DNA of 64,000 nucleotides from Candidatus Daviesbacteria bacterium. GTDB lineage: Bacteria > Patescibacteriota > Microgenomatia > Daviesbacterales > UBA10151. A program made the position numbers and the translations under genes. The stretch spans positions 101,969 through 165,968 of the forward strand of contig JAQTZF010000001.1 of NCBI GenBank assembly GCA_028687915.1, in the 5' to 3' direction. Below the pieces are notes generated by a model. That model did not search any database. It had not been told where the DNA came from and saw only the letters and a program-made list of their open reading frames with translations. The stretch's first letter is position 1, and each line of letters begins with the position of its first letter. Positions 1-64,000 of this stretch are shown one piece after another.

Positions 1-898
1 AGTCATAAAGCCTTTTTCTGACTTTACTTTAGCACCGGAAAAATTATTGTAGGGACCAGAAAACTGCTCAAAAGCAGCTTTGATATTAGATAAATGGGCT
101 TTAGCACTGTCTTTACTGGTGCTGGAAGTAACAATCCTGATAGCTACATTAAACCCAGGTTTAGTAATTTTACTTTCTACAGCTTCCAGCTGTCTGGCGT
201 CTGGTGGTGGTTTAGGAGCATCTGGTTTACCTGGTTCTTTTTCTTTTTTAACAAACTTTTTACCTGCATCTTTCCATTCATTACCAGCTGGAGACATAAC
301 CAGCTGAATCACTGCCCCCTCCCCTGCCTGCATTTTAGCTAAAGCAGCTGTTAAAGCAGACAAAGGATCTGTGGGCAAATCCTTATATGTTTTGATGGGA
401 AAATAATCAGCATTTTTTAAAGTATACATAGCGTAAGCTGTTTGGCCATTTTCTGAAAAAATATTATATTCCGGCATCACTTTAATTTCGGCATCAGGAT
501 AGGCTCCATGAACTTGTTTTTCAATTAAATCCTGGAGTGTTTTGGGTACAGAAATATAAAAAGTAATAGATTCATGTAAAGCTACTAACTCAAAAGAAAA
601 ATGTTGTTGTGGGGTAAGATTCATAAATCCACTTGATTTACGAATAGAATAAAGAGTAGAAATTAGTTGTTCTGTTGCATCAATTTTAATCTCATTATCC
701 CGGGTTACAGCCACTTTAATTAATACTGAATCCAGAGAATCTTTCTCCCGGTTCCGATCACGGTACCAAGCGATAAAATACCTACTAAAATAAATTCCAG
801 CTAAAATCAAAGCTGCCAAAATTAATCCCAAAACAATAAACAGGATAAATGCATTAAATAGTTCTGGTATAGATGTTGCGCTGTCGGTTACTTCCATA
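1..898 (-). CDS. Hypothetical membrane-anchored protein, partial (continues beyond the window start). ATG at 896-898 on the minus strand, N-terminal TM helix, then a soluble domain.
   Basis: Minus-strand frame is open from 898 to position 1 and translates as MEVTDSATSIPELFNAFILFIVLGLILAAL... It is absent from the ORF track because no stop lies inside the window. A stop/start 2 nt from the upstream gene fits an operon. Confidence 0.5.
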
Positions 899-900
899 AA

Positions 901-1287
901 TTATGCTGCCCTTTTTTCTTCTCTAATTTTTTGTAAATTAATTACATTATCTGCGTCGCCTTCCCTATCGGTTTCTCCAAACGGAACAAAAGCCACTACA
1001 TTTTTTGTAAATTCTTCCATTTTGCCAGATGGCTTTTCAGTTGCCTGATTTTCCTCAACAGCAGGTGCCCCCACGGCTTCCAATAAAGTATCCACATCAT
1101 TTTGAACCATTTGTTGTTGTACCTCATTAGAAGGAGTTACATTTTGTACCGGGGTTACCAATTGCTTAGCAACTGCCTGCCTGGTTTCATTAATAAGTTG
1201 AGGATGATCCGCACCTGGTTTAAGTGGTGCAGCCAAAGGTTCTTGTTTATTAATAACTGGAACTTCTGGAACAGTGTTGTTTACCAT
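901..1287 (-). CDS. Hypothetical acidic protein, 128 aa.
   Basis: ORF in the same orientation, immediately upstream of the partial membrane-protein gene. No motif recognised. Confidence 0.35.
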   Translation of the reverse strand: MVNNTVPEVPVINKQEPLAAPLKPGADHPQLINETRQAVAKQLVTPVQNVTPSNEVQQQMVQNDVDTLLEAVGAPAVEENQATEKPSGKMEEFTKNVVAFVPFGETDREGDADNVINLQKIREEKRAA

Positions 1288-1319
1288 ATCCCTATTATAT
1301 ATGTAATTTCAAAAAGAAG

Positions 1320-2243
1320 TTAGTCCAGAGTGTCCAGATATTGTTCTACATCCAAAGCAGCTTTGGCACCGGATCCAACAGCTGTTACGATTTGCCTATA
1401 CCTTGGATCAGCTACATCTCCAGCTACAAATACCCCTTTTACTGATGTTTCAGTTTCATTTGTTTTAACCACAAAACCATGTTTATCTAAATCTACCTGG
1501 TCTTTTAAAAAGCCGGTCGCTGGTTTATGCCCAATTGCTATAAAAATACCATCAGCCTCTATTTCCGAGGTTTTACCAGTCTGATTATCTTTTATTTTTA
1601 AGCCAGTAACCTTTTGTTCGCCCAGTATTTCTTCTACTCCTGCATTTAGAATAAATTTAATATTGTCTTTTGCTTTAGCTTGCTGTTGTAAAAGTTCTTG
1701 TGCCCGTAATTCATCACGTCGATGAATAACAGTGACTTCACTGGCAATTTTAGATAAATAAATAGATTCTTTTAGAGCAGTATCTCCTCCACCCACAATA
1801 ACTACTTTTTTACCTTTAAAAAATGGTCCATCACAAACAGCACAAGCTGATACACCCCTACCAATTAATTGTTTTTCTTGAGGCAATCCCAACCATAAGG
1901 GTGAGGAACCGGTAGCAATAATAACAGACAGGGCCTTTAACTTTTTTGTTTTTGTATTAATTAAAAAAGGAGACTTGGTAAAATCTACAGATTCTACTTC
2001 TTCATTAATAAATCTGGTGTTAAACCTCTCTGCCTGTTTCCAAAATAAGTGTGCCAAGTCTGGTGCATTAATGCCATCGGGAAATCCTGGATAATCATCA
2101 ATGTCTGTTGCGAGTGTTGGTTGTCCACCAGGAGTATTACCTGCAATAATTAAGGGCTTTAGTTCACCACGAGCCGCATAAATGGCGGCAGAAAGACCTG
2201 CCGGTCCGGAACCGATAATAATAAGCTTTTCAATCTCTTCCAT
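1320..2243 (-). CDS. trxB: Thioredoxin-disulfide reductase.
   Basis: FAD-binding GSGPAG near the N-terminus, redox-active CAVCD, second Rossmann motif VVIVGGGDTA and a length of 307 aa, all typical of low-Mr TrxR. Confidence 0.9.
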   Translation of the reverse strand: MEEIEKLIIIGSGPAGLSAAIYAARGELKPLIIAGNTPGGQPTLATDIDDYPGFPDGINAPDLAHLFWKQAERFNTRFINEEVESVDFTKSPFLINTKTKKLKALSVIIATGSSPLWLGLPQEKQLIGRGVSACAVCDGPFFKGKKVVIVGGGDTALKESIYLSKIASEVTVIHRRDELRAQELLQQQAKAKDNIKFILNAGVEEILGEQKVTGLKIKDNQTGKTSEIEADGIFIAIGHKPATGFLKDQVDLDKHGFVVKTNETETSVKGVFVAGDVADPRYRQIVTAVGSGAKAALDVEQYLDTLD

Positions 2244-2250
2244 ATAAAAA

Positions 2251-2508
2251 TTACCTTGCTTTAGTGCCTGCTGGTGTTGAGGTTTTAGCTTTTGTTACTG
2301 TTGGACTAAGTTTTCCACTAGGTGTAGCTGTCGCTGAAGGACTGGCAACCTGAGTAGGAGTTGGTGTGTTAGTTATTGTCACCTCAGGAGTTGGTGTCAC
2401 AGTAACCTGGTTAGTTGTATTTTGAAATCGGCCTCGCAACCATAATAAATAGCCTGCCATTAAAAGAATAATTAAAACAACGATCAGTATTGTTACATTA
2501 CGATTCAT
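2251..2508 (-). CDS. Small membrane-anchored protein with a Thr/Pro-rich tail.
   Basis: N-terminal TM helix followed by a TP-rich low-complexity region. Strong RBS GGAGGTGAG lies 5 nt upstream of the ATG. Confidence 0.4.
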   Translation of the reverse strand: MNRNVTILIVVLIILLMAGYLLWLRGRFQNTTNQVTVTPTPEVTITNTPTPTQVASPSATATPSGKLSPTVTKAKTSTPAGTKAR

Positions 2509-2613
2509 GTGGACTCACCTCCATCTTGGCAGCAGATGCATTCATTCTAACCATTCATTATCAATAGAGCAATACCTTGTACCTCTTTACATGCCATGTT
2601 AATATAGGTAGAC

Positions 2614-3048
2614 ATGAAAAGCTGGCAAATAATTGTCGCAGTTATCGTAGTCATCCTGGTAGGTTACTTTTTTTTACTATCCAGATCCTCCAATCCATCC
2701 CTTAACCAGTCTTCAAATACGAATTCTGATTCTTTAATTTATTATTGGTCACTAACCTGTCCTCATTGTAAAAATGTGGCAGCCTTTTTAGACACCTGGC
2801 CAAATACCAGTAAGCTTAAACTGGACAAAAGAGAAGTCTCTGAAAACCGTACCAATCAAGCGTTATTCAATGAGGCAGGAGTAAAATGTAATATTCCGCG
2901 AGATCAAATGGGAGTGCCTTTACTTATTACCCCGGATAATAAATGTATTACAGGTGATCAACCTGTAATTGAATATTTTAAAAGCCTTTTTCCGGAAAGC
3001 TCAACTTCAGCTACGCCAACATCAACAAAGTCAGGGCAACCATTATGA
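2614..3048 (+). CDS. Membrane-anchored thioredoxin-fold thiol-disulfide oxidoreductase (CPHC active site).
   Basis: N-terminal TM helix, then WSLTCPHCKN. This W-x-x-C-P-H-C context is typical of DsbA/thioredoxin-like proteins. Confidence 0.6.
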   Translation: MKSWQIIVAVIVVILVGYFFLLSRSSNPSLNQSSNTNSDSLIYYWSLTCPHCKNVAAFLDTWPNTSKLKLDKREVSENRTNQALFNEAGVKCNIPRDQMGVPLLITPDNKCITGDQPVIEYFKSLFPESSTSATPTSTKSGQPL

Positions 3049-3569
3049 AAAAGATAGTTACATCTGTTTCAACTTTTTCCTTTTTACTCCTAACTTATCT
3101 TTTTGTTGCCCTTCCTGCTAAAGCAGTCTGTCCTGTTTGCACTATAGCTGTTGGGGCAGGGCTTGGTTTATCCAGATATTTTGGTATCGATGATTCCCTT
3201 TCAGGAATCTGGGTGGGAGGGTTAATTTTATCAACAGCCCTTTGGACAGCAGATTGGTTACACAAAAGAGGTTTAAAGATAAAAATCAGAGTTATTAACA
3301 TTATCTCTGTGATAGCTTTTTATGCTTTAACCATCATCCCGCTTTATTATTCAGGAATAATTGGCCACCCCTATAACACAATTTATGGTATGGATAAGTT
3401 ATTATTTGGAACAATTATTGGTTCCCTTGTTTTTATTTTAGGAATTAATTTAGATAAGTTAGCCAGAAAGAAATACGGCAGACAGTTTTTTGTCTATCAA
3501 AAAGTTGTTTTTCCTGTTGTTTCATTAATTACTGTAACTTTAATTTTATATCTGGCAATTAATAAATAA
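3045..3569 (+). CDS. Polytopic membrane protein with an N-proximal CPVC motif; possible redox partner of the upstream Trx-fold protein.
   Basis: Signal/TM helix followed by AVCPVCTIAVGAGLG and at least four hydrophobic helices. Start overlaps the upstream stop (ATGA). Confidence 0.4.
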   Translation: MKKIVTSVSTFSFLLLTYLFVALPAKAVCPVCTIAVGAGLGLSRYFGIDDSLSGIWVGGLILSTALWTADWLHKRGLKIKIRVINIISVIAFYALTIIPLYYSGIIGHPYNTIYGMDKLLFGTIIGSLVFILGINLDKLARKKYGRQFFVYQKVVFPVVSLITVTLILYLAINK

Positions 3570-3571
3570 GT

Positions 3572-4111
3572 ATGAGTAAATCAGATGATGTTAAAAAATT
3601 ACTCCAAAAGGTCGAAGGTGTAACTAAAGAAAAAAAGTTAGACCTTTCTTCAGATGAAGATTTATCGATTGCTATTATGAATCTAATCTCTATTGAGGAG
3701 CATTTATTCTTTACCTCTCAAAAAACAGGCAAATCTTCTTATTTAGATCTTTTAAATGAGGTAAGATCCATGCGGAAAGACCTGCTTAAAGAAATTATTA
3801 AAGATTACGAAGGTGAAGTTTGGTGTATTTCTAAGCATTTACTGGCTTCATCAATGAGGTTAATGGAAGTAGGAACCAAAGAACTTGGCAAAGGTGATAA
3901 GAAGAAGGCTGAAAGTTTATTTACCAAAGCTTATAACCTCTACTCTCTTTTTTGGGGCATTAATTTAAATATAGTTAAAACTGATTCAGTCAAAAGAAAT
4001 GATACAGAAATTAATTTTTTAGATGAGAAAGCAAATACAAAAACATCTACTTCAATTTTTGATAAATTAGGGGAAGTTGTGAAGAAGGCAGTCGACTGCT
4101 GCCGTGAATAA
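3572..4111 (+). CDS. Hypothetical protein, 179 aa.
   Basis: ORF 2 nt downstream of the previous gene. No recognisable motif. Confidence 0.35.
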   Translation: MSKSDDVKKLLQKVEGVTKEKKLDLSSDEDLSIAIMNLISIEEHLFFTSQKTGKSSYLDLLNEVRSMRKDLLKEIIKDYEGEVWCISKHLLASSMRLMEVGTKELGKGDKKKAESLFTKAYNLYSLFWGINLNIVKTDSVKRNDTEINFLDEKANTKTSTSIFDKLGEVVKKAVDCCRE

Positions 4112-4150
4112 CTCCCTCTTTACTATCCTATAATATAGGTATATAATCAA

Positions 4151-4975
4151 TTGCTAATGAACGATTATCTGTCTACAGGTAACTCTGCAAATACATTAGA
4201 AGCTCCTACAAATGGCGCTGACACTCTCGGCTTAACATCTACAAACACTAAAACTTCTTTGAAAACAAGAGTACAAGCATTTGAAGCTGCCCATTTTATA
4301 GGAGATAAAGACCGGGAAGAAACAGAATTCCATCCTTTCTTACTGGAATGGGCTTCCAGACTACCAAAATCATCTTTGGGTTTTATTGACGTAGCGGCAG
4401 GCGCAGGTTTTGAAGCAAGACTACTCGCTAATAATGGTTATCCATGTATTGCCCAAGACCCTTCGGAGGAGGTGGCTAGAATCAGCAAACATCAAGTAAC
4501 TAGAGTAGGTAAGGCAGAAGAGCTTGAATTTAAAGATGCCTCTTTTTCAGGAGTGTTGATGAAAGATTCTTGGATGTTTCTTTCTCCTGAACAAAAACAG
4601 ATATTTATGACTGAGGCTTTTCGGGTTTTAGTTCCTGGAGGTTCTGTATTGCTTCAGTCCCAAAGAGAAGATGCCCACAGAGCTTGGTACATGCCAAATA
4701 AATCTGACATTATTCAAAAATTATCAAGTTTTGATTTTTTAAAATATGGCGACAGCTGGTATGAAAAATGGCTGGAAGCAGTAGTTGACCTGCAAAAAGA
4801 AGGCGAAATTTATATTATAGAATATAGCTGTATGCCAAATGATACTGAGAATTTAGCAAATCAAGCAGGTCTTTTAAGAAAAAATCTTACTGAATACGGC
4901 TGGAATCATCCTTTAGCGGTCAAAAACAGATGGGAAAGATCAGGCGGTTTTATTATTGAACTTCAGAAACCTTAA
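4151..4975 (+). CDS. Class I SAM-dependent methyltransferase.
   Basis: Motif I-like IDVAAGAGFEA and a downstream acidic post-I residue, in a Rossmann-fold arrangement. Confidence 0.55.
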   Translation: MLMNDYLSTGNSANTLEAPTNGADTLGLTSTNTKTSLKTRVQAFEAAHFIGDKDREETEFHPFLLEWASRLPKSSLGFIDVAAGAGFEARLLANNGYPCIAQDPSEEVARISKHQVTRVGKAEELEFKDASFSGVLMKDSWMFLSPEQKQIFMTEAFRVLVPGGSVLLQSQREDAHRAWYMPNKSDIIQKLSSFDFLKYGDSWYEKWLEAVVDLQKEGEIYIIEYSCMPNDTENLANQAGLLRKNLTEYGWNHPLAVKNRWERSGGFIIELQKP

Positions 4976-5270
4976 GCATTGTTAGAAGCATTTTGAATCT
5001 TTTTACTGCTTTTAAAGCATGGGGGTGATTTGCAGGCATATGAATAATCTCCCCTGCTGAAACTTTATTAACTTTTCCTGAAATAGTAATCTCTGCTTCC
5101 CCATCAACAACTTGGACTAAAGCTTCAAAGGGTGTGCTGTGTTCACTTAAACCTTGCCCTTCATCAAAAGCAAACAAAGTTATAGTACCAGAGTCGGTTT
5201 TTAAAATTTCCTTACTAACCACAGCATCTTTTTGATATTCAATAGCTTCTACCAAATTCACTGAATTCAT
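4953..5270 (-). CDS. Cupin-domain protein.
   Basis: Small beta-barrel protein with the HMPANHPHAL metal-binding-type motif characteristic of cupins. Confidence 0.5.
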   Translation of the reverse strand: MNSVNLVEAIEYQKDAVVSKEILKTDSGTITLFAFDEGQGLSEHSTPFEALVQVVDGEAEITISGKVNKVSAGEIIHMPANHPHALKAVKRFKMLLTMLKVSEVQ

Positions 5271-5551
5271 TCTTGTAACTTTTTTTCCTGAGGTTGATCT
5301 AGTTGAGGAACTCTTTTAATTGTTACTGTTTGCTCATCATGATTAATGATAATTGTTGCAATCAACCTGTCACCTGGCATTGGTACTGGCTCTTCAGGAT
5401 GATAAGGCTGACGATAAATTTTTTCACCAGTTTCACTAGTATAGTATCCTGTTGCCATCATCCTTCTAAATTGATCAATCGCTCTTCTAGTATTAACCGG
5501 CCCTTTTTTTATTTCTGGTTCTCCTAAGATTTTTTCACCTTCACAGCTCAT
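5267..5551 (-). CDS. Hypothetical protein, 94 aa.
   Basis: ORF overlapping the downstream cupin gene by 4 nt in an operonic arrangement. Confidence 0.35.
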   Translation of the reverse strand: MSCEGEKILGEPEIKKGPVNTRRAIDQFRRMMATGYYTSETGEKIYRQPYHPEEPVPMPGDRLIATIIINHDEQTVTIKRVPQLDQPQEKKLQE

Positions 5552-5593
5552 AAGTATTTATGTTTTATCACAATCAAAATAATTTAACAAATA

Positions 5594-5917
5594 TTAATCC
5601 TCTACTTTTTCTATTCTTTTAATATTCTTTAAACCCATAAAAAGCATAAATATAAGCACAATTTTGGATAAATAATTACCATTTGGGTCTAACAACATTT
5701 TCATAAATGGTGAATGAACCTGAAAAATAAGATGGAAAATTATACCAATTGGTAAAGTTAGCCATAACCAACTGGATCTGGGAACAGATAGATTAAACTT
5801 AGCAAAAAGCCTAGAGAGTAAAGGAGAAACCAAAAAAATACCCACATAAGCTGTTAAAGTATCAAAAATAGTAAATGGTCCAATTCTAAATTGCCTTAAA
5901 TAACCGATAATATCCAT
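5594..5917 (-). CDS. Small integral membrane protein.
   Basis: Three predicted hydrophobic helices across 107 aa. Confidence 0.4.
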   Translation of the reverse strand: MDIIGYLRQFRIGPFTIFDTLTAYVGIFLVSPLLSRLFAKFNLSVPRSSWLWLTLPIGIIFHLIFQVHSPFMKMLLDPNGNYLSKIVLIFMLFMGLKNIKRIEKVED

Positions 5918-6011
5918 TACTAATTAAAAACAAATATTAAATGTAAAAACTGATAAATCACTAATAGAAGTATACTACAATAATTGCTTAAATTTTTAGT
6001 TTTGGATATAT

Positions 6012-6767
6012 TTGGATGATATGAATCAACAAGAAATTATTATAGGTATTATTGGAGGAAGTGGTTTGGATGATCCCAAAATTTTAGAAAAACCAATAAC
6101 AAAAATAATAAATACTCCGTATGGAAAGCCATCTGATAAATTAACCATTGGTAAAATATCCAATAAAAAAGTAGTAATTTTACCAAGACATAATAAAAAA
6201 CATACCCTTAATCCAACCAATGTTCCCTATCAAGCCAATATTTGGGCTTTAAAGCAAGCTGGATGCACTCATATCCTGGCAACCACTGCCTGTGGTTCAC
6301 TAAAAGAAGAATTTACTCCGGGAGAATTAGTTTTTCCGGATCAATTTATTGATTTTACAAAACTTCGCAACTTAACTTTTTTTCATAATAAAGTGATCCA
6401 TACTGCCATGGCCCAACCCTTTGATGAAAAATTAAGACAAAAACTTGCCCAAACAGCAAAACAACTTAAGATAAAATATCATGCCTCAGGCACTATTGTA
6501 ACTATTGAAGGACCTCGATTTTCCACCATTGCTGAATCAAAAATGTTTCAGTTACTGGGAGCAGATCTTATTAATATGTCCACTGTTCCAGAGGTTATCC
6601 TGGCTGCTGAGCTGGCAATTCCCTACCAGTCTATCGCGATGGTAACAGATTATGATTGCTGGAAAAAAGGAGAGGTACCGGTTTCTTTTGAAATGATTTT
6701 AGAGAGAATGAAAGAGAACTCAGAAAAAGTTAAAAAATTATTAACTGAGGTGGTTAAAGCTATTTAG
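6012..6767 (+). CDS. mtnP: S-methyl-5'-thioadenosine phosphorylase (PNP/MTAP family).
   Basis: IGIIGGSGL N-terminus, the THILATTACGSL phosphate/ribose-binding segment, and a length of 251 aa typical of MTAP. Confidence 0.75.
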   Translation: MDDMNQQEIIIGIIGGSGLDDPKILEKPITKIINTPYGKPSDKLTIGKISNKKVVILPRHNKKHTLNPTNVPYQANIWALKQAGCTHILATTACGSLKEEFTPGELVFPDQFIDFTKLRNLTFFHNKVIHTAMAQPFDEKLRQKLAQTAKQLKIKYHASGTIVTIEGPRFSTIAESKMFQLLGADLINMSTVPEVILAAELAIPYQSIAMVTDYDCWKKGEVPVSFEMILERMKENSEKVKKLLTEVVKAI

Positions 6768-6780
6768 TTATATAGATTTT

Positions 6781-6927
6781 CTAAAATCTTATCAACCCTA
6801 ACCCGATAATTCCAATAAGAATAAGATAAAGTGCTATTAAATAATTAAGAATTTTTGGAAATATCAGGATTAATATCCCAAAGAGAATCGATGTCATGGG
6901 ACTTAAGTTCGCTACAGAAAAAGTCAT
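6781..6927 (-). CDS. DUF3096-like small membrane protein (48 aa); not in the ORF track because it is under 60 aa.
   Basis: Minus-strand ORF translating as MTFSVANLSPMTSILFGILILIFPKILNYLIALYLILIGIIGLGLIRF, preceded by the RBS GAGGGGGTGAG. The sequence pattern matches the DUF3096 family as I recall it. Confidence 0.5.
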   Translation of the reverse strand: MTFSVANLSPMTSILFGILILIFPKILNYLIALYLILIGIIGLGLIRF

Positions 6928-6982
6928 TTTCTCACCCCCTCTAGCTTCTGATATAATATATTAATAGCAGAAATGTGAAGGT

Positions 6983-7252
6983 ATGGTCAGTGATAACTGG
7001 TCCAAAAAAGTAACAGAAATAAGCAATGCTTTAGATTTAGAAAAGAATGTCTTTACCTGGAATAATCCAAAAAAAATTGCCCAAAGCCTTAAAAATTCTG
7101 CGGAAGCCAGCACCAGAAGAAAAGGCACACCCCTCCAATCTGCCATGAGTATGCTTAATTTCTATATAAATAGAGCTGGAAAAAACCTACCTGTAAACAG
7201 AAAAAATATTTTAGAACAAACTAAAGAAGAACTTAGAAAATTATTCCAATAA
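6983..7252 (+). CDS. DUF3175-like protein.
   Basis: An 89-aa protein carrying the SAMSMLNFYINRAGKNL motif that is conserved in DUF3175 proteins (from recall). Confidence 0.5.
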   Translation: MVSDNWSKKVTEISNALDLEKNVFTWNNPKKIAQSLKNSAEASTRRKGTPLQSAMSMLNFYINRAGKNLPVNRKNILEQTKEELRKLFQ

Positions 7253-7259
7253 TCATAAT

Positions 7260-7532
7260 TTAAATACATAAAAAACTTCCACAAGGTAGGTCACCATCCA
7301 GATACCATTTGTTTTCAAATTTTACAATTTTAATAGTTTGACCCGTCTTTACCTTACAAATACCAAAATCATCACCTTTTTGTAATAACTCTGTACACCC
7401 TCTAAAAGCATAGTAGTTTTCAAATGTTTCATGAGCAACCCTTACTACTTTTACTTGATTGATAATAATCAGGGTGAGTAATAGACCTGCTATCACAATA
7501 ATCAGGGTTACCCTTCTTGTGAAGAACTTCAT
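7260..7532 (-). CDS. Small secreted or membrane-anchored Cys-containing protein.
   Basis: N-terminal hydrophobic helix and four Cys residues across 90 aa. Confidence 0.35.
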   Translation of the reverse strand: MKFFTRRVTLIIVIAGLLLTLIIINQVKVVRVAHETFENYYAFRGCTELLQKGDDFGICKVKTGQTIKIVKFENKWYLDGDLPCGSFLCI

Positions 7533-7632
7533 GTAGTAATTTTACATGATATTAATATAAATATTAAAGGCTTTGTAATAAATATTACAGCTAATTATAA
7601 GAACTTGGTATATATTTAGCTTGAAATAAGTT

Positions 7633-8034
7633 ATGGAACAGGACGAGGCTAGAGTGGAAACAGAAGAAGTTAGAACAACAGAATATCCATCTCAAAAAGG
7701 TTATGTAACTCAAAAAATAATTTTCTCCCCTTATGACATAGTCTGGTATTTATTAAGTATTCTTGAACTTTTACTAATTTTTAGGATATTACTAAAATTC
7801 GTGGGAGCTGATCCTATCAGTTTATTTACCAGCTCTGTTTATACTACTAGTGATTTCTTTGCCCTACCCTTCTCCGGCATAATTTCCTCGTCTATAGCAG
7901 GAAAATCTATCATGGAATGGTCTACTTTTGTTGCAATGGCTGTTTATTGGGTAGTGATTTGGTTAATTATCGAATTCTTTCAACTAGTCAAACCAATTGA
8001 GGCGCAAGATATGGAACAAACAGCATATAGTTAG
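7633..8034 (+). CDS. YggT-family membrane protein.
   Basis: Two TM segments with the FRILLKFVGADP pattern seen in the YggT (Ycf19) family. Confidence 0.45.
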   Translation: MEQDEARVETEEVRTTEYPSQKGYVTQKIIFSPYDIVWYLLSILELLLIFRILLKFVGADPISLFTSSVYTTSDFFALPFSGIISSSIAGKSIMEWSTFVAMAVYWVVIWLIIEFFQLVKPIEAQDMEQTAYS

Positions 8035-8055
8035 AAAATTAATACAGGTAAGGGG

Positions 8056-8325
8056 GTGAGAAAAATGGGATTAATATTATTTGTCGTATTGGGCGCAATA
8101 GCAGGATGGATCGCATCTATGGTTGCCGGAACTAATCAGGAACAAGGAACATTATCCGATATTGTCTTAGGAATTGTGGGTGCACTGGTGGGAGGATTCA
8201 TAATGAACTTCTTTGGTCAAACAGGGGTAACTGGATTTAACTTTTACAGCCTTTTTGTTGCAGTACTCGGTGCAGTAGTTTTGTTATATGTAGTGAGATT
8301 ATTCCAACGACCTCACTTAGGATAA
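8056..8325 (+). CDS. GlsB/YeaQ/YmgE-family stress-response membrane protein (transglycosylase-associated protein).
   Basis: The stretch GLILFVVLGAIAGWIASMV...IVLGIVGALVGGFIMNFFG is characteristic of this family. Confidence 0.75.
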   Translation: MRKMGLILFVVLGAIAGWIASMVAGTNQEQGTLSDIVLGIVGALVGGFIMNFFGQTGVTGFNFYSLFVAVLGAVVLLYVVRLFQRPHLG

Positions 8326-8527
8326 AAATAGAAAGATAAAAAAGTCTACCGTATTCTCAAAAAGAGCGATAGAAATATGGAAGCGGCGTAAAACGCCTTA
8401 TTCAGATTGAATACTTTAAACATATAAGTAGTAAGTTAGCTATTAAATTTCTTCATTAAAAATTACCCACTTGCCAAGCAGGTTATAATTACTCAGTATA
8501 GTTTTTATATAGTTTTTTTTAAAATAT

Positions 8528-9979
8528 ATGGCAATCGAAATTACACAACCTATTATTGATAGTGCGTCAGATTCATTTTCTCTTATCGTGGAAAAAACAT
8601 TTAACCTATTTGACCCTCAGTTTGGTTTCTTACGTGCAAGCGGTGAAGGTGGTACCTTTGCCCGTCCGTTTGGCCGTGACACCATGATGAGCGCATTACA
8701 CCTCACCAGGGCTCATGAATTAAACCCTGCTCTCCCTGTAGATCAAATTTTCCCTGCCGTAGCTTTTATCCTCCTTCACACTCCTGAAATAGATATTCCT
8801 GAAGCAGGTATCTACAGAGGAAAACCTCCACACGAAATGGGTACCAAAGACCAGGGATTTCCAGAAAGATTTGGTTGTATTGATGAAGCAGGTTTTGGAA
8901 TCTGTTGTGACAGTGCAGATGGAGCAGACAGAACATTACTAACAATTTTTGATCTTGAAGAAAGATTTCCCCATCACTTACAAACAGCAATTAATCAGCT
9001 AGCAGTAAAATTTAATAAACCCAGCCACGAAGTTAATTATTATGTTGAAATGATAACTGAATGGGCAATAAAGAATACCCAGGAATTTGAAGGATCTGCT
9101 TTTATTGGAGCTATGTATGATCCTAAAAGAAACAATATAGAACACAGAGGATTAAATAAACAATTCTGGCGTGATAGTGAATTTTCTGTTACCAAAGAAG
9201 ATGGAAGTGATTTAACCCACCCTCTTTATACAGCAGAAGAACAAGCATTGCGTTGGTCTGCTCTTTTAAGAGCTGGTAAATTTTTGGGTGAGAAAAACCC
9301 AGATCTTGCTGCTAAAGCATTAAAAGCCGCAAAACTCACAAAAGAAAAGTTTAACCAAAGATTTCCTTATAAGTATGAAGATAGAACGGATGAGTCCACT
9401 ATAACAGGTACATACATTGCCAGTGCAATTGATGCAACAGGCTATCAAGTGCGTGACGTTACTTGTGATGAAATTACACTTCTCTCTCATGTTGTAGATG
9501 GTGAATATTTTATTACAGATCCAGAATTACGCAGGGATATTATCATGAGATCTTATCGAAGATTATTTGATGAATTAGGAGGCTTTAGAACAATCGATAG
9601 AAATAACCATCCACAAAATATCTATCATGGCCCTAACTCGATTTGGCCACATCGTCAGGCAGATATTGTCTATGCCATAGAAACAGAAGCACAAAGAATT
9701 AAAGACGAGAATCCATTTTGGTATAACGAATATAAGAAGCTAACTGAACAAGTAGCTGTTGCAGCTTTAAGACCGCTTACTCACTATAACGATCCAATAG
9801 AATTGGTCATAATCACAGCTGGTGAATATGATCTTTTTAGAACTTATTGTGAAGATTTTGATCGTCAACAAGAAAGTTCAAGGGTACAAGCTTTTAGTGG
9901 ATTTTCTGCTTTATATTTGAATGAATACCTGAGCAATAAATACCAAATTGAAGAGTTAGATGCCTTAGTTTGTGTGTAA
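8528..9979 (+). CDS. Hypothetical enzyme, possibly an (alpha/alpha)6-barrel glycoside-hydrolase-like protein.
   Basis: A 483-aa soluble protein. The FGRDTMMSALHL segment resembles the GRD motif of GDE_C/GH15-type barrels, but the assignment is weak. Confidence 0.3.
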   Translation: MAIEITQPIIDSASDSFSLIVEKTFNLFDPQFGFLRASGEGGTFARPFGRDTMMSALHLTRAHELNPALPVDQIFPAVAFILLHTPEIDIPEAGIYRGKPPHEMGTKDQGFPERFGCIDEAGFGICCDSADGADRTLLTIFDLEERFPHHLQTAINQLAVKFNKPSHEVNYYVEMITEWAIKNTQEFEGSAFIGAMYDPKRNNIEHRGLNKQFWRDSEFSVTKEDGSDLTHPLYTAEEQALRWSALLRAGKFLGEKNPDLAAKALKAAKLTKEKFNQRFPYKYEDRTDESTITGTYIASAIDATGYQVRDVTCDEITLLSHVVDGEYFITDPELRRDIIMRSYRRLFDELGGFRTIDRNNHPQNIYHGPNSIWPHRQADIVYAIETEAQRIKDENPFWYNEYKKLTEQVAVAALRPLTHYNDPIELVIITAGEYDLFRTYCEDFDRQQESSRVQAFSGFSALYLNEYLSNKYQIEELDALVCV

Positions 9980-10339
9980 TCTATTTTTTGTTTTATAAAA
10001 CCCTATAATCAGAGGCAAAATAAAAGTCAAAGTATAATACAAATATACATCAAGTTTATAATACCCATCTGCAGGTTTAAATATTTTTACCAGAAAAAAG
10101 TAATCAAAAATAATGGCAATTAGTGTCCAAGCTGCTGCCAATAAGAGATAATATTTCAATGATTCTTCTTTAATCTTTTTTAGCAAAACCAAAATAGTGA
10201 TAATTGCACCAATTGGCATTATTACCCAACCGATCATAGAAGGTGGCACGAAGAAAAACAGAAGTATACCTACTAAATATCCAATAAACCAAAGAGCTAT
10301 TCCCCACCCAAACATATCTTTGAGTAATTTCATATTCAT
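9965..10339 (-). CDS. Integral membrane protein, 124 aa with four TM helices.
   Basis: Hydrophobicity pattern only. Confidence 0.4.
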   Translation of the reverse strand: MNMKLLKDMFGWGIALWFIGYLVGILLFFFVPPSMIGWVIMPIGAIITILVLLKKIKEESLKYYLLLAAAWTLIAIIFDYFFLVKIFKPADGYYKLDVYLYYTLTFILPLIIGFYKTKNRLHTN

Positions 10340-10379
10340 AATATTATTATACCAATAATTCTATTAAGCCTAATGGTGA

Positions 10380-10643
10380 TTATTCTCTCTCAACAGAAAT
10401 TGTACATTCTGTTACTAGTGCTGCTATTGCACCTACTGCAGCTAGCACCGGAGCTATAACTGCACCAACCACCCCAAGTGTTAATGGAAAAACCACTACT
10501 GTCTTTCCCTCTTTATCTTTTATAGTAATTTTTCTAACATTCCCCTCTTTAATCAGTTCTTTAAATTTTCTAACTAAGTCTTCCCCTTTTATTGTATATG
10601 TCTCGTTTTTCTTTTCTTCCGTCATGATATTTCTTCCCTTCAA
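10380..10643 (-). CDS. DUF4342-like protein.
   Basis: The pattern ITIKDKEGKTVVVFPLTLGVVGAVIAPVLAAVGAIAALVTECTISVER matches DUF4342 from recall. Confidence 0.5.
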   Translation of the reverse strand: MKGRNIMTEEKKNETYTIKGEDLVRKFKELIKEGNVRKITIKDKEGKTVVVFPLTLGVVGAVIAPVLAAVGAIAALVTECTISVERE

Positions 10644-10672
10644 TAAATGATTCTATCACAGTTTGATAATTG

Positions 10673-11830
10673 TTAAATTAACTTCTTTTGACGAAGATCT
10701 AAATAATAACTTTGCTTAGACAATATTATTGCCCCCAACCCTATGAGAGCAGCAATAAAACCAAAAATTCCACCAATTATTGGGATTAATCCAATAAGAT
10801 AATAAACAATAAGTCCTACTGAATATAATAAATAGATACCCCAGGTTTGTTTTAAATACCTTTTTAAGAATTGTCCGATTGATAAAGCAACAAATATTTT
10901 AGCTAACCAAAGAGCAAATAGAATATAAAATATCCAAATAACAGCAATTGGCATTCCAACAATGGTAACAAATAGCATAATTACTAAAATGGGTGTAATA
11001 GCCAGCACCAAAAAACCAACTCCAAAACTAAGTAACCAGTTGGATGAAATCTTTGTTGCAATATTAGCAGTAAATTCAGGAAATAAGTAAATTAGTAGAA
11101 AACCGATGATTAAAGCAGTCAGAAAACTAATTAGCTTAAAAAAGGCAAAAACCCCAATTACAGATTGTCTAGTTATCTGATTTTGTGATTGAGTATTTCT
11201 GGGAGGAATATTTTGAGTAACTGTCCCAGAAACAGAAGCTCCTGGATTAATATTAGCTTTATTATTACTCCAATAAATAAGATTACCACCTATTTTAGCT
11301 CCAGGAGAAAGAGTAAGTTGCTCAGTTGCAGCATTTATATCACCACTTACACTGCTTCCAAAATTAACCTGACCACCAGCTAATACTATATCTTTGGCAG
11401 GACTTAAGATATTTATATTACCTCCTGCTGTAACTATACTCCCAGTAACACTGGCATTTTGGAACACATTAATGCTGCCACCAACAGCACTAATATTTCG
11501 TCCAACTTTTCCATTAATATTTATATTGCCTCCAGCTGCACGAATATTTCCGGTAACAGTACCATTAATATTTAAGTTTCCTCCAGCCATCAATAAATCA
11601 CCATTCACTGTTCCGTTTAAAGTCACATCACCCCCTACCAAATAAGCATCTCCATTCACTATTCCATCAAGGGAAACACTATTACCTGAAGCAAAATAAT
11701 CTTTATTAATTGTTTCGTTTGAGGATAAATTTGTTGTCTGACCTGATCGCAGATTAGTTTGAGCAAAAGCAACTAAAGGTGGACTAAACACCAGTAAGCA
11801 TAAAGCCAATGCTATTAGCCAATACTTCAT
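10673..11830 (-). CDS. Secreted beta-helix repeat protein with a C-terminal polytopic membrane domain.
   Basis: Signal peptide, then many degenerate repeats of the form G-x-V/I-x-L/I-N-G (for example GDVTLNGTVNGDLLMAGGNLNINGTV), reminiscent of bactofilin/DUF342-like beta-helices. The C-terminal roughly 150 aa are hydrophobic. Confidence 0.45.
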   Translation of the reverse strand: MKYWLIALALCLLVFSPPLVAFAQTNLRSGQTTNLSSNETINKDYFASGNSVSLDGIVNGDAYLVGGDVTLNGTVNGDLLMAGGNLNINGTVTGNIRAAGGNININGKVGRNISAVGGSINVFQNASVTGSIVTAGGNINILSPAKDIVLAGGQVNFGSSVSGDINAATEQLTLSPGAKIGGNLIYWSNNKANINPGASVSGTVTQNIPPRNTQSQNQITRQSVIGVFAFFKLISFLTALIIGFLLIYLFPEFTANIATKISSNWLLSFGVGFLVLAITPILVIMLFVTIVGMPIAVIWIFYILFALWLAKIFVALSIGQFLKRYLKQTWGIYLLYSVGLIVYYLIGLIPIIGGIFGFIAALIGLGAIILSKQSYYLDLRQKKLI

Positions 11831-11910
11831 AAAATTATGATAAACACTAATTTCTAGATTGTAAGTAATTTAAATTACAAACTTTACAATTGTTTAAACA
11901 ACAATTTCGC

Positions 11911-13941
11911 TTATTGCTCTATTGTAAGGTTTCTGTCTTCTTCATCAATATTGATTTTTTCAAATGGCGCAATGACAATGGGCATTCTAATATAAGCCGT
12001 TGTTTTAATGTCATCCTGGTAAACAATTTTGCTTCGATAACGATTTTGGAGAGTACTGGTTAAATAACAGTCATTTTGATTTTCTATGCTTAAATGATAA
12101 AAGCCAGTATTAGCAGAAGAAGTGCGGCGTTCTAATTTAAAATCAAAGTCATAATCAAAGTTGCATAATTTAAAATCAAAGACAAGATTATCTAAATTGA
12201 TAATCTGTATTCCATTTTTATCAAAAATCGTTCCTTTTTGGATGATAGCTTGATTGCGCAATAAATTTTGAGCTTGTTCTTTTGACAACATATCTTTGTG
12301 AATGATGATATATTGTATGCCAATAATATTAAGCTTTTTAAGATCCTCCTCCTCAAGTGATGTTTTATATGCTGTCATAAAACTACCCCAGTCAGGTGGT
12401 GTATAACCACTATACCCATTAATCATTTTTTCATGAGTGATGGTCCCGAAGTTAAGATATTTAGCTGTTTCACCAAGATAAAGGGTAGGAAAATGTAGGG
12501 TTCCTTTGCCATTTAAGAACCCAAAGTTTTGTTCAATATAAGCTTTTTCCCTAAGGACTGTGGAAGTAGAATTAAACTTAAAGTTATTAAAATTCTCCCC
12601 TATTAATAAGGCTGTCACTAAAATAAGAATTGGTATCACATAATGCTTTTTAGCCCTGAAAATTATCATAAAGCCATAAGCAACTAAGACCGAAAAAGGG
12701 AAATAAAAGATAAATTGAAATCTCGAGGGAACTCTTGTACCTTTAAATATTGGTAACCACTGAATAAGGTAATTAAAAGGCATTTTGATATTAGTACTTT
12801 GACTTGAATTTAAACGAAGATCCGGCCCAAAAGCCAAGATAGTAGTAACTATTACGAGAATAAAACTAACAAATAAAAGCAACCGGCTATAGTTCTCTTT
12901 TTTATGTCTTCCAAATAGAGATCTAATGAAGAAAAACAGACTCAGGATTATTAAAACTAAAGGTATAGCATTTATAAACAGTGTGTGTTCTTCGCTTATA
13001 TCAGCATACCCTCCCCCAGGAATTTTTTCAGTTCTATTTGTCGGCAGTAAGTTTTTATATAAAAGATTATTAGAGAGCGGTGAAAGATAATCTTCCAGGG
13101 TAGCGGAATAAGACCACAAAAGCTGGAGATCATAAGCGGCCTTTTCTTTCTGCACAAAGTTAAAATAAGGAAGATAAAAAGCAGCTAATAAGGGGATAAA
13201 TAAAATAAAAAATAAGCTGTTCTTTAAGATGCTCAGAAAATAAGCATAATTTCTTTTGTAAAAATTCAACAAAAAGAAGAATGAAAGATATGTAGCTAAA
13301 GCAAAGTTACTAAAAAACATAAAGTGAAAGGAGGTTAAGGCATTGAGGGTGAAGAACAAGAAAAAAAGGAGTGATGTTTTAGTCTCAGGCTTTTTAAAAA
13401 ATAAATATCCATATAACAACAGGGGTGGAAGAAAATATCTACCCATTAAATTAACATGATTGGGAAAATGAGCAAAGGTCATCGGATTAAAGGTATAGAC
13501 CAAAGCTCCAATAAAACTGGCATATTTACTTACAAAGTAAGGAACTCGTTCATTTTTAATTAAGTAGTTTATGCAATAAAAACTGGAGATAAAGGACAAA
13601 ACAAAGGTTAAAAAGATATAAAAATTAACAGAAAAAACTAATTGGTGGCTTATCCAATAAATAGGTGAAAAAATTAAAGACGGAATAAATAAAAATTCAT
13701 TATAAGCTACGGAATACGGCCACGGATAAAATTGGAAGGAATTAAAATATTGGTTCGGATCTAAAATTCTGCCTGTAGCAAGAGATAACTGATTGTACCA
13801 AAGGAAGAAACCATTCGTAGGGTAATCACCCATATCTGAATAAAACGATGTGATATTAGGAAGAAAGGGCCAAGTAAAAATTGTTGTTAGAAGACATCCA
13901 AGAATTATAAGAATAAATAATTGTAATAATTTTTGTCTCAT
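11911..13941 (-). CDS. Large polytopic membrane protein, probably a GT-C-fold glycosyltransferase or YfhO-like protein.
   Basis: 676 aa with more than 12 TM helices and a C-terminal soluble domain, an architecture typical of GT-C/PMT/YfhO families. No catalytic motif was verified. Confidence 0.4.
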   Translation of the reverse strand: MRQKLLQLFILIILGCLLTTIFTWPFLPNITSFYSDMGDYPTNGFFLWYNQLSLATGRILDPNQYFNSFQFYPWPYSVAYNEFLFIPSLIFSPIYWISHQLVFSVNFYIFLTFVLSFISSFYCINYLIKNERVPYFVSKYASFIGALVYTFNPMTFAHFPNHVNLMGRYFLPPLLLYGYLFFKKPETKTSLLFFLFFTLNALTSFHFMFFSNFALATYLSFFFLLNFYKRNYAYFLSILKNSLFFILFIPLLAAFYLPYFNFVQKEKAAYDLQLLWSYSATLEDYLSPLSNNLLYKNLLPTNRTEKIPGGGYADISEEHTLFINAIPLVLIILSLFFFIRSLFGRHKKENYSRLLLFVSFILVIVTTILAFGPDLRLNSSQSTNIKMPFNYLIQWLPIFKGTRVPSRFQFIFYFPFSVLVAYGFMIIFRAKKHYVIPILILVTALLIGENFNNFKFNSTSTVLREKAYIEQNFGFLNGKGTLHFPTLYLGETAKYLNFGTITHEKMINGYSGYTPPDWGSFMTAYKTSLEEEDLKKLNIIGIQYIIIHKDMLSKEQAQNLLRNQAIIQKGTIFDKNGIQIINLDNLVFDFKLCNFDYDFDFKLERRTSSANTGFYHLSIENQNDCYLTSTLQNRYRSKIVYQDDIKTTAYIRMPIVIAPFEKINIDEEDRNLTIEQ

Positions 13942-14585
13942 TATTTGGAAAATTTAATAATTTTAAGCATCCCAAAATTAAATGTTCTTACTGAAACAAT
14001 TCGAAGATTGGCTTGCTTAATCAACCTTTCTAAAGAATCATTTCTGAAGTCTTGAACATGAGCATGATCCCATACAGGATAGATTCTGTTCCAGATAAAC
14101 CAGATCGTTCTAAAAAGAAGATTGTTTGTAGGAATAAGAATTACTCCATATCCTTTAGGCTTTAGGACTCGGTATATTTCAGAAAGAACCTGAGATGGGT
14201 TTTCTACATGTTCTAATACTTCAAGACAGAAAATAGCACCAAAGGCATCCTCTTTAAAGGGAAGTTTATGGATATTACCTACTTTGAAATTACCGCCTGG
14301 TATTCTTTGACGTGCATGGGCAATTGCTTTAAGGGAAATATCAATCCCATAAATCTGCTTTGAAAGTGTTTTCTCTTGTATTCGCTTGGTAAAAAGACCA
14401 CTGTGACAACCAATATCCAAGACTTTATCTGAAACAGGTGTGATTTCTTTATCAATTTCCTTAAATCTTTTCTCATGCCATATTTTTTGAAAGATATTAT
14501 TTTTTATACCCTTATCATAGTGATCAATGGGCACATCTTCATGGGTTTGTTGTAAAGTCCGCTGTGGATGTTGAGTTATAAACAT
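13941..14585 (-). CDS. Class I SAM-dependent methyltransferase.
   Basis: Motif I VLDIGCHSGLFT, motif post-II and the LKPKGYGVILIP pattern of MTase_11/25 type proteins. Confidence 0.65.
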   Translation of the reverse strand: MFITQHPQRTLQQTHEDVPIDHYDKGIKNNIFQKIWHEKRFKEIDKEITPVSDKVLDIGCHSGLFTKRIQEKTLSKQIYGIDISLKAIAHARQRIPGGNFKVGNIHKLPFKEDAFGAIFCLEVLEHVENPSQVLSEIYRVLKPKGYGVILIPTNNLLFRTIWFIWNRIYPVWDHAHVQDFRNDSLERLIKQANLRIVSVRTFNFGMLKIIKFSK

Positions 14586-14693
14586 TATATGAAGTTATCA
14601 TAAATATTGTACCTAAACAACTGTTGGTGAACAGAAAAATAATCTGTGGTTTTAGACAAAAATCCCTTGAAAAATTATGCTAAAATCTAAGCA

Positions 14694-14915
14694 ATGAATC
14701 TCAAAAATGAAAGCTATGTAATTCTTATGGGAACTAAGAATTTTACTGAAAAATATTATAAAGACAAAAATGGTTGGGTAAAAATATCAGCAAAGGGAAA
14801 TAAGTTTCAAATGACTGCTGAACAGGTTCTTAATCACCTATTACCAGCAATAGCTGGTATTAAGCCAAATTTAATTCTAAAAGTGGAACACCAAGAATCA
14901 GGTCAAGAAAATTAA
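14694..14915 (+). CDS. Hypothetical small protein, 73 aa.
   Basis: ORF only. Confidence 0.25.
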   Translation: MNLKNESYVILMGTKNFTEKYYKDKNGWVKISAKGNKFQMTAEQVLNHLLPAIAGIKPNLILKVEHQESGQEN

Positions 14916-14928
14916 CACAATTCTGAAT

Positions 14929-15234
14929 TTAAATTAGACCGGAAAAAAGCAGAATTAATATAACAGCAGTGATAACTGCAAAGATGCCAACAGTTTTAAT
15001 AAATAGGTTTACTGCTTCTTTTTTCTTTCCTTCAATAAATAATAGAAGTGGTTGGTAAAAAAACAGATACGCCATTACTGAAACAGAAAGGGTAAGTACA
15101 AATAAAGCTGTAATTGGAGCAAAAAAGGTATCAGGTTTATTTCTTAGGGGTTGTGTAATAAAGGTCATCACAGAAACAACAAGGATAATATAAGCAGAAG
15201 CACTCAGGGCATTAATAATAGGATTCTTAGTCAT
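14929..15234 (-). CDS. Small membrane protein with three TM helices.
   Basis: Hydrophobicity only. Confidence 0.4.
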   Translation of the reverse strand: MTKNPIINALSASAYIILVVSVMTFITQPLRNKPDTFFAPITALFVLTLSVSVMAYLFFYQPLLLFIEGKKKEAVNLFIKTVGIFAVITAVILILLFSGLI

Positions 15235-15254
15235 ATATTAACTATATCAGAATT

Positions 15255-15449
15255 TTATTCAAGAAGTGTGACTTTCATTGATTGCTTTATTAATGATGAT
15301 GCTATTTGCAGAGCCTTAATCCTGCGGATGAGTAGTGTGTCTTGCGAAGCTCCTTGCTTTAATTTTGGCTGCACTTTCTCACATTTGCTTATCATTGAGT
15401 TGATAGCTCGAAGTGCTTCTTCTAATTCTTCTTTCGTAAAATTACCCAT
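15255..15449 (-). CDS. Hypothetical small helical protein, 64 aa.
   Basis: ORF downstream of and co-oriented with the 15459..15926 gene. Confidence 0.3.
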   Translation of the reverse strand: MGNFTKEELEEALRAINSMISKCEKVQPKLKQGASQDTLLIRRIKALQIASSLIKQSMKVTLLE

Positions 15450-15458
15450 AATTTACCT

Positions 15459-15926
15459 CTAGAAATTTACCGCTTGTTTGATTGCGGTCTCAAGTTTTTC
15501 CGGTTCATCCGTTCCTATACGGTAGATTTTTCGGTTTTTCATAATTATCTCAACCGCGTCAAAACCAGAAATATCATAAATCCACATATACGGCCAAAAC
15601 CACACTTTCACTCCCCATCCGTAATACCAACGATTTTTTACTGCTTGAACCGAAGCAATTTCTTTAAGAGGAAATATCCTAGTGAAAATTCCATAGCCAA
15701 ATTTGATTCGAAGATAGTTTTCATTAATGGATACTGTCAGTGTTGCAAACGATGCAAGAATAAACAGAATTAATGCCATTATGGCAGTAATGGCAAAATT
15801 TGAGCCTGAGTCAACTGAGGCAGATTCAGCCGAGGCTGTAATATAAACCCACGCGAAAAGCACCAGTACGACAAGTGTAACAACTAGCATCAGGTATCCA
15901 ATTTGGGTGTGTTTGTATAACGTCAT
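15459..15926 (-). CDS. Membrane protein with two TM helices and a C-terminal soluble, PH-like domain.
   Basis: Hydrophobicity plus a bPH-like YRI segment. The call is weak. Confidence 0.4.
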   Translation of the reverse strand: MTLYKHTQIGYLMLVVTLVVLVLFAWVYITASAESASVDSGSNFAITAIMALILFILASFATLTVSINENYLRIKFGYGIFTRIFPLKEIASVQAVKNRWYYGWGVKVWFWPYMWIYDISGFDAVEIIMKNRKIYRIGTDEPEKLETAIKQAVNF

Positions 15927-16090
15927 AATTTATTTCAAGTTTTTCTTTGGCGGCAATTATTATACTAGTATCTTCTCCGCTGAAGCGTCCACTAATATTT
16001 TTATTGTATCACTTTAAAACTAAAAATCTGGAGAAATTAGAATGGCATAATAACTCTTTTTGCTCGAGAATCGTAACTCTAAAGAACTAA

Positions 16091-16642
16091 TTAACTATTT
16101 TCTTTCTTAATCATAGTTTTTCGTAAGGTTTTCACTGCTGTGTTAGTTAAGTTCTTTACATCGCTGTCTTTCAAGTGGTAAGCAGACGTGTCTTTCATTG
16201 TTGGTTTTGGATCAGACGGCAAAAGATCGGCAATATATAAATTGATGAGTGCTACAGGTTTTTTCCCTACTCTTTTTTTCAATTCATCTGCAAGTTTAGG
16301 ATTCGGACCGGCAGCCCCTCCGCTTATTGAAATAAAAGCATACTGGTTGAACTTGGTCTTAAGGTGCTCAAGGTATGCACGAAGTGGCGTCGCAATCTGC
16401 CCCATCCAAACCGGTCCGATGAATAGAACCAGATCATTATCCTTAACTTTATCTACTATTATATCCGCTCTTGGGCTTACCTGTGGTGTCCGATTAAATA
16501 AGATATCCAGAATAATTGTAATTATAGTTCGAGGTTTTGATTCGGTAATTTTGATGTGCTCAGCCGAAAATTCATTAGCTATACTGCTAGCCAATGCTTC
16601 GTTGTTACCAGTTAGTGAATACGAAATAACTTTAACCTTCAC
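16091..16642 (-). CDS. Flavodoxin-like fold protein.
   Basis: MKVKVISYSLTGNNEALA N-terminus and the ISGGAAGP segment, typical of flavodoxin-like FMN-binding proteins. Confidence 0.5.
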   Translation of the reverse strand: MKVKVISYSLTGNNEALASSIANEFSAEHIKITESKPRTIITIILDILFNRTPQVSPRADIIVDKVKDNDLVLFIGPVWMGQIATPLRAYLEHLKTKFNQYAFISISGGAAGPNPKLADELKKRVGKKPVALINLYIADLLPSDPKPTMKDTSAYHLKDSDVKNLTNTAVKTLRKTMIKKENS

Positions 16643-16709
16643 ACTTAAAATATATCACACATTCTAACTCGCCCAAAAGCGTATCAACTTTTTTAGGATA
16701 AATACATTG

Positions 16710-16969
16710 CTCCTCCGGTAGGACTCGAACCTACAACCTTATCGTTACAAGAACCCTCAAGTTACCTTAAGGCTTGGACTATCTCATGATCCACTTGGGA
16801 CCTCAGGTATATAGTCTCTACACATTTAATCCAACTAGGTTGGAAATTTAGCTCGGGATTGTCCTTTCTAAAAAGGAGTTCCCCGAATTAGCCTGATTTT
16901 CCATCCCGTATTACTACGAGAGGCTGCCATCCAAAACAGCGATCTGCTCTACCATTGAGCTACAGAGGA
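16710..16969 (-). tRNA. tRNA-Asn(GUU) interrupted by a group I intron in the anticodon loop. The 5' exon lies at 16936..16969 and the 3' exon at 16710..16747 in plus-strand coordinates.
   Basis: The minus strand reads TCCTCTGTAGCTCAATGGTAGAGCAGATCGCTGT, then 188 nt, then TAACGATAAGGTTGTAGGTTCGAGTCCTACCGGAGGAG+G. The exons assemble into a 72-nt cloverleaf with a 7-bp acceptor stem, the T-loop TTCGAGT and the anticodon loop CUGUUAA, as in canonical tRNA-Asn. The ends resemble E. coli tRNA-Asn (UCCUCUGUAG...GGUUCGAGUCC...GAGGAG). CCA is not encoded. Confidence 0.8.
16748..16935 (-). ncRNA. Group I self-splicing intron, small IC3-like type similar to the Azoarcus/cyanobacterial tRNA introns. No ORF is present.
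   Basis: The exon end GCUGU can pair with the intron segment GCAGC, giving a U.G wobble at the 5' splice site. The intron ends in G. Its core contains GGGATGG...AATTCGGGGAAC, resembling the Azoarcus AAUUCGGCGAAAC segment, and GTGTAGAGACTA, which matches the conserved GUAGAGACUA P7 segment of IC3 introns. Confidence 0.7.
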
Positions 16970-17383
16970 TTATTAAAGAACACGGTAATTATACACTGAA
17001 CCTAATAATATGTGAATCCCTTTAAGAACTAAGGAATTTTTATTAACCCTGCATGGATTTCACAATGACAATTAGCACAAACAATAATTTAGGGTTGCCA
17101 AATAGCCTCAAAATAGGTTAAAATAAATTGTTAGCTGATGCTAGAACTGTCGCCTAGGCGACAAGCGCTCAACCTTCTTGAGCAAAAGACACATATCTTC
17201 CGAAGTATCGGAGGCATCGTAGCTGTAACCAAACAGTGTTGATGAGTGTCCCTAAGCATCCGATCGAAGAGTCGATTGAAATGAAGGGAATTCTTCTATA
17301 CTCTGCCTGTCAGCAGTTAGGTTTTCCCTTGTTAATAATATTACTGAATTTTTTCGTGATCTTTTTTAAGATTAAGGAGTTTT

Positions 17384-17905
17384 TTGATGGGTAAAGAAAA
17401 AAATTTAAAGTACAACGCAAGTCGTTTTATCAGCGCCGCTGTTATTGCCGGTGCTTCTTTCTTGCCTTTTACAAAAACTGTCGAAGCCATACCTTATATT
17501 GAACTAGTCCAACAACCTCCAGTAGAACTTATTCCTCCTGGATATCACCCAACTCAAAAATCCTGGATAGGAGATGCTACATTTTATTCTGAAGCAGGTT
17601 GCATAGGTTGTAACCCTAAAAGAATAATGGCAAATGGAGAACGCTTTAACGAAAATGCACTTACCATTGCTTTTATGCGAGCACCACTTGATTCTATGGT
17701 TTTAATTACCAATACAGAAAACGGTGAATCATGTGTTGCTAAAGTCACTGATCAGGGAAATTTTGACACACCAGAATATAATAAAATTGGCGATTTATCA
17801 AAAAAGGTAAAAGAAGTGATTAAAGGAAACGACATCACCCATGTAAAAATTACTTTACTTGAACGAGTTCCTCGAAGCACTCTTAGAATCATCTTGGCTG
17901 AATAA
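17384..17905 (+). CDS. RlpA-like double-psi beta-barrel (DPBB) protein, a putative septal lytic transglycosylase/cell-wall-binding protein.
   Basis: Signal peptide, then GDATFYSEAG...ANGERF...TIAFMRAPLDSMVLITNTENGESCVAKVTDQGNF. This follows the RlpA pattern G-A-S-Y...G-E...TAAH..LP...V-N--NG-SV-VRI-DRGPF. RBS AAGGAG is upstream. Confidence 0.6.
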   Translation: MMGKEKNLKYNASRFISAAVIAGASFLPFTKTVEAIPYIELVQQPPVELIPPGYHPTQKSWIGDATFYSEAGCIGCNPKRIMANGERFNENALTIAFMRAPLDSMVLITNTENGESCVAKVTDQGNFDTPEYNKIGDLSKKVKEVIKGNDITHVKITLLERVPRSTLRIILAE

Positions 17906-17967
17906 ATTTTATTCCAAGTAATCTCTGAGTTTTTTAGTGCGAGCAGAGCGAGCGCAAGAAACCACTG

Positions 17968-19062
17968 CTATTCTAAATAATCACGAAGTTTCTTTGCTCT
18001 GGTTGGATGCCTGAGTTTTCTAATTGCTTTAGCTTCAATCTGTCTAATTCTTTCACGAGTTACTCCAAATTCTTTACCAACTTCTTCCAAGGTTCTTTGT
18101 TTTCCATCTTCAATTCCAAATCTAAGCTGTAAGACTCTTTTTTCTCTTGGAGATAAAGAATCTAAAACCTCATCAAGATGAGCCCTAAGTAAAGCACGAG
18201 TTGCCTGTTCATCAGGTTTTAAGCCAGGAGCTTCAATAAAATCACCTAATTCTGAATCTTCTTCATCCCCTACTTTGGTAGCTAAAGAAGTTGGCTCCTG
18301 AGAAACTTTAATAATCTCCCTGGCTTTTGCTGGATCAATACCTAATTCTTTGGCAACTTCCTCTGGGGTTGGTTCACGACCTAAATCCTGCATTAATTTT
18401 CTTTGAGCTCTGTTAAAACGGTTTATTGTTTCAACCATATGAACCGGAATACGAATAGTTCTGGCTTGGTCTGCCAAGGCTCTGGTGATTGCCTGTCTAA
18501 TCCACCAGGTAGCATAAGTAGAGAATTTAAAGCCTCTTTTCCAATCATATTTTTCAACAGCTCTCATCAGCCCCATATTTCCTTCTTCAATAAGATCGAG
18601 TAATGACATACCCCGCCCAACATATTTTTTAGCTATAGAAACAACTAACCTTAAGTTAGCACTGATAAGTTTATCTTTAGCCCTTCTTTCCCCTTTTTCT
18701 GAAGCTTTTGCGAGTTCTATTTCCTGAGCTGCAGTGAGTAAAGAAACCCTGCCTATTTCTCTTAAATATTGTCTGACAGGATCAGTGACTGATCCTTCAT
18801 CCATTGAAGCTAACATTTCTAATTCTTTTTCTAAGTCAGTTGAGCCTTTTTCAGCGTCTGCCACTTCTTCTGTAGTAGTTTCAAAAACATCGATTGAAGC
18901 CTCAATCAACTTACCATAAAATTCATCTAGCTCTTCCACTTTTTCTTCTGGTTTAGGGAATACCTGTAAAATTTCTTCCTGGGTAACAAAACCACGGTCG
19001 TGGCCTAATTTTAATAGCTTTTTTTCATCTAAATCTACAACTTTCGTTTTTGCTTTTGCCAT
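17968..19062 (-). CDS. rpoD: RNA polymerase sigma-70 factor RpoD.
   Basis: Region 2 ([41 protein letters not shown]), region 3 and the region 4 HTH ([29 protein letters not shown]) are present, together with an acidic N-terminal region 1. Confidence 0.9.
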
Positions 19063-19120
19063 ATTTTGTTTTATAAATTTGTTTTCATACCTTGCCTATA
19101 AACAAATTTTCAAGCTTTGC

Positions 19121-20893
19121 TTATAGATTCTTTAATTTTAGCGATAAATCTCTAAACCTTTTTGTTAATGCTTGTAACTGTTCTATTTTACCAAAACTCT
19201 CAGCATTTTTGATATCATCTGATAGTTTTTCTAAAGAGGCTTTAACTAAAGCCTTCTTCAATCCTGCCACTACCACATTAATTTCATTCAACCATGCCTT
19301 TGAGTTTGTTAATTTATCATCAATCTCTGTTAAATACAAGCCATCTACTATAGGTATTAACTCTTCAGGCAAGGTTTTAACAAAATCACTGATGTTAAAT
19401 GCAGAGCCTTTAAAAGAAACAGCATCTAAGTATAACACTAGAAGGACATATAAAGAACGATAAGCTTCTAATGTAAAAAGTGTTTCAGGGAAATTTGGCA
19501 CAAATGTTAGGTCTGCCGGAATTTTTAACAATAAATTCATTAAATATTCTTCAAGCCTTCCTCTTCTTGATCTGAACGCTTCTTTTCCTCCTCCGTCTTG
19601 CTTAATAATATTTTCAAAAGTTGGAGCATAACTGCTACCAGCTTTTGCAACTTCTCTTCGAACGATATCTTCAGGGATAGCAATTAAAGCAGATAGTTTT
19701 TGAATATAAAATTCACGGGTAACATTATCAGATATTTTTGCCCACAGAGGCGCAATCTCAGAAGCAATACGTTTTCTTCCTTCTGCAGTATTCCTATTAA
19801 ATCTTCCAGCAACAGACTGTAAATAATAATCATAAATTGGTTCTGCTTCTTCTACAGCCTTTTTCCATAAATCAACATTTTTTAAAGATAACTCTGCCGG
19901 ATCTTTACCTTCAGGAATCTTTATTACTTTTATATTTAATCCAGCAAAATCTGCCATCTCTATCCCCCGTCTTGAAGCTGCATCTCCTGCTGAATCAGAA
20001 TCAAAACAAAGTAAGATTGTATCTGTATATTTTTTTATTAAATCAATCTGCCCTGCTGTTAAAGCAGTTCCTTTGGAAGCCACCACATTTTTTACTCCTG
20101 CCTGATAGGACATGATAGTATCCATTTCACCTTCAGTTAAAATAGCTGCGTTTGTTTGTCTAATTTCACCTTTGGATAAATTTAATCCATACAAACAGTT
20201 ACCTTTATCAAAAATGATTGTTTGAGGGGTGTTAATATATTTTGGCTCCCCCACCCCCAAAATCCTGCCTGAAAAAGCAATAATTTGACCCTTAACATCC
20301 AGTAAAGGAAACATTACTCTTCCTCGAAAACGATCATAACCACCTGATTTAGAAGCAACTGCTAAGCCTGCATCAATTAAATCAGAGGTAGTAAATCCAC
20401 GTTTGGACATAAACTTAAATAAACTATCCCAGGAATTAGGAGCATAACCCAAATTAAATTCTTTGATGGTTTTATCAGTTAAACCTCTTTTTTTAAGATA
20501 TGCCAAGGCTGGTTCACCTAATTTATGTTCAGTTAAAATATAGTGAAAGTATTGAGAAGCTTTTTGGTTAGCATCAAAAAGCTTAGATTTTTTATCTTTA
20601 TCTTTGGAAGGCTTTCTGGATAAAGTTACTCCAGCTCTTTTGGCTAAAATGTCTAAGGCATCAACAAATTCCATGCTATCTTTTAGCATTAAGAATTTAA
20701 AAATATCTCCTCCCACATTACAACCAAAGCAATGAAAGATTCCCCGTTCAGGAGAAACTACAAAAGAAGGGCTTTTTTCAGCATGAAAAGGACATGGCGC
20801 TTTATAATTAACACCGCTTTTCTTTAAAGGTAAATATTCTGAGATTAAATCAACAATGTTGATTTTTTGTTTAATTAAGTCGAGGTCGTCCAT
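19121..20893 (-). CDS. dnaG: DNA primase DnaG.
   Basis: Zinc-ribbon CPFHAEKSPSF...CFGC and a TOPRIM domain (EGEMD, DSDSAGD). The start is placed at the MDDLDLIKQ methionine (ATG 20891-20893) rather than at the upstream extension shown in the ORF track. Confidence 0.85.
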   Translation of the reverse strand: MDDLDLIKQKINIVDLISEYLPLKKSGVNYKAPCPFHAEKSPSFVVSPERGIFHCFGCNVGGDIFKFLMLKDSMEFVDALDILAKRAGVTLSRKPSKDKDKKSKLFDANQKASQYFHYILTEHKLGEPALAYLKKRGLTDKTIKEFNLGYAPNSWDSLFKFMSKRGFTTSDLIDAGLAVASKSGGYDRFRGRVMFPLLDVKGQIIAFSGRILGVGEPKYINTPQTIIFDKGNCLYGLNLSKGEIRQTNAAILTEGEMDTIMSYQAGVKNVVASKGTALTAGQIDLIKKYTDTILLCFDSDSAGDAASRRGIEMADFAGLNIKVIKIPEGKDPAELSLKNVDLWKKAVEEAEPIYDYYLQSVAGRFNRNTAEGRKRIASEIAPLWAKISDNVTREFYIQKLSALIAIPEDIVRREVAKAGSSYAPTFENIIKQDGGGKEAFRSRRGRLEEYLMNLLLKIPADLTFVPNFPETLFTLEAYRSLYVLLVLYLDAVSFKGSAFNISDFVKTLPEELIPIVDGLYLTEIDDKLTNSKAWLNEINVVVAGLKKALVKASLEKLSDDIKNAESFGKIEQLQALTKRFRDLSLKLKNL

Positions 20894-21024
20894 AGTTATA
20901 TCTGATCGTCCGTCCAATGCGTGACCATCAGGTATCCCGATAGGATCGGAACAGGTTGATAGGCGAATTGTAACCCAAAAAAACCCAAATGACAATATTA
21001 GCAAGAACAGCTATAATATCTAAA

Positions 21025-21125
21025 CTTGGAGAGGTCGCATAAAAGCTTCGCTTTTGCGATAGTTCCACCGCCAAGGCGGTGTAGTAACTATCTAATGCAA
21101 GCTATGCTTCTCTCTTTAAAGAATT
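21025..21125 (+). repeat. Orphan partial copy of the tRNA-Ser 5' end (TTGGAGAGGTCGCATA) plus a roughly 85-nt hairpin-rich spacer, immediately upstream of tRNA-Ser(GGA).
   Basis: The 16-nt stretch TTGGAGAGGTCGCATA is identical to 21123-21138 (the tRNA start), after which the sequence diverges. It contains the hairpin CCACCGCCAAGGCGGTG. Confidence 0.5.
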
Positions 21126-21213
21126 GGAGAGGTCGCATAGTGGTCTAGTGCGCCGCCTTGGAAAGGCGGTATACCGTAAGGTATCGAGGGTTCAAATCCC
21201 TCCCTCTCCGCCA
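21126..21213 (+). tRNA. tRNA-Ser(GGA).
   Basis: GGAGAGG acceptor stem, anticodon loop TTGGAAA, long variable arm, T-loop TTCAAAT, and an encoded CCA. Confidence 0.8.
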
Positions 21214-21220
21214 AAACTCT

Positions 21221-21700
21221 ATGAAGAATAAATTAAATCTCATAATTAGAAAAGCAAAAATTTCTGATCTACAAAACATTCAAGCATTAGGTACTGGGTT
21301 AATGAAATCAGATAGAAGATTTGATCCTACATTAATAGAGGAGTGGTATTTTAGTAGCGATGCTATGAAATACTTACTCAATCGTATTAGAGGCAAAAAA
21401 GGCGTTTGCCTTGTAGCAGAAGTTAATAAACAACTTGTGGGGTACCTGACTGGTAAATTACTAAAAACAGAAACATGGCGACCATTTTACAGAGCAGAGG
21501 TGAATAATTTGTATATTGAAACTAAATATCAAAGCAAAGGCATAGGAGCAGCTTTGTTAAAAGCATTTATTGAGTGGAGTAAAGCCAATAGTGCTGAGAG
21601 AATTGTTCTTAATGTTGAATCTAAGAATGTTGAAGCAATCAGGTTTTATCAGAAAAATAATTTTAACCCAGCCCGTCTGGAAATGGAAGCAAAAATATAG
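21221..21700 (+). CDS. GNAT-family N-acetyltransferase.
   Basis: The acetyl-CoA-binding motif QSKGIGAALLKAFIEW (Q/R-x-x-G-x-G/A) is present. The start is taken at MKNKLNL because the longer ORF would overlap the tRNA-Ser. Confidence 0.65.
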   Translation: MKNKLNLIIRKAKISDLQNIQALGTGLMKSDRRFDPTLIEEWYFSSDAMKYLLNRIRGKKGVCLVAEVNKQLVGYLTGKLLKTETWRPFYRAEVNNLYIETKYQSKGIGAALLKAFIEWSKANSAERIVLNVESKNVEAIRFYQKNNFNPARLEMEAKI

Positions 21701-21703
21701 TTT

Positions 21704-22258
21704 ATGAAAAAAGATTCACAAACTGAATTTGAAACTAAGGTTTTAGATCTTGATAAAGAAGAAGTTATTAAAAAGCTTAGAGAGTTAGGTGCAAAAGAGT
21801 CCCCAGAAGCTTTGTCCAGAAGATATGTTTTTGATATGGAATCAGAAGATATGGAATGGATTAGACTTAGAGAAATTGATGGCAAAGCTACTTTAGCTTA
21901 TAAATTTAAGCCTAAAGGAAATATACAGGTTGGAAAAACCCAGGAAATAGAAACGGAAGTTGCTAATTTTGAAGAAACAGCCAAAATATTACTCAAAATA
22001 CCTTTTAAACAGGTTTTATATCAGGAAAATAAAACCCACATTTTTCACCTTAATGGGATTGAATATTCAATTGATACCTGGCCCATGCTTGAACCATACC
22101 TGGAAATTGAATCAAGCAGTTTAGAAAAAGTAGCAGAAGGACTAAAACTTTTAAATTTAGAAGGTAAAGATATTGGAGATAAGGATATCAGATCAATTTA
22201 CCTGGAAAAAAATATTGATTTCCACACATTAACTGATCTTAAATTTGAGAAAAATTAG
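21704..22258 (+). CDS. CYTH-domain protein (triphosphate tunnel metalloenzyme).
   Basis: N-terminal EFETKV (the ExExK signature) and overall CYTH-like beta-strand periodicity across 184 aa. Confidence 0.55.
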   Translation: MKKDSQTEFETKVLDLDKEEVIKKLRELGAKESPEALSRRYVFDMESEDMEWIRLREIDGKATLAYKFKPKGNIQVGKTQEIETEVANFEETAKILLKIPFKQVLYQENKTHIFHLNGIEYSIDTWPMLEPYLEIESSSLEKVAEGLKLLNLEGKDIGDKDIRSIYLEKNIDFHTLTDLKFEKN

Positions 22259-22290
22259 CACCACTTGCATTAATGGTGTATGATATATAA

Positions 22291-22530
22291 ATGATGGGAA
22301 ATTATTTTTATCCAATGTATAACTCAATGTTCTACTGGATGTCTGGCTGGAATCCTTTTATCTGGCTAGCTCCTCTTGCTTTAATAGATTTAATTTTAAA
22401 GGGTTTTGCTTTATGGAAAGCAGGTAGAAATAATCACCTCTATTGGTTTATAGCTTTATTATTTATTAATTCTTTAGGTATTCTTCCGCTTATTTATCTA
22501 GTTTTCTTTGAGAAGAAGAATAAGAAGTAA
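22291..22530 (+). CDS. Small membrane protein, 79 aa.
   Basis: Two hydrophobic helices. Confidence 0.35.
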   Translation: MMGNYFYPMYNSMFYWMSGWNPFIWLAPLALIDLILKGFALWKAGRNNHLYWFIALLFINSLGILPLIYLVFFEKKNKK

Positions 22531-23094
22531 AAACTCTTTATTCCCTGCTCCCCCTAAAATTGGTGATTCCATCTCTTCTTGAATCTTAAACCCTAGTTCC
22601 TGAATCTTTTTAACTGTTTGATCTTTAATCTCTTCAGATTTTTCTAAAGATAAAACACCTTTAATTAAGTCTTGTTTTGAAGATTCATAATGAGGTTTAA
22701 GTAAGGCAATAATCATTCCATCTTCTTTTAAAAATTTCTTCACTACAGGTAAAACCAATTCTAATTTTGTCCAACCAGCATCAATGGTTATTAAATCCAC
22801 CCTTCGACTTCGCTCAGGGCCTTCGGCCTCTTCTGGCAATTCTTCTAAATGAAGAATATTAGTTCTTTCCATTACCGCTACCCTTGGGTCATTTCGAAGT
22901 TTCCAGGCAAACTCTCCGTAAGCTGTATCTACTGCATAAACTTTTGAGGCACCGTTTTGTAATAAACAATCCACAAACCCACCTGTTGATGAACCAACAT
23001 CAAGGACAACTTTACCATTCACGTCAACTTGAAATTGATCTAATGCAGCTTTTAATTTATCCCCACCGCGGGAAACAAAATTAGAGCTGCTCAT
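22498..23094 (-). CDS. tlyA: TlyA-family rRNA 2'-O-methyltransferase (FtsJ-like), apparently without the S4 domain.
   Basis: SRGGDKLKAALDQFQVDVNGKVVLDVGSSTGGFVDCLLQNGASKVYAVD, which is TlyA/FtsJ motif I, followed by the catalytic K-D-K-E context. Confidence 0.7.
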   Translation of the reverse strand: MSSSNFVSRGGDKLKAALDQFQVDVNGKVVLDVGSSTGGFVDCLLQNGASKVYAVDTAYGEFAWKLRNDPRVAVMERTNILHLEELPEEAEGPERSRRVDLITIDAGWTKLELVLPVVKKFLKEDGMIIALLKPHYESSKQDLIKGVLSLEKSEEIKDQTVKKIQELGFKIQEEMESPILGGAGNKEFLLLILLLKEN

Positions 23095-23488
23095 ACATCC
23101 CCACAGCTTTTTTAAACAAAGTCTTATCGTTTGAGAAACTTAATTTTTTCAAAGCTTCATCCGGAGTAAACCAACCTGAATCTGAAACTTCCCAATCATG
23201 ATCTTTAATATCACCTGAAACATATTTCATTAAATAGATAGTCACAATTTTGAAGATTTCTTCCCCATTTAGAGTATATTTATACTTTGATTGCCCAACA
23301 GAATTAATTATTTCTACCTCCACCCCTCCTTCTTCTTTAACTTCCCGAAGCGCTGCCTGCTTCATTCCTTCTCCTTCATTTGGATGACCTTTAGGAAACC
23401 CCCAGGATTTATTGGTTGAATGTTGAGTCAAAAGAACTTGTCCTTCTTTGTTAAATATAATTCCCCCTGCAGAAAATTCTCTCTTCAT
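23081..23488 (-). CDS. NUDIX hydrolase.
   Basis: Nudix box GHPNEGEGMKQAALREVKEEGGVEV (Gx5Ex7REUxEExGU). Confidence 0.75.
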   Translation of the reverse strand: MKREFSAGGIIFNKEGQVLLTQHSTNKSWGFPKGHPNEGEGMKQAALREVKEEGGVEVEIINSVGQSKYKYTLNGEEIFKIVTIYLMKYVSGDIKDHDWEVSDSGWFTPDEALKKLSFSNDKTLFKKAVGMYEQL

Positions 23489-23510
23489 ATTTTTTAATTA
23501 TATAGTATAG

Positions 23511-23596
23511 CGGAGGCGGTAGGATTCGAACCTACGAGGAGCTTTCGCCCCGACAGTTTTCGAAACTGTTTCCTTAAACCACTCGGACACGCCTCC
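23511..23596 (-). tRNA. tRNA-Ser(CGA).
   Basis: Reverse complement GGAGGCGTGTCCGAGTGG...ACAGTTTCGAAAACTGT...GTAGGTTCGAATCCTACCGCCTCC+G, with a long variable arm. No CCA is encoded. Confidence 0.75.
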
Positions 23597-23601
23597 CCAT
23601 G

Positions 23602-23674
23602 TGCGCCTGGAGGGGATCGAACCCCCGACTTCATCGTCCGCAACGATGCGCTCTATCCACTGAGCTACAGGCGC
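23602..23674 (-). tRNA. tRNA-Arg with anticodon GCG, an unusual Arg anticodon for bacteria.
   Basis: Reverse complement GCGCCTGTAGCTCAGTGGATAGAGCGCATCGTTGCGGACGATGAAGTCGGGGGTTCGATCCCCTCCAGGCGC+A. The anticodon loop is TTGCGGA. Confidence 0.7.
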
Positions 23675-23801
23675 AATATGTGAATTTTACAACAACTATA
23701 CGCTAGAAGCTAATATCTGGACACTTACGTTTTGGCGAAGTAAAAGGCAAGGTTCTGCGAGCACGAGGTATAATTTTCCTTACCGAAGTACAAGCAGGTC
23801 C

Positions 23802-24356
23802 TTATTTTTGGGGATTTTCTAAGGGAAAATGTTTTTGTAAGGATGAGGCCCAGGAATCCATTAAATTTTTTGGAGCAATTTCATGAAAAGGTAAATACCT
23901 GGCAACCACTTTTTTAATCTCTTCAAGTTGATCCTTTTGAATTAAAATAATAAGCTGTCCTGGAAAACGCAGATCAGTTAATACGTTTAATATTTGATAG
24001 CCTTCTTTTTCTGAAAACCAAAAACTATTTAAATCTGTCCAAAAATAGAAATGGTCTCCAATAGTGATTCCTTGTGTAGATATTTTATATTGCACATCCT
24101 CTGGAGGGACAAAAGCTAATACATAAACCATAAAAGCAAAAGCAAATAATACTCCAATAAAAATATATTCTCTGGCAAAAAAGGAGATCAATATCAGTAA
24201 AACAAAAATAATTGCTATTGTGGTAAAAAAGGATCTGTCTCTTTTTCTAAAAGGTCTGGAAGGAGCTGTCCAGGTTAAATAAGTTCTCACGGGATCATCA
24301 TCTAAGTCCCTGATATCATTATTCTTTTCTGAAGGTTTGTGGTAAAACTCGGGCAT
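23802..24356 (-). CDS. Membrane protein, 184 aa with two central TM helices.
   Basis: Hydrophobicity only. Confidence 0.4.
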   Translation of the reverse strand: MPEFYHKPSEKNNDIRDLDDDPVRTYLTWTAPSRPFRKRDRSFFTTIAIIFVLLILISFFAREYIFIGVLFAFAFMVYVLAFVPPEDVQYKISTQGITIGDHFYFWTDLNSFWFSEKEGYQILNVLTDLRFPGQLIILIQKDQLEEIKKVVARYLPFHEIAPKNLMDSWASSLQKHFPLENPQK

Positions 24357-24416
24357 TAAAAATTATTATACAACAGACATGGATTATATATGCTATGTTT
24401 GTTACAATTAGCCACA

Positions 24417-24481
24417 AGGAGAGGTCGCATAAGACATTCCGCCTACGGCAGAAGATCTTGAGCTACTCTCCTCGTAAACTC
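24417..24481 (+). repeat. Orphan partial copy of the tRNA-Ser 5' end (AAGGAGAGGTCGCATAAG) upstream of tRNA-Ser(GCU).
   Basis: Matches the first 14-16 nt of all three plus-strand tRNA-Ser genes. The segment ends ...CTACTCTCC, which could pair with the 5' GGAGAG. Confidence 0.5.
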
Positions 24482-24568
24482 GGAGAGGTCGCATAGTGGC
24501 CTAGTGCGAATCGGTGCTAACGATTTGTCGTCGTAAGACGACCGAGGGTTCGAATCCCTCCCTCTCCG
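24482..24568 (+). tRNA. tRNA-Ser(GCU).
   Basis: GGAGAGGTCGCATAGTGGCCTAGTGCG AATCG GTGCTAA CGATT, a long variable arm, GAGGGTTCGAATCCCTC, then CCTCTCC+G. Confidence 0.75.
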
Positions 24569-24645
24569 CCTTCGATCGCCATAGCGATCTTCGGCGGACA
24601 CAGTCCGCTTGTTGTCGCAAAGGAGATTTAAGATAATTTATATAA

Positions 24646-24733
<88 letters not shown>

Positions 24734-24756
24734 AACTTGTTATAATAAAATTAAAT

Positions 24757-25005
24757 ATGTCCACCAAAGACTGGTTTAAACGCGATATAAATACTATTAA
24801 AAATTCATTTATATATACTCTTAAAAAATTACACATGATTACATTATTTGCACTGGTATTTTCAGGAATTTTAACTTATTTATATAACGATTTTTCTATT
24901 AACAAAATAATTGCTTACACTATTATATTTTTACCTATTTCTTTTATTGGGTTTTTTATGGTTCATGTAATCGAAACAAAAGGTTATGATATTGACACTC
25001 CCTAA
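24757..25005 (+). CDS. Small membrane protein, 82 aa; the start is moved downstream of the tRNA.
   Basis: Two TM helices. The longer ORF in the track overlaps tRNA-Ser(UGA), so the ATG at 24757 was chosen. Confidence 0.35.
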   Translation: MSTKDWFKRDINTIKNSFIYTLKKLHMITLFALVFSGILTYLYNDFSINKIIAYTIIFLPISFIGFFMVHVIETKGYDIDTP

Positions 25006-25020
25006 AGTATGTATCCCTTA

Positions 25021-25713
25021 TTATCTAGCTAGTGTAATTGCCCAGACTGATTTAGCTCCATTCCTCTTTAATATATAGCAACATTCTTTTAAAGTCGAAC
25101 CTGTGGTCCAGACATCATCTATTAATAAAATATTTGAATTAGGATTTAAGAATTTAGAATTAAAAGAAAAAGCATTTTTGATATTCTTTTTTCTTTCCCA
25201 ACCTTGTAAACCTACCTGAGGTTTGGTGTGTTTGGTTCTTTTTAATGCTTCTGTATATTCTAATCCTATTTTTGAAGCTAATATTTTCCCCAAAAGGGCT
25301 GATTGATTAAACCCACGCCATTTTTGGCGTTTAACATATAATGGCACAGGAACTATTATCCAACCCTCTCCTCTATCTTTTTTAATTTCATCAATAAATT
25401 GCGGAGTATATTTGGCCCAATATTCAATCATTAAGTCTATTAAACTTTCTGCAATATCAGACACAAATTTGTACTTTAACTTTTGAATGGCTTTTTTTAA
25501 TGGAGCCTGATAAATTCCTAGGCTCCACAAACCATCCAAACCATATCTTTTTTGACATAAAGGATGAGATTTACCACCAATAGAGTTTTTTTCACAATTT
25601 GGACAAACTAAATCTTGTTGCAGGATATTTTTGATACAAGAATCACAAAAATATGAACCAAATTTACCACACCCACAACATTTCTTGGGAAAAAATAAAT
25701 CAAAAAAGTTCAT
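25021..25713 (-). CDS. comF: ComF-family protein (phosphoribosyltransferase-like; ComFC).
   Basis: N-terminal 4-Cys zinc finger (CCGCG...CDSC...CPNC...C) and a C-terminal PRTase motif ILLIDDVWTTGSTL. Confidence 0.7.
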   Translation of the reverse strand: MNFFDLFFPKKCCGCGKFGSYFCDSCIKNILQQDLVCPNCEKNSIGGKSHPLCQKRYGLDGLWSLGIYQAPLKKAIQKLKYKFVSDIAESLIDLMIEYWAKYTPQFIDEIKKDRGEGWIIVPVPLYVKRQKWRGFNQSALLGKILASKIGLEYTEALKRTKHTKPQVGLQGWERKKNIKNAFSFNSKFLNPNSNILLIDDVWTTGSTLKECCYILKRNGAKSVWAITLAR

Positions 25714-25780
25714 ACTTTAATATAAACCAAGTTTAAAAACACTTAAACAAGACTTTGTGCTTATAAACTAAAATAGAAAC

Positions 25781-25810
25781 CAAAAATCCACCCTTAGGTG
25801 GATTTTTTTG
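25781..25810. terminator. Bidirectional rho-independent terminator hairpin immediately 3' of the tmRNA.
   Basis: AAAAATCCACCCTTAGGTGGATTTTTTT, a perfect 7-bp stem flanked by an A-run and a T-run. Confidence 0.6.
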
Positions 25811-26196
25811 TGGAGACGAGGGTATTGAACCCTGTCTGAATCGTTAATTTAATAACATCTACAAGCTTAGCTAATATATTTTTAAGTACTGGTTGTAACC
25901 TATTAGCAGGAAAACCAATACTTGATTGAGTCATCTTAAACAATTATGGATCAACCAACACCACAATAATAGCAACCTGACTGTTGTACTTATCTTAAGG
26001 ATTCCGTCAGATGGAGATTACCTTAAAATACCCTTATGCGGCTAGAGTGTAACCTGGTTGCCCAAGTACACCAAGCGTAAACACTTGGGATGCTAATTTT
26101 TCTTTAGCATATTTTTTGAAACCATGTTTTACGAATAAGGTTTCCTGTTCGGCTTGCAGTTTTTAAAGTGCCGGTCCGTCGAATCTGTACGTCCCC
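25811..26196 (-). ncRNA. ssrA: tmRNA (ssrA).
   Basis: Minus strand begins GGGGACGTACAGATTCGACGG and ends GACAGGGTTCAATACCCTCGTCTCC+A, a tRNA-like acceptor/T-arm with acceptor pairing GGGGACG/CGTCTCC. The internal tag ORF ends ...GGT TAC ACT CTA GCC GCA TAA (…GYTLAA*). It sits adjacent to smpB. Confidence 0.8.
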
Positions 26197-26243
26197 GTGC
26201 GTATATAATACCAAATCTGAGGTCAAAAATCAAATTTATAAGG

Positions 26244-26684
26244 CTAGACCTTACCCCTTAAATCCTGTTCTATTTTTCTGAGTTGATCCCGTTCCTTAAT
26301 AATTCTTCTCTTATCAAATTCCTTCTTTGATTTACCCAATCCCAACTCAACTTTAATCATGTTATTTTTTTCATATATGGAAACAGGCACCAAGGCAACT
26401 CCTTTGCCGGAAAGCTTACCAATTAGGCTGGTAATCTGATCCCTGTGTAACAACAGCTTTCTGGATTTAATAGGATCATAATTTTTTATAGGAGCATTTT
26501 GATAAGCAGGAATGTTCATATTAATTAAAGAGACTTCCCCGTTAATGATTTTGGCGTGGGATTGTCCCATATCTACCCTACCAGCTCTGATAGATTTTAC
26601 CTCAGGACCAGTTAACTGAATTCCAGCCTCTAAAGATTCTAAAATATGATAATTGTGTAATCCTTTTTTGTTTACTATTCTCAT
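26244..26684 (-). CDS. smpB: SsrA-binding protein SmpB.
   Basis: Translation MRIVNKKGLHNYHILESLEAGIQLTGPEVKSIRAGRV..., 146 aa, next to the tmRNA. Confidence 0.9.
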   Translation of the reverse strand: MRIVNKKGLHNYHILESLEAGIQLTGPEVKSIRAGRVDMGQSHAKIINGEVSLINMNIPAYQNAPIKNYDPIKSRKLLLHRDQITSLIGKLSGKGVALVPVSIYEKNNMIKVELGLGKSKKEFDKRRIIKERDQLRKIEQDLRGKV

Positions 26685-26696
26685 ACAACCCTAGGT

Positions 26697-28526
26697 TCAT
26701 TTTAAATCCATGGAGAAGATTTTACTACCATCAAGTAAGAACACCTGCTTCTTTGTTTCATCTACCACAAAATCAATAAATGTAGCAAATTTAGGAGAAG
26801 TATATTGTGATAAATAATTACCCTTTTTATCCATCACCACTAATCTGTTATTGCCTTTATCCAAAACATATAAGTTTTCAGTATCAGAAGACACAAAGAA
26901 ACCGGAAACTTCTTTAATTGGTTTATCTAAATTAGCATAAGAAAAAAAGTCAGCTATTCCTTGAGTAAATTTAATTATTTCAACTTTATTTTTTAATATC
27001 CAAACAGAAGAATCAATTTGCATCTTGATTGAGTTTTTTAAATCAACTTTACTTGTTAAATACTCTCTTTTATCAGAATACCCTGCTTCTGTAGGCAAGT
27101 ATTTCCAAACTTGGCCAGAAGATGAAGAAATACTGCCTTTATCTAATAAATAGATATTCCCTCCAAAAGCAAATAAATCTGCTATTTGACCCCATCCGGA
27201 ATCAGACTTAACAGCAGCTGTAACTTTTTTATCAGCAGAATCAACCCGAAGTATTCCCTTGTCTTGTGAGAACGCAAAAGCCACATTACCATTTATTGAG
27301 GCAAGTCTAGCGTTACCTATCTTATCAGCTCCAGCCAAAGTTTCCTGAGATTTAGAAGATAAATTAATCTTTACCAAAGCATTATTTTTATTATCTAAAA
27401 GCAATAAGTTTCCTGAGGATAAGGATAATGATCTTGCAGTAAAATCTTTTTTAATTAAATTTAAATCCAACCAGATAGGAAAATCTGTCACATCATTTGT
27501 TTTAGAAATTTCAGGAAAACTGGCGTCAAGCCTATTTTTAAGGTCTTTTGCCTGAGTATTTCCAGGATCAAGTTTAAATAATTGCTCTAAAGCAGTTCTA
27601 GAATTATTTAAACTGGTTACTGCTTCTGCAGTATCTGAATCTTTTAAAGCTTGGGCTTTATTGAATTCATCAGTTGCTGTTTGTAAGTAAGCATTAATAG
27701 CCTTAGAGTTTTCGCTGCTTTTTTGATTTTGAAAACCCCTAACTGCACTTATAATAACTATTACTAATAAAACGACTCCAATAACAGCAAAACCTCTTTT
27801 GGAGCGAGGTATTAAGTTGGAGAAGGTTCGTTTAAGACGCCTTCCCAGACTGCGCAGTAAAGCTTTAGTCTTCGCGCCATTCTCTGCAGCCAGAACTGGT
27901 GCTACTGGCCTGCTTTCCTCTATAATTCCCTCTTCTTTAGGAATAGATCTTTCTCTTTCTACCACAATTGCTGCCACCGGATAGTTTTCTGCTTCTGGTA
28001 ATTTACTTGCTATTTCATCTTCTAAATTTTCAATTTCTACTGTCTCAAGTGTTGTTAAATTATCCTGTAAAATCTTATCCAAAGTTTTAGTACACATCAT
28101 GATGCGGTCCCCTTCTTTAATAATTCCTGAAATCACCTGTCCTTCAGAAAGCTCACATAAATCTGTTCTCTTACCATCTCTAACTAAAAAAGCTTCTAAA
28201 TTTCCACACTGACCTAGTAAATAGAAAAAAGTATCAGTTGGCTCTTCCTGAGTAGCAGAAATTAAAATATTTAATTCCAAAGAATCCTTTAAAGAATCTT
28301 TAATACCCTGAAAAGTTTCTAAAACCCGGTCAGTAACATTTAAGCTTGAGGCAAAAAAGGAACTTTCTGCGTCACTTAAGGCTTGACGGGTGCGAGTAAA
28401 AGCATCATCAAGGCTTGATGAAATAATAATAAACAAATAAAAGTTTTGCTCTGGTTGATAAGAAACCAAAGCAATTGCAGCATCTGTGTCTGAATTTAAG
28501 CCAATAATTTTGGCTGTTTTTAGCAT
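26697..28526 (-). CDS. Hypothetical membrane-anchored protein with an N-terminal cytoplasmic domain, one TM helix and a large extracytoplasmic beta-rich domain (possibly a beta-propeller).
   Basis: 609 aa with a central TM helix (VIGVVLLVIVIISAV). The C-terminal portion is rich in beta-strand periodicity. No catalytic motif recognised. Confidence 0.4.
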   Translation of the reverse strand: MLKTAKIIGLNSDTDAAIALVSYQPEQNFYLFIIISSSLDDAFTRTRQALSDAESSFFASSLNVTDRVLETFQGIKDSLKDSLELNILISATQEEPTDTFFYLLGQCGNLEAFLVRDGKRTDLCELSEGQVISGIIKEGDRIMMCTKTLDKILQDNLTTLETVEIENLEDEIASKLPEAENYPVAAIVVERERSIPKEEGIIEESRPVAPVLAAENGAKTKALLRSLGRRLKRTFSNLIPRSKRGFAVIGVVLLVIVIISAVRGFQNQKSSENSKAINAYLQTATDEFNKAQALKDSDTAEAVTSLNNSRTALEQLFKLDPGNTQAKDLKNRLDASFPEISKTNDVTDFPIWLDLNLIKKDFTARSLSLSSGNLLLLDNKNNALVKINLSSKSQETLAGADKIGNARLASINGNVAFAFSQDKGILRVDSADKKVTAAVKSDSGWGQIADLFAFGGNIYLLDKGSISSSSGQVWKYLPTEAGYSDKREYLTSKVDLKNSIKMQIDSSVWILKNKVEIIKFTQGIADFFSYANLDKPIKEVSGFFVSSDTENLYVLDKGNNRLVVMDKKGNYLSQYTSPKFATFIDFVVDETKKQVFLLDGSKIFSMDLK

Positions 28527-28558
28527 AATTACTACCTCTGTTTCTGGGCAGTCTTAGA

Positions 28559-28810
28559 TTATCCAAATAGAAAACCAATAAACAAAATTATGATTCCTAA
28601 TGAGATACCTGAGTGGATTATAGCAAAAGCGCGAAGGTATGGTGCAACTTCAGTAATTAGAGTATCTGTCATTAAGTTTATTTGTCTGACTACAATTAAA
28701 CTGAAGATAAAATATAAGAGGCTTAATACTACCAACCCACCCTTAACTATAAACCAAACCGTATCCATTGATACCACAGGATTAAAAATAGTACTTTCAA
28801 GAGACATCAC
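28559..28810 (-). CDS. Small membrane protein, 83 aa.
   Basis: Two TM helices. Confidence 0.35.
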   Translation of the reverse strand: MMSLESTIFNPVVSMDTVWFIVKGGLVVLSLLYFIFSLIVVRQINLMTDTLITEVAPYLRAFAIIHSGISLGIIILFIGFLFG

Positions 28811-29372
28811 GACCTCCTTGTGGTTCTACTAAGGCACGCAAATCCTGAATTCTTTCTGCAACAAAATCAGGATTAGGCACAGATACAAATAAAATTTCCT
28901 GAGTATCAGCTGCAGTTTTAATGATTACATCACCAAAGTTAAACAAAGAACCAAAAACACCTAAAATATGTGTTTTAACACTTTGCACATCCTCCAAAGT
29001 TACCTCGGTTGATGTTTTAGAAAGAAGCGAAGCCATAGCTACATCAACAATATGGATATTAGTTACTATATAAATATTAAAATACCAATATAAATATTTT
29101 TCTAAAATATAAGCAGTCATTAACATGTACCACAAAATTACTATTGCCACTACAATATCACTGGGAATTTGAGGTAAAACATTGGTAAAAATGCCATCAA
29201 AAGCAGAAAAAACAAAAGGAAAAATAATTCCTAAAAAAGCAATCACCATCCAGGACAGAGTAGTAAACCAATGCTGACGCAAAAGGATCTCAATGTGTTC
29301 ATCAGCCTCTTGTTGACCCAATCTAATATTTTCAGGGTTATCAAAAAGCGCCGGAAACAACTTAAAGTTCAT
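28797..29372 (-). CDS. Membrane protein, 191 aa.
   Basis: Two or three TM helices and a C-terminal soluble region. Confidence 0.4.
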   Translation of the reverse strand: MNFKLFPALFDNPENIRLGQQEADEHIEILLRQHWFTTLSWMVIAFLGIIFPFVFSAFDGIFTNVLPQIPSDIVVAIVILWYMLMTAYILEKYLYWYFNIYIVTNIHIVDVAMASLLSKTSTEVTLEDVQSVKTHILGVFGSLFNFGDVIIKTAADTQEILFVSVPNPDFVAERIQDLRALVEPQGGRDVS

Positions 29373-29390
29373 GAAGGAATAATATCATAA

Positions 29391-31124
29391 TTATTTCTTC
29401 TCTACATTAAATAATGGACCAACAATAGAAATATTTGCCGGAGCTCTTAAATTAAAGAAATTCTTAAATTCGTTTCCTCCAAAAGATTGTGATCCACCAT
29501 CTCCTGATATAGAGACATTAGTGGTCATCCCTGAACCAAAATCAGCTGAAACAGAGACGCTTGAAATAGAATTAAATGGAGTAATGCTACGACTGCGTAG
29601 TTCCTGTTTAACCCTATCAGCATTCCATGTCTCCTGACCTGCTGGATTACCTTTATCCGGCTGGTAAAGATGCTCCTGAGTAGAAGAATCATTTCGGGAA
29701 AGTAACAGCACATTAACGATATCTGCTAGTTCATCAGATTTTAACCAGGCTGATTTACCATACTCTTTTCTGTATCCTTGTGCAGCATAAAGACAAGGAG
29801 AATCTTTATCATAAGATTTAGCCATTAAATCAGCAAAACTACTAACATCACCAGTAGTATCTCTCATTCTTTTAGTATAAGAAGTTCCCCCTCCCCAAAC
29901 ATCAGCTGAGGTAAAAGTATAACCTCCTGCAGTAGAAGCAAACCAACCTTTAATTGGCTGTCCCCCTGAACTCATAATTTTACCTTTTGTGGCTTCAACA
30001 GCTGCAATCCAGGCAGAGGAATTTAATTCTTTTTTAACAACCTGATCAGATTGACTTGGACGTACATAACCTTTTGATTTTTGGATTGCCAACCCATATG
30101 AACGTGCTGCAATAGCCTGCGCTTGTAATGCTGCAGCTGGCCAGCTAGTCGGCATTTCATAAAGGTGTTTTAAGTATTCATCTAAACTCATTGACTCATT
30201 ATTAAAAGTTTGACCAAATTCATTGGTACCATCTACTTTTATGGTTTCCCCTTCGTGACCACTGCTAAATTCAAAGTTTTGGAAATATGCCCGAAGTATA
30301 TCTTCAGCTGACTGACCGGCTTTAGCTCTGCCCAATGCACCATATTGATTCATTCCCACCCGGTGTGGAATACCAAAAGTAAAAAAAGCAAAAGCTGGTG
30401 AGAATCCAGGATTAATATTTCTATCATCAGTACAGATTAAGGGTCCAGCTCCCAAACTGGTAGGTAAATTTAAACTTCCTAACCTGGCATTAATAATTTC
30501 CTGTTGCTTGGCAGACAAACTAGCTATTTGTTTACTTAAAGTTGACTGATAATCCTTCGCCTTATTTACCTCTCCCCCAATAAAGGCTGCATTCTTATCA
30601 ACTTCAACTTGCATAGAAGCCAAACTTTTTTTATCTTTTTCAAGCTTGTCTTTTTGAGTAATTAAGTCCAGCATATCAGCTGTAACTTGAGAAATCACAC
30701 TTTGGTCCTCTTTGGTAGCTGCCTGGCGATAAGATAGCTCACGTAAAAGGTCTCCTGATCCAACACTGGAGAAAATTACAGTCAGGGGTGAAGCCATGTA
30801 AGAACGAATATAATAAGATCTGACTCTTTGCGAAAGCAATGATTGCTGAACAACTAATTTATCAGTCCTGATACTAATATCTTTTTCCTTCTGCTTAATA
30901 CTGTTTGATAAACTAACTAACTTATTTTGAATTTGAGCCAATTGAATTTTTAAAGCATTCAGTTGTCCTTCTAAAGGTTTGGTTGCTGCCACAGATTTTT
31001 CGCGGGCAGCAGATAATTCATTAATCTGTTTTTGTAAATCCTCCACTTCATCAGCACGAATAACAAAAGGCTGATAAATAAGAACTAACAATAATAAAGG
31101 AATAAGCAGAAAAACTTTTCTCAT
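29391..31124 (-). CDS. Secreted coiled-coil plus SpoIID/LytB-domain protein (cell-wall amidase enhancer-like).
   Basis: Signal peptide and a roughly 200-aa coiled-coil region with heptad-like periodicity. The downstream segment PHRVGMNQYGALGRAKAGQSAEDILRAYF matches the SpoIID signature msQyGA-gmA-G--y-eIL-hYY. Confidence 0.55.
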   Translation of the reverse strand: MRKVFLLIPLLLLVLIYQPFVIRADEVEDLQKQINELSAAREKSVAATKPLEGQLNALKIQLAQIQNKLVSLSNSIKQKEKDISIRTDKLVVQQSLLSQRVRSYYIRSYMASPLTVIFSSVGSGDLLRELSYRQAATKEDQSVISQVTADMLDLITQKDKLEKDKKSLASMQVEVDKNAAFIGGEVNKAKDYQSTLSKQIASLSAKQQEIINARLGSLNLPTSLGAGPLICTDDRNINPGFSPAFAFFTFGIPHRVGMNQYGALGRAKAGQSAEDILRAYFQNFEFSSGHEGETIKVDGTNEFGQTFNNESMSLDEYLKHLYEMPTSWPAAALQAQAIAARSYGLAIQKSKGYVRPSQSDQVVKKELNSSAWIAAVEATKGKIMSSGGQPIKGWFASTAGGYTFTSADVWGGGTSYTKRMRDTTGDVSSFADLMAKSYDKDSPCLYAAQGYRKEYGKSAWLKSDELADIVNVLLLSRNDSSTQEHLYQPDKGNPAGQETWNADRVKQELRSRSITPFNSISSVSVSADFGSGMTTNVSISGDGGSQSFGGNEFKNFFNLRAPANISIVGPLFNVEKK

Positions 31125-31224
31125 GGAATAATGTCATTATACCCTAAAAATAATGTACGTGTCTTTAAACTTTGAGCCTGCCGAAAGGTTGCAAACAAAT
31201 TTGGATTAAGATAATCTAGAAGCA

Positions 31225-31632
31225 ATGTCCATCTTTTTAAGAACTCTTTTATTAACATTATTTTTACTTATTTTTCTCTCTTCCTCTCGCTTAGCTCTCG
31301 CTGCTGATCCTCCCGGAGGCGCAGGTGAGGCTTGTCCTAATGGAGCCTCTGGTATTAACACTGCTCTTGGATGTGTACCTACTGAACCCTCCGCCTTTAT
31401 TCAGGCTGTATCCCGTTTGCTAAGTGGTATTGGAGGAGGGATTGCCCTTCTTCTTATGATTGCTGGATCTTTTAGAATGATTACCTCTGGTGGCAATCCT
31501 GATGGTGTAAAAGCTGGTTCTGAACAATTTACCTCTGCTTTGATTGGATTATTATTTATTATTTTTGCTGTGCTACTATTAAAAGTAATCGGGGTAGATA
31601 TTTTAAATATCCCAGGATTTGGATCTATTTAA
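31225..31632 (+). CDS. VirB2/TrbC-like pilin paralog 1 (signal peptide plus two TM helices).
   Basis: Cleavable signal peptide ...LALA|AD, a Cys pair, then TM-ITSGGNPDG-amphipathic-TM. This is the same architecture as the five downstream paralogs. Confidence 0.5.
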   Translation: MSIFLRTLLLTLFLLIFLSSSRLALAADPPGGAGEACPNGASGINTALGCVPTEPSAFIQAVSRLLSGIGGGIALLLMIAGSFRMITSGGNPDGVKAGSEQFTSALIGLLFIIFAVLLLKVIGVDILNIPGFGSI

Positions 31633-31635
31633 TAT

Positions 31636-32010
31636 ATGACTAAACTACTTGCACAAGGATTAACAATACCAGGTCTAACAGGAACACCAATCCCTATTCC
31701 AGGAGTTGGTGGTGAATCCACTGTACGAGACGCCACCATAGGAGGATTCCTCACTCCTCTACTTGATGTAGTTTTCTTAATTGCTTCTGTTTTAATGTTT
31801 GTTTGGATGGTTTGGGGCATTATGCAATATATTTTTGCGGGAGGGGAAAAAGAAAAACTCGCTAAAGCCAGGTCCAGAATCACCTGGGCGATTGTTGGTT
31901 TTTGTATTGTTTTACTTTCTTTTACTATTTCACAGTATGCTAAAGAAATTTTTCCACCCAATTCAGACCCAAACAGCGAACAAACTGTAACAACCGTTTC
32001 AACACCATAA
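31636..32010 (+). CDS. VirB2/TrbC-like pilin paralog 2.
   Basis: TM-FAGGEKEKLAKARSRITWAIVGF-TM, with the shared S/AGG(E/D)KEK motif. Confidence 0.5.
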   Translation: MTKLLAQGLTIPGLTGTPIPIPGVGGESTVRDATIGGFLTPLLDVVFLIASVLMFVWMVWGIMQYIFAGGEKEKLAKARSRITWAIVGFCIVLLSFTISQYAKEIFPPNSDPNSEQTVTTVSTP

Positions 32011-32011
32011 C

Positions 32012-32317
32012 ATGACACCAACACCTGTTAATTTAAAAAGTCAATTTGGATTCGGTTATTTTGAAAATTTAGGTCAGGGTTTTAGTCTTTTAGTGATGCC
32101 TATTTTTGAAATTGCTGGCGTGGCTGTTATTATTTACCTACTTATAGGAGGCATTAAATATATGACCTCAGCTGGAGATAAAAACGCGGTGGCTTCTGCC
32201 CAGCAAATGATTACCCATGCTATTATTGGATTTATATTATTGGTATTATTATTTGTAATAGTACAATTCGTACCAGAATTTTTTGGAGCTGGTGCATTAA
32301 AGATTATAGGAAGATGA
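32012..32317 (+). CDS. VirB2/TrbC-like pilin paralog 3.
   Basis: TM-TSAGDKNAVASAQQMITHAIIGF-TM. The stop/start sits tight against the neighbouring genes. Confidence 0.5.
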   Translation: MTPTPVNLKSQFGFGYFENLGQGFSLLVMPIFEIAGVAVIIYLLIGGIKYMTSAGDKNAVASAQQMITHAIIGFILLVLLFVIVQFVPEFFGAGALKIIGR

Positions 32318-32652
32318 ATCAATTACTAGCAGCAAACCCATCAAGCGTCATAGGAACCATTACCCCTCCTCCTGGTATTAAAGATTTGGTGGATAAAGGC
32401 GGCGCTGGTGGAATTAATTCTGTTTTAACAAGTAGTATTATTTTAATCTACCAAGTGGCAATTGTTTTATTTGTCTTCATGATTGTCTTTGGTGCTTTGC
32501 AATGGATTATCTCCGGAGGAGAAAAAGAAAAAATTGCTGCTGCTCAGGGAAGAATTACCAATGCTGTTATTGGTTTGGTTATTTTAGGACTAGCCTGGGT
32601 TATTGTCTCTGTTTTAGGTAATTTTACTGGAATTAAAGTTGGGGGTGTTTAA
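32314..32652 (+). CDS. VirB2/TrbC-like pilin paralog 4.
   Basis: QWIISGGEKEKIAAAQGRITNAVIGLVILGLAWVIVSV, nearly identical to paralog 5. Confidence 0.5.
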   Translation: MNQLLAANPSSVIGTITPPPGIKDLVDKGGAGGINSVLTSSIILIYQVAIVLFVFMIVFGALQWIISGGEKEKIAAAQGRITNAVIGLVILGLAWVIVSVLGNFTGIKVGGV

Positions 32653-32701
32653 AACCAACCCAAGACTTGACAAGGGTTTTATTGTATGCAAACATTAATT
32701 C

Positions 32702-33061
32702 ATGATCCAAGAAGTTTTAGCAGCTGTTAGCCCCACCCCGATAGTAGTTGATTTAGCCAATGTTGGTGTTGGTATTCCTGCAGATACAAGTGTGGGTCTT
32801 ATCATCGGAAATGCCATCAGAATTATTATGATGATTGCCTTAATTGGTGTTTTGGCAATGTTAATTTTTGGGGCTTTTCAATGGATTGTTTCCGGAGGAG
32901 AAAAAGAAAAAGTAGCTTCTGCCAGAGGACGAATTACCAATGCTTTAATTGGATTAGCTATTTTAGGATTAGCTTTTGTAATAGTAACTGTAGCTGGAAA
33001 CTTAGTTAATATAAATATCTTTGATATTAAAATTCCAAATCTTGCTAACCCAGCTCCTTAA
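32702..33061 (+). CDS. VirB2/TrbC-like pilin paralog 5.
   Basis: QWIVSGGEKEKVASARGRITNALIGLAILGLAFVIVTV. Confidence 0.5.
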   Translation: MIQEVLAAVSPTPIVVDLANVGVGIPADTSVGLIIGNAIRIIMMIALIGVLAMLIFGAFQWIVSGGEKEKVASARGRITNALIGLAILGLAFVIVTVAGNLVNINIFDIKIPNLANPAP

Positions 33062-33120
33062 TCAATTCTGGCTACCCCTCCTTGCTTGACCTGATTTCTT
33101 CTTTTTAGTACTGTTAATAT

Positions 33121-33480
33121 ATGAAAAAATTCCTAGTCTTAATTCTTAATTCTCTTTTCTTAATGATTTATACCCCGGTTTATGCTGATAATCCGGGACC
33201 TGCAGGACCCAAACAATTACAGGAACTTTTTATGCGAATTATTAACCTGGCTGCAGAGGCTGCTTTTGTTGTTTTACTTATCATGTTAGTTTACGCCGGC
33301 ATCAAATTTTTAACTTCTGGTGGGGACCCAAAAGCAATTGGAGCAGCTGGGGGCACCATCACCTGGGCATTGTTAGGAATATTATTTATGGCAATTGGCT
33401 GGTTACTGCTACTATTAATCAAAAATTTTACAGGAGTAGATGTAACACAATTTTGTATTGGTTTTAATGGTTGCCAGTAA
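33121..33480 (+). CDS. VirB2/TrbC-like pilin paralog 6 (with signal peptide).
   Basis: Signal peptide ...PVYA|DNPGPAGP, then TM-TSGGDPKAIGAAGGTITWALLGILF-TM. Confidence 0.5.
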   Translation: MKKFLVLILNSLFLMIYTPVYADNPGPAGPKQLQELFMRIINLAAEAAFVVLLIMLVYAGIKFLTSGGDPKAIGAAGGTITWALLGILFMAIGWLLLLLIKNFTGVDVTQFCIGFNGCQ

Positions 33481-33486
33481 TTATTC

Positions 33487-35532
33487 ATGAAATATCTGCC
33501 TTTGTTTACTCTTGGACTTTTAATAAGTTGTATCTTTCTCTTTTTTCCTGCAACAATCAAAGCTGCTTGTACTAGTGAGGGTCCTGCTTGTGTCTATCCC
33601 AAACAAGATGGAGGCACTTGCCAGGGAACTTGCTCCAAAACTCAAAATATTTTTGTTTGCAGCCCATCAGCACCTGATTGTTTTACTCCTTCTACACCCT
33701 CACCTTCCCCTGGTCAACCATCAATACCCCCTCCTTCCACACCAATATCAACAAGTATAATTATTGGTGCCCAGCTTCCAGGAGCTATAACCATCAACAG
33801 ATTAATTCCTTCCCAGTACAGTTTCCAATGGATTAAATTTCAATATTCCCTGGGAAGCAGCCAAGATCTGGAGGGTTTAATAAGAAGTGCAAGGAGTGCC
33901 AGTTCAGGTGGGGGCAGAACTTATCAGGTCTTAATTTCTGTTGCCAAAAATACAGCCGGTATTGAAACTTTAAAAAACCCAGATACTTATCCACCCGAAC
34001 AGGATCCTGATTATTTTACTCATCAGTATTGTCCCTATGATGAAGAGCTGGAAACTTATAATATCCCCTACAATTGCGGCACAGATCCTGTCAGTGGAGA
34101 ACCTCAAACTTGTTATGAACAACGCAGAGCTCAACCTAAAAGCGATAATGGTTATACAAAATTTAGAGATCAAATGGAAGCCCTTGCCCCAAGATTAAGT
34201 GGTGCCTCAGCTGTTGAAGTATGGAATGAACCAAACCTGGAAGATGAATGGACACGACAAGGACTGGGGCCGGTTAATCCTGAAAACTATGTTAATTTTA
34301 TGAATTGTGGGATTAAAGGGCTTAAAAAAGGCGGATATACAGGAAAGATTATTAGCGCTGGCTTAGCTCCAAATGCTTATGCCACAAGTACTGGTCAATC
34401 AAACATGAATGATTTAACTTTTTTTAATAGCTTTATTGATAAGGGAGGATTAAATAATATTGATGCAATCGGCTGGCATGCTAATATTACTTCTGAAATA
34501 GCACCAAGTGATAATCCAGGTGATAATGGATTTAAAAGAGTCCAACATGCCCTTGGAAAAGGTAAACCTGTATGGTTAACTGAATTTGGCTGGGATAGAA
34601 GTACTTTTAGAGGTGCGGATGATTACGAAAGACGCCAGCTGCAAGCCCAATATATTGCCCAGGCTTACGAGGTAGCAGATAGGTTAGGCGGCATCGGTGC
34701 AATGTTTGTCTGGAATTTCGGCTTTACTATTGATTCCCCGGGACAACCTGAATTTATTCCCTGGGATATAGAGGGTACAATCCCCCGGGGTCTACTTTGC
34801 CAGCCAAATCCATTACGAACAACTCGTCCAGACAGAGGAGACACCACTTATGTACACGATGAATCCATTGCTGATGATCCTGTACCAGCCAAGGTAGCCG
34901 GAGTTGCTTTATTACCAAGAATAATTATTGATGAAACAACTCAAAGCGCAGCACAGGTAAATGGAACTGATGTCCAGGTTACAAAAAGTTTCTTCAGCGA
35001 ACTTTTAAACTGGCTCTCTTTTATTCAAAATTTTGCTTGTTCTACACTGGGACGAGTTCTTGGTTTAAGAGATTTTTGTACCCCTAATTTATCAGTAGGA
35101 ACAACTGAATCAGGCACACGTCCTCCCGGAAAAAATACCCAACAATTTACACTTCAAACAAATAGTTTAAGTAAAGTCTCAATCCCACAGGGAATTACGC
35201 TTATTCCGGAAGATAAAGACTGTAATTTAGGGCAAATCAAAGAGGAAGGCGTAGATATTGGGAATCAAAAATTAAATGAACTAAGTGAAACCCTGGGAAC
35301 TACCACTGGTTTTTATGGAAACAATATGGTCGATTTTAAAACCACAAATAATCCTGATTGGGAAAGGTGTATGGTAGAACGAATGAAGACAGAGAATTTA
35401 AATATAGGTAATAAATTATTTGAACAAGATAGAAGATCAGCTGATTTATATTGTAGAAAACAAGTAATGTGTAAAGGCTTATATCCAAATGGTATATGCC
35501 CATTTGAACCTACCCCTACTCCTGCCAGATAA
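33487..35532 (+). CDS. Secreted clan GH-A glycoside hydrolase (GH5-like), with a Cys-rich N-terminal module and a Pro/Ser-rich linker.
   Basis: Signal peptide. VEVWNEPNLEDEW carries the NEP acid/base motif and VWLTEFGWD carries the TE(F)G nucleophile motif, spaced about 120 aa apart as in (beta/alpha)8 GH-A enzymes. The N-terminus has a six-Cys module followed by TPSTPSPSPGQPSIPPPSTP. Confidence 0.5.
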   Translation: MKYLPLFTLGLLISCIFLFFPATIKAACTSEGPACVYPKQDGGTCQGTCSKTQNIFVCSPSAPDCFTPSTPSPSPGQPSIPPPSTPISTSIIIGAQLPGAITINRLIPSQYSFQWIKFQYSLGSSQDLEGLIRSARSASSGGGRTYQVLISVAKNTAGIETLKNPDTYPPEQDPDYFTHQYCPYDEELETYNIPYNCGTDPVSGEPQTCYEQRRAQPKSDNGYTKFRDQMEALAPRLSGASAVEVWNEPNLEDEWTRQGLGPVNPENYVNFMNCGIKGLKKGGYTGKIISAGLAPNAYATSTGQSNMNDLTFFNSFIDKGGLNNIDAIGWHANITSEIAPSDNPGDNGFKRVQHALGKGKPVWLTEFGWDRSTFRGADDYERRQLQAQYIAQAYEVADRLGGIGAMFVWNFGFTIDSPGQPEFIPWDIEGTIPRGLLCQPNPLRTTRPDRGDTTYVHDESIADDPVPAKVAGVALLPRIIIDETTQSAAQVNGTDVQVTKSFFSELLNWLSFIQNFACSTLGRVLGLRDFCTPNLSVGTTESGTRPPGKNTQQFTLQTNSLSKVSIPQGITLIPEDKDCNLGQIKEEGVDIGNQKLNELSETLGTTTGFYGNNMVDFKTTNNPDWERCMVERMKTENLNIGNKLFEQDRRSADLYCRKQVMCKGLYPNGICPFEPTPTPAR

Positions 35533-35579
35533 TAATAGGTCTAGTTGCAAGAACCTTGCAAATTTTGTACTCTTAAACT

Positions 35580-37295
35580 ATGTCTGCCTTCCAAAAAGTC
35601 TTCTCCTTATTATTTATTTTATTTATAGCTAACTTATTTATTTTTATTTCTCCGGCTTCTGCAGAAAGCAGTCCATGTTTAGGAGATTGGTGCCCTTTAA
35701 GTACTGCCAACTATCAAGATGAAGTTGCTACTCAAAGATTTGGAAGAAATATTTTAGTTTTTGGACATGTTGCGCTATTTGGTACAAACCCATTAGGAGG
35801 ACAAACATACAGTGAAAAAGTTGCCTATAATACTGTAAACGGTAAAATCGTAGCCTCAGCAGTTCCTGGTATTGGCCCTGGAAACATTAATGATGGCGCA
35901 TTAGCCATGGCAGGTAAAACAATAGATTCTTTATATACTCCACCTACCTCCAGCATAGAATATCTGGCTAATATAGGAGAAAATATTGGTATTGCTCCAA
36001 AATCTGCATATGCTCAAGAGATTGGTGGTTCAGGTTATAACGTAATTAGACCAGTACTAAAGCTCTGGCAAGTCACCAGAAATATTGCTTATGTGGGTTT
36101 TATTTTAGTTTTTATGGCTGCTGGGTTGATGATTATGTTCAGACAAAAACTTAATCCTCAAACAGTTATTGGTATCCAACAAGCCTTACCTGGAATAGTG
36201 GTTGGATTAATATTAGTTACATTCAGTTATTTTATTGCGTCTTTAATTGTAGATCTTTCTTTCGTGGGTGCCAGGCTAGTTGCAGGACTCTTTATCAGCA
36301 CTGGTGAAGTAAATTTTTATGGGTGTAGTGTAGTCGCCCTTGACGGAAGTTGCTCTTCTGGAGATAACGAATCAGGACTAATAAACACTTATAATAAATC
36401 TGATGCTTTTGATATGTATGGGCGAGCAGGAACCAGAGTTAGTAATATTTCTGATGTTTTTGGACAAGTATGGGGAACTCTTAGTCCATCCGCACCAACA
36501 AGCCCATCTGGGGTAGATGGACTTTTAAAAAGGCTTCAGGATGCAGCTAATGGAGCCCGATCAGGAGTATTATTTGGACCAGGAGGTGCTTTAGTCGGTG
36601 CTTTTAGCGGCTTAATTAATTATAGTATTGGCCAAGCAGCAGCTGCTGGAGTAACTGCCACACTCGCATCACTATTAATTCCATTAATTCTTGGTATTGC
36701 CTTGATGATTCAATTTGTCAAACTAATACTTTCATTAGTTATGTCTTATCTGCAAATATTGTTGATGGTTATTTTTGGACCAATCTTAATTATGGTGTCT
36801 GCAGTTCCAGGCAGAGGTGGAGCTTTAAGTTATTGGTTAAAAGGGCTCTTTGCTAATGCTTTGGTGTTCCCTGCTGTTTTTGCTGGATTTTTGTTTGCAG
36901 GATTATTATTAAATTGGAATAGTGCCAACCTAAACCTGGCTAACATGCCTATGTTTGGCGGATTACATCCTGATATTTTAAAATCAGTTTTAGCTTTTGG
37001 CGTATTATTAGGATTACCTGCTATTCCTGATATGGTCAGAGATGCTTTTGGAGTAAAAGCACCACAAGGATTCATGAAAGCAGCTATAGGAGGATTTATG
37101 GGTGGAGTTGCTGCAGGCAAAGGTGGATATAACCAAGCCATGGAAAAAACAGGTATCAGATCAGAACAACAAGCAAAACAAAAACAAGATATCGAATCGA
37201 AGCAAGCAGGTTATGTACAGGGAGCACGTCCAGTTTGGGCTCGTCCAACCATAGGCGGTAGAATAAAGTCATTCTTAGTAGATAACGCTAAATAA
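35580..37295 (+). CDS. TrbL/VirB6-like polytopic T4SS inner-membrane protein.
   Basis: Signal peptide plus a roughly 150-aa periplasmic domain, then six or more TM helices (IAYVGFILVFMAAGLMIMF, GIVVGLILVTFSYFIASLIV and others), then a Gly-rich tail. This architecture and its position in a T4SS locus match VirB6/TrbL. Confidence 0.55.
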   Translation: MSAFQKVFSLLFILFIANLFIFISPASAESSPCLGDWCPLSTANYQDEVATQRFGRNILVFGHVALFGTNPLGGQTYSEKVAYNTVNGKIVASAVPGIGPGNINDGALAMAGKTIDSLYTPPTSSIEYLANIGENIGIAPKSAYAQEIGGSGYNVIRPVLKLWQVTRNIAYVGFILVFMAAGLMIMFRQKLNPQTVIGIQQALPGIVVGLILVTFSYFIASLIVDLSFVGARLVAGLFISTGEVNFYGCSVVALDGSCSSGDNESGLINTYNKSDAFDMYGRAGTRVSNISDVFGQVWGTLSPSAPTSPSGVDGLLKRLQDAANGARSGVLFGPGGALVGAFSGLINYSIGQAAAAGVTATLASLLIPLILGIALMIQFVKLILSLVMSYLQILLMVIFGPILIMVSAVPGRGGALSYWLKGLFANALVFPAVFAGFLFAGLLLNWNSANLNLANMPMFGGLHPDILKSVLAFGVLLGLPAIPDMVRDAFGVKAPQGFMKAAIGGFMGGVAAGKGGYNQAMEKTGIRSEQQAKQKQDIESKQAGYVQGARPVWARPTIGGRIKSFLVDNAK

Positions 37296-37320
37296 ACAGA
37301 TATTTTACGAGAGATAAACT

Positions 37321-39555
37321 TTAACCTTTTAATCCTTCTTCTAATGCCTTTTTTAAAGTTCCTGTTATAAACTCCCATATAAAGGATCCTGCAAACTTAA
37401 GATCTTTTCTGTGCTCAATCTTATTATTAACCATAATATCCACCACTCTTTGTACCTTTTTTGCTGTAAGATCATCAACAGCTACTTTAAAGTCCCCTGA
37501 TCCAGGAACAAGCTCTGGCCTCCCGGCTCTTATTTCTCTTTCTGCCTGTTCTGCGGCTCGCTGTTTTATCTTTAACTTCTCTTTACCAGAGAGTTTAATA
37601 TCAAAATAATCTGCCAGTACCATTTCTTTTTCCTGCATCTGAATAAATTGCGGAGCATTAGGATCAGTTAAACCAGTCAGTTTATTAACCCCTGCTAAGA
37701 TTTCATCTTCAGATAATCTTTGTTTGCCTGTCGATTCTATTTTCTGTCTAGCATATTTAATAAAGTTCATTAGTAAATGCTTTTTTGTTTCCCAAGATTC
37801 TGCTTTTGAATATTCAAAAGCATTTAAGAGTTTGCCCAATGTATCAAAATTTGGATTTAACAAAAAAGATTCAGCTGAACCGCAGAGTGCTTTTCTACCT
37901 TCCTCTGGTCCATCAACAAACCTTGAGGCCCAAAGACTCATAACTTGCGCCCCCATTGGAATAAAACTGAAATCATTACTCGAAACCACACCTTTTTCTA
38001 CTTTTCTCCTCAAAAGTCTGAAGTTAAGATGGCCCACTCTTTCACCACGATTGTTATCGTTAATCCTTAGGGCTTCATCGCTTTGTTCCTTGGGTCCACG
38101 ATCTTGATATAAGAACCTGCCCTTCTCGTCAATATAATCAGGCGTTGCATCAATTCCTGTTCTTTCTTTAAAAGACGAGTATTCTTTATAAGACAAAAAA
38201 TCAGCTGGAGCGTTTAATCTGACAGTTCTTGTCCAAAAATCACCCCCATAAATATCTACCCCCTCAAGAAGTTCAATTTGGCTTCTCAAAAGTCCGGCTT
38301 CAGCTCTAAGAAATTCCCTAAAACGCATAATTTTTGACATTGGGTAGTCACAACCATCTCTTCCTCCTGCCCAAGTCGGTTTTTCAGGACCATCATAATC
38401 AATCCCAACGGTTTTTTCATTAATTTTCCCCCTATTTACTATCAAATAGTCATACATGATTCCCCTACCAGTAAAGCGGAACATTCTTTCAGCCATGTTT
38501 GAAGCCCATTCATACTCATTTGCTTTATAACGGCTATCTACCAGCTCATCGTAATCTTCATGTCCTTTACTCTTTAAAAACTCCCGAAATACTTTGTCTT
38601 GTTCTTTCTCTGCATCCTCCTGATATTTTGAGAATTTTTGGGTTTCAGAAAGATTTTCAAACTTATCTTCCCTAGAACGATCTTCAGCTTTCTGTTTGTT
38701 TAAATAATCCTCATAATTTCCTACTACTACTGGTATTTCTGCAGGATCTATTTTTAGCTCTAAACAAGCCCTTTGAAGAGCCAAAAACTGTTGAACCTTC
38801 TTACCAAAACCACCTCTTCCTGCTTCTGAATTAGCCCTGGCGAACTCATGACCATGATCTTCATAGTATTGAAGAGCCTCAATAAAAGGATTAAATGTTT
38901 GAGGGGCCTCTCCTTCACCTCTCGCAACCTCTTCTTGCAGCGCGAATAAAACGTCGTACCAGTCCGGCGCTAAACTTAGAGCAGCTCCAGAAACATCTTT
39001 AATGCTTCCTTTATTCTCGTAAGCATTAAAGGCAGAATGAAAAGAAAGCCTGGCTTTAATTTCATTACGCATCCGGTGAGCCCAATCTTTTTGATCTTTA
39101 AACTGTTCGTCAGACAATTGTTCACCTGTAATTGGATCCTTATGTTTTATCTCTAAAGTTTCTAAGATTGCTTGTGCATTTTGAAGATCAATTTGTGTCT
39201 GTTGGGTTAAATCACTCTTGGAAATTTCTACTAATGCCAAAGTGTCTTTAATGTGTTTCTCTGCTTCTTCTCTTTTTTTTGGCCAAACAACTTCAATTGG
39301 ATATTGTTGAGGACCCATAATTTCAATCGCTGTCCAGCCCGGTGGTATATCCTGTCCTTGACGGGTAGTTTTCCGTCCTTCTATTTCTTCTCCCGCGTCT
39401 TCTCCTAATGCGGCATTAATTGCAGCAGCCGCTTCCGGACCATGTATTCTGGCTATTCTTGCTTTTTGCGCTTCAGTAAGAAGCTCTTTTTGATTTTCTC
39501 CACTGGCACCTGTTTCTGTTCCACCTGGTTCTGGCATATGTTTTTCTCTTTCCAT
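37321..39555 (-). CDS. Hypothetical large soluble protein, 744 aa, acidic, with no recognisable domain.
   Basis: Long ORF oriented against the surrounding T4SS genes. No TM helix and no motif identified. Confidence 0.5.
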   Translation of the reverse strand: MEREKHMPEPGGTETGASGENQKELLTEAQKARIARIHGPEAAAAINAALGEDAGEEIEGRKTTRQGQDIPPGWTAIEIMGPQQYPIEVVWPKKREEAEKHIKDTLALVEISKSDLTQQTQIDLQNAQAILETLEIKHKDPITGEQLSDEQFKDQKDWAHRMRNEIKARLSFHSAFNAYENKGSIKDVSGAALSLAPDWYDVLFALQEEVARGEGEAPQTFNPFIEALQYYEDHGHEFARANSEAGRGGFGKKVQQFLALQRACLELKIDPAEIPVVVGNYEDYLNKQKAEDRSREDKFENLSETQKFSKYQEDAEKEQDKVFREFLKSKGHEDYDELVDSRYKANEYEWASNMAERMFRFTGRGIMYDYLIVNRGKINEKTVGIDYDGPEKPTWAGGRDGCDYPMSKIMRFREFLRAEAGLLRSQIELLEGVDIYGGDFWTRTVRLNAPADFLSYKEYSSFKERTGIDATPDYIDEKGRFLYQDRGPKEQSDEALRINDNNRGERVGHLNFRLLRRKVEKGVVSSNDFSFIPMGAQVMSLWASRFVDGPEEGRKALCGSAESFLLNPNFDTLGKLLNAFEYSKAESWETKKHLLMNFIKYARQKIESTGKQRLSEDEILAGVNKLTGLTDPNAPQFIQMQEKEMVLADYFDIKLSGKEKLKIKQRAAEQAEREIRAGRPELVPGSGDFKVAVDDLTAKKVQRVVDIMVNNKIEHRKDLKFAGSFIWEFITGTLKKALEEGLKG

Positions 39556-39672
39556 AAACCCTCCTTTATTACTAAATTACAATCCAAACCTAAAATTGGC
39601 CTACATTATAATCTAAGGCTGAGCTTATATCAAACCCGATCTAATCGGGTTCAAATTTAGTATAGCACAGCT

Positions 39673-40899
39673 TTAATCACACTTCTCTGCAGCATCTTCT
39701 TTTTTAAGGCCACAATGCGGACATACTTCAATACCCTTGCCAGATGGAATATCTCCCTCACATCTGGGACATTTGAAAAAAGCTTCCTGAGCACCTGACC
39801 AGGTTGACATTTCTCCTCCAATTTTATTGCCTGAGAATCCACAGCTCCCACGAAGTCTTGGTGCCCCCATTGCAATTAAGCGCCTCTTCCTTTCTTCATA
39901 TGCTTCATCACCTACAGTTAATTCATTTGACTCAGTTATTTCTCCCCTAAGCAGAGCCAAAGCATAATTATCATGGGCAATCTTATTTCTTTCTGCTTCT
40001 TTAATATCCTGATTCTCTAAAGCATTTAAAACATCCCTTCTAAGGGGCTGTAGCTTATCTAAAAGCCAATGGCAACTATCTTGTTGTCTATTACTATGAT
40101 TTGGATCTAAGGCCTTTATTACGTCCATGTGAGAGTTAAACCTTTCCCCTCCTTTAAGCCAGACAGGTGTTTTTAACAAATCTACATCTGAAGAACTTTC
40201 GCTTAATTGATTTTCTATACTTAAAAACTGATTTAAAAAGTTTGTTGCTTCACTGGTAGTTAGGTGATTTCGGTATGCAATTGCATCTACCCTATCTTCT
40301 AACACCTGAAAAACAAAAGTAAAGTTGTGATCTTTAAACCCATCTTCTTTTTTTCCGGGTTCTGAATGCCAAACAGCAAAATCTCCTTTATCTATTACTC
40401 CAGCAAACAGGGGTTGCTCAATCTTTTCTTTAAAACCAATACACTCTGCTCTTGCTCTTATGCCTTGTCCTTTTTTAAAGCTTTCTAAGATATCTCCATC
40501 TTGTTCATACCCAATGGAGTAAATCTGATTTGGCAAACCATTTTCACCCCTTTTTAATCCATAACTATAGCGGGTGATATTTTCTTCAACAATGTATTCA
40601 CGGGTAAAATACTTGAGGTTTTCATCTACTCTGGTACGCCATGAGGCAATATTAGAACAATTTCGACGGGCGTAAATTTCGTCTTGAAGATTGAATGCTT
40701 GTTGTGTTTCTGTAGCCATATTTTTCCTGCTCGGGATCAAACTACGGTTATGGTTCCTGGCTTCCACAAGCAGTTCACATGCTTGTGGTTTACAGTTGCG
40801 GCACAGCTCTTGAATTTCACAAGATTCCCATTGTCGCCTACGGCGACCCGCCCCTATAAAATACATAAGTATGTTGTTTTTGTCAATTCCTATCAGCAA
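39673..40899 (-). CDS. Hypothetical protein with a C-terminal zinc-ribbon (CPRC...CPHC).
   Basis: 408-aa ORF co-oriented with and upstream of the 744-aa gene. The C-terminus reads FKCPRCEGDIPSGKGIEVCPHCGLKK. The true start may be the internal MATETQQAF. Confidence 0.4.
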   Translation of the reverse strand: MLIGIDKNNILMYFIGAGRRRRQWESCEIQELCRNCKPQACELLVEARNHNRSLIPSRKNMATETQQAFNLQDEIYARRNCSNIASWRTRVDENLKYFTREYIVEENITRYSYGLKRGENGLPNQIYSIGYEQDGDILESFKKGQGIRARAECIGFKEKIEQPLFAGVIDKGDFAVWHSEPGKKEDGFKDHNFTFVFQVLEDRVDAIAYRNHLTTSEATNFLNQFLSIENQLSESSSDVDLLKTPVWLKGGERFNSHMDVIKALDPNHSNRQQDSCHWLLDKLQPLRRDVLNALENQDIKEAERNKIAHDNYALALLRGEITESNELTVGDEAYEERKRRLIAMGAPRLRGSCGFSGNKIGGEMSTWSGAQEAFFKCPRCEGDIPSGKGIEVCPHCGLKKEDAAEKCD

Positions 40900-40983
40900 A
40901 GTACTAGATACATTAAGAAGAAACCAAATTGATCTCTTTTGAGATGCTTGCGAGTAAAGTTTTCACGGGTTATACCTATAACT

Positions 40984-42141
40984 ATGGAACCACACCCTAT
41001 CCCACAAAATGTTACATCTTTTGAATTCCACTTAGTTGGAGACATGACTCTTAAGCAGTTTGCCTATCTTGGTGCAGGCCTGGGAATGGCTTATTTATTA
41101 TATGCCACCATGTTCTTTTCTCTGCCAATTGTGGCTATCCCTTTAATTTTGGTATCTACTATATTAGGCGTGGCATTTGCTTTTGTTCCTATCTACGACC
41201 GGCCATTTGATCATTGGGTCTCAGCCTTTTTTAAAGCAGTTTATTCTCCAACTAAAGCTTCTTTTAAAATAAAATATGACCCTAAACTAAAAGTTGAACC
41301 AAACGATCCTTTCTTAAAGGATAGATTACAATTATACCTTTCAACTATGGGAATGACTGTTAATTTATGGGATAAAGCAGCAACTACTCAACCAAGAACA
41401 ACTCAAACACAATCAACCCCAACAGCCTTACAAGAAAAAGAAGTTGCTCTGGCAGAAAATTTAATTAGTAAAACTATGGATAATATTCAGACACAGACAC
41501 AACCATCAGCCTCAGAAAAATTACCAAGTCAGCAGGAATTAACTAATTTAGTAGAAATGGCAAAACAAGCACAATTATTACAGGGAAAAATTTCAGATAC
41601 AGAAAATTTAATCAAACAAATGACAAGCAGCACCAAGCAAGCAGAAGCATCACAAGTTCAATCTAGTTTAAAAGCCTTGATTCAGCAAACAGAAGAATTG
41701 TATAAAAAAACATCTACTATGAATCAAGCAACTCCTCATACAGCTCAACCTCAAACAGCAGCCATACCACAAGTACCAAGCATTCAGGCTGTTACTCAAC
41801 CAGTTGCCCCTCCAAAAGTAACTGTGGTACAACCACTGGCCCACAAAGAAACACAGGTGGTCTTAACCACCACCCCAAATATCATTAATGGAATGGTAAG
41901 TGACGAAGCTGGAAATTTCATAGAAAATGTCATTGTTATTATTCACGATAAAGAAGGTATTCCTGTTCGAGCATTAAAGACGAATAAGTTAGGTCAATTT
42001 GCCGGAGCAACTCCATTACCCCTGGGTGTCTACACCATTACTTTGGAGAAAGATAATTTTACCTTCCAAACCCTACAACTCACACTGGATAATTCAGTCT
42101 TAGGACCACTGCAAATCATCGCCAAAAAGGGAGGGCAATAG
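40984..42141 (+). CDS. PrgI-family (VirB3-like) T4SS membrane protein fused to a long Q/T-rich linker and a C-terminal carboxypeptidase-regulatory-like beta-sandwich.
   Basis: N-terminus FEFHLVGDMTLKQFAYLGAGLGMAYLLYATMFF...VAFAFVPIYDRPFDHW matches the PrgI family pattern. C-terminus IINGMVSDEAGNFIENVIVIIHDKEGIPVRALKTNKLGQFAGATPLPLGVYTITLEKDNF matches the CarboxypepD_reg pattern (GxVxDxxGxPIxxAxVxL...TDxxGxFxxxxLxxGxYTL). Start taken at MEPHPIP. Confidence 0.55.
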   Translation: MEPHPIPQNVTSFEFHLVGDMTLKQFAYLGAGLGMAYLLYATMFFSLPIVAIPLILVSTILGVAFAFVPIYDRPFDHWVSAFFKAVYSPTKASFKIKYDPKLKVEPNDPFLKDRLQLYLSTMGMTVNLWDKAATTQPRTTQTQSTPTALQEKEVALAENLISKTMDNIQTQTQPSASEKLPSQQELTNLVEMAKQAQLLQGKISDTENLIKQMTSSTKQAEASQVQSSLKALIQQTEELYKKTSTMNQATPHTAQPQTAAIPQVPSIQAVTQPVAPPKVTVVQPLAHKETQVVLTTTPNIINGMVSDEAGNFIENVIVIIHDKEGIPVRALKTNKLGQFAGATPLPLGVYTITLEKDNFTFQTLQLTLDNSVLGPLQIIAKKGGQ

Positions 42142-42143
42142 AA

Positions 42144-43043
42144 TTGACCACCAGCCAACAATTTATTCCTATTCAGGATGTTAATAAGGATTTAGTTTTT
42201 CAAAAAGATGGCAGTGTCGGCATTATTATCTCTGTTTCAGCAGTTAACTTTGCCCTGCTGTTTGAAACAGAACAAATATCTATCATTGATTCTTTTGCCG
42301 GGCTTTTAAATTCTTTATCTTTTCCTATCCAAATAGTTATCTATTCTAAAATCATGGATGTGTCATCTTATTTACACACTATTGATAATGCTTTAGCAAA
42401 ACAAACCAATCCTAACTTAAAAAAGATGACTTTAAGCTATCGCGGGTTTGTGGAAAAAAGCATTAAAGATAATAACGTGCTGGATAAAAAGTTTTATGTT
42501 TGTATTAAATTAACCTCTCTTGAGTTAGGTTTATTACCTTCTAACATGGAAGAAAAAACTAAAAAGGTGGCAACATTGCTTGAACCACGAAGAGATCATT
42601 TAATCAGGCAATTAGAGCGTTTAGGATTAAAAGCCAAACAACTATCTACAGAGGAGATTATTAAACTCTTTTATGAAATATATAATCCACCCATTACTGC
42701 TTCTGTTGCCCTGCCTGTACAAAGCAATATTAAATCTAGCCCCTTACTGGAAATTAATAAACCAGAAGTAATTCCTCAAACCCCTAAAGTAGAGGATAAT
42801 TTACCACCAAAACTGCGACCAATTAGAGCTAATTTGACTCAGCAAGTATCAACAACAGTAGTTCCACCTGCTCCTACTCCTGCACAAGCACCAATTACAC
42901 CACCAGTCATTCCAAAACCACCCACTCCGGTTGCTGCTCCTTTAACTAACCTATCTCCTATCACAGCAGCTAATTTAACATCTAATGCTTCTACTTTTAC
43001 ATCTCCTTTTGTGGTTGAAGAACTACCTGATGACGGACCCTAA
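42144..43043 (+). CDS. T4SS protein resembling the N-terminal domain of VirB4/CagE/TrbE, possibly the detached N-terminal part of a split VirB4, with a Pro/Thr-rich C-terminal tail.
   Basis: FIPIQDVNKDLVFQKDGSVGIIISVSAVNFALLFETEQISIIDSFAGLLNSLSFPIQIV follows the VirB4 N-terminal domain pattern (F-p--i-dg-i--kdGs-g-vl-v---n--l-s--E---l---f---Ln-L--piQi). The last 80 aa are low-complexity P/T/A. Confidence 0.4.
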   Translation: MTTSQQFIPIQDVNKDLVFQKDGSVGIIISVSAVNFALLFETEQISIIDSFAGLLNSLSFPIQIVIYSKIMDVSSYLHTIDNALAKQTNPNLKKMTLSYRGFVEKSIKDNNVLDKKFYVCIKLTSLELGLLPSNMEEKTKKVATLLEPRRDHLIRQLERLGLKAKQLSTEEIIKLFYEIYNPPITASVALPVQSNIKSSPLLEINKPEVIPQTPKVEDNLPPKLRPIRANLTQQVSTTVVPPAPTPAQAPITPPVIPKPPTPVAAPLTNLSPITAANLTSNASTFTSPFVVEELPDDGP

Positions 43044-44790
43044 ACAAAAACAATTAACTTTTGAAGATGCGGTTGCCCCCTATGAAGTAGAGGTTGATTT
43101 TTCGTTCCTAAAAATTAACCACCGCTATTTCCGTTCCTTTTTTGTATCTTCTTATCCGCGCTATGTTGAACCAAATTGGCTGGAGCCATTAATTTCATTT
43201 GAGCACTCAATGGTTTTATCAATGTTTATCTACCCTACCAGTTCAGCTGGCATTTTGGATGATTTAAAAAGAAAGATTGCTGAAATGGAAGCCACTATTC
43301 AAACTGATCAGGAAAGGGGGAGAATTGTTAATCCTACGGTTACAGTAGCTTTGGATGATGCCAAAGCATTACAGGAGCAACTTGCCAAAGGATCGGAAAG
43401 ATTTTTCCAGTTTAGTTTATATATTAATGTGCCCTCAGACTCTATTGAAGAATTAAATAATAAGTCACAGCTGGTTCAATCTACACTAGGCAGTATTTCT
43501 ATTGATTCTCATCCACTTTATTTACAAATGAAAGAAGGGTTTGAAAGCACACTGCCAATTGGACAAGATCCTTTATATCTTGCCCACAATATGGACACTA
43601 CCTCACTTGCCACCACATTTCCTTTTGTTTCCTCAGAGCTAACCTCACCAGATGGAGTTATTTATGGCATTAATGCCCATAACGATTCTTTAATTATTTT
43701 TGATAGGTTTAGCCAGGAAAACGCAAATTCTGTAGTTTTTGCAACAGCCGGTGCCGGTAAATCATATTTTGTAAAATTAGAATCTCTCCGTTCTTTAATG
43801 TTGGGCACAGAAGTAATTATTATTGACCCGGAAAAAGAATATGTAGATTTAGCCAAAGCTGTAGGGGGAGATTATATAAATTTTTCCACCACTTCACCTG
43901 TAAAGATTAATCCTTTTGACTTACCAGATATTTTAAATAGCGAAGAAGATGAATTAGGAAGAAAGATTTTATCTTTAACTGGATTTTTACGCTTGGTTTT
44001 AGGAGACCTCACTGCCAACGAAGTAGCAGTTTTAGATAGAGCCTTAAATGCCACTTATAAGTTAAAGGGGATTACAGCAAATGTTTTTAATAAAACAGAT
44101 CCTGCCAGTAAAATAAAAGTTGAGTCCCCGTTGATGGAAGATTTATATAAAGTGCTTATTGGCATGGAGGACAGCCTGGCGGGAAGCCTAGCTATAAGAT
44201 TGGAAAGGTTTATCAAAGGTTCTTTGGCTGGTATTTTTTCTGCTCAATCAAATATTAATATTCAAAACCCTTTTACTGTCTTTTCTGTTCGTGAATTACC
44301 AGACCAGTTAAGACCATTAGCTATGTATTTAATCCTTGATTATATTTGGACAAAAATCCGCAGAGAAATTAAAAAAAGGATTTTAGTGGTGGATGAGGCT
44401 TGGTATATGATGAAATACCCTGATTCTGCTTCTTTTTTAGTAGAAATGGTTAAAAGATCTAGGAAATATTACCTTGGAGTAACCACTATTAGCCAGGATG
44501 TAGAGGATTTCCTAGGACAAGACCGGGGCAAAGAAATCATTTCCAACTCAGCAATGCAGATATTATTAAAACAAGCACCTGTGTCTATTGAAAAAATAGG
44601 CGCTGTTTTTAATTTATCTCAGGGTGAAAAAAGACTGCTAACCACGGCTGGAGTAGGACAGGGGTTGTTTTTTGCTGGAAATGTACACATTGCCATGTCT
44701 ATTGTCGCCTCAGAAGAGGAGCATATCTTAATCACAACAAACCCCCGAGAAATATTGGAACGCCAGGAAAAAGAAAAAGGAGTTAGCTAA
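43030..44790 (+). CDS. virB4: VirB4-family T4SS ATPase (TraC/TrbE/PrgJ-like).
   Basis: N-terminal INHRYFRSFFVSSYPRYVEPNWLEPL, the classic VirB4 segment; Walker A ATAGAGKSYFVK; Walker B ILVVDEAW; C-terminal NPFDLP and TISQDVEDF motifs. Start taken at MTDPKQ (ATG 43030), overlapping the previous ORF by 14 nt. Confidence 0.8.
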   Translation: MTDPKQKQLTFEDAVAPYEVEVDFSFLKINHRYFRSFFVSSYPRYVEPNWLEPLISFEHSMVLSMFIYPTSSAGILDDLKRKIAEMEATIQTDQERGRIVNPTVTVALDDAKALQEQLAKGSERFFQFSLYINVPSDSIEELNNKSQLVQSTLGSISIDSHPLYLQMKEGFESTLPIGQDPLYLAHNMDTTSLATTFPFVSSELTSPDGVIYGINAHNDSLIIFDRFSQENANSVVFATAGAGKSYFVKLESLRSLMLGTEVIIIDPEKEYVDLAKAVGGDYINFSTTSPVKINPFDLPDILNSEEDELGRKILSLTGFLRLVLGDLTANEVAVLDRALNATYKLKGITANVFNKTDPASKIKVESPLMEDLYKVLIGMEDSLAGSLAIRLERFIKGSLAGIFSAQSNINIQNPFTVFSVRELPDQLRPLAMYLILDYIWTKIRREIKKRILVVDEAWYMMKYPDSASFLVEMVKRSRKYYLGVTTISQDVEDFLGQDRGKEIISNSAMQILLKQAPVSIEKIGAVFNLSQGEKRLLTTAGVGQGLFFAGNVHIAMSIVASEEEHILITTNPREILERQEKEKGVS

Positions 44791-44792
44791 TC

Positions 44793-46514
44793 ATGGCTGC
44801 CTTAAATCAAAAATTAATAGAAGACACCATACATTTAGTAGAAACATACCAAAAAAGCACAGAAGATTCAGCTTTTAGGAGACGCTTTAATTCGGCAATT
44901 GCCAGAGATGTTAATGCAACTTATAAAAACCGTCCGTTAAAATTATATTTTGAAGTACTGGCAAGTATTAATAATCCTAAATATGGAGAATCATATAAAA
45001 ATATTCAGCGCCTGGTTAAACATGATGACGAAGGAATCATTTCAAAAGCCCTGCTTAGAGTAGACCAAAATGATCTAAAGCATTTATATGCAGCAGCAAA
45101 AGATAATACTAACTCAACAAAATACCCTGATAAAGAAATCAAAGATATAAACAACATCGAAGAGACCATAAAAGATCCCAACCAAAAACGAGAAGCTCAT
45201 AAAAAGCGACTTGAAGAAACAAGCTATCTTGCTGTTGAAAAAAAGACACCTACCTCAAGTGAAATAGAAAAACCTGAAGAAAAAACAGGCCCTGGCTCTT
45301 CCCCAGAATACAAAAAATCATATAATCCAGCCACCCAGGAGGAAAAAGTCAGACTAGAAGCAGCTTTTAACCAAACAAGACCTGAAGTTTCACAGAATGT
45401 TTTAGTGGGACCAAGCGGTGAGCCAATTAGAAATATTTATTCTGAAGAACCGCCACAGGAAATATTTGAACCCACCTCTTCAGAACCAGACAGCTCGTCA
45501 TTACCTCAAATACCTGATTTTGGTGGTATTTCACGCACAACCAACTTTGCCAAGAATATATTTAAAGGGGGAGAAGCCGTAGAAACATTAGGAGCTGAAG
45601 CAGGAGTAAGAATGGCTGCTGGAAAAGCAGCTGTAGCAGGAGCAGAAAAAGTTATTGCCAAAGCAGGTGCAGGAACAGCCACTAGAATTGGTGCAGGATT
45701 ATTAGCGAGAGCTGGATTTACAGCTGCTGCAGGAGCAGCCGCTACAGGTGTTGGAGTACCTGTGGCAATAATTATTACCCTGGTGACTGCTTTTGGAAGT
45801 CAAATCAAGAAACTAGGTAAGTTATTGCTTCAGGTTACAGTTGCAATTACATGTGCTTTTATTCTAATGTTTTTTTGGAATTGGGGAGAAAAAATGAATT
45901 CACTACTTCCTCCTTATACTGTCGGCGAAGCTGCAGAATTGCCAACAGTCACACCAACAACTACACCTTCTCCAACTGGCCCAAACCCAACACCTGCTCC
46001 CGGCGTTACTGCCAACTGCCCCATCTCTGGTGGAAATATCAGTTGCGGCTCACAAAATACAAATTATTACGCCTGTCCAGGCGGGCATTGCAGTCTTGCA
46101 TATCGTCGATCTACTCCAATAAATGAAACTAATTGTAATCGGTATCCAGCAACAGCTTATGGTATGGATATTTTGGCAAGTGCAGGGCAGGTTGTTTCCA
46201 TCCCTACTATTAGAGACACCGATGGAACAGTAAGAAACTTAGAATGTTCTTTTGTTTATCAAGATGCATCAGGAGAAGCAATAAATCAATTTAACTGTAT
46301 TGCGGTTGGAAGCACTATCAGTCCACCTGATCATTACTATATTCAATTTCACCACCTTAGAGCAGTAATCCCCTCAGGACCGTATAGAACAGGGAGTCCA
46401 GCTGGTTATGTTTTAAATGACCATACCCATGTTCAAATCGGCAGAAATGGAGTCTGTCAAGGTACATCTATCTCGTCTTGTATCGTTCCTGAAGAAACTC
46501 TACAATGTTATTAG
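44793..46514 (+). CDS. Membrane-anchored M23-family peptidase (putative T4SS-associated peptidoglycan hydrolase).
   Basis: Central TM helix (VAIIITLVTAF...ITCAFILMFFW). The C-terminal domain carries YGMDILASAGQVVSIP (M23 HxxxD-region analog), FHHLRAV, and HTHVQIG (the HxH motif), in the order expected for lysostaphin-type M23 peptidases, plus a Cys-rich insert. Confidence 0.55.
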   Translation: MAALNQKLIEDTIHLVETYQKSTEDSAFRRRFNSAIARDVNATYKNRPLKLYFEVLASINNPKYGESYKNIQRLVKHDDEGIISKALLRVDQNDLKHLYAAAKDNTNSTKYPDKEIKDINNIEETIKDPNQKREAHKKRLEETSYLAVEKKTPTSSEIEKPEEKTGPGSSPEYKKSYNPATQEEKVRLEAAFNQTRPEVSQNVLVGPSGEPIRNIYSEEPPQEIFEPTSSEPDSSSLPQIPDFGGISRTTNFAKNIFKGGEAVETLGAEAGVRMAAGKAAVAGAEKVIAKAGAGTATRIGAGLLARAGFTAAAGAAATGVGVPVAIIITLVTAFGSQIKKLGKLLLQVTVAITCAFILMFFWNWGEKMNSLLPPYTVGEAAELPTVTPTTTPSPTGPNPTPAPGVTANCPISGGNISCGSQNTNYYACPGGHCSLAYRRSTPINETNCNRYPATAYGMDILASAGQVVSIPTIRDTDGTVRNLECSFVYQDASGEAINQFNCIAVGSTISPPDHYYIQFHHLRAVIPSGPYRTGSPAGYVLNDHTHVQIGRNGVCQGTSISSCIVPEETLQCY

Positions 46515-46515
46515 A

Positions 46516-47019
46516 ATGAACAAAAAAGTACTAATTATACTACTACCTTTTGTGGTTGTTATTATTGGATTGGCTGCTTTATTGCTTTTCCCAAAAAAAT
46601 CTCAGATTACCCCAACTGTAATTTCTAGCCTTACTCCAACCCCTACCCAAACTGCGATTTTAAAACCATTAGTTGTAAAACCACCTACAGACCAAGAACT
46701 AGGACTAGTCTCTGTTGTTCCATCACCTGATCCTACCGGACAAAACAAAATTTCCCCAATCGAACGAATTACTTTTACTTTTAATAAAAGCGTTGACCCT
46801 ACTACTTTGGAATTTAATTCACAACCTGAAGTGGAACTAGAAAAGTATTTTTCCGAGAATAATACCAAACTATTGATTCAACCTCAGGGATTGGCTTTTT
46901 GGAAACCAAACACTGATTATGTTTTAACTATTAGAAAACAACTGAGGTCAAAGGATGGATTTAGCCTAAAAGAAGACATTATGTATAATCTAAAAGCAAT
47001 TACTCAAGGAGGAGAATAA
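46516..47019 (+). CDS. Membrane-anchored bacterial Ig-like (Big_5/SbsA-like) domain protein.
   Basis: N-terminal TM helix, then LVSVVPSPDPTGQNKISPIERITFTFNKSVDPTTLEF...TDYVLTI, the Ig-like pattern (v-s-sPadga--v----i-ltFsepvd---l). Start at ATG 46516, 1 nt after the upstream stop. Confidence 0.45.
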   Translation: MNKKVLIILLPFVVVIIGLAALLLFPKKSQITPTVISSLTPTPTQTAILKPLVVKPPTDQELGLVSVVPSPDPTGQNKISPIERITFTFNKSVDPTTLEFNSQPEVELEKYFSENNTKLLIQPQGLAFWKPNTDYVLTIRKQLRSKDGFSLKEDIMYNLKAITQGGE

Positions 47020-47020
47020 A

Positions 47021-47473
47021 ATGGCTAATTTAAGCTCAAAACAAAAAGTTATTGGTGTTATTGCTATCATAGGCACAATATTAATATTAATCTTCCAGTC
47101 TGGGTTTTACAGTAAACCTGCTGCAAAAAGAGAGGAAATAAATAACCCTGCTACTCAAAACCCAGAAGTAGTTTCTACATCTCCCAACCCCTTGGAAAAA
47201 GCAATTATTTGGGGAACCACACCAATCGAAATTACTTTTAATCTTTCTGTCCAGAATATTCCTGAACTAAAATATACATTTGAGCCAGAATCAGATATAA
47301 AAGCAGAGCTTCTAAACGACCGTAAAACTGTAAGATTTACACCAAATAAGCCTTTACCGCTGGGTGCTGACTATACCTTAACTATTCCAGCAGGCGCTAA
47401 GTTTGATGATGATAAAACTCTGGGTAAGGATTATAAAGTTCATTTTAGAACCATAGAGTATAGGGGTGTTTAA
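47021..47473 (+). CDS. Membrane-anchored Ig-like domain protein, a paralog of the previous gene.
   Basis: TM helix plus VVSTSPNPLEKAIIWGTTPIEITFNLSV...ADYTLTIPAG. Confidence 0.45.
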   Translation: MANLSSKQKVIGVIAIIGTILILIFQSGFYSKPAAKREEINNPATQNPEVVSTSPNPLEKAIIWGTTPIEITFNLSVQNIPELKYTFEPESDIKAELLNDRKTVRFTPNKPLPLGADYTLTIPAGAKFDDDKTLGKDYKVHFRTIEYRGV

Positions 47474-48570
47474 GATAAATTAACAGGCATTACGATATAT
47501 TCCAAACCCTCTTCTCCAACTGGCTTAAAAATAGCAGCAGAAAGAAGTCCTGATAATTCTATGATCACCTGGGATGAATTAAAGGCAGATAAACTATCTT
47601 GTAAATATTTAGTACTAAAGGAAATCTGAAGGTCTTCCCCTTCTACTTCTGCATCAATTTCTTTTTTCTGATTACCTAATTCTTTTGTTTCTGAGGTTAA
47701 CACTAGTTTTGATTTCAAATTTTGTAGTTTTACAGTATTAGCTTCACCTCTGGCAAACACAGAAGCCAGTTTAACCGCTTTTAGCAGCTCACTCCTACTT
47801 GTGATAATTCTTGCTTTGATCTCAGTTGGAACAATTTTTTCCCAGGCGGGAAACGACCCTTCGATTAATCGGGAAGAAATTTGTGTATTACCAAAAGAAA
47901 AAATGACCTGATTTTGATCCTCTGAAACAGCAATTTGAATACTATCTGCTTCGTCCTCGCTAATAAGCCTCACTACTTCTTCAAATGTGCGTCTGGGCAC
48001 CAATGCCTTAAAAGATGAGTCGCTTTCTGTCTCCACGCTTTTATGAGCCAAACGATAACCATCAGTTGCCACAAGCTGTAATTTTTTGTGGTTAATCTCA
48101 GTTAAAATACCTGTTAAGACTGGTCTACCATCATCAGCCGCGGCTGAAAAAACAATCTCAGGCAGAGCTTTAATTAATATTTTAGGATCTAATAAAGCAG
48201 CTTGTTTTCCTGATAAAGGAATATTTGGAAACTCTGTGGCGCTAATACCATTTAAAGTGGAGGAAAAAGTTGGGGTGGTTATTTCGATAGCTTCATCGCT
48301 GGCATTTATTTCAATCTTTTCACCAGAAAGGTTTGCAATTACATCAACCAACATCTTTGCGGGAATAGTTACTGCTCCTTCTTCTACCACATCTGCTTTC
48401 ACAGATTTCACAACACCTATTTCCAGGTTGGTAGCTGATATTTTTATTCTATCTGTTTGTGCTTCTATTAAAACATTACCTAAAACAGGTAATTGAGATC
48501 TAATACCTGCAGAACGAGAGACAGAAGAAAGTATTGGTATTAAATCCTGCTGTAAAATTGTAAATTTCAT
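47470..48570 (-). CDS. dnaN: DNA polymerase III beta sliding clamp.
   Basis: MKFTILQQDLIPILSSVSRSAGIRSQLPVLGNVLIEAQTDRIKISATNLEIGV..., 366 aa with a three-domain clamp pattern, downstream of dnaA. Confidence 0.85.
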   Translation of the reverse strand: MKFTILQQDLIPILSSVSRSAGIRSQLPVLGNVLIEAQTDRIKISATNLEIGVVKSVKADVVEEGAVTIPAKMLVDVIANLSGEKIEINASDEAIEITTPTFSSTLNGISATEFPNIPLSGKQAALLDPKILIKALPEIVFSAAADDGRPVLTGILTEINHKKLQLVATDGYRLAHKSVETESDSSFKALVPRRTFEEVVRLISEDEADSIQIAVSEDQNQVIFSFGNTQISSRLIEGSFPAWEKIVPTEIKARIITSRSELLKAVKLASVFARGEANTVKLQNLKSKLVLTSETKELGNQKKEIDAEVEGEDLQISFSTKYLQDSLSAFNSSQVIIELSGLLSAAIFKPVGEEGLEYIVMPVNLS

Positions 48571-48577
48571 ATACTAA

Positions 48578-49030
48578 TTACTCTTCCTGGGCAGAAATGT
48601 ACTTGTGGGCATCCTCATCAGAGATCTTAATCAAGCGAAAATGCACCCGCCCAGTAACTACTAGGTTTTTAATGTGTTTCTCTTCTTCTGTCAAGGTAGC
48701 AAAGTTACCATTTTTAACTTCAATAAAATCAATTCGTTCATTATTCTTTATTCCAACAAAATCTATTGGAGATCCGAGGGGAATAATTCGATCGTAATCA
48801 TAGCGCAACTGCGCATAAGCTAGTAACTCTGCCACTTTACCTTTTTGAGGATTAATTGATCCTTGTATGGTTTGTAATACTTTGGTTGGTAAATCTGCTG
48901 CTTGTTTATAAAGGGTGATTAAATCTGTTGGGATTTCTTGTGGTTTTTGTTTTGCATGAAGTCTTCCAAATAAATAAGTAATTACCAGTACGAGTATTCC
49001 TATTAGAATGTATATGTAATTTATATCCAT
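48578..49030 (-). CDS. Membrane-anchored PD-(D/E)xK nuclease-fold protein (Mrr-cat-like restriction-endonuclease-like).
   Basis: N-terminal TM helix, then ...PIDFVGIKNNERIDFIEVKNG..., which matches the D...(E/D)xK catalytic signature of Mrr_cat-type nucleases. Confidence 0.4.
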   Translation of the reverse strand: MDINYIYILIGILVLVITYLFGRLHAKQKPQEIPTDLITLYKQAADLPTKVLQTIQGSINPQKGKVAELLAYAQLRYDYDRIIPLGSPIDFVGIKNNERIDFIEVKNGNFATLTEEEKHIKNLVVTGRVHFRLIKISDEDAHKYISAQEE

Positions 49031-49089
49031 AATTTATACCAAATCTTTTGGTTCAAACTATTTAACGAGTCCTTTATGGTGGACGAGTT

Positions 49090-49368
49090 AAATTAGTTTA
49101 TCCACTTACAAAGCAGTCCTAGTTCTTTCTTTATTTATACAGCAGTAGTATTACTAGGGTCTGTTAAGATGTGTATTAACAGCCATAACTTAGGCGTAAA
49201 TAGCTTGGGGATAACAGAAAAACCCCTCTTCTGCCACAGTCTCAGTCTTTTTATCTACTGTTTACACTGAAGCTTTCGCCTACTCTTCGTGTGTAAAAAG
49301 TATATCATATATGTGGATAAAGTGGTGGATAACTTTAGTTAGTTTGGGGATAACTCTGTTGATAAATA
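49090..49368. promoter_or_regulatory. DnaA-box cluster (candidate oriC module) between dnaA and dnaN.
   Basis: TTATCCACT at 49097-49105; TGTGGATAA, a perfect reverse complement of TTATCCACA, at 49311-49319; GGTGGATAA at 49323-49331; TGGGGATAA at 49206-49214 and 49343-49351. Confidence 0.6.
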
Positions 49369-50700
49369 TTAAGCAGTCAGTGCTTGTTTTAGCTCAATTA
49401 AAACTCTTTGTATCTCTCTGTCTGTGCCAGAAGCTGTTCTGATTTTATCCACACCATGCAGGATAGTTGTGTGATCCCTTCCTCCAAGTAAATCCCCAAT
49501 CCTTTCATAAGGGATCTTACATTCCTCATATAAAAGATACATGGCTAATTGTCGTGGTAAAACCAACTCTTTTTTTCGTCTGGGACCAGTGATGTCTGCC
49601 ATTTTGGTGTTAAAGTAACGATTTATTTCAGAAAAAACCTTTTTATGGTCCAGCTTAATACTTGAGGGTTGAGGTTTGCCCAGATAATTTCTGATAAAGG
49701 CGGGGTTTAATTCTTGGTTGCTAAGCTTAGCAATCTGAATTATCTGCATTAGTTTTCCTTCTAACTCTCTGGCATTTGTTTCCACAAGCTCAGCAATTAA
49801 GATAATGCATTCTTCCGGAACAATATCTCCTTTTTCCCGACACCTGGCTTTAATAATTGCTATTCTGGTATCAAAATCTGGAAGTTGAATATCCACCATT
49901 AAACCTCCCTGAAAACGGGAGGCCAGCCTTCCTTCTAATTTTTGGATTTCATTAGGTGGTCTGTCTGAAGTTAAAATTATTTGAGCATTTTTGGCTTGAA
50001 GCTCATTAAATGTATGGAAGAATTCTTCCTGGGTAGAATCTCTGCCAGAAATAAACTGCACGTCATCAATTAAAAGTAATCCACAATTACGGTATTTAGC
50101 CCTAAAATCACCTGTTCTTTTAGTTTGAATACTTTGGATAAAGTCATTCATGAACTTTTCTGAGGAACAATAGATAATTTTTAGGTGTGGGTTCTTTTGA
50201 ATTAAGGCATTTCCCACAGCATGCATTAAATGAGTCTTCCCTACTCCTGTTCCACCATAGATAAATAAAGGGTTGTATGAAGTTCCAGGATTATTAATTA
50301 CTGCTTGTGCTGCTGCATAAGCTAGATTATTAGATAAGCCAACCATAAAGTTTTCAATTGAATATTTAGGATTTAGGCCGGTTTGTGATACATCGGGCGC
50401 TCTGACTTCAAAATCTAGCTCCAGGTCTGGTTCTGAGCTTATCCCTCCTTTTGTGTCTAATGAGGAATCAACCCTTAATTCAATGTGTAGGCTTTTACCA
50501 AAGGACTCCTCCACTGCTTTGGCCAGGTCGTCAATATATTTAGTGGAAAGCTGTTGCTTAATAAATCCTGAGGGGACATTGATAACAATATTTTCTTCAT
50601 CCACGCTCTCGAGCGCTGTTTTAGAAAACCATGTTTTATAGTTTGCCAAAGTGACTTGGTTTTTTAAAATCTTTAGAGTTTTAGACCATTGTTTTTCCAT
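49369..50700 (-). CDS. dnaA: Chromosomal replication initiator DnaA.
   Basis: AAA+ Walker A GGTGVGKTHLMHAVGN, Walker B LLLIDDVQF, sensor motifs, and a C-terminal DNA-binding domain (...LPRQLAMYLLYEECKIPYERIGDLLGGRDHTTILHG). Start taken at MEKQWSK (ATG 50698-50700). Confidence 0.9.
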   Translation of the reverse strand: MEKQWSKTLKILKNQVTLANYKTWFSKTALESVDEENIVINVPSGFIKQQLSTKYIDDLAKAVEESFGKSLHIELRVDSSLDTKGGISSEPDLELDFEVRAPDVSQTGLNPKYSIENFMVGLSNNLAYAAAQAVINNPGTSYNPLFIYGGTGVGKTHLMHAVGNALIQKNPHLKIIYCSSEKFMNDFIQSIQTKRTGDFRAKYRNCGLLLIDDVQFISGRDSTQEEFFHTFNELQAKNAQIILTSDRPPNEIQKLEGRLASRFQGGLMVDIQLPDFDTRIAIIKARCREKGDIVPEECIILIAELVETNARELEGKLMQIIQIAKLSNQELNPAFIRNYLGKPQPSSIKLDHKKVFSEINRYFNTKMADITGPRRKKELVLPRQLAMYLLYEECKIPYERIGDLLGGRDHTTILHGVDKIRTASGTDREIQRVLIELKQALTA

Positions 50701-50859
50701 AAGGTGTAAAGGGTAGGTTGAGGCAAGACCCAAACTTGATGGGGCTATCATAATGAAAAAGTTATCCACAGAAAAGATACCTAAACAGTGACGCACTATA
50801 TCAACTTTGTTTTCATTTAAAAATTGAAATTTATGAAATTAAATGTCATTATTTATTAA
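50701..50859. promoter_or_regulatory. dnaA upstream region with a perfect DnaA box and an AT-rich putative DNA-unwinding element.
   Basis: TTATCCACA at 50762-50770, followed by about 60 nt of more than 85% A+T (catttaaaaattgaaatttatgaaattaaatgtcattatttattaaatgaatatttt). Confidence 0.45.
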
Positions 50860-51714
50860 ATGAATATTTTAAGTAGAACTAAGGGGAAGGTTATCATTAT
50901 TGTTTTAGGGATTGTATTTATTGCTGCTGCAATAGTTTATAAAGGTTCTGGTGCGAATACCTCAACTAGTAATTTAATGTCTCTTTCCACTTTTATGTTT
51001 GGTATTTTTGTAGCGTTTGCTATTGCCAATGCTCATGGAAAGATTAGAAAAATAAACGAAGCTATTAATGATGAGGAAGGTAATACGCTTTTTATCTATA
51101 AATCTTTAAGTCTATGGGGCGAGGAGGTGGAACAGCAGGCTCAGTCTTTAATTGATGATTACTTAATTGACCAGATAGATTATTATCTCTGGGACTATAA
51201 ATATTCAAGTAAATCTTTTATGAGGCTGTTTGATTTCATTGTTCAACTTGATTGTAAAAACGAAGCTCAAAAGATTCTTTATGGGAATATGATTAACGCC
51301 TTATCAGACTCTCTAAAAAAAAGAAAGCAAGTAGAATCACTGGTGAATGAAAGGATGATGCCGGTAGAATGGCTTAGTGTTCTTTCGCTGCTTTTGGTTG
51401 ATATTATTTATGTATTTAATATGAATGATGGAAGTCTTATAAATATTGCGGCGACAATATTATTATCAGTTACCGCAATTGTTTTTATAGTCATTTTAAG
51501 AGATTTGGATGCCTTGAGTTGGAAAGAATCAACATGGATTTGGGAGCCTTTAGATAATTTATTTAAAGAGATTGGCCTTTTACCTTACTACCCAGACGAC
51601 GTGATTAAAGCGGGTAAAATAAAACCTACAACAAAAGAAAAAATAAGACTGGCAACATATCCAAACAGGTATCCTGATATGAGCGGAAAAATTGTTTCTG
51701 AGATTGAAATTTAA
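50860..51714 (+). CDS. Membrane protein, 284 aa.
   Basis: Three or four TM helices. No motif recognised. Confidence 0.4.
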   Translation: MNILSRTKGKVIIIVLGIVFIAAAIVYKGSGANTSTSNLMSLSTFMFGIFVAFAIANAHGKIRKINEAINDEEGNTLFIYKSLSLWGEEVEQQAQSLIDDYLIDQIDYYLWDYKYSSKSFMRLFDFIVQLDCKNEAQKILYGNMINALSDSLKKRKQVESLVNERMMPVEWLSVLSLLLVDIIYVFNMNDGSLINIAATILLSVTAIVFIVILRDLDALSWKESTWIWEPLDNLFKEIGLLPYYPDDVIKAGKIKPTTKEKIRLATYPNRYPDMSGKIVSEIEI

Positions 51715-51800
51715 GAAATAGTTTTAATTACTGGGTCCATTAATCTCCTCCTCCTTCTGTTAGCTTGCAAAGTGAAGCAAAAATTAGTAAACTACCCTAT

Positions 51801-51938
51801 ATGCCAAAGCGCACATATCAACCTAAAAAAGTTAAAAGAGCCAGAAAACATGGATTCCTTTCCCGGATGGCAGATAATGATGGTCAAAAAGTTTTAAAAA
51901 GAAGAAGAGCTAAAGGTAGAGTAAAGCTTTCTGTCTAA
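51801..51938 (+). CDS. rpmH: 50S ribosomal protein L34; under 60 aa, so not in the ORF track.
   Basis: Translation [45 protein letters not shown], the canonical L34 sequence, immediately upstream of rnpA. Confidence 0.85.
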
Positions 51939-52279
51939 TGCTATCTCGCGACAAAAGACTAAATTTAAAAATCTCATTCAGTTTTGTTATTAAAGGACAA
52001 AAGACAGAGAATTCTTTCTATAAGATTTTTTTTAGACAAGGAGATGTTGTTCAACCAAAAGTTGGCATTGCCTTAAAAAAAGAATATTTCAAATTAGCAG
52101 TTGATAGAAACAGAGCCAGAAGGTTAACATCAAAGGCTATGGAAAGCTTGTACCCTCTCTTAAAAGAAAAGACTAATTTAATTTTAATGCCTAAGGCAGA
52201 GATTTTGAAGCAAAGTTCAGAGGAATTGACAGAGTTTTTGAAAAAAGAACTGAAGAGAATTGACCTAATTTCTAATTGA
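51938..52279 (+). CDS. rnpA: Ribonuclease P protein component.
   Basis: A 113-aa basic protein directly after rpmH (TAATG overlap). It carries the RNR-like motif RNRARR and follows the conserved rpmH-rnpA-yidD-yidC synteny. Confidence 0.75.
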   Translation: MLSRDKRLNLKISFSFVIKGQKTENSFYKIFFRQGDVVQPKVGIALKKEYFKLAVDRNRARRLTSKAMESLYPLLKEKTNLILMPKAEILKQSSEELTEFLKKELKRIDLISN

Positions 52280-52346
52280 CCTAATTTCTAAACTTAGTAA
52301 TTGGAACTTATTTAGGTTAATTAGAGTACTTAGAAAATTAGAAATT

Positions 52347-52547
52347 ATGAAGACCATTATTTTATTACTGATTGATTTTTATCGTAAGTTTCTGTCTTTT
52401 GATACTGGCTTGTTTTCTTTTTTGGCTCCAGGTGGTGCTTGCAGACAAACACCAACATGCTCTTTGTACACTAGGCAAGCGATTATAAAGTATGGTTTAA
52501 TAAAAGGGCTTCTAAAGGGAGGGAAAAGAATAATAACATGCAGATAA
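52347..52547 (+). CDS. yidD: Membrane protein insertion efficiency factor YidD.
   Basis: The CRQTPTCSLYTRQAIIKYG motif (C-x-P-x-C-S-x-Y) typical of YidD, in a 66-aa protein. Confidence 0.8.
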   Translation: MKTIILLLIDFYRKFLSFDTGLFSFLAPGGACRQTPTCSLYTRQAIIKYGLIKGLLKGGKRIITCR

Positions 52548-53386
52548 TTGGTGACATTTTTAATACAGTGCTTTTTGCTCCCATCCTAAATTTATTAGTA
52601 GCTATTCTTAAAGGTGCTGAATTTATACATTTACCAGGAGCCTTAGGTTTATCCATTATCCTTTTGACTGTCCTAATTCGTTTATTGGTATGGCCTTTTA
52701 TGCAGACTCAGCTTAAATCAGCCAGAAAAATGGCAGAATTAAAACCACACCTTGATTTTTTAAAAACTAAGCATAAAGGAGATAAACAAGCGTTGGCTTC
52801 AGCTCAGATGGCTCTTTATAAAGAGCATGGAATTAACCCGGCTGGTGGTTGTATTCCCGCTCTTATTCAGATCCCAATTATTATTGCTCTTTATCAAACG
52901 ATTCTGGCTTTTTTTAATACTTCTGGTTTAGAAAATATTAACAAGGCATTATATGTTAAGGACTGGCATTTTTTAACACCTCCAAATTTGGATTTTTTTG
53001 GCTTGAATTTAGCAACTAAACCTTCAGATTTTGGTCAATATGGAATTCTTCTCCTTTTGATACCTGTTGTTACAGGGGCTTTGCAGCTTATTCAGTCTAA
53101 AATGATGGCACCTGAGAAGCCAATTAAGGAATACCCTTCTGATTCTCCAAAAGAAAAGAAAGAAAAAGAAAGTACAGAAGATTCTATGGCTATGATGCAA
53201 TCACAAATGATGTTCATGATGCCTTTAATGGTAGGTTATTTTGCCTTCTCTTTTCCGATTGGGCTGGCTTTATACTGGAATACCTTTACTGTTCTGGGGA
53301 TTATTCAACAATATAAAATCTCTGGTTGGGGTGGTTTAAAAGATTGGATTAAGTATATTAAAAGTAAAACTAATTTAAACTCATGA
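52538..53386 (+). CDS. yidC: Membrane protein insertase YidC (short Gram-positive type).
   Basis: LIRLLVWPFMQTQLKSARKMAELKP, QMALYKEHGINPAGGCIPALIQIPI, and the C-terminal GLALYW, all conserved YidC/Oxa1 segments. Confidence 0.8.
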   Translation: MQIIGDIFNTVLFAPILNLLVAILKGAEFIHLPGALGLSIILLTVLIRLLVWPFMQTQLKSARKMAELKPHLDFLKTKHKGDKQALASAQMALYKEHGINPAGGCIPALIQIPIIIALYQTILAFFNTSGLENINKALYVKDWHFLTPPNLDFFGLNLATKPSDFGQYGILLLLIPVVTGALQLIQSKMMAPEKPIKEYPSDSPKEKKEKESTEDSMAMMQSQMMFMMPLMVGYFAFSFPIGLALYWNTFTVLGIIQQYKISGWGGLKDWIKYIKSKTNLNS

Positions 53387-53784
53387 TAATCTGGGATAAA
53401 GATTTTAGTGTTGGTATTAAAGAAATTGATGAACAACATCAGAAGCTTTTTGAAATTATAAATAGATTAGACGACTCGACAAACGCTCCAACCAATACAG
53501 AAAAGATATCTGAGATTATTAAAGAACTGCTGGATTATTCTGTTTACCATTTTTCAACTGAAGAAAAGTATTTTAAGGAATTTAATTATGAGCATACTGA
53601 AGCGCATATTAAATCACATAATCTATACAAAGAAAAAGTAGATCAGTTTATTATTGATTTTAAGGAAAAAGACGGAAATTTACCTTTTGAGATTATTAAT
53701 TTTTTAAGTAATTGGTGGACAGCACATGTTAATGGTCAGGACAAGCTTTATGTTAAGTGTTTCCATGAGCATGGGTTATATTAA
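53383..53784 (+). CDS. Hemerythrin-like (bacteriohemerythrin) domain protein.
   Basis: MIIWDKDFSVGIKEIDEQHQKLF... with spaced His/Glu/Asp ligands (H..E...H, H....D). Confidence 0.55.
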   Translation: MIIWDKDFSVGIKEIDEQHQKLFEIINRLDDSTNAPTNTEKISEIIKELLDYSVYHFSTEEKYFKEFNYEHTEAHIKSHNLYKEKVDQFIIDFKEKDGNLPFEIINFLSNWWTAHVNGQDKLYVKCFHEHGLY

Positions 53785-53838
53785 CCTTCTCTATTTCCCG
53801 ATTGACTGATCCTGAATCTTCTTATATACTTACCTCCT

Positions 53839-54327
53839 ATGGAAGCAAAAGTTTCAGAAATTTTAGAAAATATATTAGGAATGCTTGGACTTGAAGGCAG
53901 CTTTGAAGTAAACGAAGGCCCGGAAGAAGTTAAAGTTACAATTGAAGCCTCAGATCCTGGCAGACTGATTGGTTTCGGTGGAGAAACCTTAGATGCCTTA
54001 CAACTCATTGTGAATCAAATCGTTGGCAAACAAGCTTCAGATAAAGAACCATATAAAAGAGTCAGCATTGATGTTGCTGGTTGGAGACAAAACAAAGAAG
54101 CAGATTTAGAGCGAAGAGCCAGAAACTGGATGAATGAAGTTCTTGAAAGCCAGGAAGATATGGAGCTTGAACCAATGCCATCCTGGCAAAGAAGAGTAGT
54201 TCATATGATTGCTTCTGAAACAGAAGGGGTTGAATCAGAGAGTATTGGCGAAGGAAGAGACAGGCACTTAATTATTAAAGCAGTTAAGGCAGAAAAATCA
54301 GCCACTAAAAAAGAAGAGCTTGAGTAG
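53839..54327 (+). CDS. jag: Jag/KhpB-type RNA-binding protein (KH plus R3H).
   Basis: Position after yidC; KH-like GRLIGFGGETLDALQ and an R3H-like C-terminal region. Confidence 0.7.
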   Translation: MEAKVSEILENILGMLGLEGSFEVNEGPEEVKVTIEASDPGRLIGFGGETLDALQLIVNQIVGKQASDKEPYKRVSIDVAGWRQNKEADLERRARNWMNEVLESQEDMELEPMPSWQRRVVHMIASETEGVESESIGEGRDRHLIIKAVKAEKSATKKEELE

Positions 54328-54354
54328 ATTCTTCATCTGCTGTAGACTAATTTA

Positions 54355-55641
54355 GTGATTAATTTATTACAAGACTCACCCAAAGTTTTAATTAGCGATT
54401 TCCGCAAAGTTTCATCACAAACTATCTGGCAAATTATCAGTAAAGTTGCCACTTCCCTTTCTACTTTTATAATTCTTGGTTTGGTTAGCCGAACCTTTGG
54501 TCAAACCGGAACAGGTGCTTTTACCCTGGCTTTGACTTATTTAGGATTCTTTTATTTAGCAACAGATCTGGGTTTAAACGCTTTCTTTCTTCCCCGATTA
54601 AGTATTAATAAAGAAGAATTAAATTCATTATTTAATGCAAGGCTTATAATGTCATTTGCTCTTATTCTTCTTGCAAACATAGGGACCTTTTTTTTACCAT
54701 TTGCAGATAATAATTTTAAGCTATTGGTTTTAATTGGTTCACTGACGATTACCTTTAATAGCTTGCTATCTTCATTTAATCTAATTTTTCAAAATCAGCT
54801 GAAATATGAATATTCTATGGCAGCTACTTCTTTAGGGGCTTTTTTTAATGTTGTGGTAGTGGCTTTTCTTTGTACTATTCATACTCCCCTTTATTTACTG
54901 GCACTGGGAACTTTATTTTCTACCCTGGTTACCGCTATTACTTCTTATAGCTTAGTATCTAGTTTTTATAAATTTTCCTTTAATTTTTCTCAATCTAACT
55001 TTATAATTAATACTCTCAAAAGTGCGTGGCCCATGATGCTGACCTTGGGATTAAATACGGTTTATTTTAGAGTAGATACTTTTATTTTATCCTCACATTA
55101 TTCTATGGCTGTAGTAGGTACATATAATTTAGCCTATCAAATCTTTCAGAGTATGCTCGTTGTCCCCACCTTTATTATGAATAGCTTTTACCCCATTCTA
55201 ATTGCTGATCAAAGAACTAGGGTTGGCCTTTTTGTGAGAAAGGTATTATTTTCCTCGATTGTTTTATTGTCTATTTCAATTATAGCCTTGGTGCTCACCT
55301 GGATTTTTTCTCCCTTAATTATTAAGCTAATTACAGGCAGTGATTTTGGTGGTTCATCTGTTGCCTTAAACATCCTTTCACTTGGTTTACCCGCTTTTTT
55401 TGTGACCTCATTATTGATGATGGTGCTGATTATTTTTGGTAAATATAAACCGTTAGCTGCTGTTTATGCAGTTGGCTTATTAGTAAATGTGATACTAAAT
55501 TTAGTGTGGATTCCTCAATTTTCTTTTATTGCTGCTTCCTGGGTAACTGTAGTATCTGAGTATCTAATTTTAATTTTACAGTTATTAATTGTATTACCAC
55601 TGCTTAGAGAACAAAATCAAATTGAAGAGAATAATATTTAG
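54355..55641 (+). CDS. MOP-superfamily polysaccharide/lipid-II flippase-like membrane protein (Wzx/MurJ-like).
   Basis: 428 aa with about 12 TM helices. The N-terminal pattern ...KVATSLSTFIILGLVSRTFGQTGTGAFTLALTY... is typical of the polysaccharide biosynthesis protein family. Confidence 0.5.
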   Translation: MINLLQDSPKVLISDFRKVSSQTIWQIISKVATSLSTFIILGLVSRTFGQTGTGAFTLALTYLGFFYLATDLGLNAFFLPRLSINKEELNSLFNARLIMSFALILLANIGTFFLPFADNNFKLLVLIGSLTITFNSLLSSFNLIFQNQLKYEYSMAATSLGAFFNVVVVAFLCTIHTPLYLLALGTLFSTLVTAITSYSLVSSFYKFSFNFSQSNFIINTLKSAWPMMLTLGLNTVYFRVDTFILSSHYSMAVVGTYNLAYQIFQSMLVVPTFIMNSFYPILIADQRTRVGLFVRKVLFSSIVLLSISIIALVLTWIFSPLIIKLITGSDFGGSSVALNILSLGLPAFFVTSLLMMVLIIFGKYKPLAAVYAVGLLVNVILNLVWIPQFSFIAASWVTVVSEYLILILQLLIVLPLLREQNQIEENNI

Positions 55642-55673
55642 TCCTCTGATAAATACGTGATATACTTTCAAAG

Positions 55674-56093
55674 ATGAAATACATTATATATACCGATGGC
55701 GGCTCAAGAGGTAACCCAGGTCCTGCTGCTGCTGCTTTTATTGTTAAGTCAGAAGGTGGAGAGGTGCTGGCAGAAAAAGGGGCATTCTTAGGAGTAGCTA
55801 CTAATAACGAAGCAGAGTATGCTGCTGTGATAAAGGCGCTGGAGTTAATGGTACTAGATTACAAGGATCTAAAGTCAGCGGAGATAGAAGTCCGGGCAGA
55901 TTCCAAGCTGGTAGTTGAGCAGCTAAGTGGAAATTGGAAAATTAAGAATGAGCGGATTAGGGTGCTGTGTAATCAGGTTAAGCAACTAGAGTCAAATTTA
56001 GGTAAAATAGAGTATAAATACATACCACGTGACCTCAATCATGAAGCAGATTTAATTGTAAATATTACCCTAGATAATCAAAAAGTTTTTTAA
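55674..56093 (+). CDS. rnhA: Ribonuclease HI.
   Basis: IYTDGGSRGNPGPAAAAF...TNNEAEYAAVIKALE...D carry the D-E-D-D catalytic residues in canonical RNase H spacing. Confidence 0.85.
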   Translation: MKYIIYTDGGSRGNPGPAAAAFIVKSEGGEVLAEKGAFLGVATNNEAEYAAVIKALELMVLDYKDLKSAEIEVRADSKLVVEQLSGNWKIKNERIRVLCNQVKQLESNLGKIEYKYIPRDLNHEADLIVNITLDNQKVF

Positions 56094-56171
56094 CTAAATT
56101 TTATTTCCCGTGATCTTCTTCTATACGTTTGATCTCTCTTGAAATAGACGTGTTGAAAAGGGTACGATTAC

Positions 56172-59015
56172 GTGAGAGGAGTCATTAATAGCATTGAAAT
56201 TACTATGAATAACCTTTCACGAAATAAACCAGTGGCTTTTGTCGTGGGTGCTGCCGGCTTTATTGGGTCAAGCTTAGTTGAATGTTTACTGGGAAAAGGC
56301 ATTCAGGTGGTTGGGGCGGATGATTTTAGTACAGGCAGAAGAAATAATCTTATCGAAGCCAATAAGGATAAAGGCTTTCAATTGATCAGTCAATCCTTAT
56401 CTAATGTGTCTGATCTGGTATTTCCACGACTTGATTATGCGGTATTTACAATAACCGAAGATATTTCAAAGGATAGATTTGGAGCAACTCTTAAAAACTT
56501 TTTGGATATTTGTTCTACTAATACACCTAAAATAATTTTAGTCTCCTCTATTAACCTTTACGATTCAAAGGATGAGTCTGATAACTTAAAACTTGCTGAG
56601 AAAAAATTGGCAGAGATAGCCCGCGACAGTAAAATTAATGCCAGAATCGTTCGACTGTCTGCGGTTTTTGGTCCACGAATGAACTTTAGGGATACAGACC
56701 CCATCACAAGATTAATTAAATCTGCAGCAACTGGAAAATTAAACCAGGAACAAACTCCGCTGGAATTTACTACCCGTGCTTTATACATCTCTGATGCTGT
56801 TGACCTGATTGTTAAAGCTATTATGCATGGCTCTACCGCTCAAAAAATATATGATGGCGCTATGATAGAGCCAGTCAAAGTTTCTGAGATAAAGCAACTA
56901 CTGATGGATCCGGTTTGGTATGAAGAAAAAGGATTTACACCCACAGAATTACCGCCTTGGCCAACACCAAATCTTAATAAGACGATTAAAGAATTGTCGT
57001 GGAAACCACATACTTCAATTATTAAGGCATTAAAAGAGACTATGGCATATTTTAAAGAGAATGCTGATGAGATCCCAAAAGAGGTAGTTGAAGAGAAGAA
57101 GTCATCAGTTCCCTGGCAATTTTCAAAATTAGAAGATGAGGATACACAACAAAAGAGTGAGCCTATTCATGAAAAAAAACTCAAAAAGGGAATTATCATT
57201 CCTAAAGTTAACACTAATAGTATTAAACAAAAGACTATTTCCATTGTTGGGTTAGTGGTAATCTTTTTTGCGCTTGTGTTTCCCATATTAAGAGTAGGAG
57301 TATCTGCTTATGAGATTAAAGTACACCTAGAAAATAGTATCAAACAAACATCTTTGGGTAATTTTAATGAAGCAGTAAGAGAGGCAGATCAGGCAACAGG
57401 GGACATAACTTACTTAAAAGACTCATTTGATAGCCTTTCTTTCATAAAGAATGTAGGAATATTAAAGACGCCATATGAGGCGATTGAACAAAGTTTGGGA
57501 CTTGCATTTAAAGCAGTTAGTGCTAATTTACATACTGTTTTGGGGGTAAGATATATGGCTGGGGGATTTGCTGTAATCTCAGGAGAAAAGGAAGGGGATA
57601 GCACAAGTTTAATTAATAGTGCAAAAGCAGAGGTTTATGAAGCAGATAATGAAATAGGGCAGGTATCAGCTAGCTTAAATGATGTAAGTTATGTAAATAA
57701 AATACCTACAATTTTTCAACAGGAGTTAAAAACCCTGGATGAAAAGATTACTTTATACCGTCAAACCATAAATTTAGGAAAAACCCTGGTAGATTTATTA
57801 CCTGCAGTTATTACTAAAGAGGGTGAAAAAAGCTATTTGATTGTTTTACAGGACAACAGAGTTTTAAGACCAGGTGGAGGTCAAATCAGATCTTATGTTG
57901 TGGTTACTTTTAATAATGGTAAATTAAAAGAAATAAAAGGGGACTTGGTAGAAAATCTGGATAGTTCATATGAAGGAAAAATAGATCCACCAATAGAACT
58001 AAAGAATGATTTAGGAGAATCCAACTGGAGATTAAAGGATGCCTCATTTGATTTAGATTCTCCAACAAGTGCTAAAAATATTGTTTGGTTTTATGGCAGG
58101 GAGTCTGGTATACCAGTTTCCGGATTAGTTGCTTTGGATTTAGAATCCGTTTCCAAACTATTAGCGGCTGTGGGACCGTTAAATATTGGAAATAAAGGAG
58201 AGGAAGTAACCAGCACTAATATTTATCAAAAGGTTCCATTAACCAGAGAAGGTAATCAAGTAAGTGTGGATATTTTAAGAGTATTAGTAGAAAGAATCTT
58301 CTATTTATCAAAACAGAATTGGGTGGTTTTAGCTAAAAATTCAGAAGAATCATTAAGTCAAAAACACTTAACTTTATATTTAACCGACCCAAATGCTTTT
58401 TCTTATCTTTCCTCAAATGGCTGGACTGGGTCGATGCCAGTACAAACAAAAGAAAAAATAGGGGAAAGACAGGAATTTTTATCTCTTTCAGAAACCAATA
58501 ATAGTCAGGGTCAGTCATCAACTTCAATAGAAAGGTCTGCTAACTTAGAGAGCAGTTTAGATAAAAATGGTTTGGTTTCACATAAATTAACCGTCAATTA
58601 TTCAGCAACAGAAAAACTGACCAGCCCTTACAAAACACGCTTAAAAGTATATTTAGCTGGAGGCACTAAGATGTTGAAGTCAACATGGGGAGGAAAAATT
58701 ATAAAAGATATAAGTCCTTTTAGTGATTATGGAAAGTCCGGATATTCAATATTGTTAGAGCTGGGAGTTGGAGAGCAAAAGCAATTAGTTTTAGAATATC
58801 AAGATTTATTAGCAGTTAAATTTGAGCAAAATAATTTGAAATATCAATTAAATATTGTTAAACAAGCAGGACAGCAAGCCATTCCGTTTAATTTTAAATT
58901 AACATTTCCAGAAAATATTAAAGCAGAGAGTAAATACAAAAATGGTTTAGGTGAGGTTTTGGTGGCTGATCAGATCTCCCAAAACAAGACATACGAAGTA
59001 ATTTTACACAAATAA
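56172..59015 (+). CDS. Fusion protein: N-terminal NAD-dependent epimerase/dehydratase (Rossmann), one TM helix, and a C-terminal DUF4012-like extracytoplasmic domain.
   Basis: FVVGAAGFIGSSLVECLL (GxxGxxG), then a TM helix (ISIVGLVVIFFALVFPIL), then roughly 570 aa resembling DUF4012 as I recall it. The track start is GTG 56172; an alternative ATG lies at 56205. Confidence 0.55.
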   Translation: MRGVINSIEITMNNLSRNKPVAFVVGAAGFIGSSLVECLLGKGIQVVGADDFSTGRRNNLIEANKDKGFQLISQSLSNVSDLVFPRLDYAVFTITEDISKDRFGATLKNFLDICSTNTPKIILVSSINLYDSKDESDNLKLAEKKLAEIARDSKINARIVRLSAVFGPRMNFRDTDPITRLIKSAATGKLNQEQTPLEFTTRALYISDAVDLIVKAIMHGSTAQKIYDGAMIEPVKVSEIKQLLMDPVWYEEKGFTPTELPPWPTPNLNKTIKELSWKPHTSIIKALKETMAYFKENADEIPKEVVEEKKSSVPWQFSKLEDEDTQQKSEPIHEKKLKKGIIIPKVNTNSIKQKTISIVGLVVIFFALVFPILRVGVSAYEIKVHLENSIKQTSLGNFNEAVREADQATGDITYLKDSFDSLSFIKNVGILKTPYEAIEQSLGLAFKAVSANLHTVLGVRYMAGGFAVISGEKEGDSTSLINSAKAEVYEADNEIGQVSASLNDVSYVNKIPTIFQQELKTLDEKITLYRQTINLGKTLVDLLPAVITKEGEKSYLIVLQDNRVLRPGGGQIRSYVVVTFNNGKLKEIKGDLVENLDSSYEGKIDPPIELKNDLGESNWRLKDASFDLDSPTSAKNIVWFYGRESGIPVSGLVALDLESVSKLLAAVGPLNIGNKGEEVTSTNIYQKVPLTREGNQVSVDILRVLVERIFYLSKQNWVVLAKNSEESLSQKHLTLYLTDPNAFSYLSSNGWTGSMPVQTKEKIGERQEFLSLSETNNSQGQSSTSIERSANLESSLDKNGLVSHKLTVNYSATEKLTSPYKTRLKVYLAGGTKMLKSTWGGKIIKDISPFSDYGKSGYSILLELGVGEQKQLVLEYQDLLAVKFEQNNLKYQLNIVKQAGQQAIPFNFKLTFPENIKAESKYKNGLGEVLVADQISQNKTYEVILHK

Positions 59016-59063
59016 TCCAACAGCATTGAACTTTGAGGCTAGTTGTGATAAAGTACTCAAGTT

Positions 59064-59822
59064 ATGGCAAGAATTTCATTAAAAGCAACTGAAAGAGAAA
59101 TCTTTGGTAAAAAAGTTAATAAACTTCGAAAGTCTGGGATTATTCCTGGACACGTTTTTGGTAAAAGCCTGGAAACAGAACATGTTTCAGTTAAGGCTGC
59201 TGATTTTATTAAGGTTTATAAAGAAGCAGGGGAAACAGGGTTAATTGATTTAAAAATAAGCAAGCTTGCTGCTAACGCAGTTGATGATGATAAAACCAGG
59301 CCTGTATTAATTCGCCAGGTACAATTAGATCCAGTCAGAAGCGAAGTCCTTAATATTGATTTTTACCAGGTCAACTTAAAAGAAAAAACTACTGTTAATG
59401 TTCCAATAGAATTAATTGGGGAAGAACCAGAAATAGTACATAGTGGAGAAGCTGTTGTAATTCAACCAATGATGGAAGTTGAAGTAGAGGCTTTGCCAGA
59501 TGATTTACCAGAAAATATTGAAGTTGATATTAGCTCACTTAAAGCAATTGATGATGCTATCACTGTTGCTGACTTACCAGTGCCTACTGGTGTCACTATC
59601 TTAGCTGAACCAGAAGCTGTAGTAGTTAAATTAGATAATGCAGTAACAGCAGAGATGCAAGAGCTACTGGAAGAACAAGCAGAAGAACAGGCTGCAGCAA
59701 CTGAAGCTGCTGCTGAAGGCGCTGAAGGTGAAGAAAAGCCTGAAGGTGAAGAAGGTGCAGAAACCCCTGAAGGTGAAGAAAAACCTGCTGAAGGTCAGGA
59801 AAAAGAAGAATCTGCTGAGTAA
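59064..59822 (+). CDS. rplY: 50S ribosomal protein L25 / general stress protein Ctc, with an acidic C-terminal extension.
   Basis: MARISLKATEREIFGKKVNKLRKSGIIPGHVFGK, the canonical L25 N-terminus. Two-domain Ctc form with an E/A-rich tail. Confidence 0.8.
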   Translation: MARISLKATEREIFGKKVNKLRKSGIIPGHVFGKSLETEHVSVKAADFIKVYKEAGETGLIDLKISKLAANAVDDDKTRPVLIRQVQLDPVRSEVLNIDFYQVNLKEKTTVNVPIELIGEEPEIVHSGEAVVIQPMMEVEVEALPDDLPENIEVDISSLKAIDDAITVADLPVPTGVTILAEPEAVVVKLDNAVTAEMQELLEEQAEEQAAATEAAAEGAEGEEKPEGEEGAETPEGEEKPAEGQEKEESAE

Positions 59823-59867
59823 TTTCCAATACTTTTTCGGTTAATTTGAGTGAATTGTGCGGTAATT

Positions 59868-61991
59868 TTAGGCACAAACTTTTGGCCAAGAGCTTTCCAT
59901 AATTGATTTTTTATCTTTATTTATCTTTTGCCAGAGCTCTTCTGTAGTAAAGGGCATAAATGGGTGTAAGAGTTTTAATGTTTCTGCTAACACATGTTCT
60001 AAAACTGGTTGGGCTTCAACTCTTCTGTCTTTGCTTTTTTCTATATAAACATCTGCAAACTTGTGCCAAATAAATTCATATAAAATTTCAGTTGCCAAAT
60101 GCAACTGAAATGATTCCAGATTTTTAGTGACATCCTTAATGGTTTTATTTAGCTCTTCCAAAATCTTTTTATCATCTGGATGTAATTTGTCATTCTGATG
60201 GTCCGCTGGACCAGAAGAATCTAGATCCTTCGTTTCACTCAGGATGACAGAAGAAGGTTTTAATTCATAAATAAATCTATAAATATTTTTTATTTTTGTC
60301 CCAAAGTTACGGAAGTTTTTACATCTTTCATCCATTAGTTGTCGGGATGTTTTACCATCACGACCTGGTGCAGAATAAGAATATAACGCCATCCTGACAC
60401 TATCTGTTCCCCAGCTTTCCCTTAAGTCATTGGGATTAATACCATTACCCAAGGATTTGGAAAATTTCTTTCCCTGTAAGTCTCTTAGCATCCCGTGGAA
60501 GAACATATTTTTAAAAGGAATTTGTTCCGCAAGGTAGAGTGAAATCATGATCATGCGGGCAATCCAAAGGTATTTTATTTCCGGAGCGGTAATTTCAAAG
60601 TCCCATGGGAAGTATTTTTTCATCTCTTCTGTGTTATTAGGCCAGCCCAATGTTGATAAAGGCCAAAGACCTGAGGAGAACCAGGTATCAAATATCTTTT
60701 CTTCCTGCACCCACCCTTCACCTGGTGGGTCTTGGGAAACTTTTATATCATCTCCGTGGTACCAAATTGGGATGCGGTGGCCCCACCAAAGATCGCGTGA
60801 AATACACCAATCATGTAAGTCTTTAATCCAATCAGTTAAAATCTTTTTGTAATTTTTTGGTAAGAAATTTACCTCTCCAATTCTTTTTAAAGCCTTGTCT
60901 GCCAAGGGCTTCATTTTAATAAACCACTCTTCAGAGATTAATGGTTCTACTGTTGTTTTACATCTTTCGCAAACTGGAACAGAATGGATAAGGTCTTCTG
61001 TCTTAATTAAAGCTCCTGATTCCTGTAATTTTGCAGCTGCTTTTTCTTCTGCTTCATCAATCTTTAACCCAGCTAAATCTTGGGCTAACTCAGTCATTCG
61101 GCCAGTCTTATCAACAACATGTAAAATTGGTAAGTTGTGATCTTTGCCAATTTCATAATCTTTTGGATCATGACCTGGGGTGATTTTTAAAGCGCCGGTG
61201 CCAAAATCTTTATCCACTCTTTTATCTTCAAAGATCGGAATTTTATTACTGTTTAAAGGATTGATGGCAAAAGCTCCAACAAATTTCTTAAACTCCGGGT
61301 GGTTGGGATACATAGCAATCCCAGTATCAGCATAGATGGTTTCTGGTCTGGTAGTGGCAATAGTAATAAAGTCATCAGAATTTTCTATTTTGTATTTAAC
61401 AAAATATAATTTTTCTTTTTTTTCTTCATATTCCATTTCTACATCTTCGATGGCAGTGCCACACTTTGGACACCACTGAACAATGTAGGCCCCTTTATAA
61501 ACCAAGCCATCATCATAATATTTTTTAAACTCTGCAAAAACAGCGTCAGACCTTTTTTCATCCATGGTAAAAACTTCTCTTGACCAATCAGCAGAAATTC
61601 CAAAAACAGTCCAGTCTTTATGAAAAGACTGATAGACTTCATCTTTAAACTCCAGTGCTCTTTTCATCCATTCTTCTCTTCCTAACTTATTTTTGGTAAG
61701 TCCCTCTTTACTGAGTAGTTTATTTAAAGCTCCTTCAAATTGGATACCAGCATGATCCACCCCTGGCATAAGTAAAACATCAAAGCCCTGCATCCTCTTA
61801 AAACGGGCGATTGCATCTAGGATAGAGTGTTGCATGGCATGACCCAAGTGTAATTCTCCGGTTAAGTTTGGAGGCGGCATAAGGAGGGAATAAGGTTTTT
61901 TAGAAGACAATGGGTCTGCCTTAAAAAGGCCTGATTTTTCCCACGAGTTATAGAGTTCTTTTTCCAGTTGCTGCTGATTATTCTTATCCAT
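59868..61991 (-). CDS. valS: Valine--tRNA ligase (compact form).
   Basis: PPPNLTGELHLGHAMQHSILDAIARFKRMQGFDVLLMPGVDHAGIQ, the ValRS-type HIGH region; KFSKSLGN, the KMSKS motif; and an editing-domain segment. Confidence 0.8.
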   Translation of the reverse strand: MDKNNQQQLEKELYNSWEKSGLFKADPLSSKKPYSLLMPPPNLTGELHLGHAMQHSILDAIARFKRMQGFDVLLMPGVDHAGIQFEGALNKLLSKEGLTKNKLGREEWMKRALEFKDEVYQSFHKDWTVFGISADWSREVFTMDEKRSDAVFAEFKKYYDDGLVYKGAYIVQWCPKCGTAIEDVEMEYEEKKEKLYFVKYKIENSDDFITIATTRPETIYADTGIAMYPNHPEFKKFVGAFAINPLNSNKIPIFEDKRVDKDFGTGALKITPGHDPKDYEIGKDHNLPILHVVDKTGRMTELAQDLAGLKIDEAEEKAAAKLQESGALIKTEDLIHSVPVCERCKTTVEPLISEEWFIKMKPLADKALKRIGEVNFLPKNYKKILTDWIKDLHDWCISRDLWWGHRIPIWYHGDDIKVSQDPPGEGWVQEEKIFDTWFSSGLWPLSTLGWPNNTEEMKKYFPWDFEITAPEIKYLWIARMIMISLYLAEQIPFKNMFFHGMLRDLQGKKFSKSLGNGINPNDLRESWGTDSVRMALYSYSAPGRDGKTSRQLMDERCKNFRNFGTKIKNIYRFIYELKPSSVILSETKDLDSSGPADHQNDKLHPDDKKILEELNKTIKDVTKNLESFQLHLATEILYEFIWHKFADVYIEKSKDRRVEAQPVLEHVLAETLKLLHPFMPFTTEELWQKINKDKKSIMESSWPKVCA

Positions 61992-62000
61992 GTGGGGTAA

Positions 62001-62609
62001 TTATATTACTTTTTGGTCCTTTTTTGGTAATGCACCACAATTGCCAATTTTATTTAGTGAATAAGTTGCTTTGCAGGGTGGTTCTGCGCCATTCTTTAAT
62101 TGGATGGTGACAGTCTGTTTAACATGGTTGCTAAAAACAGCAATAATATTTTCCGTAAGAAACTCATGTCTGTTGCCACAATTTTCAATAAAAAATCCGG
62201 CACTACCAACCTCTCTTAATTTTTGATTTGTAATAATACTTATACCTTCTTTTGGTGTAAAAGGGGGTTGTCCTAAAATTTGGGGAAAGGGCTGGTCGTA
62301 GTGAATTCTTCTGATGGTAGACAATTCTTCCCAACCCCATGGGTTATAGGTACCAAGATTAACTGTTGTGTCAGTTTGTCGAGGTTTTGAGGCAGTATAT
62401 TCTATACTCATTGGTGTAAGGTCACTTTGATATTCTTCTTGGGTTTGATCTATTTTTTTAAAAGTAATAATTTGTTTGCGACCAGGCTCTTTGCTTGTGT
62501 AAAAGCGATTATAAGTACCAGGAGGAACTGGGTTAATGGGGTCACCTATCCAGACTTTAGTATTGGGATGTAATTGATGTTCTTTTTCGCCCCTCATAAG
62601 ATAAGCCAA
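62001..62609 (-). CDS. Hypothetical protein, 202 aa.
   Basis: ORF downstream of tsaD. No motif recognised. Confidence 0.35.
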   Translation of the reverse strand: MAYLMRGEKEHQLHPNTKVWIGDPINPVPPGTYNRFYTSKEPGRKQIITFKKIDQTQEEYQSDLTPMSIEYTASKPRQTDTTVNLGTYNPWGWEELSTIRRIHYDQPFPQILGQPPFTPKEGISIITNQKLREVGSAGFFIENCGNRHEFLTENIIAVFSNHVKQTVTIQLKNGAEPPCKATYSLNKIGNCGALPKKDQKVI

Positions 62610-62628
62610 TTAGGCCAATTGAAAGATT

Positions 62629-63807
62629 TTATTGATGTGAAGAGTTATTGTCAAGAGAGATGTTAGGGTTTGCCTGAAGGTGTAATGGATTAATAGGGGA
62701 AGGGTTAAAGAAAGCAGCGGTGGCAATACTGGCAGCATTGTCAGTACAAAGTGAGGGAGGGGGGATAAAAACCTTGGCATGTGGAATAATTTCGGACAGG
62801 CTTTGGGTGAGCTTAGAGGAGAGTGTTTTATTAGCTGCTACTCCTCCAGCAACAATAATTTGATCAATATTGTACAATTGGACTGCTGTGACAGTCTTTT
62901 CAACAAGAATATCTGTAATAGCATCTTCAATTGAAGCAGCTAAGTTAGCCAGCATATCAGAAGATCGGAGTATCAGAGTATCGGCGGAGCCACTTTTGCT
63001 GACTTGCTGGTCCGCTGATCTTAGCTGATTTATCTGATTATTGACTGCAGTTTTTAAACCAGAGAAAGAAAAATCCAGATCCTTAGAATCCAGCATTGGT
63101 CTGGGTAAATTATATGCTTTGGGATTACCTTCTTCTGCTAGTTTGGATAAGTTGGGTCCTCCTGGATAAGGCAGCCCAAGTAGTCTGGCACATTTATCAA
63201 AACACTCTCCTGCAGCATCATCACGGGTTCCTCCTAAATATTTATATTTTCCGTGGTCTGTAAAGAGGATTAAATCAGTGTGTCCTCCTGAAACTAATAA
63301 GCCAAGACAAGGAAATGTCGGAACATCAGGGTGTCGGAGTATCAGAGTATCAGCTGTTGCTGATTTGCTGACCCTCTGACTTGCTGACTCTCTGATATCT
63401 ATCCAATTAGCATAAAAATGTCCCCGTAGATGATTTACAGGAATTAAGGGTTTATTCCAAATTAAACTCAGTGTCTTAGCTGTTTCAACTCCGACTAAGA
63501 GTGATCCTATTAGTCCTGGTCCTTCTGTAACAGCTATAGCGTCGATTGGCGGGGTATTGTTGATGGTGTATGGTTTGTGACTTATAAATGCCTTGGACAG
63601 TGCTTCTTCGACCACTGGAATGATGCTTAAAAGCTGCTCTCTTGCTGCTTGTTCAGGAATTACACCACCATATTTAGCTTGTAATTCAGCTGAGGAAGCC
63701 ACAATATTGGATAAAATAGTTACTCTATCTCCATCTTTTTGCATGATAGCACAAGCTGTTTCATCACAACTTGTCTCTATTCCCAGAATAATTTGTTTAT
63801 TTTTCAT
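62629..63807 (-). CDS. tsaD: tRNA N6-adenosine threonylcarbamoyltransferase TsaD (Kae1/Gcp family), carrying two roughly 20-aa repeat-derived insertions.
   Basis: ILGIETSCDETACAI N-terminus, HLRGHFYAN, LLVSGGHT, and C-terminal GG(V)AAN motifs. Two paralogous inserted segments, SASQRVSKSATADTLILRHPDV and SADQQVSKSGSADTLILRSSDM, are encoded by near-identical DNA repeats. Confidence 0.85.
   Translation of the reverse strand: MKNKQIILGIETSCDETACAIMQKDGDRVTILSNIVASSAELQAKYGGVIPEQAAREQLLSIIPVVEEALSKAFISHKPYTINNTPPIDAIAVTEGPGLIGSLLVGVETAKTLSLIWNKPLIPVNHLRGHFYANWIDIRESASQRVSKSATADTLILRHPDVPTFPCLGLLVSGGHTDLILFTDHGKYKYLGGTRDDAAGECFDKCARLLGLPYPGGPNLSKLAEEGNPKAYNLPRPMLDSKDLDFSFSGLKTAVNNQINQLRSADQQVSKSGSADTLILRSSDMLANLAASIEDAITDILVEKTVTAVQLYNIDQIIVAGGVAANKTLSSKLTQSLSEIIPHAKVFIPPPSLCTDNAASIATAAFFNPSPINPLHLQANPNISLDNNSSHQ
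62950..63010. repeat. Intragenic repeat copy A inside tsaD.
   Basis: ...GATCGGAGTATCAGAGTATCGGCGGAGCC...GCTGACTTGCTGG... shares the 18-nt core TCGGAGTATCAGAGTATC and GCTGACTTGCTG with copy B. Confidence 0.6.
63320..63390. repeat. Intragenic repeat copy B inside tsaD.
   Basis: ...GTGTCGGAGTATCAGAGTATCAGCTGTTGCTGATTTGCTGACCCTCTGACTTGCTGACTC... Confidence 0.6.
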
Positions 63808-64000
63808 TGATGCAATTTTAACAGATTATTAAAAGATATTTTTATCTGATTTTTTATAATTTTCCCTATTGCACAACCATCTAAAAACACGCTAATTTTA
63901 ATACATGGCTTTTGATAATATACCGCGGACTCATTGTTTTTCTTTAGGAGATTTTCATGATTTTGATTCCTGTATATTTAGGTATTATGTGAATCATCAT

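Follow-up and report, generated by a model that had tools for sequence, protein, structure and literature searches.

Dedicated wall hydrolases are canonical components of type IV secretion systems (T4SSs). VirB1 of diderms and PrgK of pCF10, TraG of pIP501 and TcpG of pCW3 of monoderms are exported glycan cleavers encoded within T4SS clusters; they have SLT, GH73, CHAP/NlpC-P60 or M23 folds and cut peptidoglycan, and the monoderm enzymes are modular. The VirB5/TraC pilus-tip proteins (~220-250 residues) are Sec-exported, largely helical and encoded between the pilin and VirB6 genes. In the Xanthomonas effectors (X-Tfes), a conserved C-terminal XVIPCD is combined with swappable N-terminal modules that include glycan hydrolases; X-Tfes have no signal peptides and are recruited in the cytoplasm by VirD4. 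Among glycoside hydrolases, the closest to the enzyme described here is PslG of Pseudomonas aeruginosa (GH39; PDB 4zn2, 5bx9, 9g17), which is encoded in a polysaccharide-synthesis operon and is catalytically inactive as an E165/E276 double mutant (PMC4928890).

The T4SS loci of Patescibacteria for the most part lack canonical VirB1, VirB5 and adhesin components. For most canonical VirB1 homologues there is no association with virB4, and it was suggested that other glycosidases may substitute for them (PMC12102498). What these bacteria use the T4SS for is not known (PMC11665869).

We analyzed a 64,000-nucleotide stretch of DNA (the window) from Candidatus Daviesbacteria, an ultra-small symbiotic bacterium, in which a glycosidase-bearing protein is encoded inside a T4SS/pilus locus. 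Our preferred reading, to which we assign a probability of roughly 55%, is that this protein is a Sec-exported modular accessory of the Microgenomates-type Patescibacteria T4SS/pilus locus, with an optional clan GH-A cassette, a docked C-terminal domain and a non-peptidoglycan target.

Organization of the T4SS/pilus locus

The genes of the locus are arranged in the window as follows.

29391..31124, minus strand, SpoIID/LytB-domain protein with an N-terminal coiled coil (PF08486, E=3.5e-11; TIGR02669, E=5.7e-33)
31225..33480, plus strand, array of six VirB2-type T4SS pilin genes, all over the PF18895 (T4SS_pilin) gathering threshold
33487..35532, plus strand, glycosidase-bearing protein of 681 aa
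35580..37295, plus strand, polytopic membrane protein of 571 aa with ~7 hydrophobic segments, plausibly VirB6/PrgH-like
37321..40899, minus strand, two soluble proteins (744 aa and 408 aa) encoded after the VirB6-like and before the PrgI-like gene
40939..42141, plus strand, PrgI/VirB3-like protein (PF12666, E=1.1e-7)
42144..43043, plus strand, TraC-like VirB4 N-domain protein (PF11130, E=7e-4)
42985..44790, plus strand, VirB4 ATPase (PF19044, E=1.7e-24, plus AAA_10 and DUF87)

With VirB4, its TraC/TrsD-like partner, a PrgI/VirB3-like protein, the PF18895 array and a VirB6-like protein, the locus has the gene set of the Patescibacteria-clade (MPF-FATA-like) T4SS and agrees with the repertoire described earlier (PMC12102498). 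Gene-by-gene orthology with related loci spans SmpB to VirB4. The six pilins, each with two or three hydrophobic segments of which one is possibly a signal peptide, have 1:1 orthologues in the same order in three related loci (L001, L003 and L087), and the order of the core T4SS genes (40939..44790) is likewise retained in other loci. The 571-aa protein has sub-threshold matches to transmembrane proteins of ICE conjugal transfer (NF045848, a mycoplasma ICE family, E=1.6e-4; NF045889); together with its ~7 hydrophobic segments, these weak matches make the VirB6-like assignment plausible rather than proven. Its orthologue directly follows the 681-aa protein gene or its counterpart, hereafter the slot gene, on the 3' side in those loci whose sequence extends far enough.

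The SpoIID/LytB gene is transcribed divergently and keeps its place in L001, L002, L003 and L087, also where the glycosidase core is lacking; its product is a candidate peptidoglycan-remodelling partner of the locus. The 744-aa and 408-aa proteins have no family matches and no hydrophobic segments. BLAST orthologues of both were found in L003, and a weak one of the 744-aa protein in L001, while other loci carry reverse-strand genes of similar size at this position. Promoter and terminator scans gave nothing above shuffled expectation, so co-transcription is argued from the common orientation of the genes and the short gaps between them (6 and 47 bp).

Architecture of the 681-aa protein

The open reading frame starts with ATG and has the same boundaries as in a preceding sequence-only reading. 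An identical protein, encoded on a 1.10-Mb contig of a Candidatus Daviesbacteria MAG, is annotated in NCBI as a hypothetical protein. From the N- to the C-terminus, the protein consists of the following parts.

33487..33564, plus strand, signal peptide, residues 1-26, MKYLPLFTLGLLISCIFLFFPATIKA, the sole hydrophobic segment, with an AxA-like IKA/A end
33565..33681, plus strand, six-Cys module, residues 27-65 (Cys 28, 35, 45, 49, 58 and 65)
33682..33756, plus strand, Pro/Ser/Thr-rich linker, residues 66-90 (P, S or T at 20 of the 25 positions)
33757..34776, plus strand, clan GH-A (β/α)8 catalytic core, PslG-like, residues 91-430
33979..34146, plus strand, family-specific insertion in the barrel, residues 165-220 (YCPYDEEL…, β-hairpin, 3 Cys)
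34777..35529, plus strand, C-terminal 'slot' domain, residues 431-681, mostly helical

Because the sole hydrophobic segment (residues 1-25) terminates at IKA/A, a cleavable signal is likely, and the protein is likely exported by the Sec pathway; equivalent N-termini are present in all homologues. A lipoprotein signal was also considered. The LISC motif (residues 12-15) would pass as a loosely defined lipobox; however, this alternative is unlikely because the motif is buried midway along the hydrophobic core and Cys15 is not conserved.

The six-Cys module, modelled by AlphaFold with pLDDT below 50, has no match in Pfam or PDB. It is found in family members P0002-P0005 and in P0090, which has no glycosidase core, whereas most other members are without it; a role as binding module, suggested in the sequence-only reading, is thus putative. 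The linker (9 Pro, 7 Ser and 4 Thr among 25 residues) is unmodelled. The barrel insertion, modelled as a β-hairpin with strands 190-199 and 206-214, is present in P0002-P0016 and missing from the short forms P0017-P0023.

The sequence-only reading had described a secreted clan GH-A glycosidase with a Cys-rich N-terminal module and a PS-rich linker, encoded between the pilin array and VirB6. Every element of this description held: a signal peptide is present with no other membrane segment, six Cys fall at positions 28-65, residues 66-90 are rich in Pro, Ser and Thr, and the gene has six PF18895 pilins on its 5' side and the polytopic VirB6-like protein on its 3' side. What had been overlooked is the C-terminal domain of 250 residues, the very module that is conserved in this slot.

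Catalytic core and active site

The catalytic core (AlphaFold pLDDT ~90) folds as the (β/α)8 TIM barrel of clan GH-A. Its top Foldseek match is PslG (E=8.5e-12), and the profile of the family matches PslG at E=8.9e-9 with both catalytic Glu residues aligned to E165/E276. The corresponding codons in the window are listed here.

34228..34230, plus strand, E248 codon (GAA), predicted general acid/base in WNEPN after β4, from the PslG alignment
34582..34584, plus strand, E366 codon (GAA), predicted nucleophile in TEFGW within β7, from the PslG alignment

In the model, the NEP motif (N247-E248-P249) comes after strand 242-244 (β4), and E366 of the TEFG motif (residues 365-368) lies 118 residues further on, within strand 362-369 (β7). 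E248 is aligned with the Glu of PslG WNEPN (chain position 139, which is E165) and E366 with the Glu of PslG TEWGW (chain position 250, which is E276); the two PslG residues are 111 apart, exactly the spacing of E165/E276. Both Glu residues were invariant in 23 homologues and subsequently in all 33 members that bear the glycosidase core, as are the whole of N247-E248-P249 and a His in β6. Invariance and alignment to the PslG catalytic pair show that the two motifs, already singled out as catalytic from sequence, did not arise by chance. The core certainly belongs to clan GH-A. As E248 and E366 are both intact, fully conserved and in the right place, sequence and model predict that it works by a retaining β-glycosidase mechanism. 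The secreted enzyme is apparently active, as far as its residues predict.

Identity to relatives is 47-79% in the glycosidase core versus 25-51% in the C-terminal domain of the same proteins. Judged by these values, the core is under purifying selection and has changed far less than the other parts of the protein. This observation bears on the proposal that the barrel is a catalytically silent, lectin-like module that serves carbohydrate binding or adhesion only. Slot proteins elsewhere bear Cys-rich domains of non-enzymatic appearance, so adhesion may be a common theme of these proteins. However, a silent barrel is hardly compatible with the invariance of both Glu residues, the preceding Asn and the β6 His in 33 sequences, or with the core being the slowest-evolving part of the protein, and we consider this explanation highly improbable.

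Despite the shared active site, the window protein is only ~16% identical to PslG in structural alignments. PslG lacks the N-terminal Cys module, the linker and the 250-residue C-terminal domain, the Cys-containing hairpin at residues 165-220 is an extra of the present family, and the gene is set in a T4SS/pilus locus instead of a polysaccharide-synthesis operon. The kinship with PslG raises the possibility that the enzyme processes an exopolysaccharide of its own cell, trimming or releasing self-made matrix, for example to detach cells or to free pili. With a likeness this remote, and with no glycosyltransferase or polysaccharide-export genes among the annotated locus genes of the window or related loci, such a role is quite improbable.

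Placement within clan GH-A

Three glycoside hydrolase families score weakly on the core. The window protein matches the GH128 model (PF11790, Glyco_hydro_cc) at 15.9 bits (E=0.0096), under the gathering threshold of 21 bits, whereas the orthologue in locus L004 exceeds it with 26.7 bits; 18 of the 23 family members match this model at E≤0.01. In structure, the GH128 β-1,3-glucanases (e.g. PDB 6uax) match the core no better than GH53, GH26, GH1 or GH10 enzymes do. The GH39 model (PF01229) is matched by 7 of the 23 relatives (best E=5e-5) and does not match the window protein at E≤1. The family profile reaches GH39 xylosidases at E=1.5e-3; since it reaches PslG and the window protein itself has no PF01229 match, we regard the core as a distant relative of GH39 and not as a demonstrable member. 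The GH5 model (PF00150, Cellulase) does not match the window protein; it is matched by 6 of 23 relatives (best E=5.9e-7) and is carried by many distant relatives of the core in Chloroflexota.

In total, the window protein stays under every Pfam threshold, with a single sub-threshold match, and has no NCBIfam match. The expectation that a CAZy family would be assigned was therefore borne out at the level of the clan and failed at the level of the family, as no single Pfam family model is passed. By these scores no single CAZy-type family fits; the core falls between GH39, GH128 and GH5, and may deserve a CAZy family or subfamily of its own. Neither the clan nor the mechanism is unusual, the family has few members, and the biological target is the part that we infer.

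A scan of a genome collection retrieved chiefly Chloroflexota proteins that share the catalytic core alone at 25-33% identity and often carry LysM repeats. A single T4SS-linked orthologue, that of L004, was among the results, hence species representatives seem to carry the T4SS-linked form only rarely. The genome from which the window derives did not appear among the retrieved loci.

Galactanases, xylanases, glucanases and mannanases are the other near folds of the core. Such a range would suit a nutritional exo-enzyme that resides in the T4SS locus for no functional reason, and numerous glycoside hydrolases of Patescibacteria are thought to feed fermentation (PMC11665869). Yet the core in this form occurs only fused or adjacent to the locus-specific C-terminal domain and in the same slot, even at 26% identity, only ~60 such proteins were found in billions searched, and the annotated neighbours include neither sugar transporters nor catabolic genes. 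A purely nutritional role is thus improbable.

The C-terminal domain and modularity of the slot protein

The C-terminal domain (~250 residues) contains conserved Cys and the motifs CQPN, GKNT and PExKDCN, along with GFYG, NLN…F.QD.R.PD and YPxGI.P. It is rare: an exhaustive search of representatives recovered 52 among 1.84 billion proteins. A word-index search with the alignment of the domain returned one protein, the index having failed to recover the family. The model of the domain, which is of moderate confidence, matched no known fold.

A GH-bearing protein occupies the same slot in 8 loci, in one case at only 26% identity. In addition, 31 proteins have the C-terminal domain without the glycosidase core. 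In each of the 11 loci with upstream DNA, a C-terminal domain protein comes after the pilin array, and about half of these proteins have no glycosidase core. Many of the related loci are Logan assemblies from neighbouring runs (SRR223879xx-SRR223880xx), possibly of one study, so the GH-plus and GH-minus counts are not a population estimate; some of the contigs are only 1.5-2.4 kb long and, being short, could be mis-assembled. The GH-less proteins P0096, P0131, P0094 and P0090 are encoded directly 3' of pilin genes. P0090, a close relative, adjoins an orthologue of the sixth pilin (78% identical) and keeps the signal peptide, the Cys module and the linker, with precisely the glycosidase core missing. 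Other orthologous loci carry the C-terminal domain alone or with a different Cys-rich N-terminal domain, and in the tree of the C-terminal domain the GH-less forms are nested inside the GH-bearing clade. A profile search of PDB sequences with the aligned 190-residue Cys-rich N-terminal domain of GH-less members gave no match.

Thus, what defines the slot gene is the C-terminal domain rather than the glycosidase, whose core is an optional cassette of a helper protein that evolves fast. Co-conservation with the T4SS, a check suggested in the sequence-only reading, holds for the slot protein in every locus examined, whereas the glycosidase core itself is absent from some orthologous loci.

Two further members were inspected for other enzyme fusions. 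By eye, P0127 appeared to end in an SLT motif, but its Pfam SLT and phage-lysozyme matches are sub-threshold (E=0.02-0.04); P0129 appeared to end in an M23 motif, and Pfam gave no match for it. Phmmer searches of PDB gave no match, and these fusions are retained as a lead only.

The optional nature of the cassette is central to the comparison with VirB1, PrgK and TraG, whose analogue the enzyme could be if it opened the symbiont's own wall, or a wall-associated or S-layer glycan, for assembly of the pilus and channel. The canonical status of such hydrolases, the scarcity of virB4-associated VirB1 homologues in Patescibacteria, the position of the gene among structural genes from the pilins to the VirB6-like gene, and the peptidoglycan-binding LysM repeats of the distant Chloroflexota relatives all favor this explanation. 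On the other hand, the fold is a clan GH-A TIM barrel, and we know of no clan GH-A family that contains a peptidoglycan hydrolase; Pfam detected no SLT, CHAP or M23 domain in the window protein. The siting in a T4SS cluster is shared with the VirB1/PrgK-type enzymes, but orthologous loci that share the pilins, the VirB6-like gene and VirB4 lack the glycosidase core, which would be unexpected for an enzyme essential for assembly. The SpoIID/LytB-type enzyme, which adjoins every locus seen, is a better candidate for this role. We therefore hold a VirB1-like function to be unlikely.

A conserved C-terminal domain with exchangeable N-terminal modules is a design principle shared with the X-Tfes; however, the slot proteins have Sec signals, and no sequence or fold similarity was detected. 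The VirB5/TraC proteins resemble the slot protein in export, in largely helical content and in gene position, and the stand-alone C-terminal domain proteins have the same size. Neither the helical-bundle fold nor sequence homology to VirB5/TraC was found in the C-terminal domain.

Proposed function

According to the preferred reading of an accessory protein with an optional cassette, the slot protein would be exported by the Sec pathway, and its C-terminal domain, as its gene position suggests, probably anchors it to the T4SS, to the pilus or within the envelope around them. Held there on the flexible linker, the glycosidase would cleave a β-linked, non-peptidoglycan polysaccharide lying between the machine of the symbiont and the target membrane. 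The target of this PslG-like enzyme is more likely to be a polymer on the host surface, such as a capsule, an exopolysaccharide or a secondary cell-wall glycan, than the wall of the symbiont, because sister loci can do without the glycosidase module whereas all loci retain the neighbouring SpoIID-type peptidoglycan enzyme. The constant position of the helper protein between pilin and channel genes suggests that the secretion machine is equipped with an enzyme of its own to cut through a polysaccharide barrier.

A strongly conserved, apparently active glycosidase within a locus-specific protein is a predicted candidate for the missing envelope-breaching function. The soluble glycosidase domain could be expressed and screened without cultivating the organism, and the natural variants with and without it in sister loci could be correlated with host range.

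More tentatively, the C-terminal domain might be an unrecognised, fast-evolving structural component of the Microgenomates T4SS/pilus, possibly a pilus-associated adaptor or tip protein, that displays interchangeable 'warheads' for host interaction on a flexible linker. If so, no other enzyme would have been shown before to ride on a T4SS of Patescibacteria and breach the polysaccharide coat of the host, and the biochemistry of this essential machine, whose function is obscure, would become accessible. The modules that would count as warheads are the PslG-like glycosidase in the window and, elsewhere, the 190-residue Cys-rich domain or a small Cys knot.

Organization of the T4SS locus

The window, which derives from an organism of the Microgenomates group (Patescibacteria), contains a complete Patescibacteria-type T4SS neighbourhood. 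Its T4SS repertoire matches a 2025 survey of Patescibacteria (PMC12102498), which makes no mention of the gene family found in the slot between the pilin and VirB6-like genes. The locus has the following order:

5' block (-): SmpB, a 609-aa protein, a bPH-domain protein and a SpoIID/LytB protein (29391-31124)
31225-33480 (+): six pilin genes
33487-35532 (+): slot gene, an ATG-initiated ORF with a 681-aa product
35580-37295 (+): VirB6-like gene, 571 aa
37321-39555 (-): soluble protein, 744 aa
39673-40899 (-): soluble protein, 408 aa
3' block (+): PrgI/VirB3-like protein, TraC-like protein (42144-43043), VirB4 ATPase (42985-44790), a 573-aa protein and two Big_5 proteins

All six co-oriented ORFs upstream of the slot gene exceed the Pfam threshold for PF18895 (T4SS_pilin). 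The downstream product is plausibly VirB6-like, since it has about seven hydrophobic segments and a sub-threshold similarity to ICE conjugal-transfer membrane proteins. The placement of the gene between a pilin array and VirB6, proposed in the sequence-only reading, is therefore upheld, with the second neighbour better termed VirB6-like. The gene is also co-conserved with the T4SS: it occupies the same slot in seven further GH-bearing loci, including one relative at only 26% identity, and BLAST comparison reveals ordered gene-by-gene orthology between related loci and the window. The slot gene shares its orientation with its neighbours and is separated from them by 6 and 47 bp, which suggests co-transcription; promoter and terminator scans at the locus were uninformative. 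Antisense ORFs opposite the pilin, GH and VirB6-like genes (31629-32024 (-), 33291-33560, 33970-34173, 34665-34847 and 36830-37141) are mechanical calls unsupported by homology and most likely artefactual.

The slot protein and its catalytic core

The slot protein is identical to a database entry annotated as a hypothetical protein, from a 1.10-Mb contig of a Candidatus Daviesbacteria MAG. Its sole hydrophobic segment (residues 1-26) terminates in IKA|A, so a cleavable N-terminal Sec signal is likely. It is followed by a module with exactly six Cys (residues 27-65) and a linker that is 80% Pro, Ser or Thr (residues 66-90). Translation and residue counts thus agree with the ORF, the six-Cys module and the Pro/Ser linker as first described, and the absence of any other hydrophobic segment is consistent with the proposed secretion.

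The window protein alone passes no family model in Pfam (PF11790 scores 15.9 bits, below the cut-off of 21), and as a single query it matches PslG, a GH39 enzyme of Pseudomonas aeruginosa, at E=0.018. The profile built from a family alignment of 23 members finds PslG (E=8.9e-9) and, less strongly, GH39 xylosidases (E about 1e-3). In this alignment WNEPN and TEFGW (NEP 247-249 and TEFG 365-368 of the window protein) fall on two PslG glutamates 111 positions apart. E165 and E276 of PslG are separated by the same distance, and the enzyme mutated at both residues serves as the standard inactive control (PMC4928890). AlphaFold, run on shallow input alignments (23 and 26 sequences in the two cases), models residues 90-430 as a (β/α)8 barrel with pLDDT of about 90, in which NEP directly follows β4 and TEFGW makes β7; Foldseek ranks PslG first (E=8.5e-12). 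The core certainly belongs to clan GH-A, as the sequence-only reading had it. No single CAZy-type family can be assigned with the same certainty, because family members match the Pfam GH128-like, GH39 and GH5 models in a mixed pattern; GH39/PslG is marginally the closest.

All 33 GH-bearing sequences compared retain the Asn-Glu-Pro motif, the nucleophile Glu and the β6 His unchanged, which supports the two motifs as catalytic and makes a silent, lectin-like barrel barely credible. Identity to relatives is 47-79% in the GH core versus 25-51% in the C-terminal part of the same proteins. The economical reading is that the core is a predicted active retaining glycosidase. Trimming of a self-made exopolysaccharide, as by PslG, is improbable, as no synthesis genes were seen nearby.

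A scan of species-representative genomes yielded one T4SS-linked orthologue; the other 79 loci encode Chloroflexota proteins whose similarity is limited to the catalytic core. Hundreds of Chloroflexota proteins (542 confirmed stretches, 25-33% identity over ~200 residues) are the nearest core relatives outside Patescibacteria. LysM repeats are present in many of them, as are PF00150 or PF02449 annotations, and their names differ between sources (PslG, GH5 cellulase, 'GH35 xylanase', YaaH). They may form a separate, uncharacterised wall-associated GH-A group.

The C-domain and the optional GH cassette

Residues 431-681 form a separate domain that was absent from the sequence-only reading. An exhaustive search of 1.84 billion representatives with its profile retrieved only 52 proteins, in all of which the domain is C-terminal. 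Among 65 related proteins, 28 have the GH core plus the C-domain, 31 have the C-domain without the GH core, and six are short GH forms with tails too divergent to score; these proportions are not population estimates, because many contigs are Logan assemblies from neighbouring run accessions, possibly of one study, and several are short, with mis-assembly possible in the shortest.

Proteins without the GH core are encoded by complete genes and have signal peptides; where upstream DNA was recovered, their genes directly follow pilin genes, as is the case for P0131 (224 aa) and P0094 (244 aa). The gene for P0096 (545 aa) follows six pilin genes, and a small MazE antitoxin gene separates it from the VirB6-like gene downstream. 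P0127 has downstream genes of the usual sizes; its contig begins at the gene, leaving the pilin side outside. In locus L087 orthologues exist for all neighbours compared over the stretch that runs from the 609-aa protein through VirB4, except the two reverse-strand soluble proteins, and similarity of the slot protein to the window protein is confined to the C-domain. P0090, the sister of the window protein in the C-domain tree, has the same signal peptide and Cys module and a Pro/Thr linker leading directly into the C-domain; its gene adjoins an orthologue of the sixth pilin (78% identical). In other members the GH cassette is replaced by a conserved Cys-rich domain of ~190 residues, whose profile detected no relatives among PDB sequences.

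The C-domain is thus obligatorily linked to the pilin/VirB6-like slot in loci with upstream DNA recovered, and the GH module is optional. The predicted architecture is a signal peptide, Cys module, linker, optional GH cassette and C-domain. A nutritional enzyme whose T4SS location is coincidental is very unlikely, because the GH core in this form is found only in the slot, fused to the C-domain. The window protein is best described as a predicted T4SS-associated glycan hydrolase whose enzyme part is an optional cassette, joined to a locus-specific C-domain that had not been described before. In place of a lysozyme-type fold, the cassette has a PslG-like GH-A barrel.

The C-terminal part of the GH-bearing P0013 (L001, 9489-11594) contains 20 Cys, most of them in an additional insertion of ~120 residues between the GH core and the C-domain, another sign of Cys-rich module shuffling. 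P0127 (L090, 88-1890) has a 146-residue C-terminal extension with 'CESGFNP…AWGLFQM' within residues 519-560; it matches SLT (E=0.042) and phage-lysozyme (E=0.023) models below threshold and no PDB sequence. If this stretch is real, slot proteins can also carry a lysozyme-type module.

Proposed role and target

The C-domain may anchor the slot protein at the machine or pilus, where the linker-tethered glycosidase would cut a β-linked polysaccharide. With moderate confidence, we regard a polymer of the host surface as a likelier target than the wall of the symbiont itself. To our knowledge, clan GH-A includes no peptidoglycan hydrolase. The SpoIID/LytB protein, a candidate for the peptidoglycan-remodelling (VirB1-like) function, is kept beside every locus with the upstream side recovered, with or without the GH cassette. 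Finally, the module is gained or lost between sister loci and exchanged for Cys-rich domains, as would be expected of a factor that sets host range and not of one that serves assembly. A VirB1-type role on the self wall is accordingly unlikely, though the likeliest of the alternatives.

Other features of the T4SS loci

Although the six pilin paralogues show only distant relationship among themselves, L001, L003 and L087 match them one to one and in order, with orthologues at 41-84% identity. The array is therefore an ancient, ordered set and did not arise by recent tandem amplification. The first pilin has 135 aa in the window versus 257-488 aa, with a large N-terminal extension, in other loci. 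The SpoIID/LytB gene is divergent from the array, and its product has a signal or anchor segment and a long N-terminal coiled coil with weak PcsB-CC and EnvC-like matches.

VirB4 seems split into the TraC-like N-domain protein (299 aa), corresponding to the TrsD-like partner in PMC12102498, and the ATPase-domain protein (601 aa), with ORFs overlapping by 59 nt; L001, L003, L086 and L087 share this layout. The 744- and 408-aa soluble proteins have no family matches. Both have orthologues in L003; in L001 only the 744-aa protein has one, and it is weak; other loci have reverse-strand genes in this position. The 408-aa protein ends in a zinc-ribbon-like CPRC…CPHC with a weak Prok-RING match (E=0.039).

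Toxin-antitoxin genes are inserted into the otherwise orthologous loci L087 (4029-4516, 9673-9879) and L088: HicA and a partner lie upstream of the pilins, and the slot and VirB6-like genes are separated by a MazE-like antitoxin gene. Contig L004 (CAZZEB010000007.1) belongs to a MAG labelled 'uncultured Gammaproteobacteria bacterium'; its genes (six PF18895 pilins, a GH plus C-domain protein and a PrgI-like gene) make up a T4SS locus typical of Patescibacteria, so the contig has probably been binned or labelled wrongly. At 21126-24733, a few kb away from SmpB and the T4SS genes, four tRNA-Ser genes (anticodons GGA, CGA, GCT, TGA) and tRNA-Arg(GCG) cluster within 3.6 kb.

Follow-up and report, generated by a model that had tools for sequence, protein, structure and literature searches.

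A cobalamin riboswitch-controlled protein family of CPR/Microgenomates as a candidate partner of the PduO adenosyltransferase

Two adjacent genes lie on the minus strand of a T4SS-like locus in a Candidatus Daviesbacteria genome, and the smaller of them (hereafter SMALL) is preceded by a cobalamin riboswitch that is conserved among its orthologues. Judging from gene context, the best joint explanation, which we think is probably correct, is that SMALL is a cobalamin-salvage partner of the adenosyltransferase PduO and that the larger gene (LARGE) is a separate unit. On this reading the two genes are separately promoted neighbours and not one module, and LARGE, which has its own conserved promoter, stands outside the B12 regulon proper.

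Results

The SMALL gene and its leader

The features that define SMALL and its leader are given below in the direction of transcription.

40858..40886, minus strand: SMALL promoter-like site, TTGACA-17-TATTTT, 10/12 matches
40733..40863, minus strand: cobalamin riboswitch aptamer (RF00174), 37.1 bits (gathering score 31.5)
40720..40732, minus strand: expression platform with the conserved CCCGAGCAGGA element, whose AGGA is the Shine-Dalgarno (SD) sequence, 5 nt before the ATG
39673..40719, minus strand: SMALL coding sequence, 348 aa, identical to the deposited 348-aa protein, no transmembrane segment

An open reading frame of 408 aa (39673..40899, minus strand) exists if counted from a TTG, and this was the protein described in the initial annotation. 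We rejected this over-extended reading since codons 1-60 cover the sigma70-like promoter and the riboswitch aptamer; the real coding sequence begins at the ATG at 40719, behind the AGGA ribosome-binding site. The N-proximal Cys residues previously reported all fall within those 60 codons and represent riboswitch core read as protein, the stretch GAGCTGTGCCGCAACTGTAAA being translated as ELCRNCK. The same N-terminal over-extension is seen in at least one database protein (P0007).

When the whole window (the 64-kb stretch of DNA analysed here) was searched on both strands with 4227 families, RF00174 matched with an E-value of 8e-6 in an alignment spanning the full model (1-189), and the aptamer carries the conserved core GCUGUGCCGCAACUGUAA and the B12 box AGCCAGGAACC. 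The promoter-like site stops approximately 5 nt ahead of the structured part of the aptamer, and a TTGACA box was seen by eye at the equivalent place in the leaders of L003, L004 and L008. At the other end, 13 nt separate the aptamer from the ATG, with the AGGA inside that span. The CCCGAGCAGGA element is kept in all nine Daviesbacteria-type leaders and is followed in L001, L002, L003 and L005 by an additional SD-sequestering hairpin with a U-tract (AACCUCC...GGAGGUUUUUU). RF00174 lies directly upstream of the SMALL orthologues in L001, L002, L003, L004, L007 and L008 (32-58 bits), and the leaders of L005 (30.8 bits) and L006 (30.6 bits) fall slightly below the gathering score; the eight distinct Daviesbacteria-type relative loci therefore comprise six at or above this threshold and two just under it. 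Its score, its position in the leader, the platform adjoining the SD and its conservation among orthologues identify the riboswitch as a member of the cobalamin class RF00174 (clan CL00101, together with AdoCbl-II, RF01689). As an RNA it is an ordinary, full-model match. In comparison with known B12 regulons, however, the gene behind it belongs to an uncharacterised family, and SMALL falls outside the classes of B12-regulon genes known to us (biosynthesis, transporters and B12-independent isozymes).

B12 riboswitches of both classes are found ahead of distant SMALL homologues (23-27% identity). RF00174 is present ahead of the gene in L027, L034 and L035, and AdoCbl-II in L010, L012, L014-L016, L020-L022, L026, L028, L030, L032, L036 and L038, giving 17 distant loci in addition to those of the Daviesbacteria type. 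Overall, a B12 riboswitch reaches the gathering score in 24 of the 41 loci scanned, always on the strand of the gene and immediately 5' of SMALL or PduO-SMALL, and none was detected elsewhere in the approximately 540 kb that these loci cover. Amongst the other 17 loci, two score just below the threshold and at least three have no upstream sequence.

Linkage of SMALL to PduO and class II ribonucleotide reductase

The SMALL family comprises at least 349 clusters at 50% identity, its named members coming from CPR/Microgenomates, and is an undescribed family with no Pfam or NCBIfam model. According to Pfam labels, 25 of 30 genome loci share a collinear arrangement of nrdR, the class II (B12-dependent) ribonucleotide reductase (RNR) gene nrdJ, the pduO adenosyltransferase gene and SMALL. 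The reading frames of PduO and SMALL overlap where the first stops and the second starts, by 19 nt in L010 and by 4 nt in L011, and in one MAG (L017) PduO (17-197) and SMALL (195-551) form an in-frame fusion. NrdR, NrdJ and PduO are the sole identified neighbours of SMALL in, for example, L016, L022, L023 and L027, and in L002 the riboswitch and SMALL are on their own, with neither LARGE nor a T4SS locus around them. The 64-kb window itself contains neither nrdJ nor pduO. The initial annotation had regarded synteny independent of T4SS loci, together with clear homology to a housekeeping enzyme family, as evidence against its reading of the pair; the former is what these clusters and L002 provide for SMALL. 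A B12 riboswitch accompanies SMALL in each of these arrangements. The suggestion that the smaller gene encodes a cargo, effector or regulator finds no support.

This linkage could also mean that SMALL serves the class II RNR directly and not B12 salvage, either as a thiol or metal reductant or as a chaperone for cofactor loading or repair of NrdJ, using its GSCG Cys, its C-terminal Cys and its Cys4 centre (see below). SMALL lies two genes 3' of nrdJ in the 25 collinear loci, and conserved Cys residues on a flexible loop and beside the C-terminus recall the C-terminal redox tails of RNRs. We nevertheless regard a direct role as unlikely, given that in the loci scanned nrdJ is never the gene under riboswitch control, this being SMALL and in some cases also PduO, that a protein assisting a B12-dependent enzyme would not be expected to be switched off when AdoCbl is abundant, and that the fusion partner is PduO rather than NrdJ.

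LARGE and the T4SS-like surroundings

The region 3' of SMALL contains the following features.

39633..39651, minus strand: hairpin AACCCGAU-UAG-AUCGGGUU, 3' of the SMALL stop, which may act as a terminator and was seen in this window only
39605..39633, minus strand: LARGE promoter-like site, TTGATA-17-TATAAT, 11/12 matches, the best in the region
37321..39555, minus strand: LARGE, 744 aa, an acidic and soluble orphan protein that is mostly helical

The two genes had been described as an operon, which would imply a gap free of internal promoters and terminators and contiguity in relatives. This assignment is insecure, since the gap holds both the hairpin, which is not called by a simple terminator scan because its T-run is weak, and the 11/12 promoter. 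By eye, promoter boxes recur in eight of eight SMALL-LARGE gaps, as TTGATA...TATAAT at the equivalent place in L003, L004 and L008 and as a TTGACA box right after the stop codon in L001, L005, L006 and L007. In L044, moreover, two opposite-strand genes separate SMALL from LARGE. Read-through from SMALL may still occur in this window, in which case LARGE would be partly B12-regulated.

LARGE follows SMALL in L001, L003-L006, L008 and L044, and neither L002 nor any of the 30 PduO-type loci contains it; in the loci examined it was found only where SMALL is in the T4SS-embedded arrangement. With a pI of 5.4 and no transmembrane segment it is acidic and soluble, as originally stated, although its length is not exceptional in a window that also has ORFs of 947, 707, 681, 676, 627 and 609 aa. 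Its relatives range from 30-66% identity down to undetectable, against 38-71% for SMALL, and its evolution is much the faster of the two. Its first 60 residues are disordered, its C-terminal helix shows conservation and moderate amphipathicity, and it carries the conserved polar motifs YYEDHGHEF, GRDGCDY and DxxGDFWTR; no Pfam match was obtained for any of 13 members. Assignment as a T4SS component (VirD4/T4CP, VirB4, VirB6, VirB8 or relaxase) was rejected, as LARGE has no matching profile, Walker A motif, transmembrane segment or fold. The likeliest role for LARGE is that of a cytoplasmic factor specific to this lineage and belonging to the Microgenomates T4SS-like locus; it would either dock to the membrane or to the T4SS via its conserved C-terminal helix or be a substrate.

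The ORF list of the window confirms that both genes oppose plus-strand T4SS-like genes on either side. Pfam matches support PrgI (40939-42141), followed by a TraC-like gene and a VirB4 P-loop gene (42144-44790), in agreement with the neighbours first proposed, and the 571-aa neighbour is a polytopic membrane protein whose earlier identification as VirB6 received no HMM support. The locus fits the outline of the patescibacterial MPF-FATA-like T4SS loci near dnaA/dnaN reported by Quinonero-Coronel et al. (2025; PMC12102498), having PrgI (VirB3-like), a TrsD/TraC-like gene with VirB4, pilin arrays, and dnaN/dnaA nearby. A term search of that paper returned no mention of cobalamin, riboswitch or ribonucleotide reductase, and, unlike the components of such loci, SMALL and LARGE match no known T4SS component.

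These surroundings raise the alternative that the pair is a T4SS-linked module, either an effector or substrate with its chaperone or adaptor or cytoplasmic parts of the machine, for which B12 would serve only as a deployment signal. In all T4SS-embedded relatives examined the pair keeps the same place, flanked by the PrgI/VirB4 operon on one side and the pilin/VirB6-like operon on the other; LARGE is confined to this setting, evolves fast as host-facing proteins do and has a conserved C-terminal motif; and a T4CP-like ATPase comes next after SMALL in other lineages (18 genome loci). However, the dnaA-to-SpoIID region is syntenic as a whole in these genomes, and the co-location may therefore be mere inheritance. 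SMALL also occurs without any T4SS gene in L002 and with only NrdR, NrdJ and PduO identified in other loci, the T4CP-like pair 3' of SMALL has its own conserved extended -10 box, and neither a signal peptide nor homology to known T4SS parts or effectors was found, all of which makes a T4SS module improbable.

T4SS-type genes nevertheless adjoin SMALL in two unrelated arrangements, divergent from PrgI/VirB4 here and with the T4CP-like ATPase downstream elsewhere, which may reflect more than inherited synteny. Corrinoid uptake through the T4SS-like machine would explain this: SMALL would receive and process host corrinoid and pass it to PduO, with LARGE or the T4CP-like ATPase docking. We consider this extension quite unlikely, but if true, the relaxase-less patescibacterial T4SS would gain a nutrient-piracy function in host-dependent Microgenomates.

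Features of the SMALL protein

Two conserved elements mark the C-terminal part of the protein.

39832..39855, minus strand: signature loop LRGSCGFSG, codons 289-296, with Cys293 invariant in three alignments
39709..39777, minus strand: Cys4 zinc-ribbon or rubredoxin-like knuckle, codons 315-337, F-x-CPRC-x12-CPHCG

SMALL is cytoplasmic and acidic (pI 5.4), and its AF2 model (pLDDT 78) places an alpha/beta domain ahead of a helical one. Across 48 diverse members E41, R88, C293 and the four knuckle Cys are invariant, as are SPPG residues in the body of the protein, and the GSCG loop is predicted to be disordered (pLDDT < 50 over residues 290-312). The C-terminal CPRC...CPHC motif noted in the initial annotation is present and invariant, its two short-spaced CxxC pairs being found family-wide; it is followed by a conserved KED, and Cys347 adjoins the C-terminus. 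In its CxxC pair, 12-residue gap and W-F-x-CPxC...CPxCG pattern the knuckle is like the Fe(Cys)4 domain of rubrerythrin/nigerythrin (NCBIfam NF045783), and the C-termini of 9 of 10 relatives match the rubredoxin-like C-terminus of nigerythrin (positions 152-200). The family profile also matches the ordinary zinc ribbons of eL43, bL32 and RPB12, so the sequence does not distinguish Fe from Zn, and all of these matches are weak (E 1e-3 to 3e-2 over about 35 residues), the remainder of SMALL being unrelated to rubrerythrins.

Searches of Pfam, NCBIfam, PADLOC and PDB folds found no relatives of SMALL. The earlier statement that neither protein has an assignable motif thus stands at the level of profile searches, and the remote-homology comparison that had been proposed gave no PDB-fold relative for SMALL and no fold match for LARGE. 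DxHxxG, flavin, radical-SAM and P-loop motifs are absent from SMALL, the first of these from all 78 family members checked. Known B12-binding or processing proteins (B12-binding domain, MMACHC/CblC, PduS, CobR and BtuM) were rejected as relatives in the absence of Pfam, NCBIfam or PDB sequence matches and of any fold similarity to the SMALL model. A glycyl-radical domain was considered because RGSCGFSG resembles RVxG[FYW], and was rejected since there is no Pfam/NCBIfam match and no PFL/NrdD fold match; across the wider family, the position following Gly is occupied by Ser or Thr (GSCGST) and not by an aromatic residue, which also counts against it. The CxxxCxxC activase motif is absent from both SMALL and LARGE.

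A leader with OFF-type logic and this architecture would equally suit a B12-independent substitute or B12-sparing factor made only under B12 shortage, as are the products of the B12-regulon genes metE and nrdDG in other bacteria. This is very unlikely for SMALL, a 348-aa protein without the catalytic fold or motif of a known RNR or methionine synthase, whose tight coupling and fusion to the B12-requiring PduO favour working with B12 and not replacing it. The weak resemblance of the knuckle to zinc ribbons of ribosomal and RNA polymerase proteins, together with the divergent orientation of SMALL and the PrgI operon, could alternatively point to a nucleic-acid-binding regulator acting under B12 limitation, with the adjacent T4SS operons as possible targets. 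There is, however, no HTH or other DNA-binding domain in SMALL, its large conserved alpha/beta and helical body, in which E, R and SPPG residues are invariant, looks enzyme-like or ligand-binding, and the PduO fusion would be hard to account for, which leaves such a regulator a distant prospect. Finally, the inserted defence or toxin-antitoxin module suggested in the initial annotation, for which only the lack of assigned function and the opposite orientation speak, is scarcely credible, as PADLOC and PHROGs give no matches, GC and GC3 of both genes are like those of adjoining genes (GC3 0.26-0.27), SMALL is riboswitch-controlled and linked to nrdJ/pduO, and every T4SS-embedded relative examined has it at the orthologous position although the SMALL proteins of these genomes are only 38-71% identical, so that an insertion is not indicated.

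Discussion

In the explanation that we favour, with SMALL as a salvage partner of PduO, SMALL would be transcribed from the promoter at approximately 40886-40858 through the cobalamin riboswitch, for which we predict an OFF-switch repressed by AdoCbl. When adenosylcobalamin is plentiful, the folded aptamer, whose 3' edge abuts the SD, would occlude the SD and turn SMALL off, and in relatives the formation of a terminator or sequestor hairpin would have the same outcome; when B12 is scarce, SMALL would be made. It would then act as a cytoplasmic accessory that, with the PduO-type ATP:cob(I)alamin adenosyltransferase, converts scavenged corrinoid to AdoCbl, and the AdoCbl from the PduO step would feed the class II RNR. 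SMALL is possibly a corrinoid reductase or processing factor. In the chemistry that we prefer, the corrinoid would be processed by the rubredoxin-like Cys4 centre together with the invariant Cys of the flexible GSCG loop, either through reduction of cob(II)alamin to the cob(I)alamin state or through removal of the upper ligand, possibly via a Co-S intermediate, before SMALL hands it to PduO.

This role, proposed from context, resembles those of PduS (a PduO partner), CobR and human MMACHC (CblC) and MMADHC (CblD). SMALL shares with cobalamin reductases and processors that it is coupled to PduO, once fused to it, and B12-regulated, and that it has a conserved Cys on a flexible loop together with a Cys4 site with the potential to transfer an electron or bind Co. 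Unlike these proteins, it has neither a flavin nor a 4Fe-4S motif and no similarity to them in sequence or fold; the likeness is one of analogy and not of family membership.

With SMALL in the B12 regulon and LARGE a fast-evolving T4SS-associated orphan, the "unknown pair" in Microgenomates T4SS loci is heterogeneous. The revised start of SMALL also corrects what is likely to be a recurring annotation error, in which B12 riboswitch cores such as that read as ELCRNCK are taken for Cys-rich N-termini. CPR/Patescibacteria cannot make B12, and many depend on AdoCbl-dependent ribonucleotide reductase for DNA precursors; we know of no described route by which they acquire or activate the cofactor. 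Three independent lines, namely two riboswitch classes, operon position and gene fusion, link the SMALL family to cobalamin, and SMALL is therefore a concrete, clonable candidate for the missing step beside PduO, which may be corrinoid reduction, dealkylation or escort.

Results

Two minus-strand open reading frames of 744 and 408 amino acids, the latter counted from a TTG codon, lie at 37321-40899 with plus-strand gene sets on each side, an arrangement that the initial annotation had described correctly. It had also given the shorter protein a length of 408 amino acids and N-proximal cysteines, neither of which survived. An Rfam scan of the entire window at gathering thresholds placed a cobalamin riboswitch (RF00174; 37.1 bits, gathering score 31.5, E = 8e-6) on the minus strand at 40733-40863, and the alignment contains both the B12 box and the conserved core. 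This aptamer falls within codons 1-60 of the 408-aa frame; the true product, hereafter SMALL, has 348 amino acids, as the family alignment and the database entry agree, and is the same sequence as the deposited hypothetical protein PHQ59_00775, which is encoded on a 1.10-Mb contig; the window itself derives from a Candidatus Daviesbacteria (Microgenomates, CPR) genome. The apparent cysteines come from translating the riboswitch, in which GAGCTGTGCCGCAACTGTAAA yields ELCRNCK. The annotated N-terminus of P0007, a database relative of 366 aa, is likewise translated riboswitch core (MIRELCRNCRV...), and this error is therefore present in public gene calls. The features of the region are:

Low-coordinate flank, plus strand: array of short ORFs (T4SS_pilin counterparts in relatives), secreted 681-aa protein, polytopic 571-aa membrane protein
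37321-39555, minus strand: LARGE, 744 aa
39673-40719, minus strand: SMALL, 348 aa
5 nt before the ATG at 40719, minus strand: AGGA
40733-40863, minus strand: RF00174 aptamer
40886 to 40858, minus strand: promoter-like site for SMALL, TTGACA-17-TATTTT, just upstream of the aptamer
High-coordinate flank: PrgI, TraC/TrsD-like gene, VirB4 P-loop ATPase, 573-aa protein, Big_5 protein; then dnaN and dnaA

In every Daviesbacteria-type leader compared, a conserved CCCGAGCAGGA element is found 3' of the aptamer; it either provides the Shine-Dalgarno (SD) sequence itself or precedes a U-tract-bearing, SD-sequestering hairpin. Such an arrangement is the usual layout of an OFF switch, and we infer that the SMALL leader works as one.

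The association of riboswitch and gene extends well beyond the window. For SMALL, 22 close relatives about 340 aa in length were found, and when 1.84 billion cluster representatives were searched with a profile, 349 matched at E<1e-3, the majority being full-length proteins of 340-400 aa. Eight distinct loci from relatives have RF00174 immediately 5' of SMALL, with scores above the gathering threshold in six and of 30.6-30.8 bits in two. These loci share the position embedded among T4SS genes, except for L002, where SMALL is solitary, with neither LARGE nor any T4SS gene nearby, and the riboswitch is still present (48 bits). More distantly, an AdoCbl-II riboswitch (RF01689) precedes a PduO-SMALL pair in one annotated locus and SMALL itself in another, and B12 riboswitches above the gathering score were found in 15 of the 30 loci of a wider genome scan. 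Taking all scans together, the 24 B12 riboswitch hits at or above the gathering score are all on the strand of the gene and just upstream of SMALL or PduO-SMALL, with none elsewhere in the approximately 540 kb scanned. Within riboswitch-bearing loci the downstream genes always include SMALL, in some cases PduO and never nrdJ. B12 riboswitches of two classes target SMALL as their gene in this family. Our literature searches retrieved no report of the SMALL family, nor of B12 riboswitches in CPR/Microgenomates. In the relative's locus L008, the protein at the SMALL position (8879-9910, plus strand) is very divergent, with 19% identity; the family HMM misses it and the GSCG cysteine does not align. 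Despite this divergence, the cobalamin riboswitch of the locus is strong (51 bits) and a LARGE homologue lies downstream.

In three annotated distant loci, whose SMALL homologues have 23-27% identity, the gene order is nrdR, class II ribonucleotide reductase (RNR; Ribonuc_red_lgN/lgC plus TSCPD), PduO-type adenosyltransferase (Cob_adeno_trans) and SMALL; PduO and SMALL overlap in two of these loci, by 19 and 4 nt respectively. HMMs built from these loci were used to map 30 loci, from one genome per GTDB species, belonging to Levybacteria, Roizmanbacteria, other Microgenomates and, for one locus, a group labelled Parcubacteria. NrdJ, PduO and SMALL are collinear in 25 of the 30, and 21 of these 25 also contain NrdR, the contig beginning inside NrdJ in the remaining four; L015, L017, L018 and L033 begin at PduO. 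The five exceptions are L037 (PduO 3 kb away), L038 and L039, together with L025 and L040, which have no upstream sequence. In a Candidatus Microgenomates MAG (L017:241-1902, plus strand), PduO (residues 17-197) and SMALL (195-551) are fused in frame in a protein of 554 aa, which may be an assembly or frame artefact. SMALL shares the orientation of PduO, shows translational coupling with it and in one case is joined to it in a fusion, and the nrdR-nrdJ-PduO-SMALL cluster serves an AdoCbl-dependent RNR.

SMALL is predicted to be a soluble, acidic protein (pI 5.4) without a transmembrane segment. Its AF2 model (pLDDT 78) has an alpha/beta domain followed by a helical domain, a disordered loop (residues 290-312) and, last, a small knuckle of beta structure. 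A comparison of 48 diverse members shows E41, R88, C293 of the GSCG loop and all four cysteines of CPxC-x12-CPxCG to be invariant, while an SPPG motif and a cysteine adjoining the C-terminus are nearly invariant. The initial annotation could assign no motif to either protein, and this was borne out: Pfam scans gave no family, and PDB comparisons no fold, that fits SMALL or LARGE. For SMALL, scans run with single sequences and member by member against Pfam, NCBIfam, PADLOC and PHROGs returned no family, there was no sequence, profile or fold match in the PDB save generic zinc ribbons, and DxHxxG, Walker A and radical-SAM motifs are all absent. In the PDB searches made with SMALL and LARGE, a match to the designed protein 7op4 covers only 60 residues and is not meaningful. 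A glycyl-radical domain, considered for the RGSCGFSG motif, was rejected, there being no Pfam or NCBIfam match, no PFL/NrdD fold and no CxxxCxxC activase motif. The final ~35 residues show a weak match, in nine of ten relatives, to the rubredoxin-like Fe(Cys)4 C-terminus of nigerythrin; this hints at electron transfer, with either Fe or Zn as the possible metal.

LARGE has 12 database relatives of 657-857 aa, and a metagenome scan added no contig beyond one already known. Divergent homologues follow SMALL in L001, L003-L006 and L008; in L007 the downstream protein of 627 aa has no link to LARGE detectable by HMM and resembles it only at the N-terminal MxxER..M.EG start and the C-terminal hydrophobic tail. 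The protein is acidic, soluble and mostly helical, with a disordered N-terminal 60 residues, variable insertions and a conserved, moderately amphipathic C-terminal helix. No family was found in Pfam, NCBIfam, PADLOC or PHROGs, and no sequence, profile or fold match in the PDB. Polar motifs (FNPF-x-A-x-QYYEDHGHEF, WAGGRDGCDY, DxxGDFWTR and LLNPNF) are strongly conserved, and the pattern of conserved His, Glu, Asp, Cys and Arg residues is suggestive of an enzyme. The possibility that LARGE is a B12-independent RNR was discarded, because its model is helical and lacks a barrel, no match to PFL/RNR was obtained, and a separate promoter serves the gene.

SMALL and LARGE had been proposed to form a two-gene operon, which is probably not the case. 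Within the 117-nt gap between them lie a hairpin (39633-39651) and the site TTGATA-17-TATAAT, which matches a promoter better than any other in the region; promoter boxes were seen by eye in all eight SMALL-LARGE gaps, and in L044 two opposite-strand genes separate the pair. Read-through from SMALL into LARGE may occur. The intervening L044 genes (1062-1675, minus strand) encode a 60-aa protein and a 143-aa protein that carries a DSGSD motif like that of aspartic proteases; together they may be a small inserted element of mobile or toxin-antitoxin-like nature. The predicted 5' leader of LARGE (39560-39604, minus strand) has a conserved UAGGCCAAUUUUAGGUUUGG-like hairpin between the -10 box and the SD, also found at the corresponding place in L003, L004 and L008.

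The surroundings in the window agree with what has been published on patescibacterial T4SS loci adjoining dnaA/dnaN (PMC12102498). VirB4-like function is divided between two plus-strand genes, a TraC/TrsD-like gene of 299 aa (42144-43043) and an overlapping P-loop gene of 601 aa (42985-44790), a split kept in all relatives and consistent with the TrsD-plus-VirB4 pairs described in the same work. LARGE and the 571-aa VirB6-like gene are convergent, and since only 25 nt (37296-37320) separate their stop codons there is no room for separate terminators; the gaps in relatives are 0-10 nt (L001, L003-L008) and 29 nt (L044). The window also contains a tmRNA gene (25808-26196, minus strand) and a tRNA cluster (21126, 23511, 23602, 24482 and 24646); in L016, L022, L023 and L027 a tmRNA is located ~1 kb downstream of SMALL. 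Group I intron matches of 64-84 bits were detected at 16755-16945 (minus strand) in the window, L012:14348-14540 and L014:12139-12321.

Discussion

SMALL adjoins T4SS-type genes in two different layouts, divergent from PrgI/VirB4 in the window and upstream of a membrane-anchored T4CP-like ATPase (DUF8128/DUF87/TrwB_AAD_bind) in 18 of the 30 genome-scan loci (Levybacteria-type), in 14 of which a conserved gene of ~137 aa, p137, intervenes. In two of the annotated distant loci this ATPase gene lies at:

L011:9111-11898, T4CP-like ATPase after SMALL
L012:9115-11901, T4CP-like ATPase after SMALL

A homologue is interrupted by the window start (1-900, minus strand). The most novel interpretation, an improbable one, would couple B12 acquisition functionally to the T4SS-like machine. 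Since a conserved extended -10 box (TGnTAnnAT) just upstream of p137 provides the p137/T4CP-like pair with its own promoter element, for which co-regulation with SMALL was downgraded, and since synteny in these genomes extends over the entire region near the origin, an inherited neighbourhood is the simpler reading. The initial interpretation of a T4SS-associated module is supported in part for LARGE but not for SMALL. The embedded position recurs in relatives, and in L002 SMALL lies away from any T4SS gene. LARGE is absent from L002 and from all 30 PduO-type loci of the genome scan and diverges much faster than SMALL, so we regard it as a cytoplasmic factor, specific to the lineage, of the T4SS-like locus of Microgenomates, with a possible accessory or substrate role. 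An inserted defence or toxin module, another earlier suggestion, is contradicted by empty PADLOC searches, by GC and GC3 values of both genes equal to those of their neighbours and by a position conserved among relatives, kept where SMALL identity is only 38-71%.

A general role for SMALL in cobalamin salvage is, in our judgement, somewhat better than an even prospect. SMALL would be made when AdoCbl is low and, together with PduO, would convert scavenged corrinoid into AdoCbl. In the chemistry we favour, the Cys4 centre and the loop cysteine would reduce cob(II)alamin by one electron or detach the upper ligand, and the processed corrinoid would then be handed to PduO. This would liken SMALL to PduS, CobR, MMACHC and MMADHC in proposed chemistry, although it has no homology to any of them, and reductase or processing chemistry specifically is a tentative and rather doubtful assignment. 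SMALL represents a new, testable protein family of the cobalamin regulon, accompanied in this locus by an orphan neighbour, LARGE.

Follow-up and report, generated by a model that had tools for sequence, protein, structure and literature searches.

Two overlapping open reading frames of Candidatus Daviesbacteria, hereafter called ORF1 and ORF2, together have the size of one VirB4, which raises the question of whether they are a single virB4 gene that is broken or recoded, a complete virB4 preceded by a copy of its own N-terminal region or by an unrelated gene, or two genes that share one function. To our knowledge, the ATPase VirB4 is a signature of type IV secretion systems and the only component that they all share. 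The locus was analysed within a stretch of 64,000 nucleotides, hereafter called the window, and very probably (about 0.9) consists of two separate conserved genes which are jointly equivalent to one full-length VirB4.

Layout of the two open reading frames

The coordinates given in the initial annotation, with ORFs of 299 and 586 amino acids that overlap by 14 nt in different frames, were confirmed:

42144..43043, + strand: ORF1, TrsD-like protein of 299 amino acids with a TTG start, the probable N-terminal fragment of a split VirB4
42128..42135, + strand: Shine-Dalgarno-like AGGGAGGG, 8 nt upstream of the ORF1 TTG, read from the sequence and of putative function
43030..44790, + strand: ORF2, VirB4 (TrsE-like) ATPase of 586 amino acids with an ATG start, without the N-proximal subdomain
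43030..43043, + strand: 14 nt shared by the 3' end of ORF1 and the 5' end of ORF2, ATGACGGACCCTAA

The frame of ORF2 is +1 relative to ORF1 and its ATG sits within Asp-Asp codons of ORF1. No slippery or hungry-codon motif was found in the 14-nt overlap.

ORF1 resembles TrsD and the N-terminus of VirB4

The part of ORF1 for which homology was found precedes its low-complexity tail:

42144..42698, + strand: globular alpha/beta domain of ORF1 (residues 1-185), corresponding to the N-proximal subdomain of the VirB4 N-terminal domain

The NCBIfam TrsD model matches ORF1 over model positions 16-200 of 201 (E 6.7e-8), at 32.6 bits against a curated cutoff of 200 bits (NF041427), and by this threshold ORF1 is a TrsD homologue outside the staphylococcal-type TrsD/TraD subfamily. 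The NCBIfam models of full-length VirB4 match ORF1 at their N-terminal ends only (E 2.4e-10 to 3e-4). Residues 3-187 of ORF1 correspond to positions 103-282 of 894 in VirB4_plasma (E 2.4e-10), 2-170 of 752 in CD1110 (E 1.2e-5) and 2-172 of 800 in TraC-F. The Pfam model TraC_F_IV (PF11130) scores 19.1 bits, below its gathering score of 28.1, and TraC-like PF26593 is included in the precomputed domain listing of the database protein with 100% identity to ORF1 and of its homologues. Judged by the curated cutoffs of TrsD and TraC_F_IV, ORF1 would thus be a distant relative and not a family member. When the profile of the ORF1 family was compared with the single TrsD sequence of pGO1 (hhalign), 173 columns were aligned with 17% identity at E 1e-4, with a probability of only 56%.

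R388 TrwK/VirB4 was the sole top structural match of the predicted ORF1 model, whose fold resembles the N-terminal region of TrwK. Searched against PDB sequences, the ORF1-family profile had no match at E <= 10; the relation of ORF1 to TrwK is detectable by fold comparison only. Stand-alone homologues of ORF1, of approximately 240-350 amino acids, number at least 1373. The likeness between ORF1 and the N-terminus of VirB4 is genuine and well beyond what chance would give. The VirB4 side of the VirB4/CagE N-terminal pattern initially assigned to ORF1 was thus borne out by NCBIfam and BLASTP matches, whereas the CagE_TrbE_VirB model (PF03135) matched neither ORF1 nor ORF2 at E <= 1. Homology was seen instead with the NCBIfam models TrsD, CD1110 and VirB4_plasma, and may be reflected also in TraC_F_IV and PF26593.

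ORF2 carries the ATPase and continues where ORF1 ends

The presence of a Walker A/B ATPase domain in ORF2, annotated initially, was upheld:

43651..44721, + strand: C-terminal ATPase domain of ORF2 (residues 208-564), matched by phmmer to PDB 4AG5 (E 7.2e-46), the C-terminal domain of Thermoanaerobacter pseudethanolicus VirB4
43750-43764, + strand: Walker A, GAGKS (ORF2 residues 241-245)
44383-44403, + strand: Walker B, LVVDEAW (ORF2 residues 452-458)

ORF2 scores above the curated cutoff of the NCBIfam model conju_CD1110 (NF045971; 378.6 bits against 325, E 5.8e-113), and is also similar to Pfam P-loop_TraG (E 1.6e-24) and to TrsE of pGO1 (E 3e-48). Its residues 4-555 match CD1110 positions 180-733 of 752 and VirB4_plasma positions 290-890 of 894. 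The beginning of ORF2, which includes INHRYFRSFFVSSYPRYVEPNWL at residues 29-51, had been taken for the N-terminal segment of VirB4, but it corresponds to approximately residue 180 onward of the full-length protein. A complete N-terminal domain, as found in TrwK, TraC and CD1110, is absent from the ORF2 polypeptide, the missing part being on ORF1.

The two ORFs can be laid along one unsplit protein, the VirB4 of 754 amino acids from Carboxydocella thermautotrophica pCCELLA01, of which residues 11-175 match ORF1 residues 4-180 (BLASTP, E 9e-21) and residues 180-749 match ORF2 residues 7-577 (E 1e-70). They therefore map to consecutive, non-overlapping stretches of a single-chain VirB4 in the same domain order and together tile the full-length protein, in agreement with the combined size noted initially. 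Unsplit VirB4 proteins (the CD1110 family, pCCELLA01 and R388 TrwK) have the same domains in the same order, but as one polypeptide in which the breakpoint falls within a linker of approximately 5 residues, whereas ORF1 has a tail of approximately 115 residues and then a stop codon.

The C-terminal tail of ORF1

Two segments were distinguished in the tail:

42699..43004, + strand: hypervariable Pro-rich linker of ORF1 (residues 186-287), predicted to be disordered (pLDDT approximately 45-69)
43005..43025, + strand: conserved C-terminal peptide PFVVEEL (ORF1 residues 288-294)

The Pro/Thr-rich, low-complexity character already ascribed to the tail was reproduced: the proline content is 21% in residues 186-285 compared with 4% in residues 1-185, and P, T, A, V and S make up 60% of residues 186-285. 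Neither the length nor the sequence of the linker is conserved across 32 aligned ORF1 homologues. PFVVEEL is present in 61 of 75 distinct ORF1 orthologues when a strict pattern is applied, always 1-8 residues from the stop codon. Its codons vary synonymously among orthologues and it is kept even where the start of ORF2 is over 100 nt further on, and we consider the peptide to be held by selection at the protein level, as these sequence comparisons indicate. A search of the window together with 954 kb of related loci found the peptide on no other proteins, only at the C-termini of ORF1 orthologues, and it is therefore not a signal common to neighbouring proteins. With a loose pattern, one match, PFTTEEL, was seen on the minus strand of the window inside an unrelated ORF.

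FtsZ, SSB and SspB are built in the same way, with a globular domain followed by a disordered linker that differs in length and sequence and leads to a short, conserved docking peptide at the C-terminus; these proteins resemble ORF1 in this design, without homology to it. [quoted passage not shown] The peptide may mimic the invariant VirB4 segment FPF(A/V/T)SSEL, located at the junction of the N- and C-terminal domains (ORF2 residues 197-204). A match between the tail peptide and ORF2 residues 194-209 was returned by hhalign and was not significant (E 0.35-1.0).

Conservation of the two-gene state and alternative explanations

The orthologues of ORF1 and ORF2 are adjacent in 80 of 80 loci. Among the 76 distinct pairs of orthologues surveyed in genomes of Daviesbacteria and other Patescibacteria, which have identities of 31-86%, the junction is either an overlap, of 1-59 nt, or a gap, of 1-189 nt counted to the first ATG. 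Relative frames 0, 1 and 2 occur in 11, 31 and 34 pairs, respectively. Overlap is impossible in 26 of the 76 pairs, the ORF2 frame opening only past the ORF1 stop, and 22 of these 26 have the ORFs in different frames, so that stop codons lie between them. The closest relatives have ORF2 in the +1 frame with overlaps of 14 or 17 nt, and in four relatives the ORFs are in a common frame and separated by the ORF1 stop codon alone. A separate start codon close to the aligned N-terminus is present in all ORF2 orthologues. A junction so variable in length, and occurring in all three frames, is not due to frameshifting, recoding or an error of sequencing.

The overlap in different frames and the VirB4-like sum of the lengths would suit a single ordinary virB4 of approximately 885 amino acids that was broken by a pseudogenising frameshift of recent date or by an indel from assembly or sequencing, but this can be given next to no probability, since the same two-gene arrangement recurs throughout the 76 diverged pairs, ORF1 stops in every case just after its conserved peptide, stand-alone homologues are numerous, and unsplit relatives are joined by a few residues instead of a long tail. 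A programmed +1 ribosomal frameshift or stop-codon readthrough, giving a single VirB4 with an internal Pro-rich linker, would be compatible with the +1 frame and short overlaps in the window and its closest relatives and with the four relatives in which one stop codon is the sole separator. It is nevertheless extremely improbable in view of the spread over three frames, the 26 pairs without overlap, the lack of a slippery or hungry-codon motif, the separate start codons of the ORF2 orthologues and the separate, gapped genes of Firmicutes plasmids, including pGO1. Both the programmed and the recent frameshift suggested initially are accordingly disfavoured.

ORF1 might instead duplicate the N-domain, as a paralogue next to a complete VirB4, or be an unrelated T4SS protein. 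ORF2, with 586 amino acids, is as long as some complete VirB4 proteins of monoderms, TrsE of pGO1 (672 amino acids) aligns with it from TrsE residue 36, and both ORFs open with a visually similar, strand-rich pattern. This explanation is very unlikely, however, because the two ORFs map to consecutive parts of VirB4, the homology of ORF1 to VirB4 is backed by both sequence and structure, BLASTP of ORF1 against ORF2 gave no match, and hhalign of the ORF1-family profile to residues 1-217 of ORF2 gave a probability of 0.2% and a match of 16 residues in the tail only. The duplicated N-domain proposed in the initial annotation thus found no domain homology in its favour, and its other proposal, a genuine split, agrees with the collinear alignment to single-chain VirB4 and with the arrangement kept in 76 pairs.

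Neighbouring genes and known split systems

Two further genes flank the pair:

40939..42141, + strand: VirB3-like (PrgI family) membrane protein of 400 amino acids, containing a CarboxypepD_reg domain and a long linker rich in Q, T and P, immediately upstream of ORF1
44793..46514, + strand: downstream protein of 573 amino acids, in the place of pGO1 TrsF/TrsG, its putative role being assigned from position only

The VirB3-like protein matches Pfam PrgI (PF12666, residues 20-106, E 1.1e-7) and CarboxypepD_reg (E 2.2e-6), and a VirB3-like gene is likewise found upstream of ORF1 in two relatives (L001 and L004). The position of the 573-aa gene is kept in relatives. Its product had no Pfam or NCBIfam match and its C-terminal 204 amino acids no PDB sequence match; an M23-like C-terminal part, considered as a candidate, was not supported by any of these searches.

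In the window, in pGO1 and in relatives, the TrsD-like gene is free-standing, with the VirB3-like gene before it and virB4 after it. pGO1 of Staphylococcus aureus (MPF-FATA class), whose TrsD and TrsE correspond to TraD and TraE of pSK41, has the same gene order, in which a gene for a small VirB3-like protein is followed by those for TrsD, the VirB4 ATPase, the membrane protein TrsF and the wall hydrolase TrsG. Unlike ORF1, pGO1 TrsD has 227 amino acids and lacks both a Pro-rich tail and PFVVEEL. pGO1 is moreover a conjugative plasmid with a relaxase, whereas the locus studied here is chromosomal and adjoins dnaN and dnaA. Split TrsD/VirB4 forms are also found on Bacillus thuringiensis pHT77 and Clostridium perfringens pJFP838A, and in pGO1 and other Firmicutes plasmids the genes are separate, with intergenic gaps.

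In the accessible text of Quinonero-Coronel et al. 2025 (PMC12102498), TrsD is described as a remote homologue of the N-terminal part of VirB4, 2,272 TrsD homologues are reported in Patescibacteria, 1,664 of them adjoining virB4, TrsD homologues beside virB4 are given as the most abundant T4SS component in Patescibacteria, and one is listed as essential in Southlakia epibionticum. From that text, ORF1/ORF2 represents the same phenomenon in the Patescibacteria VirB4 clade, with no difference in kind, and a T4SS near dnaA/dnaN, arrays of VirB2-like pilins and the absence of a nearby relaxase are common to those systems and the present locus. The accessible text does not describe the linker and C-terminal peptide of Daviesbacteria-type proteins or the exact collinear breakpoint. 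TrsD is unmentioned in the main text of Guglielmini et al. 2014, and neither TrsD nor split VirB4 is discussed in the 2025 FEMS review. The split arrangement is thus already known, from pGO1 and from Patescibacteria, and the linker with PFVVEEL may be the sole new element.

Proposed function and significance

With the pair read as two genes, ORF1 would supply the first approximately 180 residues of the VirB4 N-terminal domain and ORF2 the remainder of that domain together with the Walker A/B ATPase domain. The 14-nt overlap probably couples their translation. We infer that the two products associate at the membrane, without a covalent link, with each other and with the VirB3-like protein, and that this complex would act as a reconstituted VirB4-like motor of the chromosomal T4SS near the origin in Candidatus Daviesbacteria. 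In this lineage ORF1 has also gained the disordered Pro-rich linker ending in PFVVEEL, a peptide through which it might be tethered to, or docked on, a partner in the T4SS. The split could have originated by fission of a long VirB4, or the unsplit form by fusion of TrsD to a short one. Many MPF-FATA VirB4 proteins have approximately 590-670 amino acids, and ORF2 may therefore function unaided, in which case ORF1 would be an accessory protein instead of one of two required halves.

The occurrence of the N-proximal subdomain as a separate polypeptide affects the annotation of TrsD-like genes, which are labelled "hypothetical", as well as structural modelling of the machine in monoderms and Patescibacteria, and split virB4 loci are a warning against pseudogene calls. 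The linker and PFVVEEL provide a concrete target for truncation. The T4SS of Patescibacteria is reported to be essential for their epibiotic lifestyle. If the docking reading were true, the lineage would have evolved a non-covalent substitute for the lost covalent link, and the peptide would offer a handle on how the VirB4 N-domain engages the motor in this essential system.

Organization of the ORF1-ORF2 locus

The genes ORF1, coding for a TrsD-like protein, and ORF2, coding for a VirB4 (TrsE-like) ATPase, lie among the following features:

31225-33480, + strand: six tandem T4SS_pilin genes (PF18895), 101-135 amino acids, Pfam E values 5e-7 to 2e-10
40939..42141, + strand: PrgI-like (VirB3-like) protein, Pfam PrgI E 1e-7
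42144..43043, + strand: ORF1, 299 amino acids, TTG start
43030..44790, + strand: ORF2, 586 amino acids, ATG start at 43030
44793-46514, + strand: 573-amino-acid protein, downstream of virB4
47470..48570, - strand: dnaN
48578..49030, - strand: protein like archaeal Holliday-junction resolvase
49369..50796, - strand: dnaA

The two overlapping ORFs of the initial annotation, with the Pro/Thr-rich tail of ORF1 and the ORF2 motifs, were all found in the sequence. AGGGAGGG is located 8 nt upstream of the ORF1 TTG, and the ORFs overlap by 14 nt (ATGACGGACCCTAA), ORF2 being in the +1 frame. The proline content of ORF1 is 4 % in residues 1-185 and 21 % in residues 186-285, where P, T, A, V and S make up 60 %. 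ORF2 contains the segment INHRYFRSFFVSSYPRYVEPNWL at residues 29-51, Walker A (GAGKS) at residues 241-245 and Walker B (LVVDEAW) at residues 452-458.

Quinonero-Coronel et al. 2025 (PMC12102498) recovered TrsD more often than any other T4SS component in Patescibacteria: they count 2,272 homologues, of which 1,664 are virB4-associated, and note that one from Southlakia epibionticum is listed as essential. The same study describes clusters without relaxases near dnaA and dnaN, and VirB2-like pilin arrays, especially in Microgenomatia. The array at 31225-33480 is such a VirB2-like array, a type said to be plentiful in Microgenomatia (PMC12102498). The T4SS cluster is followed directly by dnaN, the resolvase-like gene and dnaA and therefore adjoins the replication origin, as was described for Patescibacteria (PMC12102498). 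The window fits all of these published traits, and ORF1 and ORF2 are thus a further instance of the arrangement described there (PMC12102498).

A 577-amino-acid protein encoded near the pilin array (29391-31124, - strand) matches a SpoIID domain (E 3.5e-11) and, weakly, a PcsB-like coiled coil; it is possibly a peptidoglycan-remodelling enzyme. Two small Big_5 (bacterial Ig-like) proteins with N-terminal hydrophobic segments are encoded between the T4SS genes and dnaN (46417-47473, + strand), and the pair is kept at the same place in relatives.

Similarity of ORF1 and ORF2 to consecutive parts of VirB4

ORF2 is a true VirB4. It scored 378.6 bits (E 5.8e-113) with the NCBIfam equivalog "VirB4-like conjugal transfer ATPase, CD1110 family", exceeding the curated cutoff of 325, had Pfam matches to P-loop_TraG, AAA_10 and DUF87, and over residues 208-564 matched the VirB4 C-terminal domain whose structure is known from Thermoanaerobacter pseudethanolicus (PDB 4AG5, E 7e-46). 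Its matches start at position 180 of the 752-position CD1110 model and at position 290 of the 894-position Mycoplasma ICE VirB4 model, and ORF2 therefore lacks the first approximately 180 residues of long VirB4. The missing stretch is exactly what ORF1 residues 3-187 match in profile models.

Profile matches of ORF1
CD1110: positions 2-170 of 752, E 1.2e-5
Mycoplasma VirB4 (VirB4_plasma): positions 103-282 of 894, E 2.4e-10
F-type TraC: positions 2-172 of 800, E 3e-4
TrsD/TraD: positions 16-200 of 201, E 6.7e-8

The sole match of ORF1 in local Pfam was TraC_F_IV, below threshold (E 7e-4); precomputed database annotation assigns PF26593 "TraC-like" to an identical protein and to relatives. In the AlphaFold2 model, for which 32 homologues were used, residues 11-180 form an alpha/beta domain predicted with mostly good confidence (means over 10-residue blocks mostly about 75-94, with one at 67), and the tail is disordered. 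When the model was compared with PDB using Foldseek, the best 14 matches were all TrwK/VirB4 of the R388 T4SS (top match E 1.8e-4, probability 1.00). The proposed likeness of ORF1 to the VirB4 N-terminus was borne out by these matches and by the CD1110, VirB4_plasma and TraC models.

A tblastn search of plasmids with the ORF1 domain identified Firmicutes conjugation loci. In Carboxydocella thermautotrophica pCCELLA01 the match falls within a single 754-amino-acid protein, residues 11-175 of which correspond to ORF1 residues 4-180 (29 % identity, E 9e-21) and residues 180-749 to ORF2 residues 7-577 (30 % identity, E 1e-70). The breakpoint is therefore in a linker of approximately 5 residues of the unsplit VirB4.

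In Bacillus thuringiensis pHT77 and Clostridium perfringens pJFP838A the ORF1-type domain is a separate small protein with a DUF87/VirB4 gene directly downstream, preceded in pJFP838A by a PrgI-family gene. The order in Staphylococcus aureus pGO1 is trsC, trsD (227 amino acids), trsE (672 amino acids, DUF87), a membrane protein and a CHAP hydrolase, and the window shares it, with the PrgI-like protein, ORF1, ORF2 and then the 573-amino-acid protein. ORF2 aligned with pGO1 TrsE from near the N-terminus (E 3e-48), and the ORF1 family with pGO1 TrsD over 173 columns (hhalign, E 1e-4, probability 56 %).

VirB3/PrgI proteins are usually about 100 amino acids. The PrgI-like protein (40939-42141, + strand) is far longer, its PrgI domain being followed by a Q/T/P-rich linker of about 200 amino acids and a C-terminal CarboxypepD_reg (Ig-like) domain, an architecture which recurs in relatives. 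The 573-amino-acid protein stands where pGO1 encodes its membrane protein and wall hydrolase; its middle is hydrophobic and rich in Gly and Ala, and its C-terminal part is rich in Cys. Pfam, NCBIfam and PDB sequence searches gave no match for it, so that the visual impression of an M23-like protein was not supported.

Conservation of the split

ORF1 has at least 1373 homologues, counted as clusters at 90 % identity, and those listed, from Candidatus Daviesbacteria, Microgenomates and other Patescibacteria, are all stand-alone proteins of about 220-405 amino acids. A 100 % identical protein is present on a 1.10 Mb contig of a Daviesbacteria MAG. An ORF2 orthologue directly follows the ORF1 orthologue in 80 of 80 related loci fetched. 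This conservation, with the collinear match to unsplit VirB4, supports the genuine split, and the recent pseudogenising frameshift also considered in the initial annotation is rejected.

The comparison of orthologous loci upheld the split, with a variable junction. Among 76 distinct pairs, relative frames 0, 1 and 2 occurred 11, 31 and 34 times, overlaps spanned 1-59 nt (most commonly 4 nt, 21 pairs) and 33 pairs had gaps of 1-189 nt. The ORF2 frame opens only past the ORF1 stop in 26 pairs, so no overlap is possible there, and no slippery motif was found in the window overlap. A programmed frameshift, as had been suggested for the overlap, is contradicted by these junctions; together with the stand-alone homologues they rule out frameshift, sequencing error and recoding. 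A duplicated N-domain was likewise excluded, as the ORF1 family, compared as a profile with ORF2 residues 1-217, showed no domain homology and BLASTP gave nothing. In four relatives (loci L020, L049, L066, L068) ORF1 and ORF2 share a frame, and the open frames are parted only by the ORF1 stop codon.

ORF1 and ORF2 are thus two genes, homologous to consecutive parts of VirB4 and syntenic with a VirB3-like gene, and their split is conserved. The small overlap may provide translational coupling. In R388 structures VirB3 binds the VirB4 N-terminal domain, and because of this the two products and the VirB3-like membrane protein would be expected to assemble non-covalently into a VirB4-like hexameric motor. 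VirB4 proteins of ORF2 length occur alone in some monoderm systems, and ORF1 could therefore be an accessory protein rather than an obligatory half. Either fission could have given the split or fusion the long forms.

The C-terminal peptide of ORF1

Alignment of 32 ORF1 homologues revealed a well-conserved globular domain, a linker hypervariable in length and sequence, and a nearly invariant C-terminal peptide, PF(V/I)VEEL, in which E292 and E293 are invariant. Of 75 distinct orthologues, 61 match the strict pattern, and a few more have PFAVEEL or PFMVEEL. In the fetched loci the peptide is always 1-8 residues before the ORF1 stop and was found at no other ORF, the one loose-pattern match elsewhere being PFTTEEL on the window minus strand. 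Synonymous positions vary freely in its Pro, Val, Glu and Leu codons, and the peptide is kept even when the ORF2 start lies over 100 nt downstream; it is therefore the protein sequence that is conserved, and the overlapping ORF2 start does not account for this. pGO1 TrsD lacks the peptide, as do more distant orthologues in Patescibacteria, e.g. at the WWE3 locus L079.

The peptide TSPFVVEELPDDG (43005-43025) is the sole part of ORF1 that aligns with ORF2, resembling, although not significantly (E 0.35-1.0), the invariant segment ATTFPFVSSELTSPDG (43618-43641). This counterpart, FPF(A/V/T)SSEL, is at ORF2 residues 197-204, where the N-terminal and C-terminal domains meet, and each motif is strongly conserved within its own family. 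A linker with a terminal docking peptide is known in FtsZ, SSB and SspB, which the ORF1 architecture recalls by analogy only.

The split itself is already known from TrsD/TrsE of pGO1 and from the TrsD homologues described in Patescibacteria. The linker and conserved tail peptide may be a new detail, and the peptide offers a modest, testable lead.
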